Positions 1-64,000 of a stretch of 64,000 bases of DNA are shown piece by piece. Positions within the stretch are counted from its first letter, which is position 1. Each line of letters opens with the position of its first letter. The DNA is from Eutreptiella sp. 'Long Island Sound 2002' (taxonomy: Eukaryota; Protista; Euglenida). The notes beneath the pieces are model-generated. The model was given only the letters and a program-made list of their open reading frames with translations, was not told the origin of the DNA and made no database searches. Made by a program: the position numbers and the translations under genes. The stretch covers positions 58,218,001-58,282,000 of the forward strand of contig OZ038378.1 in NCBI GenBank assembly GCA_964036045.1, in the 5' to 3' direction.

Positions 1-143
1 CGAGTGTAATGCCTGGGAGTGACGAGGACATGCAGCGGCAGTTCAAAGAGGCCAAGCAGAAGGTCGAGAAGGCAAACAAAGTCATTGAGCACATGCGGCG
101 GCAGAACCAGGACATGACTATGGAGCTGAAGCGGACCAAGCAG
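1..143 (+). CDS. CCDC13: CCDC13-like coiled-coil protein, exon A (5' boundary lies outside the window)
   Basis: Open frame SVMPGSDEDMQRQFKEAKQKVEKANKVIEHMRRQNQDMTMELKRTKQ ends at CAG|GT (intron starts at 144, phase 0). It joins in frame to the exon at 27375, giving ELKRTKQ-VLAKEVGE, which resembles my recollection of CCDC13 (ELRMAQKVLAREVGE). Confidence 0.82.
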
Positions 144-345
144 GTCCACTGTTGTCCACTCACATCCAACAACAACACACACGTCCACCTGTGTCCACCC
201 ACTACTCTCCAGCTACGCACGCACATCCATCTTCATGCACCCGAAAGCACCCTTACCCCACGGCGTTGTCCGCCCACTGCCACCACTATCCATGCTTATT
301 CCCCTGCATGTACCCGTCCACCCACATGACTCCCGAACTCCGTCT
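144..345 (+). repeat. TCCAC/CA-rich low-complexity tract at the 5' end of intron 1
   Basis: Many (g/a/c)TCCAC and CAC motifs directly after the donor site. Confidence 0.6.
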
Positions 346-369
346 AATTCCACCAACGTCGACCGACAT

Positions 370-707
370 TGGCACAGTGTATTTTGTATTATACGTGTAG
401 AGTTTTTCTTTGCGGTAAATGTGGGTAACAAAAATCGTCACACCATGGAATTTTTTTTTGCGGGAATTACGTGTCAACCTATACTCGCATTTACCGCAAA
501 AAAAAATTCAACGGCGCTATCGCAAAAAAAAAAAGCATGACATTGCAATATTTTTGTACGCGCGTATAATGCAAAAAAAAAATTGCACGACTTGACAATT
601 TTTTTGTACTCGCATTTACCGCAAAAAGTGATTTTATTGCTTTACCGCAAAAAAGTTGCATGACTGTATTGCAGAAAAAAGTTACACGTTTTACAAAGAA
701 TACATAC
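370..707. repeat. AT-rich repeat built on CATTTACCGCAAAA (both orientations); related segment at ~26630-26790
   Basis: catttaccgcaaaa at ~488 and ~612, tttaccgcaaaa at ~640, inverted tttgcggtaaatg at ~409. The same motif and ttacacgac recur at 26690-26780. Confidence 0.6.
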
Positions 708-2860
708 ATATAGCCAATCTGCCCACTCCTGGGCCATTGCTGATTTTGTCCCCCGCCGTGCAGCGTTGAAGACCCCCCAAATGGCAGGGGTTATGTAGCC
801 ACGAGGCCCACTTGCAGGCCACTTCTGATTCTTGTCTCCGGCTCTGAGAGGTTGGGGATCCCCCAAACAGCAGGGGTTATGTAGCCACCAGTCCCGATTG
901 TGGGCCACTTCTGATCTTGTCTCCCACTTTGAAACGTTGGGGACCCCCTAGATGGCAGGGGTTATGTAGCCACCAGGCCCACTTGTGGGCCACTTCTGAT
1001 TTTGTCCGCCGCTTTGAAACGTTGGGGACCACCTCAGACGGCATGGGTCATGTCGACACGTGGCCCACTTGTGGGCCACTTCTAATTTTGTCCCCCCGCT
1101 GTGAGGAGTTGGGGACCCCCCAGACGGTAGTGCTTATGTGGTGCCACTTGTGCGCCACTTCTGGTTTTGTCCCTGGCTCTGAAGTGTTGGGGACCCCATA
1201 CTGCAAGGTTATGAAGCCACCAGTCCCAACTGTGGGCCAGGTCTGACTTTGTCCCCCCACATTCAAGTGGCGGGACCCCGCAGACGGCAGGGGTTATGTA
1301 CCCACTAGGCCCACTTCTCGGCCACTTCTGATTCGGTTGTCCGCTTTTAAGTGTTGGGGACCCCCTCCCCCCCCGGACAGCAAGGGTTATGTAGCCACCG
1401 GGCCCACTTGTGAGTCATTGCTGCAGCGGTCCCCCGCTTTGAAGAGCGGGGTACCTCCTAGAGTTGAGGTGTTATGTATCCAATCCGCCCACGTGTGGGC
1501 CACTTGTGAGTTGGTACCCCGCTCTCAAGCGTTGGGGACGCACGGCACTGGTTATGTAACCACCGGGCCCAATTTTGGGGTACTACTGACTTAATCCCCC
1601 GCTCTGAAGCCTTGCGGACCCCCTAGATTTTATGGATTATGTAGCCACCAAGCCCCATCGTGGGCAACTTCTCATTTGGTCCCTCGCTTTGAAGAGTTGG
1701 GGATCCCCTAGACGCCAAAGGTTATGGAATTAATTCGTACACTTGTGGGCCACTTCTGATTTTGTCCTCCACTCTCATGCGTTGGGCACGCCCCAAACGG
1801 CAACGGTTATGTAGCCACTAGGCCTACATGTGGGCCACTTCTGATTTCGTCCCCCACTCTGCAGCGATGCCCCCCCCCCCCCCCCAAACGGCAGTGGTTA
1901 TGTGGCCACCAAGCCCCCTTGTGGGCCTCTTGTGATTTTGTTCCCCGCCTTGAAGGTGTGGGGACCCCCAAGACGGCGGGGTTTGTGTAGCCACTAGGTC
2001 CACTTGTGGGGCGCTGCTGAATTTATCCGCCTCCGTTGAAGCGTTGGGGAGTGTTGTGCAGCCACCATGCCCATCTGTGAGCCTTTTCTGATTTTGTCCC
2101 CTGCTTTGAAGCATTGGGGACCTCCTACACGGCAGGGGTGATGTAGCCATTGACACTAGGCCCACTTATGAGGCTTTTCTGACCCCCCCCCCCTTGCCGC
2201 CCTGATGCGTTGTGGACCTTGAAGACGGCGGGGGTTGTGCAGCCACCGTGACCAATTGTAGGCCACTTCTGATTTTGTCCCCTAGCCTGAAGCGTAGGAT
2301 CTCCCGTAGACTGCAAGGGTTATGTAGCTACCACACCCACCTCCGGGTGCCTTGTCATTTTGTCTGCCCCTCTTGGTTTTGGGGGGTTGGGGACCCCCCA
2401 AATGGCACGAGTTATGTTACCACGAGTCCCACTTGTGGGGCAGGTTTGTTTTTGTCGTCGGCTTTGACGTGTTGGGGACCCTCCAGACGGCAAGGGTTAT
2501 GTAACAACCACGCCCACTTGTGGGCCACTTCTCATTTCCCCCCCCGCTTTGAAACGTTGGGGACCCCCCAAACCGCACGGGTCATGTAGCCACCAAGCCC
2601 AATTGTCGGCCACCTCTAATTTTGTTCCCTAGTGTGAAGCGTTGGCCACCCTCCAGATGGCAAGGGGTATGTAGCCACCAAGCCAACTTGTAGTCCACTT
2701 CTCAATTTGTTGCATGCTCCAAAGTGTTGGGAACCCCCTAGACGGTAGGGGTTGTGTAGCCATGAGGCCCCGTTGTTGGCGAGGTCTTATTTTTTGCCCC
2801 ACTGTGAAGCGTTGAGCACCAATATAGGGCAAGACTTATATCGCCACTAGCCCCAATTGT
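708..2860 (+). repeat. Sat85 tandem satellite block 1 (~85-86 bp monomer)
   Basis: Approximate consensus GGGTTATGTAGCCACCAGGCCCACTTGTGGGCCACTTCTGATTTTGTCCCCCGCTTTGAAGCGTTGGGGACCCCCAGACGGCAG. GTTATGTAGCC recurs at 790, 876 and 961. Confidence 0.95.
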
Positions 2861-3630
2861 GGGGGGGAGCCTTAAGCGCAGTGCGCGTGCAGTGCGCGCG
2901 CCGTGCGCGCGCAGTGCAACTATTTGGGCGTCTGGCCGTACTGGAGACCCATGCTTTGAGATCATGGGGGCATCATCGTTACCCTGTTGCGTAGGTTTTG
3001 ATGCTTTTTCCACATTGGGGATATAGCATTTTTGGAATTTCACCCAATTTCACCCATTTCCACCCTTTTTCACACTTTATCTCTATTTGCAAGGGCTATT
3101 TGGACCATTTCTTTGTGCAGGTTACTACCCATCTCTTTGAATTGTGCTATGCCTGAGATTCCAAGCCAAGTCGCATTTGAATTCGCCATCAAATTCCTCC
3201 AGCTGGTCGCATCAACTTACGAGGCTTGATGTGGCTGGTGAAGCGAAAGACCCGCCAGAGGGTGAGTAGTTCAACTCCGAATGATCTCGTAGCGGAAATT
3301 GCCTCCGCGGGGCTGTCGCCGCAACGGTTGTCATATTATGTCGACAAAGGTTTCGATGCACATACGAAAGGAGGTACCCCCGGCCGACTCCCCCTCTACA
3401 TTAGAGGATGTTGAGGGGGGCAACCAATACGCTGTTCATGGCTGTTCCAGATGTGCATGATGTGTGTTATGTGAAGGGAAGGTAGTTTGCAATTTTCTTG
3501 AGCTGGGGCAGTTTGGGTCACCTATTTCTAAGGGCGTTTCCAAGGGGCGTGCCTAGGGGCTCTTCTGGTGGAACATAGTCTAGCGCGCAGTGCGCGTGCA
3601 GTGCGCGCGCAATGCGCGCGCAGTGCAAGG
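2861..3630. mobile_element. ~770-bp insertion in Sat85 bounded by 44-bp GC-alternating direct repeats
   Basis: 2876-2919 and 3585-3628 are 42/44 identical (gcgcagtgcgcgtgcagtgcgcgcgc..tgcgcgcgcagtgcaa). Satellite resumes on both sides. No recognisable coding capacity. Confidence 0.5.
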
Positions 3631-4641
3631 ATTTCCCCTGGGCACCTTGTGATTTCGTTGCCCGCGCTGAAGCATTGGGGATCACCCACACGGGAGGGGC
3701 GAGGTAGCCACAAGGCCTAGTTGTAGGCCAAATGTGATGTTGTTCTCCCGCCCAAAGCATGGCGCAACCCGTAGTTGGCAGGTAATGTGTTGCCACTCGG
3801 CCCACTTGGGAGGTTTTTCTGATTTCGTACCCCGCCCTCAAGTGTTGTGCACCCCTCGGATGGCACGGGTTATGTAGCCATCAAGCCCACTTATGGGCCA
3901 CCTTTCCTTTGGTCCGTCGCCATGAAGCGTTGGGGACCCCTCACGCGGCCCGGGTTATATAGCCACCAGGCCCACTTGTGGGCTACTTGTGATTTTGTAC
4001 CCAGCTCTCAAGCGCTAGGGAGCCCTTGCAAGGCATGGGTTATGTAGCGACGGGGCCCACTTGTGGGCCGCTTTTCATGTTGTCCCCCACTGTGAAGCGT
4101 TGCGGACCCCACATATGGTAGGGGTTATGTTGCCACTAGGCCCCCTTGTGGGCTTCTTCTGATTTTGTCCCCCGCTAAGATGCGTTGGGTACCCCCAAGA
4201 CAACAGCAATTGTGTGCCACTAGGCCCACTTGTGTGCCACTTGCAGTGTTGGCCCCCCACCCTAAAGCGTTGGAGAACTCCGAAACGGCAGGTAATATTT
4301 AGCCACCAGGCCTAGTTGTGCGCAACTTCGGAATGTTTGCCCCGCGCTCAAGCATTGGGGAGCTCGCATACGACACAAGTTATGTAGCCACACTTGTGGG
4401 CCACTTTTGATATGGTCCCCCACCCTACAGTGTTGGGGACCATTCGCACGGCAGGAGTTACACAGCCATCAGGCCCACTTGTGGGCCACTTCTGCTCCCG
4501 TCCACAGCTTTGCACCGTTGGCACCCGCACACGGCAGGGGTTCCAATTGTGGGCCACTTTTGTCCCCTGCTCTAAAGTGTTGGGGACCCGCAAGATGGTT
4601 GTGGTCATGCCGCCACCAGCCCCACTTGTGGACCACTTTTG
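3630..4641 (+). repeat. Sat85 block 2
   Basis: Same monomer; ends mid-monomer at the transposon TIR. Confidence 0.93.
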
Positions 4642-6119
4642 CCCTAGAGACCTACGATAAATCCAATATGTTAAATTTTCAATTCTAATTTTTCAAAGGT
4701 GTAAAATCTTAAACCGATAAATTTTAACTTGTTAAATGTGAATACCTATTTTTTTCTAGAATTTAAAGTATTTGCGTGGTTAATTGCATGCGTATGCTAG
4801 GGTTTTGAGGTGGTTCAATGTGGTAGAATGTTGCCCAATGGGTTTGTAGAGATGTTGGATTGCCTAAGGGTTGGGTGTCCAACCCTTAGTCCTCTTCTAT
4901 GTGCCCACCGCCAACCCCACTCCATACCCCCTTTTCTCTTGTCTAGCACTTGTTATGCCTTTCCCTCGAGACACTATTCTCGAGCTTAGCATGACGCTTG
5001 TGTGTTTCAGTGGAGCCAAGAGTTTGCAGGACCCATTGGTCTCTCAACTCCTTGGTGAGTGGGTGGCTTCATCTCCCTTGGCCCGGGCCCGATGGTCCGA
5101 GGCCACGGACGTTGGCTACCCCTCCCTTATTCGTACTAAGTAAGTGGAGGCGGTGAAACAATACGCCCCCTTCCTTTTTCCCGCGCCCAATTTCATTGGG
5201 CTCCTCATGGACCTCAATGTCACAAAGACAAAGGGGTGCCGCCACCTCTCTCAGTTCATGACCCGGCGAGGAATTGACTATACGGCGGCTACAAGCCACA
5301 CCACCCATCCCAACACGGCAAGCCTTCTTGGACACATGGAAGGATATGGCTAAGCCGCTAGAGTTGCGCCCCCCCGTGAGCGTGGACGACCCGCCCGCTA
5401 TTGGCCGCAGCTGGCCCGTGCAATCATTGGCCCGCTACATTCAATCGCGTCCACCGCTAGTGGACACCATTGATTGGGACCGGCCCCTCACGTTTATTCA
5501 ATTGTGCACGGGGATGCCTACCCGTGTGCCGGTGGGAGTTGGACTTATCTATTGGGCTCCTCAACCACGGCAAACGGGGCCGCACACCCGCCTACTTGTG
5601 GGTCATCGGGATGGCGGTGTGCGCCGACAAAGACATGGCCGCTTTGGCCAGTATTTGGGCCAAGAACCTTCAGGTACTCAGCGCTTTTGTGTCGCAGTGA
5701 ATTCGGGTTGGCTTCTTTTCAAACTTCCTCGTTTAAAAGCGAAAAATTGCTTAAAATTCAAGCCGAACGAAGTTTGAAGTTGAAATTTAAACGAAAAGTG
5801 ACGCCCGGATATCAATGCACACACTCTTTTGTAGGTGTTACAGTCGATTCCCGGCTGCAAAAGTTTCTCTTGGGCATCCAGCTGGGTGCCTGTTGTGCTG
5901 GTTTTTGTGGGTGACCAGCCGTTTATTCGCCACCTCATTGGGGTCGCCACATCACCCCAAGTGGGGTCTATTTACAATATGGGGGTGTGGGACAAGGCGG
6001 CGGCGGCGTGGTTGCGGGTGGACGTGCGCTGGACTTGGGACAACGAGGCGGCGGCCCGTCACCAATATCAGGTGACGGGTCGGAGCTTGGACAATTGGGG
6101 GTGCATAGCGGAACCTCAC

Positions 6120-6894
6120 CACGGGGGCCGCTCCTGGTCGGGACCCGACCCCAAAGGAGGGGGGGGGGGGGCTCTAAGGACCCCAAAATTGTGGTACGGA
6201 ACAATGTGCTTTGTCGGCGCCGGAGATTTTCGTTTTAGGCATAGGGCAGGGGGAAAAATTTTTGTTCGACCCTATGTGTCTGTACTCAAAATACTCAAAA
6301 TTTCGTGGAGAATTCAAAAATGGCTCAAAAGCACAAAAAAGGATTTTGACCCTGACCCGGCCTCCGGGTCGGACCTTGGCTGATGGGAGCCTGTTTGAGC
6401 GTTAGCCAGGGCGGTCATTATGGGACGTGATTTTTTTTGTTAAGGTTCCCCACTTTGAAGCGGTGGGAACCCCTCAGGCTGCAAGGGTTATGTAGCCACC
6501 TTGCCCACTTTCGGGGCCACCTCTGATTCTGCCCCCCGCTCTGAAGCGGTGGGGATCCCCCAGGCGGCAGGGATTATGTAGCCACCTTGCCCACTTGGGG
6601 GCCACCTCTGATTCTGCCCCCCGCTCTGAAGCAGTGGGGATCCCCCAGGCGGCAGGGGTTATGTAGCAAGCTTGCCCACCTTTGGGGCCACCTCTGATTC
6701 TGTCCCCCGCACTGAAGCGGTGGGGACCCCCGAGGCGGCACGGGTTATGCAGCCACCTTGCCCACCTGTGGGTCACCACTGATTCTATCCCCCGCTCTGT
6801 TTGAGTCAACGAAGGGGGGGGGGGGGGGCTCTACAGCCCCCCAAACTGTCGAACACCTCTCGGGGTCACACATTGGCTGGCGGCGGCCCCCCTG
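6120..6894. mobile_element. Non-autonomous hAT-type MITE (775 bp) inserted in the transposase
   Basis: 8-bp TSD AACCTCAC at 6112-6119 and 6895-6902. TIRs cacgggggccgc and reverse complement caggggggccgc (11/12). CAGGG termini with an 8-bp TSD are hAT hallmarks. Confidence 0.85.
6445..6798 (+). repeat. ~4 homogeneous Sat85-variant monomers inside the hAT MITE
   Basis: (G/A)TTATG starts at 6487, 6573 and 6658 (85-86 bp period). The variant core ccttgcccactt.ggggccacctctgattctg is shared among the copies. Confidence 0.9.
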
Positions 6895-7665
6895 AACCTC
6901 ACATCGTGGTTGATCCGTGTTGGGTATTCCTATGAATCCTCCATTGTTGCATGGCCATTGGGCGGCTGCAGGTCGCTTTTGTTGACGCACGCCTGGAGTC
7001 ATTCCCCAAGGAGAATGCGGAGGCCGTGCAACGGTTATTGTACCGGGTACGCACAGGGGTGAAGCTAGGTGCCACCGCCGCACCCGATGGGGAGGAGGCT
7101 AGGGCTCTCTTCCTTGCATGGGAGGAGAAAGGCCCACTATCAGACTATTGGCCTACGCGCCGGAGGACCCCGAAAGGCAAGCCGTTGTTGCCATGAGGGA
7201 TCCCCTTTGGGACATGTTCAGCGACCCGCCCTTTCTCAATGACCGGGGGGCATCTGCTGTTGCGCGGCAGTACCTTGCACATTGATGCAAAGCCGCCTGC
7301 CAGTCCAACTACCTCCTCTACCTAGAGGAGGATTTGACCACATCGGTGGCTAATGCGGAACGTTTGGAGGTAGGGTTGGGGGCGGTTTGTGCGGATGTGG
7401 TAGAAAGCGTAAATGCAATTTTAAAACGGGCGTGCAACGATCACACGGCCCAGGGGCGGGGTGATGCCGGGGGCCACATCCCTGGGAAGAGAGGCGGAGG
7501 TAGTTTCACAAGTATGGGAACGGTGTTTTCGGAAATTTGATCTACCCCTAAGGACCCAAGGTAGCCCCCATGTGGCCCCATGTACAATGGCCACACTCAT
7601 GTCTAACCATAGCCCCCCACCCGTGTCCCTTTCCCTTGCACCCCCAGCTCTTGTTAGCCCTATCC

Positions 7666-10036
7666 ATGGACCCCGCCACAATGGAGGCGTTGATGGAGAA
7701 GATGTTCGAGAAGATGAGCGACAAAGTGATATGTGCTTGGGTGTGTTTGCTTGCGTAGGACGCGATATCCGACTCAGTAATTTTCGTTTAAATTTTAACG
7801 GGGGCGTCGCTTTTTTTCGTTCATTTGTAACACCGGTGGTTGTTTAACATTTAGAATTTAAGCTAAAAACGAAGTGTTAAAAATTAAACCAAATTTTTTA
7901 GACCCAGGTTAATTTTTGCATTTGTTCTCTTTTGCAGATGCGACAAATGGAGGACCGGCTGTAGCAGCGTGCAGCACTTCTTGGGGGAGCAGTTCCAGCT
8001 GCTCTAGCTCCTCCAGCAGCTCTAGCAGCTGCAACAGCCGGCGGTCCCCAACCCCGGTGGGGGAGGGGGGGGGGGCGCCGTCCGTCGCCGCCTCCTTTGA
8101 GGAATGGCGCCGGCCCAAGGAGGAGCGGTGCCGCGAGAAGGAGCAGAGACGGCGAAGGAGGAGGAGGAGAGGAGGGCAAAGGAGGAGAGGAGGTCCAACC
8201 AGTAACGGGGGGGGGGGGCAGAGCAGGAGGAGGTGGTGGTGCCAGAGGCCGGGGATGAGGATGGGGAGGGGGATGAGGATGGGGAGGGGGATGAGGTCTA
8301 GGTGCAGCTCCCCCCCAACCCCCTATTTTCCTCCTTCCCGAGTGGCTGCAAAAGTCCTCGAACAGGGCTCGGGGCCACACCAACCAATTTTTCTGACTCG
8401 AGCAAGGGTCAATATACCCTTCATTGGGTTATGCGCCGACTTTTCCGGTGCCTAATTAGGAAACATTCGGAGGGCAAGGGGGAGCGGCAGAGGGATGCTG
8501 CCAAAGGGGGCGCCGGGCGCTGGCAGCCAGTGCCGGGCGATCCCATGTCCCCCTTGCCCGAGCGCATCAGCTCAGGGTCCTTATCGGCCCTGAACCTGCC
8601 GTCCGACCCCCTGGGGGACGGGTGTGGCACGGGCCACTACCTGGTGTGCCTGAGGCACTAGGTAGCCCTTGGCTGGTGCTAACAGTGGCGGCAGGGCACG
8701 TCGGTGCAGTTTGCACCGATGTGCTGTGCCCTGATGTCCCTGCCCACCCCCCCCTACAACCCCGCTGCCCAGCACACCCACGAGGGGCTGGTGCCTGGGC
8801 CGCACACAACCCGCGGCTTGGCTCCCATCACTCGGACGGCCCCCCCAGCGGCCACCACCGCCAACACCACCAACGCCGCCGATCCAGTAGAGGCCCCCGC
8901 CCCGCCTCAAGGTTCAGGCAGGCGATGGGGGTGCTGCATGCTCTGGGGTGCCCAAAATTTCAAAAGCTATGTGTGTGTATGCGTGTGTTTGCGTTTGTTA
9001 AATTTTTAGGGCGCTTTGTTTAAAAGTTTTGGTTTCATTTTTAAAGTTTTGATCTCTGCTTCAAAAATTAAAAATGATGTTATAAATTAAAGCAGATAAT
9101 TTAAAAAAATCGTCCAACAAATTCAGTTTTTCCCCCGGACCACGGCCACCGCCTGCTTTGTTGCAGGTCAAGGAGGTGGCGGTCTGCGGAGACGATGTGC
9201 GCCCCATCCGTGTTGTTTGGCGCGACAAGGACGGGGAGCGGAGCGTGGGGTTAGGGGGGCTCCACAAGCTCCTCGCCCATGACCCCGCGCTTGGGCTTGC
9301 CATGCTCCGCGGCTTGAAGGAGTGGGAGCACGGCCGCCAGTGCGCGGAGGTGTGGGGTCCCTGGAGGCCCTACAAGCCCACTTCGAGGGCACACTTTGGG
9401 GAGGTAGGGTGGTTGGGGTGTGACGATACAGCGCTTTGTCAATGGATGGGTGGCGCAGAGGGAAGGGAGGTGAAGGAAGAAAGGGAGGGGGCAAGCACCA
9501 CCACCACCACCCCCCCCCTCCAAGCCCTAGCCACCCCCCCCCCCCCAAAGCGGAAGCGGTTGGAGTGGGACTCAGACGCCGAGTGCGACAACCCCGCCTC
9601 TTCCTCTTCGTCGTCCTCCGCCAAAGACACCCCCCCCCCCGAACAGGAACCCCCCCCAAAGTCAAAGGCCGTCCCTGCCTCAAAAGAGAAGGGGCGGGAG
9701 AAGAAGGCGAAGGTCGGTGGGAAAGAAGCGGGGGCGGCGGAGAAGGAGGCAGGGGGGGGGGGACCCCCCGATCCCCTCATGGAAACCTCCGCCCACGTCT
9801 CATACGGGGGCGGGGTAGAGGTGGGCACCGTTACCGGTGTCCACACCCGCAAGAGCGGAGTTGTTTGGGTGAGATACCCAAACAACCCCAACCTCTATGA
9901 GGTGGAGCGCCAGCTCATCTTCGGCACCGCCGAAGCCGCGGAGGCGCACCTCCAGAAGGTGCGCAAGGGCAAGACGCCCACCACCAACCCCCCCCCCCCC
10001 CGCCCCCCAACAAAGCCGGCTAACCACCCCGACTAA
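7666..10036 (+). pseudogene. Accessory gene 2 of transposon copy 1 (unknown function; multi-exon)
   Basis: Exon MDPATMEALMEKMFEKMSDK (7666-7725), intron 7726-7937 (GT..AG), then MRQMEDRL* and disrupted middle exons. The last exon 9167-10036 (acceptor ttgcAG|) is an intact 290-codon frame homologous to the minus-strand gene at 55.1-55.9 kb. Confidence 0.65.
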
Positions 10037-10209
10037 CCCCCGAGAAAACCCTCAACCCAACCCAAATACCCCCGGTAACCTACCTAACCCCCCAAGCGAA
10101 ACCCAAGCTACCTCGGCACTATGGGACCCGGAAACGGGCTCCCGGAAGGTTTAACACTGCAACAATGGCCTAGAATGGCCAAGCACATGAGCCGCAAAGG
10201 CTAAAGGGT

Positions 10210-10520
10210 ATGCCTCTCCCCTTTGTGAACGGCCCTGAATGGAACTTTTGAATGAGAATGCGAACCTGAGTGGAAACCGGCGAAATCGGCGGGTGACGCG
10301 AATGCGCACGAGGATGCGAATGTGAATTCGAATCTATTTTTTTTGCGAATGTAGCCTAAATTAGGCCAGATGCGAAATACAGGTCGGGTCTTTTGAATTT
10401 TTATGATTTTTTGGCGAAGTAAGCATAGCAAGCGGGCACAAAGACAAGGTACCACGGGCAAAACGGTCAAAAAATGCACAAAGTGGGCATACTCATTCAA
10501 AAGTTCCATTCACAGGGGGT
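10210..10520. mobile_element. MITE-like element with a 21-bp perfect inverted repeat; relative at 37870-38114
   Basis: tgaatggaacttttgaatgag (10236-10256) versus ctcattcaaaagttccattca (10492-10512). Internal gggcacaaagaca.gg.a.cacgggcaaaacgg is shared with ~38030-38060. Confidence 0.6.
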
Positions 10521-10886
10521 ACATTCTATGTGTTTCTGTGCTTCTGTAGGGAGGTTTGATTTTTGGAAAGTTTGTATACATTTTGTTGGTTTAAATTATA
10601 ATCCCGGCGACGCATAATATTTAAAAGCTAAAAATTGTAAACCAAAAATTAAACTCAAATTTCAAAGCCGAGAGCCCTTTTAATATTTTTACACATCAAG
10701 ACGGGTGAACCCCCCCCCCAAACCAAGGCGTAAAATGGTTCACACACACACACAAGGCACCCCGTAGGGGTGAATTTTTTCCCAAGCGACGCCCCTAATC
10801 CCCCTGCAAAAAGTGCATACTTTGGTTTAATCAATTGATTTTTGGCCAAAAATTAAAAATAATGGATTTAATTTGGGTCTCTTGGA

Positions 10887-13143
10887 TGCTTTTGTCCCCC
10901 GTCCTCAAGCGTTGGGGACCCCTCATATGGTAGGGGTAAGCTAGCCACCAAGCCCACTTGTGTACGGCTTCTAATCTTGTCCCCTGCTCCGTTGTGGGCG
11001 CTGCAGCCAGCAGTGATTGTATTGCCCCCAGGCCCACTTGTGGGCTATTTCTGATTTGTTCCTTTGTCTTGAAGCAATGGGGACTAAAGGGAGAGGGCAT
11101 GTGTTCTGTAGGCACGAGGCCCAATTGTGGGCCACCTGTGACTTTGTTCCCTGGCCTAAAGCGTTGGGGACCCCCCGGCCAACATGGGCCATCTATCCCC
11201 CAAGCCCACTTGTAAGCAACTTCTGATTTCTCCCCAGCTCTGAAGCGGTGGGGACACCCCAAACGGCAGGGGTTATGTAGCCACCACACCCACTTGTGGG
11301 CAACGTCCGATTTTGTCCATCGGTCTGCATTTGTGGAGTGATCCTAGACGGCAGGGGATATATAGCTGCTGCGCCCACTTGTGACCCACCTCTAATTTTG
11401 TGCCCCGACATGAAGTGCTCGGGACCCCTAGAGGGTAGGGATGATGTAGCCTCTAGGCCCACTTGTGGAGCACTTCTGATTTTGTATTCCCGCTCAAAGC
11501 GTTCGGCACCCCCTAGACAGCCGGTAATATCTAGCCACTAAGCCCACTTGTGAGCAACTTCATATTTTGACCCTTGCCTTCAAGCATTGGGGAGCTCTCA
11601 AACGACATGGGTTATGTAGCCACACGCCCCACTTTTGCGCCACTTTCGATATTGTCCTCCGCCCCGAAGCGTTGCGACCACTCGCACGGCAGTAGTTATG
11701 TAGCCACTAGGCCGACTTGTGGGCCACTTCTGATTTTGTCCACCGCTTCACACCGTTTGGACCCCCCACACGGCAGGGGTTACGCCGCTGCCAGGCCCAA
11801 TTGTGGGCCACGTCTGATTTTGTCCCCCGCTCTAAAGCGTTGTGGAACCCCAAGATGGTAGTGGTCATGTAGCCACTAGGTCCACTTGTGGGCCACTCTG
11901 ATTCTTTTTCTGCCCTCAAGCGTTGGGCACCTCCCTCACGGCAGGGGTAAGCTAGCCACCATGCCCACTTGGGCACCACTGTTTATTTTCCCCCGTGCTC
12001 CGTTGTGGAGGTTGCAGCCGGCAGCCGTTATGTTGCCCCCAAGCCCACCTGTGGGCCTTTTCTGATTTGGTCCCCCATCTTGAAGCAATGGGGACCAAAG
12101 AGAGAGGGCATGGGTCACGTAGCCACGAGGCCCAATTGTGGGCCACCTCTGGTTTTGTCCCCTGGCTCTAACGTTGGAAACCCCCCAGACGACATAGGCC
12201 ATTTACCCCCCAAGCTCACTTGCAAGCGACTTCCAATCCCCCCCCCCCCCGCTTTGAAGCTTTGGGGATCGCCCAGGCGGCAGGGGTTATTTAACCACTT
12301 GGCTGGGCAATTTCTTCTCCACCACCACGATGCTTCGGGAACCCCCCAAACGGCAGGGGTTATGTAGCCACCACACGCACTTGTGGGCAACTTCTGATTT
12401 TGTCCATCCGACTGAAGTGGTGGAGTGCTCCCAAACGGCAGGGGTATGTAGCCCCTGCGCCCACTTGTGAGCCACCTCTGATTTTGTGCCCCAGTGTGAG
12501 GTTTTGGGGAGGCCTAGAGAGTAAGGGTTCTATAGCCACCAAGCCCACTTATGGGCCACATTTGATTTCGTATTCGCGCCTTGAAGTGTTGGTCACCCCC
12601 CAGAATGCAGGGTCATATCATCATCAGGCCCACTTATGGGCCCCTTCTGATTTTGTGCTCCGCCTTGAAGCGTTGGCGAGCCCTAGACTGCATGGCTTAT
12701 AAGGCCACTAGGCCTACTTGTAGGCCATTTTTGATTTTGTCCCTCCACGGTCAAGCATTGCGGACCCCGAAGACGGCTTGGGCCATGTAACACGCACACC
12801 TTCTTCTGGGCCAGTTGTGAATTTGTCCTTCACTTTGAACCTCTTCGGACCGTTAGACGGGAGATTACTTGTGGGCCACTACTGATTTTGTCGCCCGCCG
12901 TGAAGCATTGGGGGGCACCCGGACGAGAAGCGTTATGTAGCCACAAAGCCTACATGTGGCCCGTTTGTGATCTTGCCCCCCGTCCCGAAACCTTAGGGCC
13001 GGTGCAGATGGGAGCGCTTGTGTAGCCGCCAAGCACACTTGTGGGCCATTTCCAATTGGTCGGCCACCCGAAGCGTTGGGGACCCGCCAAACGGCATAGG
13101 TACGGTCGCCACCAGGCCCCCTTGTTGGCCACTTGTGATACCC
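10887..13143 (+). repeat. Sat85 block 3
   Basis: Same monomer. An ~1.01-kb higher-order duplication is visible (ggggtaagctagccacca at 10933 and 11944). Confidence 0.93.
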
Positions 13144-15960
13144 TCGACCCGACTCGATCCATTGGCCAAAGGCCTGCGCCACCGCTGCCATCCACTGGGG
13201 AAATGTGGACATGGCCTCATCCTGCGTGATCTACGACCTGGACACCAACAACGCATGCAGTGGTGCCCTCTGAAAGGTCGCCTGCAGGTTGCCGGGGAGG
13301 CCATCGTAAGGGTTCCACGGCGGCAGCTGCCTTACCCTCCCAGCCGGCGGATAGACGGGGGTATCACGACGTAGGAATGCATATACCGCTTTCCTCCGAT
13401 CACGCATCGGCGGTCGCATGATCTGAGTGAGACGATGATTCCTTTAGGCGTACACATCTTCCCCAATCTGGATGATCTCCTCCAGGAACAGCTTGGCCTT
13501 CGCTGGGTCCATGGAACACGCCGCCCTCACCGCCACGAAGAGCCGTTTGAGGTCTGCCGGGACGACGCCTGTCATCAGGGACTCCGTCCACCTGTAGCCG
13601 TGTTCGTTCCAGGACATGAACTCCATCGCTTTGTCCGTCAGGGGCAGGTTCGCAGTGAACTCCTTCACTTTCGGACACAGGAGTCGCGGCACCGTTTCGT
13701 CCCTTGCACACATGATGCGCATGTGGCCCGTGTCCTCTTCGTGCTCCCCACAGAAGATACATGGGTGCGCTGGAATCACCGTGCGGGTGACTTTTTGCCG
13801 CCACCGCCGCATGACTTGCATGGTGGAGAGGCGGCCATCCCGCGCCCGGGGCAGGCCCCTGTGTGTATGACCGTGGTGTACTGCCACTAGGGGTACAGCC
13901 TCACAAGCACCAGCCAACGGCCTGTGGGCCCTGGTGCGCGCCGCCAACGAGTGCCCCTCCACATCCCTGCCCTGCTTGAGGGCCTGCATGGAGGTGACAT
14001 GCGATTTGAGCACCCCTTTGTCCCCACGTACCAAGAGGGTTGCATGCTTCTCTGGCAACAGGAGATGCACGGGCAGGGCCTGCGCGTGGGCCGCAGCCAA
14101 CTCCGGCTCCGGCAGCGAGACCGCCGCCAAATGCGGACTCTCCGGCACCACCCAATGGGGGGGCCCCCCAACTCTGCAACGATCCAATCCAACGCATGCC
14201 GGTTGATCAGATGGGAGGCCGGCCTTTTGATGCCGCGGTATAGGGCATCCTGTGCGCTGCGTAGCTACGCCCCTATGTTGGAGGCATCCACAATGTGTAC
14301 TTTGTGGCCGGACAGACGGGTGCGAAGCAGGCACAGTGCTGGCCCGACGATCTCCGCCTTGGGTACCGTGCCGCGGATGGCCCCCGTACACGTGGGGATG
14401 CCATAACTCGCCGCTGCCACGTTGGTTGCCCCGTCCTCCTGGGGAGAGGCATTAGACGACGTGGCCCTTGTTGCCGTTGGCACCCAACAGTACCGGTTGG
14501 GCTCCAGCCACACCTCGTCCGAATAGCGGCTCTTCACCACACTCCCCAGGGACTCCGCATTGAACGATGTCAGCTCCGGGGATAGGGCTGCTTGCGGCCG
14601 ACACGCAGCTTGCGGCCGCTAGTGCACGTCGCACCCGCAAATGGACCTAATGGCGTCAAGGGCCGTGGTGTGCCCTGCTCCCCATATGGCCGTGCAGTGG
14701 GGCGGCTGGTGTACCACCACAGTGCCCTGCTCAACTGCCCCACCATCGCGCAGCGAAGTGACTACGACGTGTGGATCGTGTGGTACTTTGTCCATCCGGA
14801 CCACCTCTGGGACGGGGCATTCATTAGCATCTGGGGTAGGGCCTGACGGCAGCAGGAGGACTGTTGCCCACTCCTCCCCGCTTTGCATGTCGTGTCAAAC
14901 GCGGGCCTTCCGTGTACAACCTACAGAGGCGGGGGGCTATGGCCACCCCCGGCATGTGGCGTAAGCAGGGGGATTGACGCCGGATCGTCCTGTTGCCCCT
15001 GACCGTGGAAGACATCGCCTAACAAGAACATCAAGGCGGCCAGCGGCACGAACGGCATGGATGGCCCTGGGCAGTCCGGATCCCGGTGTCATCCCTATAC
15101 CCGCATACCACAATGTATCACCGGTTGTGGTCTGCCTTGTACGTTTGCCGGACTTTTTGTGGCGCACCGGGTGTAGCAGGCGATGAGCCAGGGGGCTGGG
15201 CATCCGCCACTTGAAGAGTGCTTGGAGACCCCTGAACCACACATGGTCCAGCTGTGTGGGCCCGACTCCCGTGTGAGGTAGATGCAGGTGGTCCTCATGA
15301 CCCTCCCGCACCTGCACGGCCGAATGACCAGGCTCATGGCACGGCAGCCGCACGTGCAGAAGGTCATTCGCCAAATCCTTAAGGGACCTCACTGCCGCTT
15401 CTGTGCGGGGTCCAGATAACACACAGGCGTCTCTACCCTTGAAGGTGTAGGACCGCGTCACCCACCTCCTTCTAGCCCATTGCACCTGCGGCAGATGGGC
15501 GTGCACGCACGAGTACACCGATGACGGCATGAGGAGTCCTACTCCCAACTCCCCATCCCTCTGAGCACTCGGTCGACCCATGTGTCTTCTGCATGGAACG
15601 CGAAGACCATGGAGGGAACCAAGAATTGTCCGCACACCCCGTATTGTGCGTGCAGATGGCCGAGCATTGCCCTCAGCTTACCTTGGAACACAGCCGAGCG
15701 ATGGTGCTTGAGCTCAGCCACGGTTGCCACCACGGAGTCACGGCACAGGACCCGGACATCCGCCAGCTTGAGCCTGTTACGAGACCGCACCGCCACCTTG
15801 GACAGGTCTTTGCGCAGGTTTTCAAATTGCAAGGCCGCAGTCTTGATAGCAGCATTCAAGTGCACCACTGCCTCCGCTGTGTCGGACAGGTACAGCACCG
15901 CGTACCGCACAATGCCATCCACCACCGCTACCATCACCTCATGGGGTACCGACACCATCA
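13144..15960 (-). mobile_element. Internal fragment of a non-LTR (LINE) retrotransposon ORF2: RT thumb region, putative RNase H, CCHC zinc finger; decayed
   Basis: Minus-strand frames: VMVAVVDGIVRYAVLYL...LKLADV (post-RT region); KAEIVGPALCLLRTRLSGHKVHIVDAS (RNase H-like AE/D); CIFCGEHEEDTGHMRIMC (C-x2-C-x8-H-x4-C). The YADD core is not present. Boundaries are defined by the empty paralogous site at 17650-17690. Confidence 0.7.
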
Positions 15961-18900
15961 GTTCAGGACCACCACACGGTGAGGATTATGTCGCCACGAG
16001 ACCCTATCGTGCCGCACGTTTGAGTTTTTGCGCCGTGTTGAAGTGTTAGGGATGCCTCAGATGGCAAGGGTTATGTACCCATCGTGCCCTTTCGTGGGCC
16101 ACTTCTGATTTTGTTCCCCAATGAAAAGTGTGGTGACCCCTTGACAGCAAGGGTGATGTCGCCAGTAGGCCCAAATGGGGGCCACCGCGAATCTTGTTCC
16201 CATCCTGAAGCGTTGGGGACCCCCATAGACGATAGCAACTATGTAGCCGCTAGGCCCACTTGTGGGCCATTTCTGATTTTGTTCCTCGCTCTTAAGAGGT
16301 GCGGAGCCCTAGACGTTAGGGGTTAGAAAGCCAATCTGCCCAATGGTGAGCTTACTTTGATTTTGTCCCCCGCTCTAAAGCGTTGCGGACCCTCCGGACG
16401 GTGGGGGTTATGTAGCCACCGGACGCACTTGTGGGCCACTTCCAATTTGGTCCTCTTTTGCGAAGCGTTCGGACCCCTCTGACAACAGGGGTTATGAAGG
16501 CCCCAAGCCCACTTCTTGGCCCGTGCTGATTTTAGCCCCCGCTGTGATGCGTTGGGGACCCCCATAGGGCAATGGTTTTGTAGCCACCACACCCACTTGT
16601 AAGCCACTTCCGATTTTGTCTCCTGACTTCAAGCGCTAGGGATCCTAGACTGCAGGGGTTATGTAGCCACTAGGCTCTCTTGTGGGCTACTTCTGACTTG
16701 GTCTTGCGCCCTAAAGCGTTGGGGACCGCTCACACGGCAGCATTTATGTAGCCACTAGGCCCACTTATTGGCTACTTCTGATTTTGTCACCTTCTCTGAA
16801 ACGTTCGAGTCCCCCTGGAAAGCAGGAGTGATGCATCTACCGAGCCGACTTGTGGGGCACTTCTGATCTCTCCCCTGCTCTTAAGCGTTGGGGACCTCTC
16901 GGATAATAGATGTTATGTAGCCACTAGATCCACCTTGTATGCCACCCGTGGTTTTGTCCCATGCCTTGAAGCCTTTGGGTCCCCATACACGGCGGGGGTT
17001 ATGCAGGCACCAGACCCACTTGTGGGCCACTACTGATTTTGTTTTCCATTGTGTTGCGTTGGGGAGCCCCGAGACGGCAATCATTATGCAGCCACTGCAC
17101 CCAGGTGTGGGCCATGTTATGTAGGCACTAGGCCCCCTCCTGCGTCATTTCCCATTTCGTCTCCCGCCTGGAACGGTTGGAAACCACCCCGCGGTAGTGG
17201 TTATGTAGCCACAAGGCCTGCTTGTGGGCCAGTACTGATTTTGGCCCCCCACTATAAAGCATTGTGGACCCCAAAGACGGCCTCGGTTATGTAACCATGA
17301 GACCTTCTTCCGGTTTTGCGTTTGTTCTCCACTTTGAAGCTCTTGGGTCCCTACGGTAGGAGGGATTTCGTAGGTATGACACCCACTTGTGGGCCACTGC
17401 TGATTTTGTCGCCCGCCTTGAAGCATTGGGGAGCACCCGGACGAGAAGCGTTATGCAGCCACGAAGCCTACATGTGGCCCGTTTGTGATCTTGCCCCCCG
17501 TCCCGAAGCCTTAGGCCGGTGCAGATGGGAGCGCTTGTGTAGCCGCCAAGCACAACTGTGGGCCATTTCCAATTGGTCGGCCACCCGAAGCGTCGCGGAC
17601 CCGCCAAACGGCATGGGTAATGTCGCCACCAGGCCCCCTTGTTGGCCACTTGTGATACCCGCTTCCCCACTCCAAAGCGTTCAGGACCACCACACGGTGA
17701 GGATTATGTCGCCACGAGACCCTATCGTGCCGCACGTTTGAGTTTTTGCGCCGTGTTGAAGTGTTAGGGATGCCTCAGATGGCAAGGGCCATGTACCCAT
17801 CGGGCCCTTTCGTGGGCCACTTCTGATTTTGTTCCCCAATGAAAAGTGTTGTCACCCCTCGACGGCAAGGGTCATGTCGCCAGTAGGCCCGAATGGGGGC
17901 CACCCCGAATCTTGTTCCCATCCTGAAGCGTTGGGGACCCCCATAGACAATAGCAATTATTAGCCACCAGGCCCACTTGTGGACCATTTCTGATTTGGTC
18001 CCCTGCCCTGAAGAGTTGGGGCCCCTAGACGGCAGGGGTTAGAAAGCCAATCTGCCCAATGGTGAGCATGCTCTGATTTTGTCCCTTGCTCTAAAGCGTT
18101 GGGGACCCTCCGGACGGCGGGGGTCATGTAGCCACCGGGCGCACTGGTGGGCCACTTCTGATTGGGTTCTCTTTTGCGAAGCGCTCGGACCCCCGTGACA
18201 ACACAGGTTATGTAGGCACCAAGCCCACTTTTGGGTCTGTGCAGATTTCAGCCCCCGCTGTGATGCTTTGGGGACTCCGTATAGGGCAATGGTTATGTAG
18301 CCACCAGACCCACTTGTAAGCCACTTCCGATTTTGTCTCCCGACTTCAAGCGCTTGGTATCTCCCAGACGGCAGGGGTTATGTAGCCACTAGGCTCTCTT
18401 GTGGGCTACCTCTGACTTGGTCTCCCGCCCTAAAGCGTTGGGGACCGCTCACACGGCAGCATTTATGTAGCCATCAGGCCCACTTGTTGGCTACTTCTGA
18501 TTTTGTTACGTGCTTTGAATCGTTTGAGGCCTCCTAGGTAGTAGGAGTTATGCATCTATCGAGCCCACTTGTGGGGTGCTTCTGATTTCTCCGCTGCTCT
18601 TAAGCGCTGGGGACCCCTCAGTTGGTAGGTGTTATGTAGCCACTAGACCCACTTTGTATGCCACCCGTGGTTTTGTCCCACGCCTTAAATCGTTTTGGGC
18701 CCCGTACACGGCAAGGGTTTTGCAGACACCAGGCCCACTTGTGGGCCATTGCTGATTTTTTTCGCGTTGTGTTGCATTGGGGAGCCCTGAGACGGCAATC
18801 ATTATGTAGCCACTGCACCTAGGTGTGTGCCACTTCTTATTTTGTCTTCTGCCTTGAAGCGCGGGTGACCTCCTTGATGGCATGGGTTATTTAGGTACTC

Positions 18901-19580
18901 GGCTTTCTTGTGGGTCATTTCTGATTTCATCTCCCGCTTTGAAGCGTTGGGAAGGTTATGTAGCCACAAGGGTTGCTTGTGGGCCATTACTAATTTTGCC
19001 CCCCTCCTTGAAGCATTGGATCCCCCATAGGGTTGCGGTTATGTAGCTACCAGACTCACTTGGTGGCTACCCCCAATTTTGTCACCCGCTGTGAAGCTTT
19101 GAGCCTCCCCAGACGGCAATAGCGATGTGGCCGTTGGGCCAACTTGTCGGCCACTTTTGATTTTCTCCCTTGCTATGAAGAATTGGGGACCCCTCAGATA
19201 GCATGCCTTCTATAGCCACTAGGCCCACCTTTAGACCACCTCCGATTTAGTGCCCGGCTCTAAAGCTTTGGGGACCGCACAGAGCGCAGGGGTTACGCGG
19301 GCTCCAAGCCCACTTTTGGGCTAGTTCTGATTTTGTTCCCGCACTTTGAAGCATTGGATACCCCACATATGGCGGATGTTATGTAGCCACCGGGCCCAAT
19401 TTTGCGCCACTGCTCATTTTGGCCCCCCCCACTCTCAAGGGTTGCGGACCCCGCAGACGACGAGGATAGTGGAGCCATCTGGCCCACTTGTCGGACACCT
19501 CTGATTTTGTCCGTTGCCGTGAAGCGTCGGGGACCACCCCAACGGCAAGGGTTATGTAGCCACCAGCCCCACTTGTGGGC
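15961..19580 (+). repeat. Sat85 block 4 (contains the ~1.72-kb higher-order repeat)
   Basis: ggttagaaagccaatctgcccaatggtgag at 16321 and 18037; gagacggcaatcattatg at 17071 and 18789. Confidence 0.95.
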
Positions 19581-20004
19581 AAACACCAACGGCAACAGCA
19601 TGCCGCGGCATACCGCGTCCCCATTTTTTGGGAGCTGTTGGTGGGGGTTTTGAAGCATGCCGCCGCATGCCGCACCAAGCCAAAGCTGTTACACGGCGGA
19701 CTTTTTTTTTTAATACATGTAAAACCTTCGGACCCTTTGTTGCACAGATGTATGTCAATAAAATGGACAAGAAACGAAAATGTGACGAGGAGGAGTAGAA
19801 ACACGCCCAGTTATGAGTTGAATCAACAGTGTTGACATTTGCACGGGGTTAGGGCATGTGATTCACTGTGTTTTGGTCTGGTTTTTGAAACGTGTGCCGC
19901 TCTCGGAAAAAGATGGTACCGTTGACCAACAGTTTGAAGCATGCCGCAGCGTGCCGCACCATGCCACAGCGAGCCAAAATTTTCTTGGGGGCTGGTGGTG
20001 CCTG
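19581..20004. mobile_element. 424-bp non-satellite insertion in Sat85
   Basis: Flanked by cttgtgggc at 19572-80 and 20005-13 (possible 9-bp TSD, but this is also the satellite core). Internal duplicate tttgaagcatgccgc.gc.tgccgcacca. Confidence 0.45.
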
Positions 20005-23000
20005 CTTGTGGGCCACTGTTGATTTTGTGCTCCGCTTTCAACCTTTGCCGACCCCTCAAACGGCAAGGGCTATATAGCCACCACGCCCGTTTGTGGGCGA
20101 CTTCCAATTTGTGATTTTGTCCCCCGCTATGAAGCAGTAGGGACCCCAGATGGGACGGGTTATGTAGCCACCACATCCGACTTCTAAATTGCCCCCTACC
20201 CTAAAGTGTTGGGGACCACTCCGACGGCAAGGGTTATGTAGCCACCAGGCGCACTTGTGGGTCACTTTTGATGTTGTACTCCCCTTTGAAGCGTTGGTGA
20301 CCCCTTAGATGGCAGAGGCTATATAGCCACGAGGCCCAAATGTGGGTTACTTTTAGTATGTGATTTTGTCCCCCGCTCTGAAGCATTAGGTATCCCAGAT
20401 GGGACGGGCTATGTAGCCACCACACCCAATTGCGGGCGACTTTTGAATTGTCCCCTGACCCAAAGCGTTCAAGGCCACCCCTACAGCAGGGTTTACGTGA
20501 CCACTAGGCCCACTTGTGGGCCACTTTCGATTTTGTGCTCCGCTTTGAAGCACTGGGGCCCCTTCAGACGGCAAGAATTATGTAGCCACCGGGCCCACTT
20601 GTGGTCCAATTCTGATTTGGTCCCCCGCTTTGAACCACTTCGGCACCTCAGGTGGCAGGGGTTATATAGCCATCAAGCCCCCCTTGTGGGCCATTGCGAA
20701 TTTTGTCCACCGCTTTGACGTTTTGGGGACCCCCCCCCCCCCGCGACGTTAGGGGTTATCTAGCAACCAGATCCAATCGTGGGCCACTTGTGATTTTGTC
20801 CCCCGCCCTCAAGCATTGGGGACCTCCCATACGGTAGGTGTGAGCTCGCCACCAAGGCCACTTGTGTACAACATTTAAGTTTGTCCCCTGTTCCGCAACG
20901 TTGGGGACACTGCAGCCGGCAATGGGTATTTTGCCACCAAGCCCACTTGTGGGGCATTTCTGGTTTTTTTCTACCGCTCCAAAGCGTTGGAGATCAAAGA
21001 GACATGGCATGGGCCATGTAGCCACGAGGCCCAACAGTGGGCCACCTTTGATTTTGTCCCCCGGATGTAAAGCGTTGGGGGCACCAAACACGACATGGGT
21101 TATGTACCCACCAGTCCCACTTGAGCGACTTCTGGTTTTGTCCCCCACTCTGAAGCGTTGAGGACGCCCCAGGCTGTAGGGGTGATATAGCCACTTGGCC
21201 CAATTGTGGGCCACTTCTAATTTTGTCCCCATCCCCGAAAGCTTCGGGGACCCACCAAACGGCAGGGGTTATGTAGCCACCACACCCGTTTGTGGGCAAC
21301 TTGTGATGTTGTCCATCGGTCTAAAGTGTTGGCGTCCTCCCCAACGGCAGGGGGTATGTAGCCACTAGGCCCACTTGTGAGCCACCTGTGATTTTGTGCC
21401 ACAGTGTGAAGTGTTGGGACCCCTAGAGGGCAAGGGTTATGGAGCCACCAGGCCCACGTGTGGGCCACTTCAAATTTCGTCCCCCCGCTCAGAAGCATCG
21501 GGGACCCCCCAAACGGAAGGCTTTACGAAATCATGAGGCCCACTTGTGCGCCACCTCTGATTTTGTCCCCCGCTTTGAAGCTTTGGGGAACGCAAAGATG
21601 GTAGGGGTTTTCAGCCAACAGGTGCACTTGTGGGCCACTTCCCTTTTTTATTTCGATGTGAAGACCCTCGAGACGGCATGGTTTATGTAGCCATTTGGCC
21701 CACTTTTGAGCCACTTCTGATTTGCCCCCCCCCCCCCCCTCGCGTGCAGTACCCCCTAGAGGGCAAGGCTTATGTAGTCTAAGGCGTTAGAGACCCCCAT
21801 ACTATAGGGGTTATGTAGCCAACTGGACCAGTTGTTGGCCACTTCTAATTTTGTCCCCCGCCTTGAAGAGGTGAGGACCCCCGGTACGTAGGGATTATGT
21901 AGCCACTAGGGCCACTTGCAGGCCGCTTCTGATTTTGTCCCCTACCTTGCAGTGTTGGGGACCCCCTACATGGCAGGGATTATGTAGCCACTAGGCCCAC
22001 TTGTCGGCCTATTCTGATTTTATCCTGCTCTGAAGGCTACTAGTGCGCCACTTCTGATTTGGGCCCTTGCCGGGAAGCATTGGGCCACCCCCACACGGCC
22101 GAGGTTTTGTCGCCACCGTGCTCACTTGTGGGCTAGTGTTGATGTTATCTTGCGCCCTGAAGCGATGGGGACCCCAGAATAGCAGGGGTTATGTAGCCGC
22201 CATGCCCGATTTTGGGTCACTTCTGATTTTGTCCCCGCGCTTTAAGGGGTCGGGGATACTCCATACGGCCGGGGCTATGTACCCACCAAGCCCATTTGTG
22301 GGCCATTTGTGATTTTGTCCACCGCTCTGAAGCGTTGGGGACCCCTTAGACGTAAGGGGTTATGTAGCCACCGTGCCCACTTGTGGGCCACTCCTGTTTT
22401 TGTCTCTTGCTTTGAAGCGTTGTGGACCCCCCGGACAGCAGGGGTTAGGTAACCACCAAGCCCACTTGTGGGCCCGTTCTGATTTTCAACCCCGCTTTGA
22501 AGCGTTGGGGAGCCCCCAGGCGGCACGTTTTATATAGCCACTAGGCCCGATTGTAGGCCCTTTCTTATTTTGTTCCCCGGCCCCGAAGCGTCGCGGAACC
22601 CCTAGACATAGGGGTTATGTAGCCACCATGCCTACTTGGGGGCCAGTGATGATTTTCTCTCCCGTTTCGAAGCGTTGCCCCCCCCCCCCCCATGACTGCA
22701 GGGGTTATGGAGCCACCGGGCCCCTTTGTGGGCCACTGCTGATTTTATCCCTTGCTCGGAAGCGTTGGGGACCCCTACACTACCGTGGTCGTCTTGCCAC
22801 TATACCCCCTTGTGGGTCACTTTGATTTTTGTCCTCCTGCTCTTGAGCATTGGGGATCCCCCAAGCTGCAAGGGTGGTGTACCCAATCTGCCATATTGAA
22901 GGCCCCTACTAATCCTCCCCCCAGGTCCGAATTTTTGGGGAGCCGTCATGCGGCAAGGGTTATGTAGCCACCATCCCCGATTTAGGGTGCCTTCTGGTTT

Positions 23001-25825
23001 TGTCCCCGCGCTTTGCGGCGCTGGGGATACGCCATACGGTAGGGGCTATGAACCCACCAGGCCCATTTGTGGGCCATTTGGGATTCTGTCCTCCGCCCTG
23101 AAGCGTTGGGGACCCCCTAGACATAAGGGGTTATGTAGCCACCATGTGCACTTGTGGGCCACTCCTGTTTTTGTCTTTTGCTTTGAAGCGTTGTGGACCC
23201 CCCGGACGGCAGGTGTTGCATACCACCAAGCCCCTCTGTGGGCCCCTTCTGATTTTCACCCCCACTTTGAAGCGTTGGGGACCCCCTAGACGGCACGGTT
23301 TATATGGCCAATTGGCCCGATTGTAGGCCATTTCTTATTTTGTTTCCCGCTCCAAAGCGTTTGGGACCCTCGAGTCGGCAGGGTTTGTGTACCCGGCAGG
23401 CCCACCAATGGGCCACTTCTGATTTTGTTCCCCCGCCCGAAGTGTTGGGAACCCCTAGTTGGCAGGTGTTATGTAGCCACCATGCCCACTTGGGGGCCAG
23501 TGATGATTTTGTCTCCCGTGTTGAAGCGTTGGGTACCCCCCCATGAGGGCAGGGGTTATGGAGCCGCCGGGCCCACTTCTGGGCCACTGCTTAATTTATC
23601 CCCCGCTCGGGCGTTGGGGACCCCCGACACGGCCAGCGTCATGTTGCCACTAGGCCCCCCTGTGGGTCACGTCTAGTTTTGTCCTCCTGCTCTTGAGCAT
23701 TGGGGACCTCTCAAACAACAAGGGTGGCGTACCCAATGTGCCAACTTGAAGGCCCCTACCAAACCCCACCCCCCCGGTCCGAATTGTTGGGGAGCCCCCA
23801 TATGGCTGGGGTTATGTAGCCATCATGCTTAATTTTGGGTCATTTTTGATTTTGTCCCCACGCTTTGAGGCGTTGGAGATACGCCATATGGTAGGGGCTA
23901 TGAACCCACGAGGCCCATTTGTGGGCCATTTGTGATTTTGTCCTCCGCTCCGAAGCGTTGGGGACCCCCTAGACATAAGGGGTTATGTAGCCACCATGCG
24001 CACTTGTGGGCCACTCTTGTTTTTGTCTCTTGCTTTGAAGCGTTGTGGACCCCCCGGACGGCACGGGTTAGGTAACCACCAAGCGCACTTGTGGGCCCCT
24101 TCTGATTTTAACCTCACCTTTGAAGCGTTGAGGACCCCCCAGGCGGCATTGGGCCCGATTGTAGGCCATTTCTTGTTTTGTTCCCCGCTCCAAAGTGTTT
24201 GGGACCCTCCAGACCGCATGGTTTATGTACCCACCACGCCCACCAGTGGGCCACTTCTGATTTTGTCCCCCCGCCCCGAAGCGTTGGGGAACTCCTAGTT
24301 GAAAGGGGTTATATAGCCACCATGCCCACTTGGGGGCAAGTAATGAAATTGTCTCGTGTTTCGAAGCGTTGGGTACCCCCCCCCCACGAGGGCAGGGGTT
24401 ATGGAGCCACCGGGCCCACTTGTGGGCCACTGCTAATTTTGTTGCCCGCTCGGAAGCGTTGGGGACACCCTCCACAGCCGGGGTCATCTAGCCACTATGC
24501 CCCCTTGTGGGTCACTTCGAATTTTGTCCTCCTGCTTTTGAGCATTGGGGACCTCCCAAGCAGCGGGGTTGGCATACCCACCCTTCCAACGTGAAAGACC
24601 CTACGAATCCCCCCCCCCCCCGGTCTGAAGTGTTGGGGAGGCGCCATATGGCAGGGCTTATGTAGCGACCACTTGTGGGCCCATTCCGTGTTTGCCTCCC
24701 GCTCTCACGTTGGAGATCTCCCAAACGGCAGGGGCTATGTACCCACTAGGCCCATTTGTGGGCCATTTGTGATTTTGTTCCCTTACGTGAAGCTTTGGCG
24801 ACCCCTCGGGCATCAAGGGTTATCCAGCTACCGGGCCCACTTATGGCCCACTTTTGATTTTGTCCCCCAACTCTTAAGTGTTGGGGCACCCCCGACGGCC
24901 GGGGTTCCGGAGCCAATGCGCCAACTTGAAGGACGACAACGATCCCCCCCCCCCCCGCTTGGAAGTGATGGTGACCCCCCCCGGACAACGGGGGCTATGT
25001 ACCCATTGGCCCCACTTGTGGGCCTCTTGTGATTTTGTTCTCGCCCTGAGGCGTTGGGGACCCCCCACATGGCAGGGGTTATTTAGCCAGCCGGCCCACT
25101 TGTGGGCCGCCTCTTATTTTGTCCCCCCGCATTGAAGCGTTGTTATGTGGCCAATCCCCCCACTCGTGGGCCCCTTCTGATTCTGTCCCTTGCCTTGAAA
25201 CATTGGAGACCCCCCACACGGCAAGGGTTATGTAGCCACGAGGCCCACTTGTGTGACACTTCTGATTTCTCGCCCCCGCTTTGATGCGTTGGGGATCCCC
25301 CGGACGCTAGGCGTTATGTAGCCACCGCGCCCACTTTTGGGCCTATGTTGCCCCCCCCCCCCCCCGCATTCCGGACCCCTCAGGCGGTAGGGGTTATGTA
25401 GGTTATCATTTTGTGCCCTACCCTGAAGCGTTGGGGATCCCCAAGATGGCAAGGATTATGTGGCCAACAGACCCATTTGGGGGCCACTGCTGATTTTTCC
25501 CCCTGCTCCCCGCTCTGAAGCGCTGGGGCCCCTCAAATGGCATGGTTTATGTAGCCAGCAAGCCCACTTATGCCACTCCTGATTTTGTCTCCCACCTTGA
25601 AGCGTTGGGGACCCCCACACAAGGCGGGGGTTGTCTAGCCACCAAGCCCGCTTGTGGGCTACATCTGATTTTGTCCCCCGCTCAGAAGCGTTGGGGACCC
25701 CCTAGACGGCAAGGAGTATATAGCTAGCACGCCCACTTGTGGGCCACTTCTGATTTTTTCCCCCGCTCTCGAGTGTTGAGGACCCCCAAACAGACGGTAG
25801 GGGTCATGTAGCCAGCAGGCCCAAA
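20005..25825 (+). repeat. Sat85 block 5 (contains ~9-10-mer higher-order repeats)
   Basis: Marker ggggctatg.accca...cccatttgtgggccattt at 22271, 23042, 23894 and 24731. Confidence 0.95.
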
Positions 25826-26979
25826 CTTCATAGTTGTTCTCATAGTGCCGTGCCGATCATTGCACCGCTTCGTGATCAATTACGGCGCGTGGTTGAACTT
25901 TGTTGCCCTCTTGAGCCCCCCCTTCCCCCCCAGCACCCAAGTTGATCCTGCACTTTCGGGGATTGAGGAGATTTTTCACGCCACCCCACCCCACTCAAAG
26001 CCAAAGATGCCTCCTCCGAGCAAATTGCGGAAGGCCGGAGGCCAAGGCGCAACCTTCCATGGCCAATTCTGCCATAGAGGAGGGCACCCGTTCAAAAATC
26101 CTCATCCGTGGAGAGTGGTGCAAGGTGCCCAATGGCTACCCCAAAGATGCCCCCAGCCAGCTGGAGTGTGACCAGCGGTTCATCACTGAGCTGGCCAAGC
26201 ACTTGGTAGCTGAGTTGCGTGTGGCTTGTCAACTGAACACTAGCCTTGGTGCAAAGCCCAAGTCCAGCCACACAAAATCTGACTTTATCTACAGGCATAC
26301 ACTCTACAGCTACTTGTAGCGGGTGCATGTTGTGTAGCCTTTTCACTTCTGTATATTTTCCTCTGCCTTTTTGGTGCGGGGTATAAACATGCTATTTTGT
26401 TGGCCCCATCCCAGTGCCTTGGTAGCCTATAATGGTAGCACTAACATTGGCCATGGCCGTGTCAGGACTCTTTTCTTGAGCCAAATTTGATTTCCAGTGC
26501 CAATGAGACCATGTGTTACTGTCCTCTACTGGATGAGTCCCAATTTATTGGTAGCCACACAGGGTAACTGGTGCTTTGTGGAGTCCGCGTTAAAGTTGCT
26601 ATGGGTTGCTGTACGGAACCAGCACTTGTACATATTGCGCATGTGTTGTAAAAATTGCATTTTTTTAAAATTTTTCAATTGTTTTTCTCATTTACACGAC
26701 TTCCCATAAAAACAAAGATTACACGACTCTACCGCCAAAAAAAAAAGAAATTCAATCTTTTTTATCATTTACCGCAAAAATAGCTAGCTAGGTGCCGCAT
26801 ACATTCGACTTCCCATTCCTGCTTCAGTGCGCAACTCCAGTACAGAGGGCAGGGAGTGGACCCTTGGGGCAACAGTGCTAGGGGGAAGTCCGCCACTGTC
26901 GAACGAGGTCCCCTCCTCGCAAACCTGCATTCGCATTCATGGCTGAGACGGAGATGTGCCTAGTCATGCCATGATGCTT

Positions 26980-27370
26980 TTCCTGGGGCAGCCTGTGAGG
27001 CTTAACATCGGTCCCCACATCCAGATCCAAAACCAAGTCTACCCAGATCCACCCTCATCCACCTACACCCTCACATCCATCCACGTTCCCCAAACATCCA
27101 CTCACATCCACCCACCTTCACCGGCAGCTACCATCCTCTACTGACCACTAGTTATTTCTATCCACCTTTACCAGCACCCACACCTGCCCTACCCACACGT
27201 ACACTTCCACTCAGCTCCATCCACATCCACTGACACCCATGCACCTCCGCTTAAGTCCACCAATGGTGGTCACATCCAGCCCCATCCACCCATTGTTACC
27301 CATCTCCACCAGCCACCCTCACCTCCGTCCCTCCACATGCACCTGCTGGACCCGCCTGTGCCCATTTTCA
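26980..27370 (+). repeat. TCCAC/CA-rich tract at the 3' end of intron 1
   Basis: Dense catccac/ccacc motifs up to the acceptor; similar in composition to 144-345. Confidence 0.6.
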
Positions 27371-27374
27371 CTAG

Positions 27375-27476
27375 GTGTTGGCAAAGGAAGTTGGGGAGGA
27401 GAACGTGGACAAAGCCGTTGATGAGGGGAGTGGCTGGCGCGGCCGCGCGCAGCAGATCAGTCTGCTGAAGGCCAAG
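27375..27476 (+). CDS. CCDC13: CCDC13-like protein, exon B (34 codons)
   Basis: Acceptor ttttcactAG| and donor AAG|GTatga; 102 nt, phase 0/0. Encodes VLAKEVGEENVDKAVDEGSGWRGRAQQISLLKAK, which contains the WRGRAQQI motif characteristic of CCDC13. Not present in the ORF track (too short). Confidence 0.9.
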
Positions 27477-27699
27477 GTATGAAGATTGGTTCGCTGGGGC
27501 TCAATAGCCACGTATTGGTGCGGCAGTTGGGGTCCTGTGCCTGCTCCCAGCTGTGGTCCTCTACACTGACACGCTACCCCCAAGCCCCCAACCCTCTCTG
27601 TGGGGGTCATAAGCGATGGGGTCGCACAGCCAAGCTATACTGAAAATCACATGGCTGAGCCACAACACAATCACGCCCCCACACCGTGGTGAGGTACGT

Positions 27700-28440
27700 G
27701 CCCCTGCAACAGTTGCATAAATTGTACTGTCCCCAACTAATGCAAAATCTGACTGTCCCTAACAAATACAACTGCCCCCAAGAAACATACAAACACAATT
27801 CCAACAATAGAAATATACCAATACCTGTCCCTGGCAGATGCATATTTCTAAGGCTATGGTCTATCAAAATTATTTGTTCGGGGCAGTCCTATAATTTTTT
27901 TCGTTGAGGGCAGTTGCATCTGTTTATTCATTGGGGGCAGGTATAGTTTATGTTTGTTTGGGAGGGTCATTTTGCACAGTTGTGGGGCACGCTTATATTT
28001 TGCGCCGGCAGTCCTATTTGTATACATGTTGCATGCAAGCATAGTTTTGAGTCATATTTTTGATTTTGTTGGTGGCAGTCATTTTTTCTATATTTATCGG
28101 GGACAGCCATGGTTGTCAATATTCTAACCAAAATGGTGAAAATGGCCGTTTTCTTTGAGACAAAAAAACCATTTATAGCTCTATAGAACATCAAATGTGA
28201 CTATTACTGTATTGTGGTGTAGTGTAGTGTATTGTCCTTGACTACTATAGGTAGAAATGCAGTGTTTGGGAAGCAATGAGGTGGTTGTGGTCTTTAACAC
28301 ATATCACTGCCCCACCAAATATGCACATAACTGCCTCCAACAAATAAATACGTATGGCACCCATCAACTACAAAAACATAACTGTCACCAACAATATACA
28401 AACATGACTGTCCCCAATGAATGAAAAAACTGCCATCATT
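27700..28440. repeat. ~25-27 bp minisatellite (ACTG(C/T)CCCCAACAAATA..) in alternating orientations
   Basis: Plus clusters at 27720-27830 and 28300-28440, minus cluster at 27870-28110. Related clusters at ~29710-29870 and ~47220-47310. Confidence 0.55.
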
Positions 28441-28554
28441 AAATACACTCATTTCACCATTCCCACCAAATTACCTTGAAGAGAGTTTATCAGATGAAGC
28501 ACAGGTATGGGCGCCATATACCCCCTCTTTTGGGGGGTCACGAGCGGGGCATAC

Positions 28555-28974
28555 CAGGGGTGGATATAATAGTGACGACATTACCAGGGTGGGGGTGGGG
28601 GGGGGGGGCGTTGAGCCGGGAGGCAGTGATGACGGAATGACGATTACGATTTGCTCCTTTTCGCTTTACAGGTATGTGTGTTCGCAGAGTTGGATGAATC
28701 TGCAGCTGCATAAAGCACTGTGCACTGTAGTGTTTTGTGTCAGGGAGGGCACATTGGTGTAGTAGTACAATGGTGTATGCGCACTCTTGAGATTTAAGGG
28801 TCTTGGGTTCAAGCCCTGTTGGGCCCAAGAGCCTAGCGTCTTTTTTGGCCATCAGTCCTGTTGTCAAACTGCTAGCAAAACTGCCGTTCAGTCACACGGG
28901 TAAATTGTAATCGTAATCGTCATCTGGGGCGGGGGGGGCTGGGGGGCGACCCCCCCCAACTATATCCACCCCCG
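28555..28974. mobile_element. hAT-type MITE (420 bp) carrying a tRNA-like Pol III unit
   Basis: 8-bp TSD GGGCATAC at 28547-54 and 28975-82. TIRs caggggtggatata and reverse complement cgggggtggatata (13/14). The empty site is seen in the paralogous repeat at 50090-50155. Confidence 0.85.
28747..28846 (+). ncRNA. Degenerate tRNA-like / SINE-head sequence
   Basis: Acceptor-like GGGCACA/TGGGCCC (6/7), A-box tagtacaatgg, B-box ggttcaagccc (28806-16), T6 run at 28841-46. The anticodon loop is non-canonical. Confidence 0.45.
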
Positions 28975-31900
28975 GGGCATACCCCATGGGTGATATTGGA
29001 TGTGGAGCCCCTTTGAACATCGTGATTTTGGGAGACAATTCTCCCCCCCCAACTAATTTTTCGATTTTGACCCCTCTACCCCCTCCCCCTTCCCAGCTAC
29101 CACTTTTCTTGGGGTCCAAATGTTATTTGCGCGTTGACTTCTTTCTTGTACATGGATCCTCTAACCAATGGAGGGGGTATTGGGTCCAAAATGCTGGTAC
29201 CTACGGTAGGCCTTCGCCTGTGAGCACCCATCCGTTTTCGGGTTGGCATATCTCGGGTAATTTTTTTTTCGAAAAACTGAGTTTACAGAAAGTTGAGTTT
29301 TCTGAAACCCCACTTTCACCTATCGTCGGGATGATCACTTGGTGACAATGCGATATTGGAGCACCCGTGAGGACCCACATAGTGGCACCAGGCTCATAGG
29401 CCTAGACTCCCACTGAAAGCTCCGAAATTGTTGTCGGTTAGGTGGTTGAGTGGCATGTAAAACATTTTCAATACCTAATTTTTTCTGCATGCCGCCTATT
29501 GCCTTTAGGACCGCTGTGGGTGATCATTGGGTGTCAACACAGGTACTAGAGCGCCCACAAGCGCCCACATGGTGGCCATTGCACCCATGAAGCCCGAGCC
29601 GTGGGCTTCTTGAAAGCCCTGCGATTGCTGTTTAGGGGCACGTGAGAATTTTCCATTGGTTGTCGTCCTTTGGGGTGCCTTGCCAGAATGAGTATAATTT
29701 TCAGACATTCCTCTCCCCAACAAATATACAAAAAGAAGGGCCCCCAACAAATAAGCAAAAGCAACCGCCCCCAATCAATAAGAAAATGATATCCGCCCCC
29801 AGCACAGAAACACAGAAAATTGCCAATCATGAAACTACAACCGTCCCAAACAAATTCACATTTTAAATCGAAATGTGATAGCCAACCCCCCCCCCCCAGT
29901 GCCACATGGGCTTTTGGGTAGGGTTGGGGGGTAGTGAATTAAAAACAACATGTTGCATTGATTTCCGAGGTTTGGTGATGGGTATCAAGCTTCCCCAAGG
30001 CCAAAGACGGGAAAAAGGAGGGGACCACTGGTATTAGGATCCAAACCCTAGTGCTAGAAAGCGTGGTTTTTGCCCTAGAAATAGAGCACGCTACTCCTAT
30101 ATAACCCCATATGTTGTTAATAGGGAGTGTTTACCCCACCTTTCATGAGTCTTATGGTGTACCAAACCATCTTAAGGGTTGAGCACACTATTTGGGGTGT
30201 TTTTATTGTCATTTCCTTGCTTTGTGGTGTTGCAGTTATATTATGCCAATAGGGGTGTCATACCCTTTTTTTAGCCCTTCCTACCCCTTGATGGGCTTCA
30301 ACACCGTGCATCGAAATACCTTCCAGATGGTGGTTCTTTGAGTTCTCTTCCCTCCAAATATGGGGTGTGGTCCCTAATTGTCCCCCAAAATCCCCCCCAA
30401 TCACAAGGGAGTAGGTGGCACAAAGGCCATGCCCCTCCCTGAGAAATTTTCAACCTTCCATCTCCCCTACAAATACAAAGTACACCGTTTGGCAAAAATG
30501 AAGCGATGTGCCCCGCCCCCTATGTAAAGAGATAATCTTGGTCACCCCACAAGCCCCCTTGCAAATGACGTGTCGCTAATTGGGGTAATTTGGTCAGGAG
30601 ACATTGCTTCAAAATCGCAAATCAAGGTCCTCGTAATTTTCTCGTATGTCCGTGTCCTTGCGTTTGTGTGTGGGAGGGGGTCTGCAGACCATGTCGGAAA
30701 TGCAATGGTGTATAGGGTTTTGGTGGATGCAAATTTTTATGGCCAAGGGTTTTTCATTCCTGAAATGACAAAAAAGAGTGCACCTTATTTGCTACTCATC
30801 ATGCAATGGAAACCCAAGCTTAGGGTCAATCAAGTGTTAAGTCCGGAAATATGGTCAATTTTGATTGTGGGATTGCAGTTGCACCCTGAGGAGGGTACAC
30901 GCAAGATGGTTGCACGGTTGCCATGAAAACAACAACAAATTCAACAAGTTTCTTTTCCCTTCAGCAACCAACAAGCACCCTCACCAATGACCCATATCTC
31001 AGAAGCAGGCAAGCAAAACACATATGATGGATAGACAAGATATCACCGGCATTGCAAGTTTAGAGGGAGGATCACAAGATAGTGTGAAATTTTGCAGACT
31101 CCCATGGATTTATTATAAATTATACTGCCACTTTGGAAAAGGGGAAGCTTGCCGCACCGTAGTGGCACACCATGAGATTCCTACGTTTGCTGTTGATAGT
31201 GGCATTTGTATGTTTGTTGGAGATGGTCGGGGGGGGGGGGGGGTACTTAGGGGACAAGGGTATCAGTAGTGAGGTCACAGACAAAAAGTATGTGGGGAAT
31301 GTAAACAATTGCCACCAGCACCTAGCAATACTAAACAACATAACAATGCCAACGCCTTTGACCCTTGCAAATCCCATAGGACCTGTTACCTCATCCCTTT
31401 GAAACGGGCCGTACCGTGAATCAACATGACATTCTCGAGGTGGTAGACAATTGTGGCATCATAGTGCAAGCAAAAAGAGGGGCACGGGTCAAAGGGTATA
31501 TGGGAAAGGAAATACATGAGCCATTTCTTCTTATGCAAGACCTGAAGGCAATGTGCTAGGATGTTGGGGTTGGTGACAAAGGTGTGTGGTGGGTCTCATT
31601 GTATCACGATTGAATGTGTACTAAGCATGAGCTTTCGGATGTCTCATCGCCTCTCCCACAACGTTCATCTCACGGGTACAAAACCAACCCCAAAGATGTG
31701 TGTGTTGTGTGGGGGGCGTTGTACTTAAATGGATGGCCAATATAATCAAGATTTAGGGTTGGAACTTAAGTCTGGCGAAACTACGGACACTCGATTGCCG
31801 ATTGCAGCTGCCTTTGGCAAGGCATTTGCACACATTATTGGCTGTACACTGCCAATAGGTGCATAGCGCATGGTGCATGGTGCATATTGGCACAATTTTG

Positions 31901-33131
31901 GATATTTGATTTTTTTTGGGGGGGGTGACATGGTGCAACTCTGCGGGGTAATATTTAGCATTGGGTGTCATAATTAAGATAATGGTAATGTTTTTGCTTT
32001 AGCTTCAATTGTGTTACAAGATGTCCATTGGACTCCGCTTTGCTAGAATGCTATTCATCGCTCTCGTCATTTATGACATGTTACCTTGGGAGCGGCAGGA
32101 GAATATTGAAGCACTACATTTGGTTTCGGCTTCCTTGGTGTAACAATATATGCATTGCCTTTGGCTTTGGCGCGATCTCATTCTCTCTTCCTATATCTTG
32201 CGCAACATTGTCCTTTTTGCGTTTAGTCTTTGGGCCATGGTTGCTCATGTGCAAGACCACTAAGCAATGTTCAAAGATCATGAGTTGTACATCGTGTTGG
32301 TCTTTGCTTTGCTACAATCTTGTTGATTGTGGCGATTGTGGTATTTTGTTTGTTCCATTGCATTATCAAGTTCACCTTGGCATGATAATGTGTAAGGCCT
32401 ATGCCTAACTCAACATTTGTCACCATATATCAATTGGATTTCCCTTCACTAGGATATCATCCATAACTTCGCTTCTTTTTATGACCTTATACTACTTCAT
32501 ACAAATCTTTGATTGTGTTAGACACCCAAGCCGAATGCATACTTTAACACTTGTGTCGCATGTCATCGATTGCCGTAATTTAAACACCACCACCCCTATG
32601 CTAGGCTAACAGGTACCATGTAGCCCGAGATGAGTTCCGCCAATAGCAGTGGCGGCAGGGAGTCATTATGCACTCCGGGGCTGAAGGCCCAACCCCAAAG
32701 CTCGAAAGGTGTGACACCTCATCCGCTCAAAAAGGTGTAGAGTGTTGGAAACCCGTGTGATATGGGCTAGTAGGGGGGCCTAACCAAGGGAACGGTTGCC
32801 CCCACAGAGGGTCATGGCAAACTTTGCGCAGCCACACCTTGTTGGACAGCAAACCAAACACGTCCGTTGCACCTAACATCGGCCTCCCTCCCAATTTGTA
32901 CACACCTAGAATGTTGGACATGCACCACGCGTTTTGCAAGGCCGTGACACCCCTCGCAAGCATGGGGGACACTGGCAACATTAGTAACTATCAACAGGGA
33001 CAACATGTGGCACGGCCCCCCGTCTCCGCTCTTTGAATCATAGGGGGCAACCTCTCCCCACGGACGCCACGGTGCTAGCACCTATTGGCAGTGCAAAGCC
33101 CTCTGCCCCCTCCTCGGCTTTGAAGCCCATG

Positions 33132-33889
33132 CCCATACCGGCCAAATATGAATATTTTGCCAAAACATTTGATTCCAGAGTGTTTTTTTCTGGGCGCAAA
33201 AAAAACAAGAAACTCAAATGTTTTTTAAATACTTTTGCCGTTCAGGACACAGGATTTCGCAAAAAAAATAGGTTAAATAAATAATTCGGAGAGTGTAGGG
33301 TTGGTACTGTTTGTGAACAATCGTATAGGTACGATGCAAGGATCTTTGTTGCTTCCACCATCTGCCCCGACCCTTTCCGCCGACAGCAATGTTCTCTTTG
33401 CATTCTTTCTTCCCAACTTTACCCTCTGAGGAAGCCATTCGACGGCGGTAACAAGCTTTGGAGCGAGCCGATAGTGAGGGCTTTTGTCGCCAGTTGGTTT
33501 CACAGATTGTTAATTCTGTGGACGTTCTCGATGTTGTCCCCCTCCGGCGGCGGCCTGGTCGGCCACCTGGCACTTTCGATGTTGCCTTCTTTTCCCGACG
33601 CCTAGTTGACGGTATGTTGGAGATTGCAATTACCAGCAATGTGCAATCGACACGTACATTGAGGACACACTATCCAACGCAAAATGGTAGTCGGACAAAA
33701 ATGAAATGCAAAAAATAAATTTATTTAATGGGTAGAATACACAAGTCTTGGCTCGCAAATTCAAAATAATCGCAAATTTTTTTTTTTTGGCTTTTTAGTG
33801 GCAAAAACAAAATTTTTGCTAAATATTAATTGTTTTTTTTCCCACAAAATACTCGGAGTTTAAAAATATTCGCATTTGGCCGGTAGGGG
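33132..33889. mobile_element. MITE with 27-bp TIRs and CCC..GGG ends
   Basis: cccataccggccaaatatgaatatttt versus reverse complement cccctaccggccaaatgcgaatatttt (24/27). TSD not resolved. Confidence 0.65.
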
Positions 33890-33894
33890 GAGTA

Positions 33895-34720
33895 ACCTGC
33901 TCCGCTGGCGACCCCACAGGTTGCGACCACTAGCACAGGTGAACACTTCACCCTCTTGGTCCAACATCCCGCGTTGAGTTGGGGATAACCATCCCTTGCA
34001 AGCAACCCGAAGATTGCGACCACAGCTGCTGTGGGAGATTTTGTCTCCTTGGCCCATGATCACGCACTTGTTCCACAACAGCCATCCCTTGAAGAGGGCT
34101 CGCAGGTGGCGAACCCGTGCTGTGCGGAATATTTTCTCCCCGGGGGTAGTGATGTCGCACCTATTTGTGGACGACCACCCCTTGTAGGTTGTAGGCGCCC
34201 GCAGGTTGTGACCACCGGCGTTGTGCGACAGTTCATCCCCCGACCCATAGTACGGGGCCTATCGGGGATCACCACCCCTTGAAGCTGTGCAGCAGGTTGC
34301 GACCATCGCCGCTGTGCGACGCTTTGTCTCCTCTGCCCACGATCCAATGCCTACATGGGGACCACCACCGGCCACGAGCGCACAAAGGTTGCCGCCCCGA
34401 GGGCAGAAGGACACATTGTCCACCGAGCCCGTGATTTCATAACAATAGTCCGACACCTGTCCCACGCGCATGCTCCACAGGTTGCGACCACCGCCACGAA
34501 GGGACATTTTGTTCCACGCAACCCGTCATTCCGTGCCTATTTGGGAACAACCATACCCTTCAAGCAGCCTCACAGGTTGCGACCCCTAGCGCACTGGGTC
34601 ACTTCGTCACTTTGGCCCGTGATCCCACGCATCCTTTGCAACGCCCCACAAGTAGCGGCCATCAGTGGGGGTCCGCGCCCACCCCCAACACCACATTGCG
34701 GCCAAGAGCCACTCCACACA
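33895..34720 (+). repeat. ~94-bp tandem repeat, ~8-9 copies
   Basis: caggttgcgacc-like marker at 33917, 34010, 34103, 34202, 34293, 34385, 34478 and 34573. Confidence 0.85.
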
Positions 34721-35663
34721 CCTGCGCAACGGTGCCCGTGCGTCAGTGTGCTAACTTGCCCTAACACACATGCCAATTCGACTTGTCCGACCCCGGCGCC
34801 TTTTCCTTATGGGGTACATGCCTGGGAGGGGCGACATCAACCCCCCCCCCCGCCATGCGGCCGCCAAGTAGACATAACTATCCAACCTCCCCCCGTGCAG
34901 TGTCTAGGGTATCCCGTGGAACGTGCAGCACAATGTGGACCCTTAAAGTCGCTTGCCAGAGGCCACCCGAGCAGCCGTGCTAGCGCTCTCATGGGACCTA
35001 CCGCATGTCTCCGCCTTTTTTTGACCGTCGTCACACGAAATGTTCCTACCAAACCTGCGACCCCATACCCAACACGGCCCGCAATGATAGTGGGCCTATT
35101 GGTGCCGCAGCGGGTGGTAACCCCGGACTATCCACGATCAAGTGGTATGCTGGTACACTTTTTGCCCCCGACTAGCCGCTGAAGGGGCACCTTGGGCGCC
35201 TAGCACACCGGGCGTACCACCCCAAACAGCCAAGTTACGAGATCCCCCAACATCCCTTTCCAACACCGCAGCCTAACAAAATGTACCTGATCTTGGTGTA
35301 TTTGCGCGGTCAATCGACGTGCTTGGACGAAAGCCCCGCGGTGGAGCAAGCCATGCTGCCCTAGGTTCCCATGCGGCCAACCCAACCGCCCCCTCAACAC
35401 GACCACTTCGCGGCGGCACAAAGCGTAAAAGCCGCGGCGCTTTGGCACGGGCCCCCTTTGATGACATTCGTGGAAAAGCCATAAGACTTCCACTGCCAAA
35501 CCCAATGGAACGGGGCGGGCACGGCGCGCCAGTTGAATCTCCACCGCCGTTTCCCGCCCCTGGCTTTTGTGCACCTAGATCATCGGGTCCGGGCGCACGA
35601 CGGACATTCGTTGCACCCCGGTACAGCAGAGGCGCAAAGGTGCCCTAAAAGCAGCCTATCTAG

Positions 35664-36647
35664 ATGTGCACACGGCTTGCCGGGCCTAACGGCCCGCTGC
35701 CAGCGCGCAGTGTAGTCCCTGCTACGAACACCGTCTTATCACCACTTTGTAAGGCCTACTTTGGGGGCGCCAAAGATACGATTTGTAGCGTGGTGCAGCT
35801 CAACGGCGTAGAGCACCCCATCGCACGTGTGCTGGATACCCTAAGGAGCCCGCAGGCGGACCGGAATACCATCCTTCATGTGCACTGGTTCGTTGCAAGT
35901 TGGACGCGTTAGCAACTTGCCACCGGCTTCGTGTGGGTGGAGGGAGAGGTGAGCCTGACTGAGGTGCTTTCTACATGTGAGGCACATGGCTACGTCGCGT
36001 TCCCAAACCCACTCTATGCACTGGCTGCATGTGCCATTGTAAGCATGACCCTACGTACTGGCGCCCCCGTGCATAGGCCATCTTCGGCGACAATCCATTG
36101 CATCCACCACTCGGCAGTGCGCCTCGTAACAGTGTATAGCCGCACCGTTGGCCTCCTTGGGCGCCGCCCGGAGGACGTCCTAAAGCAAGCCCCGGCATCG
36201 AGAGCCGCACCGTCCGTAGTTGCTGAGGATGCCGTCCAACGCATCATGGCCGAAACCAGCAGACAACCGGTGGCGGAGGCGACACCACGACACGAGGTGG
36301 CGACCCCACATGTAGCACAAGGCCTAACTCGTGGTTTTCTAGCATCCCTAGCGGCTACCAATTGCGCCTCGGCCCAACTCTGTGCTAGAAGCACACCTGA
36401 CCACGGGCCATTAGCGGGGACTTGTCGCGCCCTCACCGCCAACGGTCCAGCCCCGGGTGGCCTTGCCCACATGTGGATGTGCGGACGCCGAGCTGGCCCT
36501 TGCTGCGACGCTGGCGCCAACGCAAGCCTTAGGGGGGGGGATTGCAGTCCGCATTTGAGCGCAATGGTACCCCACTTTTCTAGTGTTACCTATATTCCAA
36601 AATTTCATATTGCCATGAGGAACTTTTTTTCCACTCCACTTAGCTAA
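35664..36647 (+). pseudogene. Unassigned GC-rich reading frame interrupted by one TAG (probable TE-derived gene remnant)
   Basis: ORFs 35664-35912 and 35931-36647 are in the same frame, separated by TAG. Weak chromodomain-like segment IARVLDT...LHVHW...FVW. Confidence 0.3.
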
Positions 36648-36649
36648 AG

Positions 36650-39050
36650 AAGCCAAGGTGCCTCAACACCCCCAAGCGCTGGTTTGCGCATCACCGGCAA
36701 AAACACGGACTGCCTTAGAACAGCCATCGCTCACAACGAATGCCACCGTGAGCTTGGCGTGGCACCATTTTGTGTTCTCTTGCCGTGCCCCATTGCATGC
36801 TTCCTCTCATAGGTCCCCATGGAGGCAGTTGCCCCACAAGGTACACCGTCCAAGATGTCGGTGCCGCATGACACAGAAACCGAAGAATTGAAGATGCCGC
36901 AAGACACAGAAGCCCGGGTTTGTGCGTAGCTCGCGAGAGCGCGGACCGCCATAGAATAGGCATCCCCCACCAAGGATGCCATTGTGAGACCCGAGTCCTA
37001 TGTCATGCGGCACTGGGACCTTCGGGGCTTCAGCTTGTGGGCCACCATGGGGACCTATGAGGGGAGGCATGGAATCGGGCACAGCAGGACAACACACAAT
37101 TGGGCGTCTCGGGTCTCACGATGGCATTCTTGGTGAGCGATGGTTGTATTACGGCAATCCGCGATTTTGCCGGCAATGCACAGAGGGCTTGTTTGTCTTG
37201 CAGCACCATTGGTTCTTCAAGTTGTGTGTCCTGCAGACACCTTTCAGGGGTTCGGCTTGTGGGGCAAATGCCTTCTTGGGGACCTATGAGAAGAGGCATG
37301 GAATGGGGCACGGCAAGAGAGCACAAAATGGGGCCACTCGGGTCGCTCGATGGAATTCTGCGTGAGTGATGGCCGTTCTACAACAGTCCACGCTCTCGCC
37401 AGCGACACACAAATCAGGGTTTTCTATGTCTTGCAACGCCGACACCTCTGGTTCTTTGGCCGCTGTGTCCTCCGGGACCCAAACCTTCGTGGGTCTAGCT
37501 TGTTGGGCGAGTGCCTCCGTGAGGACCTACGAGAGGAGGCATGGAATGGGGCACGGCAAGAGAACAAAAAATGGGGCCAGCGGGGTCTCATGATGCCATG
37601 GTTGGTGAGCGATGGCTGTTCTACGGCAATGTGCGCTCTTGCCGGCGATGCACAAACGTGGGCATTTGTGTAATGCGGCACCGATACCTCCACTTCCTGC
37701 GCTTCTGTGTCCGGCAGCACTGACACTTTCGGGGGCTCAACTTGTCGGGTGATTGCCTTCTCGGGGACCTTCGAGAGGAGGCATGGAATTCGGGAACGGC
37801 AAGAGAACACAGCATGCGGCCACGCGGGTCTCAAGATGGCATTCTTGTTCAGTGATGGCTGCTCTATGGATATTACATGCGAATGCGAACGAGACATGCA
37901 TACGACAATGCCTACATTCGCGCGAATTCAACTTTTTTTCTGCAAAACTCAGCACTGTTAACACCCACTTGCACTGCATTTTGTGCATTCCCAATATTTT
38001 CATTTTTGGGGAAATAAGCACCGCGAAGGGCACAAAGACACGGAAACACGGGCAAAACGGGCTGAAAGTAAGCGCCGAGCGTATGTTCATTCAAAATTGC
38101 GGTGCGCAAAGGGTACATGGAATGGGGCACGGCAAGAGAACACCGATTGGGGCCACTCGGTTCTCACAATGGCATCCTTGGTGAGCGATGGTTGTTCTGC
38201 GGCAGTCCACGATCTCGCCGGCAATGCACAAACTAGGGCTTCTGTATCTTGCGGCAACAACACCTTGGGTTCTTTGGCTTCTATGTTTTGCGGCACCAAG
38301 ATGTTCGGTGGTTCAGCTTGTGGGGCGGCCGCCTCCTTGGGGACACGTGAGAGGAAGCACGGAATGTGACATGGCACGAGAACACAAAATGGGGTCACTC
38401 GGGTCTCACGATGGCATCCTTGGTGGGTGATGCCTGTTTTACGGCAGCCCGTGCTGTCGCTGGCAATGCACAGACTTGGGCTTCTGTGTCTTGCAGCACT
38501 TTCGGTTCTCCCGCTTCTGTGTCTTGCGGCACCAACACTTTTGGGAGTTCAACTTTTGGGGCGACTGCCTCCTTTGGCACCTCCCAGAGGAGGCATGGAA
38601 TGGGACACGGCAAGAGGACACAATCTGGGGCCTCTTGGGTCTCATGATGGCATTCTTGGTGAGCGATGGATGTTTTCTGCGGCAGTCTGCGCGCTCACCA
38701 TCAATGCACAAACCTGAGCTTCTTTGTCTTGCGGCAGCTTCGGTTCTTTGGCTTCTGTGTCTGGCGGCACCAAGCTTCGGTGGTTCACCTTGTGGGGCGA
38801 TTACCCTGATAGGGACCTATGAGAAGGGGCATAGAATGGGGCACGGCAAGAGAACTCAAAATCGAGCGATTCCGGTCTCACGACGGCAGCCTTAGTGAGC
38901 GATGGTTGTTCTATGGCAGTCTGCATTCTCAACGGGGAAGAAACACACAGGCACATATGTGGGCTTTTGTGTGCTACGGCAACAAAATCTTCGGTTCTTC
39001 GGCTTCCGTGTCTTGCGACAGCTTCGGCTCTCCGGTTACTGTGTCCGGGG
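36650..39050. repeat. ~240-bp tandem satellite with an internal inversion
   Basis: gcatggaat marker at 37067, 37296, 37539, 37781, 38115, 38357, 38593 and 38829 on +. 36650-36995 is the reverse complement of the monomer. Confidence 0.88.
37870..38114. mobile_element. MITE-like insertion in the 240-bp satellite, related to 10210-10520
   Basis: Shares gcgaatgcgaa, gggcacaaagaca..cacgggcaaaacgg and a terminal gggta; breaks the 240-bp period. Confidence 0.55.
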
Positions 39051-39099
39051 GTTTAGCTTAGGTAGTCAGGTTCCATCTGGCAAGGGTTTTAATACATTT

Positions 39100-39960
39100 T
39101 TCAGCCAATTTTCACATTCCGAGGGTTGGAACACACAGTCACAACGTGCCACCTCCACAAGTGGAACACCCAAGCAAGGTCTTGTTCCGCCTGCCAAGAA
39201 AGCCCATGCCTTAGGTTTGCGGAAGCGCTAATATTATACGATTTCTATCATATTGTTTGTTATGATGAAGTTTGGCCTCATATTACTCCGGCTTTTGCAT
39301 CTGCAATGGTTTTTCCATATTATTATTATCTAGTGCAACCACGTCCTATATGACCTCTTCATGTGGTAGGCATTTCCTTGTGATTGACGGGCATATACAC
39401 TCCGATGCCTCAGCTATCACTGTTGTTGTGTTCGTTTTACTTGTTTGCTCTCACAAGCACGGCTTTCGTAGACAATACTACCAATTTCGAAGGAGTTGGG
39501 CGAAATTTTTGCTAGCTTGGCTTGTTTTGGAAAATAAGCGTATGTATGTTAATGTTGTTAACGAGCTGGGCAAAATTTCGGCGAGCTCCATAAAAGTAGG
39601 AAGTACGGGTATATGCTTTCGGTGTGCTTTTTTAATGTTTTCATGCAGCTTGTTTGTCTTTTTAGTTAATGGTGGCATTGAGGTGTGTTATCTGGTGACC
39701 CAAGAATCAAGGGTTGACGAGAATGCCCCCCCCGCCCCTTGTGAAATCTTGTGGTCTGTGAAAAACAAAGCATCATTTTTTGGTTATTTGGCATGTACAT
39801 TTGTAGAATTTATGTGTAGTCGGAGAACCCAATTATTACATATATTTCAGATACACTGCTTCATGTTGCATATTGCCAGTGAGGGGGGAGGGGTACCCCC
39901 AAAGTTATGGCAGCATCCCAGCGGTATTCTTATACTTGAAACATCGACTGCCGCGGGCCA
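39100..39960 (-). pseudogene. Possible highly decayed LINE reverse-transcriptase C-terminal region
   Basis: Minus frame with several stops: LHINSTNVHAK...KLHENIKK...ELAEILPSSLTTLTY...RIILALPQT*GMG, resembling the IN..KS / LP..GGLG layout. Weak. Confidence 0.3.
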
Positions 39961-41739
39961 TAGCACTAGTTGGGGGATGGGCTGTTTTTGACACCTAAGT
40001 ATCTCGCCCCGAGCGGGGTGGCGGGAGGTCGTGACTGTCGCAAGCCCACCGTCCCCTCCCTAGGGAGGACCATGGTGTGGCATGCGATGCAAGGCATGGC
40101 GCCCGGCACCAGCGCCACGGTGTGCCCTCAAAGCGCGCCACTACGTTGTGACGAGTACGCCAAAGATGGTGGCCGCATTGTGGCATCAAGTTGGGATGCC
40201 CCATGTGCCGTTGTAGCAGGCCTTGTTGTGCCTGGTGGCTGCTGCGGAGGGGCTGTCCCTCCTCATGTCGGTGTCCCTGCAGAGATAGGGACTGTATGCC
40301 CACCATGCATGGGAGGTCAAGGCCCAGCAATGGCTGCTCTCCGAGGCCCTGTGGTCGGCCCACGTGGTAGGGCAACCAGCCATTGGCAATTGTGGTGCTC
40401 CTCCTTTGTGGAGGGCAGCGGGGATGCAGCTGGGCCGTGGTCGCCACGGAGCCGCACTCCTTTGCGCTTTGTCTGCCTGACCGCACGTTGGAAACGGGAT
40501 TTGCCCTCTAGCCGGTGGATTTGGACGCCGTTCACCTGGGCATCCTGAGCACCAAGGGCAACACCGCTCCGTCCCGGAGGGGTCGGATGGTGGACTTTGT
40601 GGCGGCCTCTTTTTGTCGGGCCTATGGCGGCAACCACGCCGCAATTTATCACGACAAAGATGGTGGTGCCTTGCTGAGGGTGTTGGCCGGCTCCCGGTGG
40701 ACCATCACTGGTGACCGGGAGAAGTGTACCGTGGCCTAGCTCCGTTGGGTGGAGGCACACTTCACCGCGTCGGACACGCTGCACTTTTCCACCCCCGAGG
40801 GCTCCCACTACATTGCCCACTTACCCCGGTTGTCATGGACGCGCCCCCGCCTGTTGCGCGCCCAAAGGCGGCCCTCGGAAAGAGCCCAAGCTTGCAGAGT
40901 TGTGGTTCGCTTCGTACTTGCAGATCCAACCCATGATGGCCCATGTCTGTGGATTTCTTACCAAAGAGCAGAATTCTTTGAGGTAAACATGTGCCCCTCG
41001 TCAAGGTTAAATAGGTAGGGTAGGTGCCTATGGCAGGTTGGCCGTCTCCTTGACCCCGCCCACCTCAACCCTTGCGACCTCCTTCGCCACTTGGCTGAGG
41101 ATTCGTGGACCGATCCGTCCTAGAAGGTGCAAGCACACGGAATGCTCCAGGGAGTCGTGCCTCAGCAGCGGGCAGAGCTCTTTGTGGCTGTGAGGACGAG
41201 ACTAGCGGTGTTGGCGTGGCCCTCAAGGGTGCACAACCAGGGATAGGCGGCAGCCTTTTCGTCCTTTTCCTCTGCGGTTTTGGGTAGTGCATCAAGCTCT
41301 CGCGCACCAGCGTCTAGAGGGAAAGGAGGCCGCCCCTCGCAGAGGAGTGCGGCCTCAAGAGTGTCCCCACCGGGGTGCGACACGCAGCGGGTCCAGGCCT
41401 TGTGGATTCTATAGGCCCGTCTCTTCGAAGAGACCAATAATGGCCCCCTCGGCCTGCAAATGCCTGCAGCCACGGCCACGCTGTTGACTACCCTTGGCAC
41501 TGTAGGGGTGTCCGCACCCCGCATGGACCCCTAGGTGTTCTAAGACTCGGCGGTGTGGACGTCATGGGCGGCGCTCCTTCCTGGTGCGCCACCGGGGTCA
41601 CCGTCATCTGCTTCATGAGGCCTAACGCATGTGGGGAACTGCTGTCGGAACCTTGGAATTCATGCCTTCTAAGCGGCTGACCCGAAGGCGGCACCCGCGG
41701 CTACGGTTCAGGCCGGTATCCGAATTGCCCTCCAACAGG

Positions 41740-42580
41740 ACATGTTTTTGCAGAAGGATTTCCACTACCCTATGCCTAAACGCAATGTGGCACGGGGCAA
41801 AAGGAGTTCCAATGCCTATTGCCCTAAGGGGCAATGTACAACAAAACCTCCTCTGCCCACTGTCCTAAGGCAATGTGAAGTAGAAGTGGCACTGCTTAGT
41901 GGCAAAGAATCGCCACAACCCACTGCCCATTGCCCACTGCAGTGTGGCAGTGCAGAAAAGGAGCCTGGCTGCCAATTTCACACTGCAGTGTGGCTTTGGA
42001 CGAAGGGCCCCCACCAAACCACTGCCCATAACACTCCGCTTCGTTGTCCCTAGGTAGTGTACAGATGTGTACCAAAGGAGTGCCAATGCCCTCTTCCCCA
42101 AGTGAATGCATCAGTGAAAACAAGGGGTTCCGCCACCCACTGCCCCAACGTAGTGAGGTGGGGCACAATAGGATTTCCACCGCCCACTGCCCCAAAGAAA
42201 GCTAGGCATTGTCTCGAAGGAGTGTCGTTGCCCACTGCCCCAAAGTAGTGAGGCAGTGTGCAGAAGAAGTGCCTCGGCAGCGAAGCAGCTCACAAAAGGA
42301 GTTCCGCTTTCCTGTGCCCCGAGGAAGTGAGGCACTGAACGGAAAGGCTTCCGGTGCTGAATGCCCTAAGGCAGTAAGGCAGCAGGAGAAGGATTTCCAC
42401 TGCCCAATGCCCCAACTCCGAACAGTGTGCGGGTGCAATGAGGGAGACCCACTACGCAATACTCCCGAAAAGACCAACAACACCTTGATGGAGCGCCGAT
42501 GCCCATTACTCCCCATTGTTGTGGTAGTGTGCCGAGGGACTCTCACCACCCCCTGCCCAAGGCAGTTGGGCCGTGCGCTT
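41740..42580 (-). repeat. ~47-bp tandem repeat, inverted arm
   Basis: Reverse complement of the GGGCAGTGGGCA(A/G)TGGAACTCCTT..TTCACTGCCTCACTGCCTT monomer (ggagttcc, cactgccca motifs). Confidence 0.8.
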
Positions 42581-43899
42581 AAGGAGACTCACCGCCTAGG
42601 GTCAGGTTTTGGGGGTTGGGGGGTGTGGCGAGGGGGGTTCGGAGGGTTGGGCAGAAGCAGAGGGAGCCCGAGAGGAGGCGGAGGCGTCGGCCAGGTTGTC
42701 CGGAGGGGGCATAGCGCGGCGAGAGGCGAGGGCGATTTCGGTCGAGAGGGTGAAAGTCTGGGGGACCATCGTCCTGGCGGTGGTTGAGCTCGGTGTACCA
42801 CCTTTTAGCGGAGAGCGGGCAAGAGGAGGGCATGCTCACGTGCGGGGTGGTGGAGTCGTGATGCACTAGATGGGGGGGCAGGCCAAGCGGGAGCCGGTCT
42901 ACTGGGCAGCCCACGGGGAGAAGATGGGTGACCTTGGGCTTGCTGGGCTCCTTGAAGGCAAGGATATCGGGGACACGGCGGAAGTGCATTTCCCGGAGGT
43001 TAGGGATAAAGGGGGTGATGTGGACCAATGTGGTGGCGGCCAGGGCGTTTTGCGCTGTGGAGGTCGCCCAGGCTCCCCAGATGATGAGGGCGTTCATGCA
43101 CGTGGAGTAGGGAGCTACGAAGCATTGTGGTGGGTTGAGACGACGGAGAGCTCCTACTTGGTGAGCTGTTGGGTGAAGGCAACCCCCTAAAATAGCGAGC
43201 TAAAACTGACACACCAGACCAATCCACTGTGCACCACTTCACACCAACATCACCCCACACCCCAAAGCACCAAAGCCTGCAACACCACAAGATACCCCAC
43301 CCCAACACACCATACCCTACGTCACCACACCGGAGGTCACCACACCACCGTCGTAAGGAAAATGTGCACACATGGCGGTCTAAAACAGTTCTGAAAGTGA
43401 TTCATTCTGACTTCCAAATTCTGAAAACGCCAATCTTGTTTCAGATTTCTAATGAGAACAAAACCACCCATTCTACAGCGTATGGGAACCGCTAGCAGAA
43501 GCAGCTCACAGCTGTGAACGCCTGGCCACTCCTCTCCATTCCCCGGGACACACAACAGCCCCCACAACTGCTTGTGTCCGCGCGCCACCTGCCCGCCAAC
43601 GTGAACGTGCTCTCCATCCCCCTTGTCAGCTGGTTTGGGTGTGGTGCTGAAGGTGCTATTACTAGAAAGGCAATGGTCAAGATGGTCTTGCACACAGGAA
43701 AATGCAAGCCGGGAGGGTTGTGTGCCTAGGTGTGTGCTGTGTGTGGTGTGTTGCGCACCTGTGGCACAAGGCCGTCACCCTCTCTGGTGCCGGGCGGCTA
43801 GAGTCTTGGGCCGCGCTAGGGACGCCGTGCCGCTCTTACTAAGGATCCTACCGTAGTTCTCGATGGGCCGTGCCCTTATTGCATCCGGGCCCTAGTGGG

Positions 43900-46800
43900 G
43901 CATTGACGAGGCTTGCAGTTGGGAAGCTGAGATCCTTGGGGAAGAGGGTAGTGGTGATCCTACAATACACAACCACACTGCAGTGAGCAATGCGCTGGAA
44001 CTCCTTTTGCCCTGTGCCACACTGCCTTGCGAGAATGGGCAAGGGGACTTCTCCTGTACACCACCTCACTACCATGGGGCATAGGGTAGTGGAACTCCTT
44101 CTGTACACTACCTTAGTGCCTTGGAGCAGTGGGTAGTGAAACTCCTTGAGTTCACTGCCTCACTGCCTTGGGGCAGAGGGCAATGGAACTCCTTTTGTAC
44201 ACTGCCTAATTCCCTTGGCGCAATGGGTGGTGGCACTCCTTTTGTTCACTGCCCCGTTGCCTTGGGGGAGAGGACACTGAACTCGTCTTGTTCAATGCCC
44301 CACTGCCTTGGTTGAGGCAATGGGCAATGGCACTCCTTCTACTCATTGCTTGTCTTGGGTCTATGGGCAGTGGCACTACTTCCGTTCAACGCCTCATTGC
44401 CTTGGGCCAATGGGCAATGGCGGTCCTTCCACTCACTGCGTCACTGTCTTGCGGTAGTGGGCCATGCAACGCCTTTTGTTCACCGCCTTGCTGCTTCCAG
44501 GCAATGGGCAATGTAACTAATAATTATGCACACAGCCTCATTGTCTTGGGGCAATGGGTAGTGGAACTTCTTCTATTCCGAGCCTCATTGCCTAGGGGGT
44601 GTGGGCAGTGGAACTCCTTGTGTTCGTTGCCTCACCACATTGGGGAAGCAGCCAATGGAACTCCTCCTCTTCACCGCCTCACCGGCATGGGGCAGTGGGC
44701 ACAGGAACTCTTTATGTACACTACCACGTTGCGTTGAGGCAGTGGGCAGCGGAACTCCCTCTGTACAGTGCCTCCCCCCCCTTGGGGCAGTGGGCAGCGA
44801 AACCCATTTTGTGAACGGCCTCAGTGGCTTAGAGCGATGGGGAGGGGAACTTCATTTGTGCACTGCCCCGATGCCTTGCGTCACTGGGTAGCAAAACTCC
44901 TTTCATTCACCGCCTCACTGCCCTGGGGCAGTGGGCAATGGAGCGCCTTCTTTTCACTGCCTTAGTGCCTGGGCACAGTAGGCAGTGGCACTCGTTCTGT
45001 TCAGTACCACACTGCCTTGGGTCGCTGGGCAGTGAAACTCCCTCGGATTAGTGCCTTTGTGCCTTGGGACAATGGGCTACACAACACCTTCACCTTCAGC
45101 TTCGGAATAGTGGAAAGTGGAACGCCTTGAGTTCATTGCACTGCCTTGAGTAGTGAGCAGCGGAAGTCCTTTTTTTCCAATCCGCGCTGCTTTGGAGCAA
45201 AGGGCAGTGGAGCTGCTTCTGCACAGTGCATCGCTGCGCCAGAGCAGTGGGCCGCGGAACTCCTCCTCTGTGCTACCTCACTGCCTTGGGGCGTTGCGCC
45301 GCTCAACTCCTTTTGTTCACCCTGTCACTACCTTGAGCAGTGAAACTCCTTCACTTCATTTTGTCAGTGCCTTGAGGCAGTGGGCAGTGGAGCTCCGTCT
45401 TTTCACTACCGCACGGGCCTAGGGCACTGGGCAGTGGTGCTCCTTCTATTCACTGACATAGTGCCCTAGGGCAGTGGGCAACTGAACACCTTCTCTACAT
45501 CGCCTCACTTGCAGTGGACATTGGAATTGCTTCAGTACACCGCCTCATTGCGTTGGGGCAGCGGGCTGTGGCACTCGTTGATAACATTGCCCATCTGCCT
45601 TGGGAAAGTCATTAGTGGAACTCCTAGTGTACACCGCCTCGCTGCCATGGGGCAGTGGGCAACGGAACCGCAACAAATCATTGCGTGGGTGTGTTCGGGT
45701 AGTGTGGAGTAGAATTCCTTCCATTCACCGCAACACTACCTTGGGGTAGTGGGCAGTGGAACTCCTTTTGCCTAGTGCATCACTACGCCTCAGCTGTGGG
45801 TCGGGGAACTCCTCTTGCTTGCTGCCTCCGTGCCGACGGGCATTGGGATGTTGAGCCCCTTCTCTTCACTGCCTCACTGCCTTGGGGCATTGGGCTTTTG
45901 AACTCCTTCTGTTCACTGCCTCACTACCTTGAGCAGTGGAACTCTTTCTATTCATTTTGTCTGTGCCTTGACGCAGTGAGCAGCGGAACTTCTTCTGCAC
46001 ATTGCCTCACTTCCCTTGGGCTGTGGGCAATGGGATTCCTTGTGTACAATGCCTCACTGCGCTGGGGTAGCGGGCAGTGGCACTCCTTGATAACGCTGCC
46101 CCTCCGCCTTGGGACAGTCGGTAGTACAAATCTTGCAGTTTGCTACCTGACTGCGTGTACGTAGTGGGGACTACAACTCCTTTCGTAAAACGCCTCGCTG
46201 CCATGGCGAAGTGGGCAATGGAAGTTTTTGTAGATATGGCCCCACTATGTTGGGGTAGTAGGCAAGGGTGGTGCTCTGTACACTGCGCCACTGCCTTCGA
46301 GCAGTAAACAATGGAACTCCTTGTGTTCACTACTTTGTTGACTCCCATGGGGAGGGGGCAACAAAACTCCTACAAATTGATGCCTCATTGCCTTGGGGCC
46401 GGGGGTAGTGTAACTCCTTGTGCTCACTACCTCGTTGCCCTAAAGGAGTGGGTAGTGGTACTGCTTCTACACACTAACCCAATGACTTGGGGCCGTGGGC
46501 AGTAGAACTCTGATAGTTCACTTCCTTGTTGCACTTCGGGAGTGGGCAATGGAACTCCTTTTGTTCACTGCTTGATTCGCTTGAGCAATAAAACTCATTC
46601 TATTCATTGTCACACTGCCTTGCGAGAGTGGGCAGTGTCACTCCTTCTATTCAGTGCCTCGGGGCCCTACGGCAGTGCGCAGCGGAACTCCTTTGTACTT
46701 TAGGGTGTGGGCAGTAGAACTGTTTGTATACGCTGCCTCACTACGCTAGGGCAGTGGGCAATAGCATTCCTTCTTTACCTATCCCCGTGCCTTAGGACAA

Positions 46801-47170
46801 TTGATAGTGGAACTCCCTCTATTATGTGCCCGACTGCCATGGGGCACTGGGCAACGGGAACCCCTGCAATTCACTATGTTACTGTGTTTTGGCATTGGGC
46901 AATGGAACTACTTCCGCACAACGCCTCCCTCTCTTGGGGTAGTGGGCAGTGGTGCTCCTTGTGTAAATTGCCTCGCTGCGTTGAGGGAGTGGGCAAGGAC
47001 ACTGCTTCTATACATTGCCCCATCGATTTGCGGCAATGGGAGGTGGAACTGCTTCCATACAATGCCGCACTGGCTTGGGACAATGGGCAGTGGAATTACA
47101 TTGCACTGTGCCCCACCCTCACTACTCCACTACTTTGCAGCAGGGAACTAGAAATCCTTTTGCACGCTTC
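43900..47170 (+). repeat. ~47-bp tandem satellite, ~65-70 degenerate copies
   Basis: actc(c/g)t marker at 44188, 44235, 44281 and 44332; persistent gggcagtggaactcc motif. Confidence 0.9.
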
Positions 47171-47807
47171 TTCACTGCTTCGAAGCACCACACCTTTGGG
47201 GGGGGACTTCGTGACTTCGTGCAATATATGGTCGGGGACAAGTATATTTGTATGTTCAGTTGGGGACATTTATGTTTGTAAAATTAGGTTGGGGGCAGGT
47301 AGATTTTGGAGCCAAATGCACCAGTGGGGAGACGCTGCAAGGGCACCCTGTTTGAGGGATGAGAAACTCGAGGAAAAAAAAAGGTGTTTCAGAAGGTTTT
47401 TGGACCGTTGAGATGCAGTAATGGGACCCAACAAGCGGTACTGGCCGCAAAAATTAGAGTATGACACTGCTGCTGTTACAATCCTGACCAAAGTGCCACC
47501 CGAGCACCACAGGAGAAGCGGGGATGCACAATGCAAAAACCAAAGTACCAAAAATAAACAGGTTGCAATGAAAACTAGTCCTTATTTGTGTCAAAAACTC
47601 CACCTGGTGTGTGTGTGGGGGGGGGGGGGACGAACGTACAATGGCCTTCTGTTTTTATCTTTGTTGGGGATTGGTATGTTTTCAATTTTGCTGGCAGATA
47701 AAATTTCGTTGCGGTAAGATATGGAGACTTGTTCAGTGGAGACTTACTTGTCTAGCTGTCTCCTCCAAATGTGAGGGCTTCGGTGATGCCCACATTGTGT
47801 GCCTCAG

Positions 47808-48053
47808 GTCAAGCAGCTGCAGCGCGCAAAGGGGGCTGCAGCCTCAGGGGAGGATGGATCGGTCATCGACGATGACATGAGCGACAACCGGTCTGCATAC
47901 ACGTCGTACACAGGGTATACAGCCGTTACTGGCACGACCCGCAAGGACCACAACGATGTCCATCAGCACAAATTGGAACAAAAGCACGCCAACCGTGCCA
48001 AGGAGGTTGCGGATCTGCAGATCATATTAGCCAACAAGGAGAAGGAACTTAAG
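47808..48053 (+). CDS. CCDC13: CCDC13-like protein, exon C (82 codons)
   Basis: Acceptor cctcAG| and donor AAG|GTaacc; 246 nt, phase 0/0. Encodes VKQLQRAKGAAASGEDG...KEVADLQIILANKEKELK and continues exon B in frame (KAK|VKQL). Confidence 0.85.
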
Positions 48054-48317
48054 GTAACCCTTTCTGCTTCCATATCCCCATCCCTATCTCCATCCCTTTG
48101 CCCTGACCCTTCCCCTTCGTCCCTTTTTCCTGCCGTTCCCTTTCCATTCCCCCTTTCAGTTCCCCTTGCCCTTGCTTTGGCCCTTCCAGCTGGCCGCTCC
48201 TTTGCTCTCTGTATTTGACTTCCCTGTGCTGCCCTTCCTTACCCCACCATCCCCTGCCATGTCCTTGGCGTACCATGCCTTACCATGTCATGCTGTGCCT
48301 TGCCCTGCCCTTGTCAG

Positions 48318-48536
48318 GAGGCGAAGGAGAATGCGCATGCGCTCCAGGCCCGCACCATCAATCTGGAGAAATATGGGCAGGACCTGAAGCTCAAGCTGCA
48401 CCGCGTCATTGAGAAGACAGAAAATGATGACAAGTTGATTGAGATGTACAAACAAGAGCTCGCCAACTCGAAAAAGTGCATGACACCTCCGCCCCGACCC
48501 AAATCCCGGACGCCGCCATCCCTGATGGATGCAGAG
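48318..48536 (+). CDS. CCDC13: CCDC13-like protein, exon D (73 codons); gene probably continues beyond the window
   Basis: Acceptor ccttgtcAG| and donor GAG|GTattc; phase 0/0. Encodes EAKENAHALQARTINLEKYGQDLKLKLHRVIEKTENDDKLIEMYKQEL..., matching the recalled CCDC13 LVEKxxxDDxLI block. The 3' boundary is less certain. Confidence 0.8.
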
Positions 48537-48699
48537 GTATTCTGGATGGGCAGGGCAACTGGTGTTTTGTATGTATCGACGTATTCTCTGTGGGCAATGA
48601 GATGGTGTTTTTTTCCCGCAAAGGATGCCCCCTAAGGAACGCCCTCTGGACTGTTGGTTAACTGCCTACCGCCGGCGATTATTGGACCTTTTTTTTTCA

Positions 48700-49600
48700 T
48701 TAGGTACCTAATGCGGGTAAAGGTCCATGTGTCTTCTCTTTGCCAACGACAAACCTTAGATGTATGCATACTGGGATGATTTGAAAGCTTGCTGTGTGTA
48801 GTGCTGTGTGTAGTGCCTCGTTGCTTTCCATGTCAGTTTGCGCCCTTTTTTGGATGAGGTATACATCAACGATATTTTTTTTCTTTTATCCCTCAAGTAC
48901 CGCCCAGTCCCGTGTGTTGGTGAATATGCAGCAGGCGCTCTGTTGAGGGTCCAGGCAGCACACACCGGGCATTGTTTTGATAAGGAACTGTCGTATCCCC
49001 CTCGCTCTCTCGTCCACCTCACCCCTTTGTGTGTTGCCTGGCTCCTGAATCACAACATCAATTGTCCCCAGTGTCTCGCATTGCCGATCTATCCATCGCC
49101 TGTCATGCTTTGTGCAATACACATTAGTTGTTGCCCGGGTGAGGGCACCAGCACCCTTGCCCTGTTTGAGTACCAGGTTAGGGTGCTGATACTGCTGGCC
49201 AGGAGGAAAAGCCGTTTCATCGACTTAGATTTGCTGGATTGCGGAGGTATGACCTGGAATCGTTACAGCCCCTTTTGGCTGCACAGAAGTCCAGTTGGCA
49301 TGTTTGTTGGGGCTGTATTTGATTGGGAGCGATCCTGATTTTTGTCGCTGTACCACTCAAATCTCTCTTGGACCACTGTATGCTGACCTCCTTTGAGTCG
49401 GTTCCCCTCAGGTCTGCTGGTGTAAATGCGGATGGAACAGATCGGCCGAGCCTTAAAACCGCAGTCTGACTCAGACCTAACAAGCCTGTTGCTGCAAGCC
49501 ACACATACACGCCATGAACTGGGTACCACGAATACCAGAGTACGCCAAAGCAACATCTGATGCGGTCCCTGTTTTCTTACCATTTGACAGCTCTAGGACA
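48700..49600 (-). pseudogene. Possible decayed pogo/Tc1-mariner (DDE_1) transposase remnant
   Basis: Minus-strand fragments in the expected order: SIQWSKRDLS (CENP-B-type HTH end), about 50 aa later QQI*VDETAF, then LTWKATRHYT (LxWD..H-like). Needs several frameshifts. Confidence 0.35.
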
Positions 49601-50349
49601 AATAGCACGTCCCCTATTCTTTTGAAGGTGGTGTATTGTCAATTGTCCCTGTTGTAATATGTCATTCGGGCATTTTGGGGTACATTGTTTACGATATGCC
49701 GCCTCTGTTGGCAGACAGGTTGGGGGGGGGGGGGTTTGTGGGACCTCTATTCTTGGTTGCCACTTTTGAAATAGATTTCCAAGTTTTGGGCCAAAGGCTC
49801 GCTGTTAGGCTAAAGGTGTGTTGCCCATTTCTGCAGCCCTGCACGGTTTTGGTGTGACAAACTCTGCACAGGTGATTCCAAAAAATGCATATTTTAGGGG
49901 TCAACAAATGGTAGGATTTTTTTTTTGAAGCTTCACCCCCCATTACTCCTATACCGCCCCCGCATCCCCATTCCCCCTCGGCCAACATGCCCAAGCCATA
50001 TACCCACCTTTTTGGGTCCATGAGCGCCCATAGCCCAAGGGGCTAAATCACCTCGAAGAGAGGTTGTTAGATCTAGCGCAGGCGCGGGCGTCATATACCC
50101 CCCTTTTTTGGCGGTCATTCGCGTAGCATACCCCAAGGCATGATATTGGATGTCCAACCCCTTGTAAAGTCATTATTTTGCCCAATAAGACCATCCCCCA
50201 ATGGATTTTTTGATTCTGAGGCCTCTATCCCCTAAAACTGGATATCACTTTTTTGGGGGGTGGGGGGGGGTGGGGGGGTGTTGGGGGGGGGGGGTCAAAA
50301 GTTTTTGCTGAGAAGGCTGCAGGCAGTGGGGAAGCATACCGTTAACACA

Positions 50350-50428
50350 CAACTGCTGGTCGAATGGTAACGCAGCAGGCCGCGGTGACAATGGTCGGTG
50401 GTTCGAATCCAGGTCGGTGCATCTTTTT
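50350..50428 (+). ncRNA. tRNA-derived (SINE-head-like) Pol III element
   Basis: A-box TGGTCGAATGG (50357-67), perfect B-box GGTTCGAATCC (50400-10), T5 run at 50424-28. Cloverleaf incomplete. Confidence 0.5.
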
Positions 50429-50448
50429 GGCGGCGCCGGCGGCGTATC

Positions 50449-50518
50449 CGACGGACCAGGGTTAGAACCGCCGACCAAAAATCCGTAGTCAGCTGCATTT
50501 CCATTCAGCCACTGCTTC
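50449..50518 (-). ncRNA. tRNA-Arg(ACG)-derived element, inverted relative of the preceding one
   Basis: A-box TGGCTGAATGG (50501-11), CTGACTACGGAT anticodon-arm sequence as in eukaryotic tRNA-Arg(ACG) (50481-92), degenerate B-box GGTTCTAACCC (50459-69). Confidence 0.5.
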
Positions 50519-53500
50519 AATACTTGAGTCTAGGAGTCCCCACTGCTTGGGCCCGTGTCTGCCACTGACAAAAAACCCAAACTGTGTGTTTCTGTCTGAC
50601 TGACTGCTGGCCTGGCTCGGGGACTGCTTGGCTAACTGTCAACCTCTCTTCGAGGTGCACTGCCGAAGGCAATAGAATTTTCACCTCTTTTGCAATCTCT
50701 ATTTTGTCCAATCAAAGTATCCTCATGAGATATTCTTTGGGACTAGGGATAGCTATAAGTTGGAGTGCTTTTCCCGGGTCCGCGTCTAGGGAATGGGGTG
50801 GGGTTTCTTTGCCACTACTACGAATGAAAGACTGATAGTACAGGGCTAAGGGCCCCGTGGATATCACTTTTTGGCCTAGCAATAGACAGGCGAGGTGCGG
50901 GTCTTTTTGTGTGGGTTTGTGTTTGCAATGGTACATCCTTGTTGCAAGCCCCATTTTTTTGTGTGTATTGCCACCCACTACGTTTCCAAAAGGGAAACAA
51001 TCATGGAATAGTTTTCATCTCGGCAAGAGGTTCACCTGGCGTTGTTACACCTTGGTGGTGTGAAGTTGACGTAGAAGGGGTGCCCGTAATCCACATGGAT
51101 TGATGGGTGCTCTGTGAGGCAGTCCAAAAATGCATGTCACCCCCCAAAAATAAATTCAATATACCTTCCCCACCCTTCAACAGACCCCCCGGGGTTTATT
51201 GACGGACAGGGGGGATTCAATATCCCCCCCCTCCGCGCAGAAAGCAGTGTTATCATAGGAAGCGAGCAAACACAAAGCAGAGCACCCAGACACCAAATGC
51301 GCCTTTCTTAGTCACCATGCAAATGGGTGTTCATGTCTATTGGGCAGCATTTTTTGCTTCGAGCTATAAGTATGAGCCACATTCATTCAATTCGACGTCA
51401 TCTTGTCCATCAATGCCAACACTATCATCGCTACGGCCAAACCCGTGATGAGGCCACTCCTTATTGTCAACCACTAGAGCTTCATTATTGTCACTCATGT
51501 TCCAAAAAGTACGAGCAAATGCAGTTTTGGAATGCACCAAAAATGTGTCGAGTAACAGAGGAGCAACCCCCTACCCCTCACCATGGGGCTCACATCACTC
51601 GTTGGGTGGCCGTTTATTTGATATACCCCGGGGCATTTGATATCCCGGGGGCATTGAATATACCCTTGGGGCATATTGAGTTGGGGGGGGGGGATTACAT
51701 CAAAAAGGCATAGTAAAAAAATGTCAACATCTTAATATTGGTCTGCTTGGAAATTTAGGGCCTCTGTTGGCACTCCAACAAGGCATGTTTTGAAGGTTTT
51801 GGCAAACAAACTCATCGTTTTATAGCTAGCGGTAAAAGGTAGGTGAGTTCTTGCGCACAGAACCAATTAGTCGGTTGTGTGACACATTGTATCTAACATC
51901 ATCATAGTGCCTCATCAACCGAGGATGCCGTTTGAGCCCGAAAACAGTTTTGTAAAGAGGCAACAATGCAATGAGCAGACAGCCTTTGACTGCTGTGGAG
52001 GGCAAGCAAAGGTACCACAAACCTCAAAAACATGGAAGTGAATGGAGACACTGTTCATTCGTGCACGTAACGCATTTGGTGTTAGTGTTCCATTGCCAGC
52101 ATTAAAAGAGAGACAAGACACGAACATTGCATGATACGGAGAGTGTACCATTTGTTAACCGTCCTTTTGAATGTAGGTCATCTTCGACCAATGTTTCACT
52201 CATTCTTTACATTGTGCCTTGCTACCGTGCCCATTTGCCATGCTCTCTTCTTCTAAAATTCAACAAAAATCACGACTTCGAAAATGCACGTTGGTGGTGT
52301 GTTCAAATTCACACACCGATTCACAAAAAATGACATTCACAGGCACATTCACGCGTACATTCATAGTTAATTCACATGAATTAGATGAATACGAATTTCG
52401 CAAGAATTTTGCACCAGTTTCACACAAATCAAACACGAATCCCACAATTATGTCACATGTGTTTACCAAGAAGTGCATGTTGTGACCTACGCTATGTTAA
52501 GTTTTTGAAGCAGCGATTCCGGGCCCGGAAGAGGCGGCGTTCACACAGGAATTGTATCATCAAATGGTATCTCTTGTTTTGCATACCATGTTGTGTTCTG
52601 TCTTGTCACGTGGGAATTCACCGATTTTGGTGCTAATTTGGCGCGAATTTCGCACAACATTCGCGCGAAATTTACGCGAAATTCACCTCAGGCTCACATT
52701 CACAAGCTAGCTGGGAGGATGCTAGTTTGGACCCGTTCTGAATGCAAGGGAAATGGTTGTAGTGGTGCAGTGTAGTGCATCAAGGAGAGGTCCTTGTTCG
52801 TAATACCGTAGGAAATATTTTTCCGGAATTTAGGGGCACGTAGCTACCTTGTAAGAGGGACGGGAAGGGGGACCTTATGGCAATACACGGCCACATTCAC
52901 ACTAGGTTGAACACCCATTTAAAAAGAACGTTATCGCCCATTCACAAAGGGTACAAGCTTGCTACCAAATTGATGCCCAACTGATAGACCAAGGAATCTT
53001 GCAAGACAAGGGCATTGTTCACATCAATTAGATCCTAATTGATTGCGGGTATATCAAAAAAACTGCAATACGCTAAATACTCAAGCAATTGCCGGCAAAA
53101 TAGACCGTACAAAAAAAGCAAGCGCCTTGACTGACAAAGAATTCCACGACCAAATGAATTGCCCATTTTGCATACAGCTCACCACATAGGCAATTCTTTT
53201 TGCATGAAACGGTGCACCGATATGCGGTTGTAGCAGTAGGGCTCGCGCGGGCAGAAGAAATGTACACACAACATTTGTAGTGGGGAGTAGTTGTTATAGG
53301 CTTGTAACCTTCGATCATAAGGCCCCAAAGTAGGCATCATAAATATGCACCCTCATTCCATGCATGATTAAACGAAGAAAATCGAAGGACAAATGGTAGA
53401 ATAATTGTACTTTTGTGGTAAGTTTTCCGGTGCAATTGAGAACTTGAAAATGAAGCCAAAACATATCAACAAAATCCCATGGCACATTTGAATCAAAAGA

Positions 53501-53779
53501 GACCGCCAAGCCACACAAGTAAGTGCCTTTTCCACTCTTAATAAAACAGAAATGATAAAGACACACCTAACCACCACGAGTAACGTCATCCACTACTAGC
53601 AATCAACAAGGCTAACTCCAAAGAATTTGGTAACAATCATCATCTCAATGAGCACCACGGCAGTATGCCTGGTTGATGTCATTAGGGGCACCACAAAGCA
53701 TCAATAGCAGTCATGGTGGCCGGAGTGGTGTTTGTGGAAACCAAATGCGCACATCTCACAGGTACCACAAGATGCAGTA

Positions 53780-54780
53780 CCTGGCACAATGGTGGACCTT
53801 TCGATGTACTGCTAGCTACCATTGTACCACTCCTTTCAAACCGGGTACCACCCGTTACTACAACGATTATAACCCCCTAACATCCGATGCCATCTCGTTG
53901 CTCCTCCTAACGCCCCCATGATAATGCCACTCATTATCAACTAGTTACCACCTATCCCCACCCCCTACCATTCGGTACGGGCCACCATTGATTACCGGTG
54001 TCTTGGCACCTGCTAGTTATCACTCTCGATACCAACCCAATTGCTCTCATTGCCGCAAGTTTTCCCCCATTTTCCGCCCCGTTGCCAATCACTGGGACCC
54101 CGTTTCCAATTGCCACCACCCATGGCACCCACAATGCCACAATTGCCATGCACTACTAACCTGTCTTCACCAGCATGCTACAAGCAATCAGCAGCTTGTT
54201 ACCACTGTGGCACTAGTGAATACGCCCAAGTTAATCCTACTTACCACCCTAATACTACCCGGTACCACCCTACCCCTCATTACCACCCCGTCACCACTTG
54301 CTCCGCCCCAGCTATCACAGGCTTTCGCCATTACCAACACGTTATCACTAGCAATTTTTTTTGCCACCCGGCTTGTTCCGCTGCTGCTATCAAATTTTTA
54401 CATTTTCAGCATCAAGTGTCCCGTTGCCAATAGTTGCTGCCACCTAGCTACAACTTGCTCCAGCCCGTTACCATTGGTGACCAACCTATTGGAACTTGTT
54501 ACCACACCGTGACCATTGATTACCACCCGATTCGCACTCCTAACTACCCTGTTACAACCACCCACTACGCCGTGGCGGTTCCGCTACCAGTTGTAACTAT
54601 TAGTTTGCACCCCCTTACGACTAGTGATGACCCTATTACCCTGATAACACTTGCTACCACGCAGGTACCATTCGTCACTTCGTGGTTACCACTCGTTTGT
54701 ACAATGATACCACTCCTTGCCACTGCGTTACTACTCACTACCACCCCGTTTTGTCCCCCTATTGTCACCCCTACGGTGTA
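53780..54780. repeat. Degenerate CCA/TTACCAC-rich low-complexity tract
   Basis: Dense ttaccac, gttgcca and ccacc motifs with no stable period. Confidence 0.55.
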
Positions 54781-55150
54781 GTGCACATTTGTGCCCTTGG
54801 TACACGCCAAAAGAACGCATTCCGTTCTTGCCTTGATGGCGCAAGAAGGCTAGAACGGAAAAAAGCCCCCCCCCCCCCCATTGGGGGGGGGGGTTTGGTT
54901 CTATGAGGGTTTCAACCGAAACCCATCTATCCGAACTCGGGAGCCCATGCTCTCTTTTTCAGAATTTCACTGTTTTCACCTGAATTCGGAGTGGGAAAAT
55001 TTTTCGTTGTAGCAGCGTTCTGGCACGGTCTAGCGAGCACAGTCAACGCTCGCTAGAACGTGGCTAGAACGATGTTAGAACGATATAAGTTAATGCCCAG
55101 CCACTCCTTAAAGACAAGCTGCCCCAGCTACCATGGCTAGCCGTGGCCAA

Positions 55151-57450
55151 TCACCGGAGGTAGGCCTCCGCCTCCTCCCAGGTGAGAAAAATGAGGTCCC
55201 CCGACACCCGGAAGGTGCCCCTCTCTTTCTCTCTCTTCCTCTTCCCCCCCTTCTTCCCCTTCTTCCACCGCTCCCCAATGGACCCCCTGCGACACCACCC
55301 ACCAATTCCTGTCACTTGGGGTGACGGTCCCCCCGTTGCCCCCCTCCGCCCAAGGGACATACCGGGTATCGCCCACACCCCGCACATTCCCGTAGGGGTC
55401 AGGGCCCATATTTTCGAGGGGGGTGGCCCGGGGTTGGGGGGGGGGGGTTAACCTTTGCCTTGGGCTTAGGAGAGGGTTTGTGTGTGTGTGTGGGGCGGGT
55501 GGTTCTTCCCTGCTACCCTTGAAGTGGCGGGGTTGGTTTTTGGGGGCCCTGGGGGGGGGGGGGGGGCTTGGGTACTGCTGCTGCTGCTCCACCGCCTGCG
55601 GCAGCCCCTGCTGCGGCCCACTTCCTCCCGCACCCTGGTCGATCTCCTGCGCCGCGGGTCTACCCCCCCCCCCCCCTTGCTCCTCCTCGCCTTCCACATA
55701 CCCAACCCGTACGGCACCGAGAGGGCCATGTTGGGGTCACTCCCCAACATGCGGCCCACCTCGGTTACCCGCACGAGGTATGTGCGCCACCCTCCATAGC
55801 GCCATTCGACCCGCACCCCGCGGGGGTCCTCACCGCACGTCTGCACCCTAGTCATCCGTGAGAAGAGAAACAAGAGGCATGTGTGTTCTAGCGACCTTCT
55901 AGGCAACTGTTCTAGCAACGTTCTAGCGACGGCCGCCTCGGTTTGGCCAGATGAACGCTGGAATGCTTCCCTGGATCAACGCTAGAACGCACTCAGCATA
56001 CCGTGCCTTGCGTGTCGAGGGTTGGGCGGATTGCCCCCAGGACCTTGGTGAAGGCGTCACGGGGGTTGGCGGGTGCGGTTGCGGGGGTCCTCCGGCTGCG
56101 CACTTGCGGGGGGTTTTAGGCTTGGGGCGGGAGGCAAAGCCGCGTAACAATCCGGCATACGACCCCCGGCCGGCCGCCAACCCCCATGATCTACGACCGT
56201 GTCGGCAACCACTCCCACGTCCTCCCCTCTACGTGCATGGCCCCCAGCCCCATGGCCTCCCATCCATGGCAAAGGAACCGGAAATTCCCTGCCCGCCCCC
56301 CCGTTCTTGACGTCGGGGCTGAAGACTTTGAATTGGGCCATTTCAAGCATCTTCACCCCCTTGTCGGCAGAGGGGACTACTTTTCCCTTCTCCCCCCCCC
56401 CCCCCGGCATTTCCGCCCGCCATTGCCATACCCTCGGAACCCCCCCAACTTGTAGGGGTTTGTCCGTGTGGACCCTCCGCTCATCCACCCACACCCACGT
56501 CCCGTGCCCCAAAATCTTGTGATGCAAGCGGTGCATCCGAACAGGGAGAGTCCAAACCGAACTCTCTCGCGGCAAGAGGGGGGGGATGTGGAGCCCTCAG
56601 GGCTAGGGCCACGCCAAGACGGTTGGGCCCCAGGGCATCTCCATGATGGCCCCCACCCTTTGGTTTGCCAAAAAACCCCTCAACCACGCTATGCTCATAA
56701 CCTCTACCTTTTCCTCCACCACCTCCGCCTCCGCCTCCTCCTTCACCTTCTCCTCTACCACCTCTTCTACCTCCTCCTTCACCTCCTCCTTCACCTTCCT
56801 ACCCCTCCCTACCCTCTTCCAACCGAGCCGTTGTCCTCTCCGATTGCTCCACATTCGCTTGCTTCTCCTTCGCCTTCTTCAGCGCCTTCTCCACATTCCC
56901 CCTTGCCCAGTCCGCGCGCTCCTCCTCCCCCGCCCTTCGCAAATGCCCCTCCTTCGCCTGCCACTCCCTCACCATTCCCTCCGCCCTCTTGGTACTGGTT
57001 GTGCCCCCAACAAACCGGAGAGCCTTATGAGGCTACCTCCAGCCCCTGCGGCTCCTCCAGCTGGTCGGGGGACAATCTTTGTTCGTGTTCCTTTCCCTTC
57101 CCCTCGTCCTCCACCACCACCTCCACCACCTCCTCCACCACGTCCTCCAGCTCCTCCTCCTTGAACGCGGCGGCAGATTTGAGGGGTTAGGGGTTGGCAA
57201 GGGAGGAGCAGGATGTGCGGCTTGGGGTTGGGGCTCGGGCTCGGGCAGGGGTTTGGGTTGCTGGAGTAGCTGCGCGAGCAGTTGCTACATTTGGACTTGC
57301 TACGAGAAAAGGGGCGGCACCGTTCTAGCGACATTCTAGGAAACCGTTCTAGCGGCGTTCTAGCGACGTTGTAGCGAGCAAACACTTCCTTAGATCAACG
57401 CTAGGACGCACGGCAAAATACACGCTCTAGCAGTTGTTTCACGAGATGGG
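55151..57450 (-). pseudogene. Accessory gene 2 of transposon copy 2
   Basis: MTRVQTCGEDPRGVRVEWR...LGSDPNMALSVPYGLGMW aligns with VKEVAVCGDDVRPIRVVWR...LAHDPALGLAMLRGLKEW. VSGDLIFLTWEEAEAYL aligns with VERQLIFGTAEAAEAHL. Putative introns at ~55858-56001 and ~57300-57420. Confidence 0.65.
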
Positions 57451-57949
57451 CATTTGGATTGGCCGTGATGATGAAAAATGCTTTGTCCAAGGTAAGCCTG
57501 CATGTGGCTCTGGCCCCTCCTCAACTCCATGGCATCCTTACCTGAGCATGGAAATTGTGACTGTATGCGCAACCCAAGACACATTACAATAGGCAAAAGT
57601 CCAATTCATACATTGTGTTTGCACACCGGCCTCCCTTTGGATGGCCGCCCACTTAGCCATGACACCTCATCCACCCCATCCCCTTCATGCCCCCCCCCCC
57701 CCCACCGATTGTTGTGCTCATTGTGCCCATATTTTAGAAAGCGGTTGATGCTTTGTACAATGTCGCCACAAAATATGGCCAACCCAAATGGCCAAATGTT
57801 TTGCAACATGGCATCTACATCACGCTCAAGGCTCAGTAGATACCATGATGTTGTACCAACGGTGCAATGACAGTAGCAATCCTCCGCCACTGTGGCACGG
57901 TTCAACTAGTTAGGACCTTGAAATGTACAATAGATGGCCTGCAGCAAGT

Positions 57950-59620
57950 CCCACCAGGATCCAAGCAGCAAGATACATACCCCCAAAAAACCTTGAAAAT
58001 GACCTCCAAGCGGCATAACAGGGTCGCGTACCCCTCAAGTTGGCCTTGACAGCCTCCTGGCAGCCCTTACCCTGTGTCCTTTTGCCTTTGCGTTGGCGCC
58101 CCTGGGGTTCATGATGAATCCAAGACAACTCTCCACCCGCTCAAGAGCCCAAGGCACTAAATCAAAAATTGGGGTTCGTAACAAGATAAGTACCTCCGAA
58201 AATCCCCGGACAATAACCGCAAATCAGAGTAATAGGGTTGGGAATCCCTTGAGTGGGCCTTAACCTTCCGCTAACCCCGCAGCAACCTTGACCCTAAGTT
58301 CTCTTGCCCTTGCCTAATGCCAAGGCACCTAGCAATATCCGGCCATGCCTCCAAAAAATTGGCCGTTTCTTCCCCATCCGGGGAAGCTGCTCCGTAAACG
58401 CTCCAACCTACATGCCTCTCCAACATGAGGACTTGCAGGTCCTCACGGAGCGAATGGGTTCCCCCCCGAACCTCCCGGTCAACAAACTCCCCCAACAAGC
58501 GGCCCATGGCCGTCGTGAAGTGCAAAATTCACAAGACCACCAAGAGATACAACAATTTCAAAATTCATTGCATACTGCAAACGGCGAACTGCAAAGGCGG
58601 CGTCCCAAGGAGCAAGGCCGTGTAGTGGGCCTCATTACCCTCCATGGTCCGCGGGATACCACTACCCTTCCAAGTCTTCCTTTCGGGTGTTCCATATCCC
58701 CTCGTTGGACATGGAGCCCACTTGGGGGCACGTGGACAGCCCGATCACCCTACTTGTCCACGGTTGATCCCCCCCCGAGGACCACTTGTGCCTCCTCCTT
58801 GGAGGCCCCCCATTGGATGAGGCACGCGTGGATGATCTCTTTCATCACCTAAACAAGAGACATTGGGGGTGGTGCATTTCGTTCGAGTCTAGCGTAGCCT
58901 AGCTTCTAGCGAGCGGTGTCCGAGGCTAAGTGGAACAAAACTCGAACAAGTGAAAGGCACTAGGTGCAAGGAGTACCTCCCAATGGCTCTTGCACAATGT
59001 CCCAAGGTTGTCCATTGCCTTGTCATCACAATTGGCTATGCTCAACACCCAAAGCCTTGTGGGGGAGCGGGCCATGCGGTTGAAGTTTGCCAAGGAGATG
59101 GTGAGTTGGGTCCCGTTGCCCGCGGCCACGGGGTAGGCATCTCCTTGGACGATGAACGTCAACGGGCAGGAACGATTGATTGACCCAGCATGCCCGGCCG
59201 AGAGAAGATGTACTTGACCCATAAGGCGAACAGCCATGAGACCCCGCTGGCCTTGGGCAACACCGTGGCAACGGGCTCATCCCATTCCACGGCGGCAACT
59301 GACTCCTTCCAATGGGCTTGAAGTCCCGCTCGGTGCAAATCGGCCGGGAGTATGGGCCACCGGGCACCGATGTGGTGGTACTCTATCTTGCGGAGCGTGT
59401 AGACGCTCTGAAAGGGTCCTCCACGAGGACTTGGGGGCCGGCAAGTTGAGCACATGTTTACACATGGCGGTGCGGGGGAGTAGGGAGGCGGTGTATGCCT
59501 CAATGCTGGCCTTGCATGCCTCACCGGTAGATTGGATGGAAGTGTCGGTGTTCACATATTGGACCAGCTATGGATATAGTAACGAAATGGGCTATCAAGC
59601 TTCAGACTTCAGACTTTTAT
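57950..59620 (-). pseudogene. DDE transposase paralog, spliced, disrupted
   Basis: PLTFIVQG-D-AYPVAAGNGTQLTISLAN (D at 59139-41); intron 58849-58976 (GAG|gtactc..ttgtttAG|) at the same position and phase as in copy 1; GG-D-QPWTSRVIGLSTCPQVGS (D at 58767-69); *ILHFTTAMGRL...AASPDGEETANFLEAW. Confidence 0.78.
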
Positions 59621-59879
59621 GGACCATCACCCTCAACCCCCCCCCCCTCCCCTGATGCTAGGCCTTGCCCCCCCCTTGAGAGCAGACTTTTGCTCCATGA
59701 CACGTTTTCATGCCCTCCCCCTATGTCACACTTTGTTATGGAAAATGGAAAACTTGGAAACTTATGACATGGAAAACGCCCCCCCTCGCAATATCATACT
59801 TCTCCCAGTGTCACCCACCAAAGGAGACCGGGAAATTGAGGGCATACTGGCAAGAACGGGGAAAGCTGGGAAATGGAAC

Positions 59880-61680
59880 CCCCCCCCCCCCTCTCAGTAC
59901 CCCCAGTCTAAATGTTTTTGCTATAGTTTCAATTTGATTATGCAGAACACCCTGTAGGTGTTTTGGTTGTTTGTGGTCTAGCCCTGTGCGCCTATGACCA
60001 TATACCCCTTCAATGATGAACATGCTGACAACAGCCGAGAAGAGGTTCTGACATGCTCGCTTTTGAATCCAATTACAATTTGCTGACCACAAGCCCCTTC
60101 AAGGACGGTGCATGACACTTGGCATATGTTGGCTCATGGGGGGATGTCCCTTTCCTTGGCTGCATTTTCAAAAGCTCGGTCCGCACAAAACAGGTCCTAA
60201 GAAAAAGGTCCCCGCAGGGGTCCTTACATTGACCCACACGTGACGGAGCATTGTGTCGTGCTGGACAATCCACGGCCCACAATCCACATCCCGTGAAACT
60301 TGGTGTGGGCCTCTGCGCTGTTGCCACCATCAGTCAGTCTTTCATGTTCGACCAAATGCGCACCATGTCCTCCAATCGCCAACAACCATTTTGAAAACCC
60401 TTGTTTGTCAATGTCATGTGCAAGCAACATACATGTGAGAAGGGGCTTTGTAGTCCAATTTGAATTTGATTTGTGTGATGTTTTTTTCGCGACCCTCTTA
60501 CTTACCCTTCGAGCATGCTTGCAATCTGCTGCAATATGCACCCCTCATGGTTTGTTGTCTATTTGTAGAAAGTATGGACAAGGATCTGGCAAGGACCATG
60601 TACAGAGAAACCACACCCCTATTCATGCTCTGTTTGCTGTGCTTCCCATGTTGACCTGCTTTGCTTTCCTTTGTGCTTTTTTGCCAAAAAGCATTCCGAA
60701 ACTACCACAAAGTAGGGAAAACACTGCCCTCCCCCTACCTTGTGCATGAGCATATGGAAAAGCCTGCCCCCCCTCCTGATATGTCATGTGTCATGTGGGC
60801 TATCATTTGTTTGATCGGCCTGTAGTTACCATGACCCTTTTATGTCAACCTGAATTCTATCCATACGATTTCTGTGAATGTAGGTAACATGTAGGTGTCA
60901 TGTACCCACCCTTTCCGCATCATTGTCCTGCTTGCAAGCCCTTCAGTGATGATGTCATTCATTTGTGCACCTTGTGGGGTTGCTCTGCCGATGTTGGATT
61001 TGGGCTGTGCCACAAACCCCTACAGGGACCTTTTTCTTAGGCCCTGTTTCGTGTCGCCAGAGACTTTGAAAAATCGCACGTTTTGTGCACTGAGAACCGC
61101 CCCTTGCGGATTCTTCAGCACATCAATGCGCTGCACAGCAGGTAGACGTTCAGGCATTTTGTGTGTTGAGAATGCCCGGGCCACCACAACAGCCTGTGTG
61201 CCATGCCATCAGCAGGGAGACAGGTCCAGTCTCCATGGCAGCCGCTCCGTGCCTCGGAGCGGCAGCCCCAAAATTTGCATGGGCACCCACGGCGAGTTCC
61301 TGAGGGCTCCACACCACTCCTCACAGGGTGTATCCGACCTTCACTTCCAAAAACAAGACATTTGAGAAGGGGTTTTGCTATGTGTCACATTTTCCTTGTA
61401 CCTACGTCCCTTCCGTGCTTGTCTCTCCTTTGTTGTGCATGTCTGTCTTGACGCAAAGGGAAATGAAATGTTGCAGAGCCCCCCCCTCTCTTTGTACGTG
61501 AAGTTTGAACTTTTTGGCTATCTTTTCAATGTTGAACACCCTTGAGGTGTTTAGGTTGTCTATGGTCTAGGCCTTGGCGCCTATGACCATATACCCCTTC
61601 AATGATGGACATGCTGGCTATAGCTGCGGAGGGGATTTGACATGTTTGTTTTTGCAGTCAATTACAATTTGCTTGCTCCC
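59880..61680. repeat. ~200-bp diverged direct repeats (59880-60090, 61480-61680) enclosing ~65-bp inverted repeats (60160-60230, 61015-61080)
   Basis: gcgcctatgaccatataccccttcaatgatg.acatgctg occurs twice. aaacagg.cctaagaaaaaggtccc occurs with its reverse complement. Confidence 0.65.
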
Positions 61681-61849
61681 ACCTGTGTCTGTGTATTGCA
61701 TAGGAGGCAGGTGTGCACTGAGCGTCTCTTACACATAGGGCACTCTTGTATTTTAAACCTCCCCCTTGAGGTGAGGAAGTGAGTCTCGGGTCTAGACCGT
61801 CGCGTCTCTGACCCAGACATTTGAGTTGGGCCTGCCCCACACCCACACG

Positions 61850-62620
61850 TTCATCTCCCACCCACTTCGGGCCGCCGAGCCGCACGAGTTGGCCCCTCGG
61901 TCCGCGGCCACAGCGCCCCGACCAGGGTCGTCGTTCATCCCCCAACCCACCTACTACGGGCCGCCGAGCCGCAGGAGTTGGCCCTCTGTCCCCAGCCACA
62001 GCGTCCCGAACAGGGTTGTCGTTCGTCTCCCTACCCACCTACTGCATGCCGCCGAGCCGCAGGAGTTTCGCCCTCGGTGTCGGCCACAGTGCCCCGACCA
62101 GGGTCGTCGTTCATCTCCCTACCCACCTACTGCAGGCCGCGGAGCCGCAGGAGTTCGCCCTGGGTCCCCGGCCACAACGCCTTGACCAGGGTGGTCGCTC
62201 ATCTCCCTACCCACCTACTGCGGGCCGCCGAGCCGCAGGAGTTCGCCCTCGGTCCCCGGCCACAACACCCCTACCCGGGTCCTCCTTCATCCCCCAACCC
62301 ACCTACTACGGGCCGCCGAGCCGTAGGAGTTGGCCCTCGGTCCCCGACCACAGCGTCCCGACCAGGGTGGTCGCTCATCTCCCTACCCACCTACTGCGGG
62401 CCGCCGAGCCGCAGGAGTTGGCCCTTGGGCCCCGGCCACAACGCCCCGATCAGGGTGGTCGTTCATCTCCCAACCCACCTACTGCGGGCTGCCCAGCTGC
62501 AGGAGTTGACCCTGAGTCCCCGGCCACAGCGCCACGACCAGGGTCGTCGTGCACATCCCAACCCATCCACTGCTGGCCACGGCGCCGCAGAAGCTTGCCC
62601 TTGGTCCCCGGCCGCCACGC
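61850..62620 (+). repeat. 88-bp GC-rich tandem repeat, ~9 copies
   Basis: gccgagccgc marker at 61874, 61963, 62051, 62139, 62227, 62315, 62403 and 62491. Confidence 0.92.
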
Positions 62621-62635
62621 CTCGACCTGGACAAC

Positions 62636-64000
62636 ATGCCCAACACCAAACGCAAAGGCATTGCACAAGGCAAAGGCCAAGGGCCTCCGCAAGGCAAAAG
62701 CGAAGGCCCTTCGCAAGGCAAAGGCCAAGGCCCTCCGCTGGGCAAAGGCCAAGCCCCTCCGCAAGGCAAAGGCCAAGGCCCTCCGCAAGGCAAAGGCAAG
62801 GGCCCTTCACACGGCAAAGGCCAAGCCCCTCTGCAAGGCAAAGGTGAGGCCCCTCTGCAAGGCAAAGGCGGAGCCCCTCCGCAAGGCAAAGGTCAAGGCC
62901 CTCCACAAGGCAAAGGTCAAGGCCCTCCGCAAGCCGAAGACAACGCCTGGACCTTTGGTGAAACCCTTGCCCACGTGGACTATGGCATCGACACAAACCC
63001 AATGGAGGGATTCACCACCCGTGGGGCCGATCGCGACGTGTATCTCCAGAAGGCATCCGTTGTGCACACTGTCCATGAGTGTGCCGCCGCCCGGAAGTGG
63101 GCATGGGAGCAAGGTGCCGTGAGGTGGCTTTGGTTTGGGCAGAAGGAGGACAAGAATGGCAACATGGTGCTCATAACACAATGGGTTGCTTAGACTGAAG
63201 TTTGGGGCAACTATGATTTGACCGATGGGGATTTCATCCATGGATGGGACATGGATCGGCCAAACTTGGGCGACCACATCGCACCGGCACCGGACTTCAT
63301 TGGCTAGGTGCATGGGGATGGCACCTTTGGCAACATGGTGACCATAGTTTGTTGGAACAAACGTCCCATTGTGCAGGAGCACAAGTATTGGTGCTGTGTC
63401 CTGCCCGACGAAGCAGCGTTCCGGGCGTTCCGCGACGAGATACGAACGGGAAGGCATGGAACGCGTTGCTCAATGCCACTCGGCAAGAACAACATGTGGC
63501 TGCCAGCCCTATGCCCCCTTGTGGCGCATCATAACCTGAACCCCTCCCAAGCCTTGGCTGTCCGGCAATGTATGGATGAGGGCGATGTTGTCTCCTCCAT
63601 GACTGGTGGAGCCGACACAGGGAAGTCGGAGACCGTGGTGGCTTGCATCAAGGCAGTGATGTGCCACCAAGGGCACTTCGACCCATGCACCCCGAATCCG
63701 AAGAAGCCAGGTTCTGTACATACCGGCAAGAAAGGTGGGGGGGGGCACCTGAGTACCACCCCCCTCGGGCATGCATCTTACTCACTGCCCCAACAAATGC
63801 ACAGGTTGACAACATGATGCGGCGGGTGATCCAGTCGGCTGAACGGGATCCTACATTTAGGCAGGAAGTTTTGAAGGATCATCCGGCGCGTTGGATGCGG
63901 CTACATGCTGCAAGGGGCCAAAACCCCACAAATTTGCGAGCCTACAACCACCCAACAGTCGAAGAGGCGCTTGATGATCATCTGGAGTGCAATGGCGCAT
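62636..64000 (+). pseudogene. UPF1/DNA2/SETX-like superfamily-1 helicase with N-terminal GKGQGPPQ repeats; disrupted and truncated by the window end
   Basis: Q-motif LNPSQALAV (63536), Walker A GGADTGKS (63605-28), motif Ia CILLTAPTNAQVDNMMRRV (63772-828). In-frame TAGs at 63191 and 63305 and a frameshift most simply placed in the G9 run at ~63737-45. ~12 x 24-bp repeats at 62665-62935. Confidence 0.72.

Follow-up and report, generated by a model that had tools for sequence, protein, structure and literature searches.

What does a long open exon encode when it lies at the 3' side of a transposon whose transposase is broken? The question arises within a 64,000-nucleotide stretch of the 2.28-Gb genome of Eutreptiella sp. 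'Long Island Sound 2002', hereafter the window, in which an initial annotation had described an accessory protein of two discrete domains. On balance, we favour the reading that a partner gene of several exons ends in this exon, that its protein has at least three conserved blocks, with a predicted Tudor/chromo-barrel fold in the C-terminal one (C block), and that it would serve as a nuclear adaptor of transposition. The features of the locus are collected in Table 1.

Table 1. Features of element A and of copy 2 (window coordinates)
Feature	Position	Strand	Description
Element A	4642-10886	+	Decayed copy of a ~5.2-kb DNA transposon within an 85-bp satellite array
5' terminal inverted repeat	4642-4669	+	CCCTAGAGACC...TAAATCCAATAT; flanking dinucleotide TG
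Transposase remnants	5304-7610	+	Several exons/frames; GDAYP-type, GGDxPF-type and ESxNxxLKR-type motifs
Nested insertion 1	6120-6893		Splits a transposase exon; gap versus L031, L032 and L035; absent from L031
Putative first exon	7666-7728	+	MDPATMEALMEKMFEKMSDK; ATG-initiated, opens MDPATMEALMEK; frame best conserved versus subfamily A2
Putative second exon	7938-8360	+	RQMEDRLQ after ttttgcag acceptor, then low-complexity; in-frame TAG 7962-7964
M-block exon	8389-8966	+	WVMRRL...HYLVCL.HWVALGWC...YEGLV...FRQAMG
Intron	8967-9166	+	Phase 0; donor CT here, GTATGTG in L031; acceptor ttgttgcag
Last exon of the putative partner gene	9167-10036	+	Open, 289 codons and stop
N block	9167-9466	+	Core of 3 strands and 2 helices (residues 3-62), then Trp-rich extension
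Linker	9467-9781	+	Low-complexity Pro/Lys/Ser/acidic; KRKR nuclear-localisation-like motif; pLDDT <50
C block	9782-9970	+	Predicted four-strand Tudor/chromo-barrel-like barrel and C-terminal helix
Nested insertion 2	10212-10516		26-nt inverted ends; absent from L031
3' terminal inverted repeat	10859-10886	+	...GGTCTCTTGGA; family consensus ...GGTCTCTAGGG; flanking dinucleotide TG
Copy 2 (family B)	55100-59900	-	Collinear tblastx chain; order transposase, then partner gene
C block of copy 2	55154-55400	-	Frameshift splits the block across two frames
N block of copy 2	55670-55855	-	tblastn match to copy 1

The exon belongs to element A (copy 1), which aligns over its full length with a near-intact genomic copy, L031, two nested insertions excepted. 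Since L031 spans element A minus these insertions, the canonical element measures about 5.2 kb. The 5' terminus of element A recurs in L031 and in L035, and the 3' end of the family is conserved in 20 or more copies. A 2-bp target duplication (TG, TA and CA) was found in each of the three copies with both flanks available. Nested insertion 2 is probably a small non-autonomous element; it includes a 117-bp stretch with 72% identity to window positions 38003-38118. The flanks of L031 (3590-3629 and 8835-8880 in reverse-complemented coordinates) are inverted repeats of each other, and hence either the target of L031 is a palindrome or L031 is nested in another element with inverted repeats. Arrays of the ~85-bp satellite occupy window positions 708-4640, 10887-13139, 15966-19580 and 20005-25824, with 63-77% identity between blocks, and element A sits within one of them. 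In a crude test that has no genome-wide background, satellite sequence was found at only 2 of 26 family-A 3' flanks, which gives no support to satellite-targeted insertion.

When the exon was compared with all six reading frames of the genome, 146 scored matches were obtained, at 45-77% identity and mostly with stops; corresponding searches gave 150 scored matches for a second family (B) and 130 for a further one (D). The transposon is present in this 2.28-Gb protist genome in hundreds of copies at least. Copy 2 of the window represents family B, which is the older of families A and B, and L031 and both window copies share one gene order. In the N block, CGDDVRPIRVVW...DPALGL...GLKEW of copy 1 aligns with CGEDPRGVRVEW...DPNMAL...GLGMW of copy 2. 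As a single pair, the two reach a tblastn E value of 1e-3, and intact family-B members align with the copy-1 block at E values down to 5e-12. For the C block, intact family-B versions were found in L056 and L061. The motifs GTV(T/S), WV and L(I/L)F.T.E.AEAHL (LIFxTxEAAEAHL in copy 1) are common to both families. In a profile-profile comparison of the A and B C blocks, significance is confined to the last 22 columns (P 4.7e-5, probability 68%), which correspond to the last strand and the helix, because family B carries a long Lys/Gly-rich insertion (~30 residues) between C-block strands; outside these columns, the likeness consists of collinear motifs across that insertion. At the DNA level, the C block is the most conserved part of the aligned stretch (window ~7660-10300).

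Several statements of the initial annotation can be judged from these comparisons. It had described a fully open frame at 9167-10036, which is indeed present (289 codons and a stop; counted from 9158 to 10036 on the plus strand, 292 codons are open). Its Pro/Lys/acidic linker is likewise there, with Ser added to the composition and disorder predicted, and the length and frame of this linker differ among copies. The two blocks that it had reported as conserved with copy 2 both recur there and in hundreds of other genomic copies. For the N block, the single-pair E value is given above; for the C block, the comparison of the family profiles is significant over the last 22 columns only. The description was incomplete, as a third conserved block lies upstream.

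Two further observations concern the distribution of these exons. Family D, a third large family (G000:C3:29858590-29859510 and 129 other places), has a more diverged N block (..IACRDRD..LHRLLAT.P..GL), and its Trp-rich extension is conserved with that of family A. In L010 (1030-1510) and in protein P0004, internal deletions fuse the GGDxPF exon of the transposase almost directly to the last partner exon, and this 3' exon is kept in many defective copies.

The third block (M block, window ~8389-8966) was revealed by comparison with subfamily A2 (L025, L026, L028 and L035). Identity to A2 is 51-58% in one frame versus 40-46% in the other two, and family B has a homologous M block immediately upstream of its N block. 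The M exon ends at a donor of the form AAAAG/GTATGTG in family A and GGCACG/GTATGT in family B. The acceptor, a pyrimidine tract followed by CAG, is conserved in both families, and in both the junction between the M exon and the last exon is in phase 0. Further upstream, the putative first exon and the RQMEDRLQ exon are both conserved with subfamily A2. These comparisons indicate that the last exon is part of a multi-exon, spliced partner gene downstream of the transposase, and this gene appears to be separate from the transposase gene. Searches and fold models used individual exons; the M block had no match to Pfam or to PDB sequences. A candidate zinc-binding motif in the M block of family A (H..C..H..C) was rejected, as its positions are not kept in family B.

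Is the window copy itself maintained? The initial annotation had noted that the last exon is open in spite of the broken transposase, a contrast that could suggest maintenance. This suggestion is not borne out. Upstream of the last exon, the partner gene carries a TAG (8659-8661), a TAA (8680-8682) and a 1-nt deletion near 8899, and its splice donor is changed from GT to CT at 8967-8968. Hence, the partner gene is dead in the window copy. Relative to the family majority, the last exon has changed at 64 of 867 sites. When neutral substitution to the same extent is simulated, the frame stays open in about 14% of trials; of the thirty best genomic matches, about one in four is likewise open. Given the upstream defects and this neutral expectation, the open frame says nothing on selection at the window copy, and selection on that copy was rejected as an explanation of it.

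Constraint is seen at the level of the family. The ratio of non-synonymous to synonymous change among copies, a check that the initial annotation had proposed, separates the two blocks. For the N block, pN/pS is 0.50 pooled and 0.22 versus subfamily A2, below the shifted control frames (1.0 and 1.2). For the C block, the value of 0.71 is inseparable from that of one control frame (0.68). In addition, the protein blocks can still be aligned between families that have diverged beyond alignment at the DNA level. This, together with the pooled N-block ratio, argues for long-term constraint on the family.

The transposase remnants align collinearly, as protein, with copy 2, subfamily A2 and family B. 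Their exons had no match in Pfam or among PDB sequences, the RAG1 and Transib structures included. Target duplications are 2-4 bp in the CMC (CACTA-Mirage-Chapaev) superfamily and 5 bp in Transib. The element has a 2-bp duplication (three copies) and CCC... termini, a combination that would fit CMC better than Transib.

Two oddities of the transposase frame deserve mention. Just before the ILHCC/ILHFT motif, both window copies contain an in-frame TGA (6933-6935; near 58530 on the minus strand in copy 2), at a position occupied by Cys in L031, L035, L006 and L024 of family A and in L051, L063 and L042 of family B. Two independent TGA changes at one codon are odd. Just after the ESxN motif, a poly-G frameshift is common to the family-A window copy (7440-7475), L031 (4270-4290) and L004/L032, and the frame of subfamily A2 is unbroken at that site (...HTARGGGMAGATSTEREAEVV...). 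The frameshift may have been inherited as a defect by a non-autonomous lineage, may stem from an assembly error in the homopolymer, or may reflect programmed slippage.

Structure prediction and structural searches were run for each block of the last exon. The AlphaFold2 model of the whole exon was built from an alignment of families A and B, that is, of one transposon group. In it, the N block forms three strands and two helices (pLDDT 68-79) and is joined to the C block by a disordered linker. The C block is modelled as four strands (residues 208-213, 216-225, 232-236 and 243-247) followed by a helix (255-268), with pLDDT 60-75. In Foldseek, its top matches are MRG15, MRG701, PHF1, TDRD3 and SMN (E 0.01-0.2, probability ~1.0). 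An all-against-representatives search with VIA gave the RBBP1 Tudor domain (Z 7.8), MRG701 (Z 7.5, 68 of 71 residues aligned) and MRG15 (Z 7.1, 74 of 83 residues aligned). When VIA was applied to the Foldseek candidates, the PHF1 Tudor domain reached Z 7.5 with an rmsd of 1.6 A over 50 residues; MSL3 reached Z 6.7, with 71-73 residues aligned. All Z values are below 8, hence middling, and the tool warns that such scores can reflect merely a common arrangement; KOW domains of SPT5 are nearly equal matches (Z 6.8). A language-model search, an independent but weak lead, pointed to a Tudor family (score 0.79).

At the sequence level, no Royal-family match was found in Pfam for any of 25 C-block members, nor any match to PDB sequences, each at E up to 10. 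Families A and B both keep aromatic residues at Y/W213, W234, Y/F244 and F252, which may line a cage for methyl-lysine or methyl-arginine or may belong to the core. Overall, the models reasonably support a C block that would fold as an SH3-like barrel of the Tudor/chromo-barrel type with a C-terminal helix. The initial annotation had guessed a small Tudor/SH3-type barrel followed by a helix, and the modelled fold, whose top matches are all Tudor or chromo-barrel domains, agrees with that guess.

The N block has no such clear relatives. The profile search suggested at the outset was carried out with an N-block profile (35 sequences) against 1.84 billion representative proteins. It returned 108 matches, all of them short GC-rich fragment ORFs and including more diverged subfamilies; these appear to be further copies from the same group of transposons. 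Among the 1.84 billion representatives, neither a host protein nor a named family was recovered. One of the fragments, P0140, is 100% identical to a locus in the Eutreptiella genome, and a word-index protein search gave 37 matches, all unnamed ENA fragments. A match of the N-block profile to the CV39L lectin (E 1.8e-5) was rejected: it is the sum of seven individually insignificant propeller beta-hairpins.

A second N-block model, from 74 sequences, has pLDDT 79-92 at residues 11-50 and no match in Foldseek. In a wide structural search, canonical chromodomains ranked first, among them SUV39H1 (Z 4.3), Rhino (Z 4.2) and Chd1 (Z 4.1). About 10 of 50 structural rows were chromo-type, and all Z values were below 5. 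The predicted topology, a three-stranded sheet then a helix, weakly resembles that of a chromodomain. Only one aromatic residue, W18, is among the nearly invariant positions, so that a chromodomain-type aromatic cage is not evident, and none of the 74 members matches the Pfam Chromo family. The idea that the N and C blocks arose by internal duplication was also discarded (hhalign probability 3.7%); the two are unrelated.

How might such a protein work? In active elements, the partner protein would carry the M block in the exon that precedes the last one, and the N block, the disordered linker and the C block in the last exon. It would be a nuclear protein that serves the transposition machinery as an adaptor. 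The barrel, and perhaps also the chromo-like N block, may bind chromatin or nucleic acid, and this binding would tether or regulate the transposase. We infer this adaptor/reader role from the predicted fold, the basic linker with its KRKR motif and the precedent of reader domains on transposons.

Other accounts of the same exons have to be weighed. The barrel may be a KOW or integrase-CTD-type module for nucleic-acid binding or oligomerisation, rather than a histone reader, in a TnpA-like factor that binds DNA and brings the element ends together. Besides SPT5, NusG (Z 6.2) and the C-terminal domain of RSV integrase (Z 5.7) score near the Tudor domains, the linker is basic, the position in a spliced unit 3' of the transposase is like that of TnpA in En/Spm, and the subterminal regions of L031 contain four occurrences of the motif AAATTTTAA. 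However, the window copy does not preserve the subterminal repeats, which are AT-rich and few in number, Pfam gives no match to a CACTA accessory family, and it is with chromo-barrels that the structural alignments are best and most complete. We regard a TnpA-like factor as rather unlikely. A different account makes the blocks the C-terminal part of the transposase itself, spliced on, so that a single gene would end in a reader-like tail, as chromoviral integrases end in a chromodomain. In every family, the partner exons are on the same strand as the transposase exons and directly downstream of them. Subfamily A2 speaks against a single gene: after the ESxN region, its transposase frame enters poorly conserved sequence and meets a stop, and a different frame, from an ATG (MDP...), takes over as the conserved one. 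A tail of the transposase is in our judgement unlikely.

The exon may also be a passenger with no role in transposition, either a captured host fragment or a relic. Many internal-deletion derivatives (P0004, L010) simply keep the 3' part of the element. Yet at least four diverged families or subfamilies keep the blocks in one order and conserve them as protein but not as DNA, the N-block pN/pS is below 1, and this block has no host-gene relative among the 1.84 billion representatives; a mere passenger is very improbable. At the other extreme, the protein may be a true reader of a chromatin mark that directs or licenses a transposase of the RAG1/CMC type, in a protist two-component system working like RAG1 and RAG2 and built from a Tudor/chromo-barrel together with two domains whose relatives were detected within the transposon group only. 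We hold this reading to be quite unlikely.

The nuclear adaptor that we favour can be set beside several known systems. As in PIF/Harbinger, where a Myb-like ORF2 protein aids the transposase, this would be a two-gene DNA transposon; the partner differs in that it has no Myb/SANT domain, and the transposase is different. With RAG1-RAG2 and Transib/ProtoRAG, the element would share a DDE transposase that travels with a partner gene. RAG2 carries a PHD finger, a reader of a histone mark, which ties cutting to H3K4me3. In contrast, the partner protein is without Kelch propeller or PHD finger (no Pfam match; the models are a small alpha/beta fold and a barrel), and the element differs from Transib by its target duplication (2 bp versus 5 bp) and by the absence of sequence matches to RAG1/Transib structures. 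The likeness to En/Spm (CACTA) is one of layout: a second protein downstream of the transposase, introns and short target duplications. The partner nevertheless differs from TnpA, with no match to the CACTA protein families of Pfam and no clear arrays of subterminal motifs. The initial annotation had recognised neither TnpA nor any named accessory protein of transposable elements, and its view holds for Pfam, CACTA families included, which matches none of the blocks.

Among protein domains, the predicted four-stranded SH3-like barrel of the C block is like those of the Royal family (MRG15/MRG701/MSL3; PHF1, SMN and TDRD3), and the C-terminal helix packs on the barrel in the model as it does in chromo-barrels. 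The C block departs from this family by the lack of a sequence-profile match and by the insertion of family B. A chromatin reader of its own can allow a transposon to select landing sites or to evade silencing, and most known chromatin readers of transposons are chromodomains fused to the integrases of retrotransposons. If the barrel of the C block reads a histone mark, the family would provide a natural two-component system in which to study chromatin-guided DNA transposition.

We found no published description of this abundant transposon group in the literature that was searched. Chromatin-reader domains on transposons as such are known, and include the chromodomains of chromoviral integrases, the chromo-hAT element of a sponge and the Tudor domain of Gypsy-10_Ec32 in Ectocarpus (bioRxiv 10.1101/2021.11.30.470311; PMC12477816). 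The Tudor domain on a Gypsy element was termed, in 2025, the first Tudor on any transposable element (PMC12477816). The element described here is like these captured readers in that a mobile element encodes a module of Royal-family type. It differs from them in that the module would lie on an apparently separate, spliced partner of a DNA transposon, unfused to integrase or transposase, and is accompanied by two further blocks without known relatives. The dead copy of the partner gene in the window is a variant on a known theme, that of transposons carrying chromatin-reader-like domains.

Follow-up and report, generated by a model that had tools for sequence, protein, structure and literature searches.

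A family of probable giant hAT-type DNA transposons in the euglenid Eutreptiella sp. encodes a UPF1/Sen1-like helicase

The reading frame at positions 62636-64000 (+ strand) of the window, by which is meant the whole 64,000-nucleotide stretch of the Eutreptiella genome that was analysed (G000:C1:58218001-58282000), covers the 5' part of a gene for a UPF1/Sen1-like SF1B helicase. It lies in a dead, 3'-truncated copy of a family of 18-24-kb elements, which we assign, with a probability of roughly 0.85, to giant DNA transposons of the hAT type. The assignment is based on the termini of the elements, the size of their target duplications, a language-model similarity of their transposase and motifs recognized by eye. 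An earlier note, prepared from the letters of the window, had read the frame as part of a transposable element rather than as a housekeeping helicase, and that reading is borne out: the gene is multi-copy, and two complete copies enclose the helicase and a USP-fused transposase between inverted ends. The present analysis defines the exact termini and target duplications of both copies, identifies and classifies an intact helicase ORF, and provides data on selection and on the linkage of the two genes.

Results

Two complete copies delimit the element

The complete copy on C6 spans 23,874 bp, has the ends CAGCCATGGGTATA and, inverted, CAGCTATGGGTATA, and is bordered on both sides by the 8-bp target duplication TAGTGCCA. 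The complete copy on C10 belongs to a different subfamily and spans 18,397 bp, with the same ends and a perfect 8-bp target duplication, CAGCACCA, on both sides. The 14-bp inverted ends (CAGCYATGGGTATA) match each other at 13-14 of 14 bases in C6 and C10, and are also found at window position 59565, where the window and the start of the C6 copy both read CAGCYATGG[G/A]TATA. Short heptamer repeats, (CAGACTT)2-3, lie beside both ends of the complete copies. Inverted ends beginning with CAG, together with 8-bp target duplications, are the signature of hAT elements, whose short terminal inverted repeats begin with CAG or TAG (YARNG).

Between these ends, the elements are arranged in the order leader, 88-bp array, helicase gene, 41-bp satellite, second 88-bp array, two ORFs and the gene for the USP-fused transposase. 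The satellite is variable in length between copies. A walk through the C6 copy (L033-L035, L040) in the 3' direction from the helicase passed about 8 kb of satellite, the second 88-bp array, about 4.7 kb of further sequence and a 4.3-kb block with a sharp end, which is 83-90% conserved across many loci; the ORFs of this decayed copy gave no Pfam match. Near the 3' end, the C6 satellite flips its orientation (L033/L034, E about 19850-20380). In both complete copies, the next ORF block is again preceded by an 88-bp array like the one in front of the helicase (L042), and these arrays may be promoter or leader modules. The two middle ORFs of the C10 copy, at L042:4402-6186(-) and L042:6078-7340(-), encode 595 and 421 aa, respectively, and had no match in Pfam, PDB or Atlas; inspection of the 595-aa product by eye revealed an OTU-like Cys box / His box together with an HxD...H pattern.

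The window holds the 5' part of a truncated copy

In the window, homology to the C6 copy begins exactly at the 5' terminal inverted repeat (59565-59578, + strand; CAGCTATGGATATA), and the same 14-mer is found inverted at the ends of C6 and C10. The presumed target site, TATTGGAC, flanks this inverted end at 59557-59564, and (CAGACTT)n heptamers occupy 59603-59616, just inside the 5' end. The 5' leader (59565-61856, + strand) is composed of two modules that meet at 61706: the stretch 59565-61705 occurs in one subfamily only and is common to L002-L007 and other copies, while the window sequence from 61706 onward is common to the whole family. Position 61706 was examined as a candidate 5' end of the element and rejected, since other copies carry at that point a different leader, homologous among themselves, which makes 61706 a junction between subfamily modules and 59565 the true end. 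The leader also contains a direct internal duplication of about 200 bp (59882-60084 and 61479-61673, 76% identity), and 176 bp of it (60135-60310) are in inverted orientation with respect to all other copies listed (about 20). A comparable case was seen in the C6 copy, where the 443 bp immediately preceding the USP-transposase ORF (L034, E 25104-25546) are inverted with respect to at least 17 others. No convincing inverted repeats flank either of these two private inversions.

The leader is followed by the tandem array that had already been noticed ahead of the gene, with 8.8 copies of an 88-bp unit (61857-62627, + strand) that end nine bases before the helicase ATG. Downstream of the helicase, the 41-bp satellite runs for about 6.5 kb, from window-equivalent 66389 to 72952, where homology to the C6 copy also stops. 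Up to window-equivalent 102000, neither the 3' half of the copy nor its 3' end was found. What is left of the window copy extends from the 5' end to the satellite, by way of the leader, the array and the helicase pseudogene; the 3' half, and with it the transposase gene, is missing. These 13.4 kb, of which about 9 kb lie past the window end, are the 5' portion of a dead, 3'-truncated element, and the copy is itself junk, without function.

The surroundings of this copy consist of other repeats. Upstream, it is adjoined by another repeat family (54789-59564; 8,639 first-look candidates), with blocks at approximately 54792-55157, 55154-57954 and 58312-59564. The copies of this family all stop at window position 59564, exactly where the 5' end of the hAT-type element starts, and its ORFs gave no Pfam match. 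On the other side, an unrelated 1-kb repeat (L032:2354-3362, window-equivalent 74354-75362; 5,132 candidates, 86-88% identity) carries an ORF whose product combines a Cys/His-rich, zinc-finger-like stretch with an acidic tail, again with no Pfam match. This zinc-finger-like ORF (L032:2347-3096) was evaluated as the transposase of the element and discarded as part of the unrelated repeat. Direct repeats at 54799-55035 and 75562-75802 were likewise rejected as LTRs, given that they are 71% identical and belong to the other repeat family. The earlier note had placed the gene within a predicted intron of an intron-rich gene, but no host exons or intron were found around the helicase, the immediate flanks of which are other high-copy repeats. 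No Pfam match was obtained for ten long ORFs from other parts of the window.

The window helicase is a privately decayed pseudogene

The helicase frame opens with an ATG at 62636 (MPNTKRKG) and continues, in a single frame, into approximately eleven GKGQGPPQ-like octapeptides encoded by 11.2 copies of a 24-bp tandem array (62666-62933, + strand); this array is also present in the intact helicase ORF, and its length is variable. A region of about 230 aa separates the octapeptides from the Q-motif region, which is followed by Walker A / motif I (TGGADTGKSET, 63602-63634, + strand; GGAGTGKSET in the helicase family) and, in another frame, by a motif Ia of the UPF1-like type (TAPTNAQVDN, 63784-63813, + strand). 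The change of frame falls in a run of nine G (63737-63745, + strand), and two TAG stops interrupt the frame further upstream, at 63191-63193 and 63305-63307 (both + strand). The earlier note had described the repeats, the Q-motif, Walker A and motif Ia, as well as the two TAGs and the frameshift, and every one of these features is present. The fragment contained in the window scores 30.0 bits for AAA_11 on its own (Pfam cut-off 27). The frame extends about 1.7 kb past the window, to approximately window-equivalent 65666 (L031:3666). For motifs II-VI the earlier note had pointed to the kilobases that follow, and in the next 20 kb (L031 and L032) motif II (FVDESS), motif III (CGDASQLRPY) and later motifs are indeed present, in a decayed frame with several more stops and frame changes.

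In order to interpret these lesions, the window copy was set against a majority sequence of 30 copies, which was used for the analysis of frame and of dN/dS only and from which the window copy is about 11% diverged. The majority sequence is open at both TAG positions, presenting a Gln codon at the first and a Lys codon at the second. It is open over 292 + 649 codons, with its sole frame change at the poly-G run, where the length of the tract is uncertain; copy L021 and the intact ORF of L041 read straight through the run, which yields a Gly run in intact copies. The two TAGs, both private to the window copy, and the frame slip are therefore private decay, and neither introns nor recoding. Reading the slip as a short intron was rejected because it sits in a poly-G run through which intact copies read, and reading TAG as a sense codon was rejected because the family has CAG and AAG at these positions.

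The helicase is not confined to this locus. A search of the organism's own genome at the DNA level, with a 1,061-bp helicase core, returned 376 first-look candidates, 43 of which were scored and showed 78-87% identity. The helicase protein, in turn, found 1,279 candidates, several of them with open frames of 1,000-1,300 aa. Within the subfamily of the window copy, every one of the 30 closest copies is broken.

The helicase is a divergent UPF1/Sen1-like protein under purifying selection

An intact helicase ORF was identified in the C10 copy (L041:862-4260(-)). Its product, 1,132 aa in length, opens with about 120 aa of GKGxGPxQ repeats and contains a complete SF1B core, which is preceded by a region of about 200 aa and followed by a tail of about 280 aa; neither of these two flanking regions gave a family match. 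The core scores 50.8 bits for AAA_11 and 36.6 bits for AAA_12 (Pfam cut-offs 27), and the intact ORF and a 13-sequence alignment supply motifs I, Ia, II, III, V and VI as GGAGTGKSET, TAPTNAQVDN, FVDESS, CGDAGQLRPY, TLDQYQGLQAPVV and TLTSRAQSEL. The best solved relative of the intact ORF is a Sen1-like 5'-3' helicase (8ftm, E 1.7e-7), and the profile built from the 13 sequences reached, in the PDB, Sen1-like at 1e-12, Aquarius and DNA2 at about 1e-4 and yeast Sen1 at 0.01. In the full-length 1,132-aa protein, Pfam detected neither Pif1 (PF05970) nor an HUH Rep. The earlier placement of the protein with UPF1-type rather than Pif1-type helicases thus agrees both with its AAA_11, AAA_12, Sen1-like, Aquarius and DNA2 matches and with the lack of any to Pif1 or Rep. 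At Pfam E<=0.1, the 1,132 aa contain no CH zinc domain, Sen1 N-terminal domain, DNA2 nuclease, R3H or NF-X1 fingers, and, as far as sequence comparison can tell, the likeness to UPF1, SETX/Sen1, DNA2, IGHMBP2 and ZNFX1 appears to lie in the core only. An AlphaFold model of the helicase computed with the 13-sequence alignment had a pLDDT of 29.

Comparison of the 30-copy majority with the intact C10 gene over 941 codons gave a dN/dS of 0.43-0.44. The helicase gene is under purifying selection, a result that establishes constraint and not a role in transposition. The genome also contains a second lineage of the helicase, about 50% identical to the first at the protein level; it is represented by 1,693 candidates, and many of these have open frames about 1,352 aa long (e.g. 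C2:62092943-62095327 and C10:12902914-12905310). Both lineages are multi-copy and both retain all the motifs.

Relatives outside these elements were sought in two ways. A word search for helicase relatives gave matches only in ENA contigs, one of them 100% identical to a locus of the organism's own genome and representing the second lineage, with its identity of about 50%. A HMMER search against 1.84 billion representative proteins gave 377 matches at E<=0.001, and the 150 of these that were listed, 62-441 aa in length, look like gene-model pieces of the euglenid helicase family. No cellular relative or donor of the helicase is among these 150 of the 377 matches. Judged on the same 150 of 377, the family would appear to be a divergent, transposon-borne SF1B lineage that has so far been encountered only in Eutreptiella sp.

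The helicase gene lies upstream of a USP-fused transposase gene

A 278-aa piece of the 4.3-kb block found 954 candidates in the genome, about 30 of which lie inside open frames of at least 1,475 aa. The product of an intact ORF (L039:1747-6330(-)), 1,527 aa in length, scores 25.8 bits for UCH (Pfam cut-off 23.9) and presents clear USP Cys- and His-boxes. In a language-model search, its residues 560-1380 fell near clusters of DUF4371, the FAM200-ZBED5 RNase-like domain and Dimer_Tnp_hAT, with values of 0.90-0.92, and a segment reading ...AVERAISLRGRF... resembles, by eye, the hAT C-terminal motif. Pfam finds UCH alone in this protein, with no hAT dimerisation (PF05699) or DDE domain, and the profile of the transposase family did not reach Hermes in the PDB. 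Taken together, the protein of about 1,530 aa resembles, at the sequence level, a USP-type deubiquitinase domain joined to a hAT-like transposase.

The two genes are linked at multiple loci. Of the 30 most intact transposase ORFs, 11 are preceded on the same strand, at a distance of 12-24 kb, by one of the helicase copies listed (e.g. C11:23.71/23.70 Mb, C6:97.28/97.27 Mb and C10:10.37/10.40 Mb); since this count draws on the 91 helicase candidates that were scored out of 1,279, the arrangement is present in at least 11 elements. At C5:119520671-119525300, no more than about 3 kb separate a helicase open frame (1,217 aa) from the USP-transposase open frame (1,358 aa) downstream of it, which suggests that there are also copies without the long satellite and the middle genes.

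Discussion

Role of the helicase and alternative explanations

We infer from these observations that the helicase is an accessory enzyme encoded by the element, and not passive cargo. Helicases of the Sen1 type remove R-loops and act 5'-3' on DNA or RNA. A 5'-3', ATP-dependent DNA/RNA helicase of this kind could clear R-loops, or folded G-rich or satellite DNA, from long elements, and the cleared DNA would then be available for transcription, for the pairing of ends, for excision and for the repair of elements of 18-24 kb. That the helicase assists element transcription and mobility by clearing R-loops and G-rich or satellite DNA is our best guess, and we would give it about even odds. The stronger proposition, that giant euglenid hAT elements need a Sen1-like helicase of their own in order to move, along with the deubiquitinase or other accessory enzymes, is put forward only tentatively; if true, a DDE transposase would cooperate with an SF1B helicase of the same element in the cut-and-paste mobilisation of 18-24-kb, satellite-filled DNA, and the elements would form a new functional class of DNA transposon, and not hATs with cargo.

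The main alternative is that the helicase is a host UPF1-like gene that was captured by a hAT element and has no role for it. Capture of host genes by DNA transposons does occur, the transposition of canonical hAT elements such as Hermes and Ac needs no helicase, and most of the copies sampled here are broken. Such passive cargo is nonetheless made unlikely by the evidence for selection (dN/dS of 0.43 over 941 codons) and by the existence of two old lineages, about 50% identical and both multi-copy, in which all motifs have been kept. Furthermore, intact helicase ORFs of 1,000-1,300 aa adjoin intact transposase ORFs in several elements, and the 150 matches listed out of 377 in the HMMER search include no cellular donor. 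A different possibility is that the helicase, the arrays and the satellite form a separate repeat or mobile unit that merely adjoins hAT elements, as might be surmised from a window copy that has the helicase half without the transposase half, from a 5' leader that varies between subfamilies, and from helicase candidates (1,279) that outnumber those of the transposase (954). Against this composite, the two genes lie together within a single pair of inverted ends, bordered by a perfect 8-bp duplication, in C6 and in C10, the helicase half in the window starts with the same inverted end, and at least 11 further loci show no change in gene order or strand, so that we regard it as very improbable.

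The earlier note had itself named two outcomes that would have spoken for a cellular gene, namely a single-copy processed pseudogene of a helicase, or sequencing errors in a nested host gene. The absence of introns, and nothing else, favors them, and both are excluded for practical purposes, with a residual probability that we consider negligible. Copies of the gene, 78-87% identical, number in the hundreds; the one in the window differs from the majority sequence by about 11%, carries more frame changes downstream and has a transposon end at its start, with no poly-A tail or other retro-copy features seen. The helicase as an accessory gene of the element remains the preferred reading. Were it to act in mobility, SF1B helicases would be linked to DDE transposition, and this would help to explain how giant, repeat-laden transposons move and how this euglenid genome grew. 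On a more practical level, more than 1,000 candidate helicase copies in a 2.3-Gb euglenid genome mean that gene models labelled "UPF1-like helicase" in euglenid assemblies are, in hundreds of cases, transposon genes or their debris.

Comparison with known transposons and helicases

No published description of a hAT element with a helicase, and specifically of a hAT-type transposon with its own UPF1/Sen1-like helicase, or of euglenid hAT elements was found in the literature. A review of giant eukaryotic transposons has no hAT among those listed (PMC6431247), and the paper on the chromosome-level genome of Euglena gracilis gives bulk repeat classes only (PMC11252322). As regards accessory genes in hAT elements, the closest case in print is that of fungal hAT7 elements with TET/JBP genes upstream of the transposase (PMC12730594), which resemble the euglenid elements in that their accessory genes lie upstream of the transposase and on the same strand.

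With hAT elements in general, the euglenid family shares 8-bp target duplications, short inverted ends starting with CAG, short repeats beside the ends and a transposase that the language-model search places near hAT-derived proteins. Canonical hAT elements, however, are a few kb long and need the transposase alone, whereas the euglenid elements measure 18-24 kb and comprise an SF1B helicase gene, kilobases of satellite and a transposase that is fused to a USP domain and is not detected by Pfam hAT models. In a similar vein, the helicase has in common with the UPF1-like SF1B proteins (Sen1/SETX, UPF1, IGHMBP2, DNA2, Aquarius, MOV10, ZNFX1) the AAA_11 + AAA_12 core and motifs I, Ia, II (DE), III (GDxxQL), V and VI, but departs from them in its GKGxGPxQ head, in its strong divergence (PDB E 1e-7 at best) and in being borne by a transposon.

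To our knowledge, SF1B helicases in DNA transposition have so far been known mainly from Helitrons, which resemble the euglenid elements in being eukaryotic DNA transposons that encode their own SF1B helicase. The Helitron helicase is nevertheless Pif1-type and fused to an HUH Rep, and Helitrons have neither inverted ends nor target duplications; the euglenid elements, in contrast, have no Rep or Pif1 match and present both inverted ends and 8-bp duplications. Academ elements, which carry a putative helicase, would likewise be DDE-type transposons with a helicase of their own, with a transposase of another superfamily than that of the euglenid elements, in which the helicase is encoded by a separate gene.
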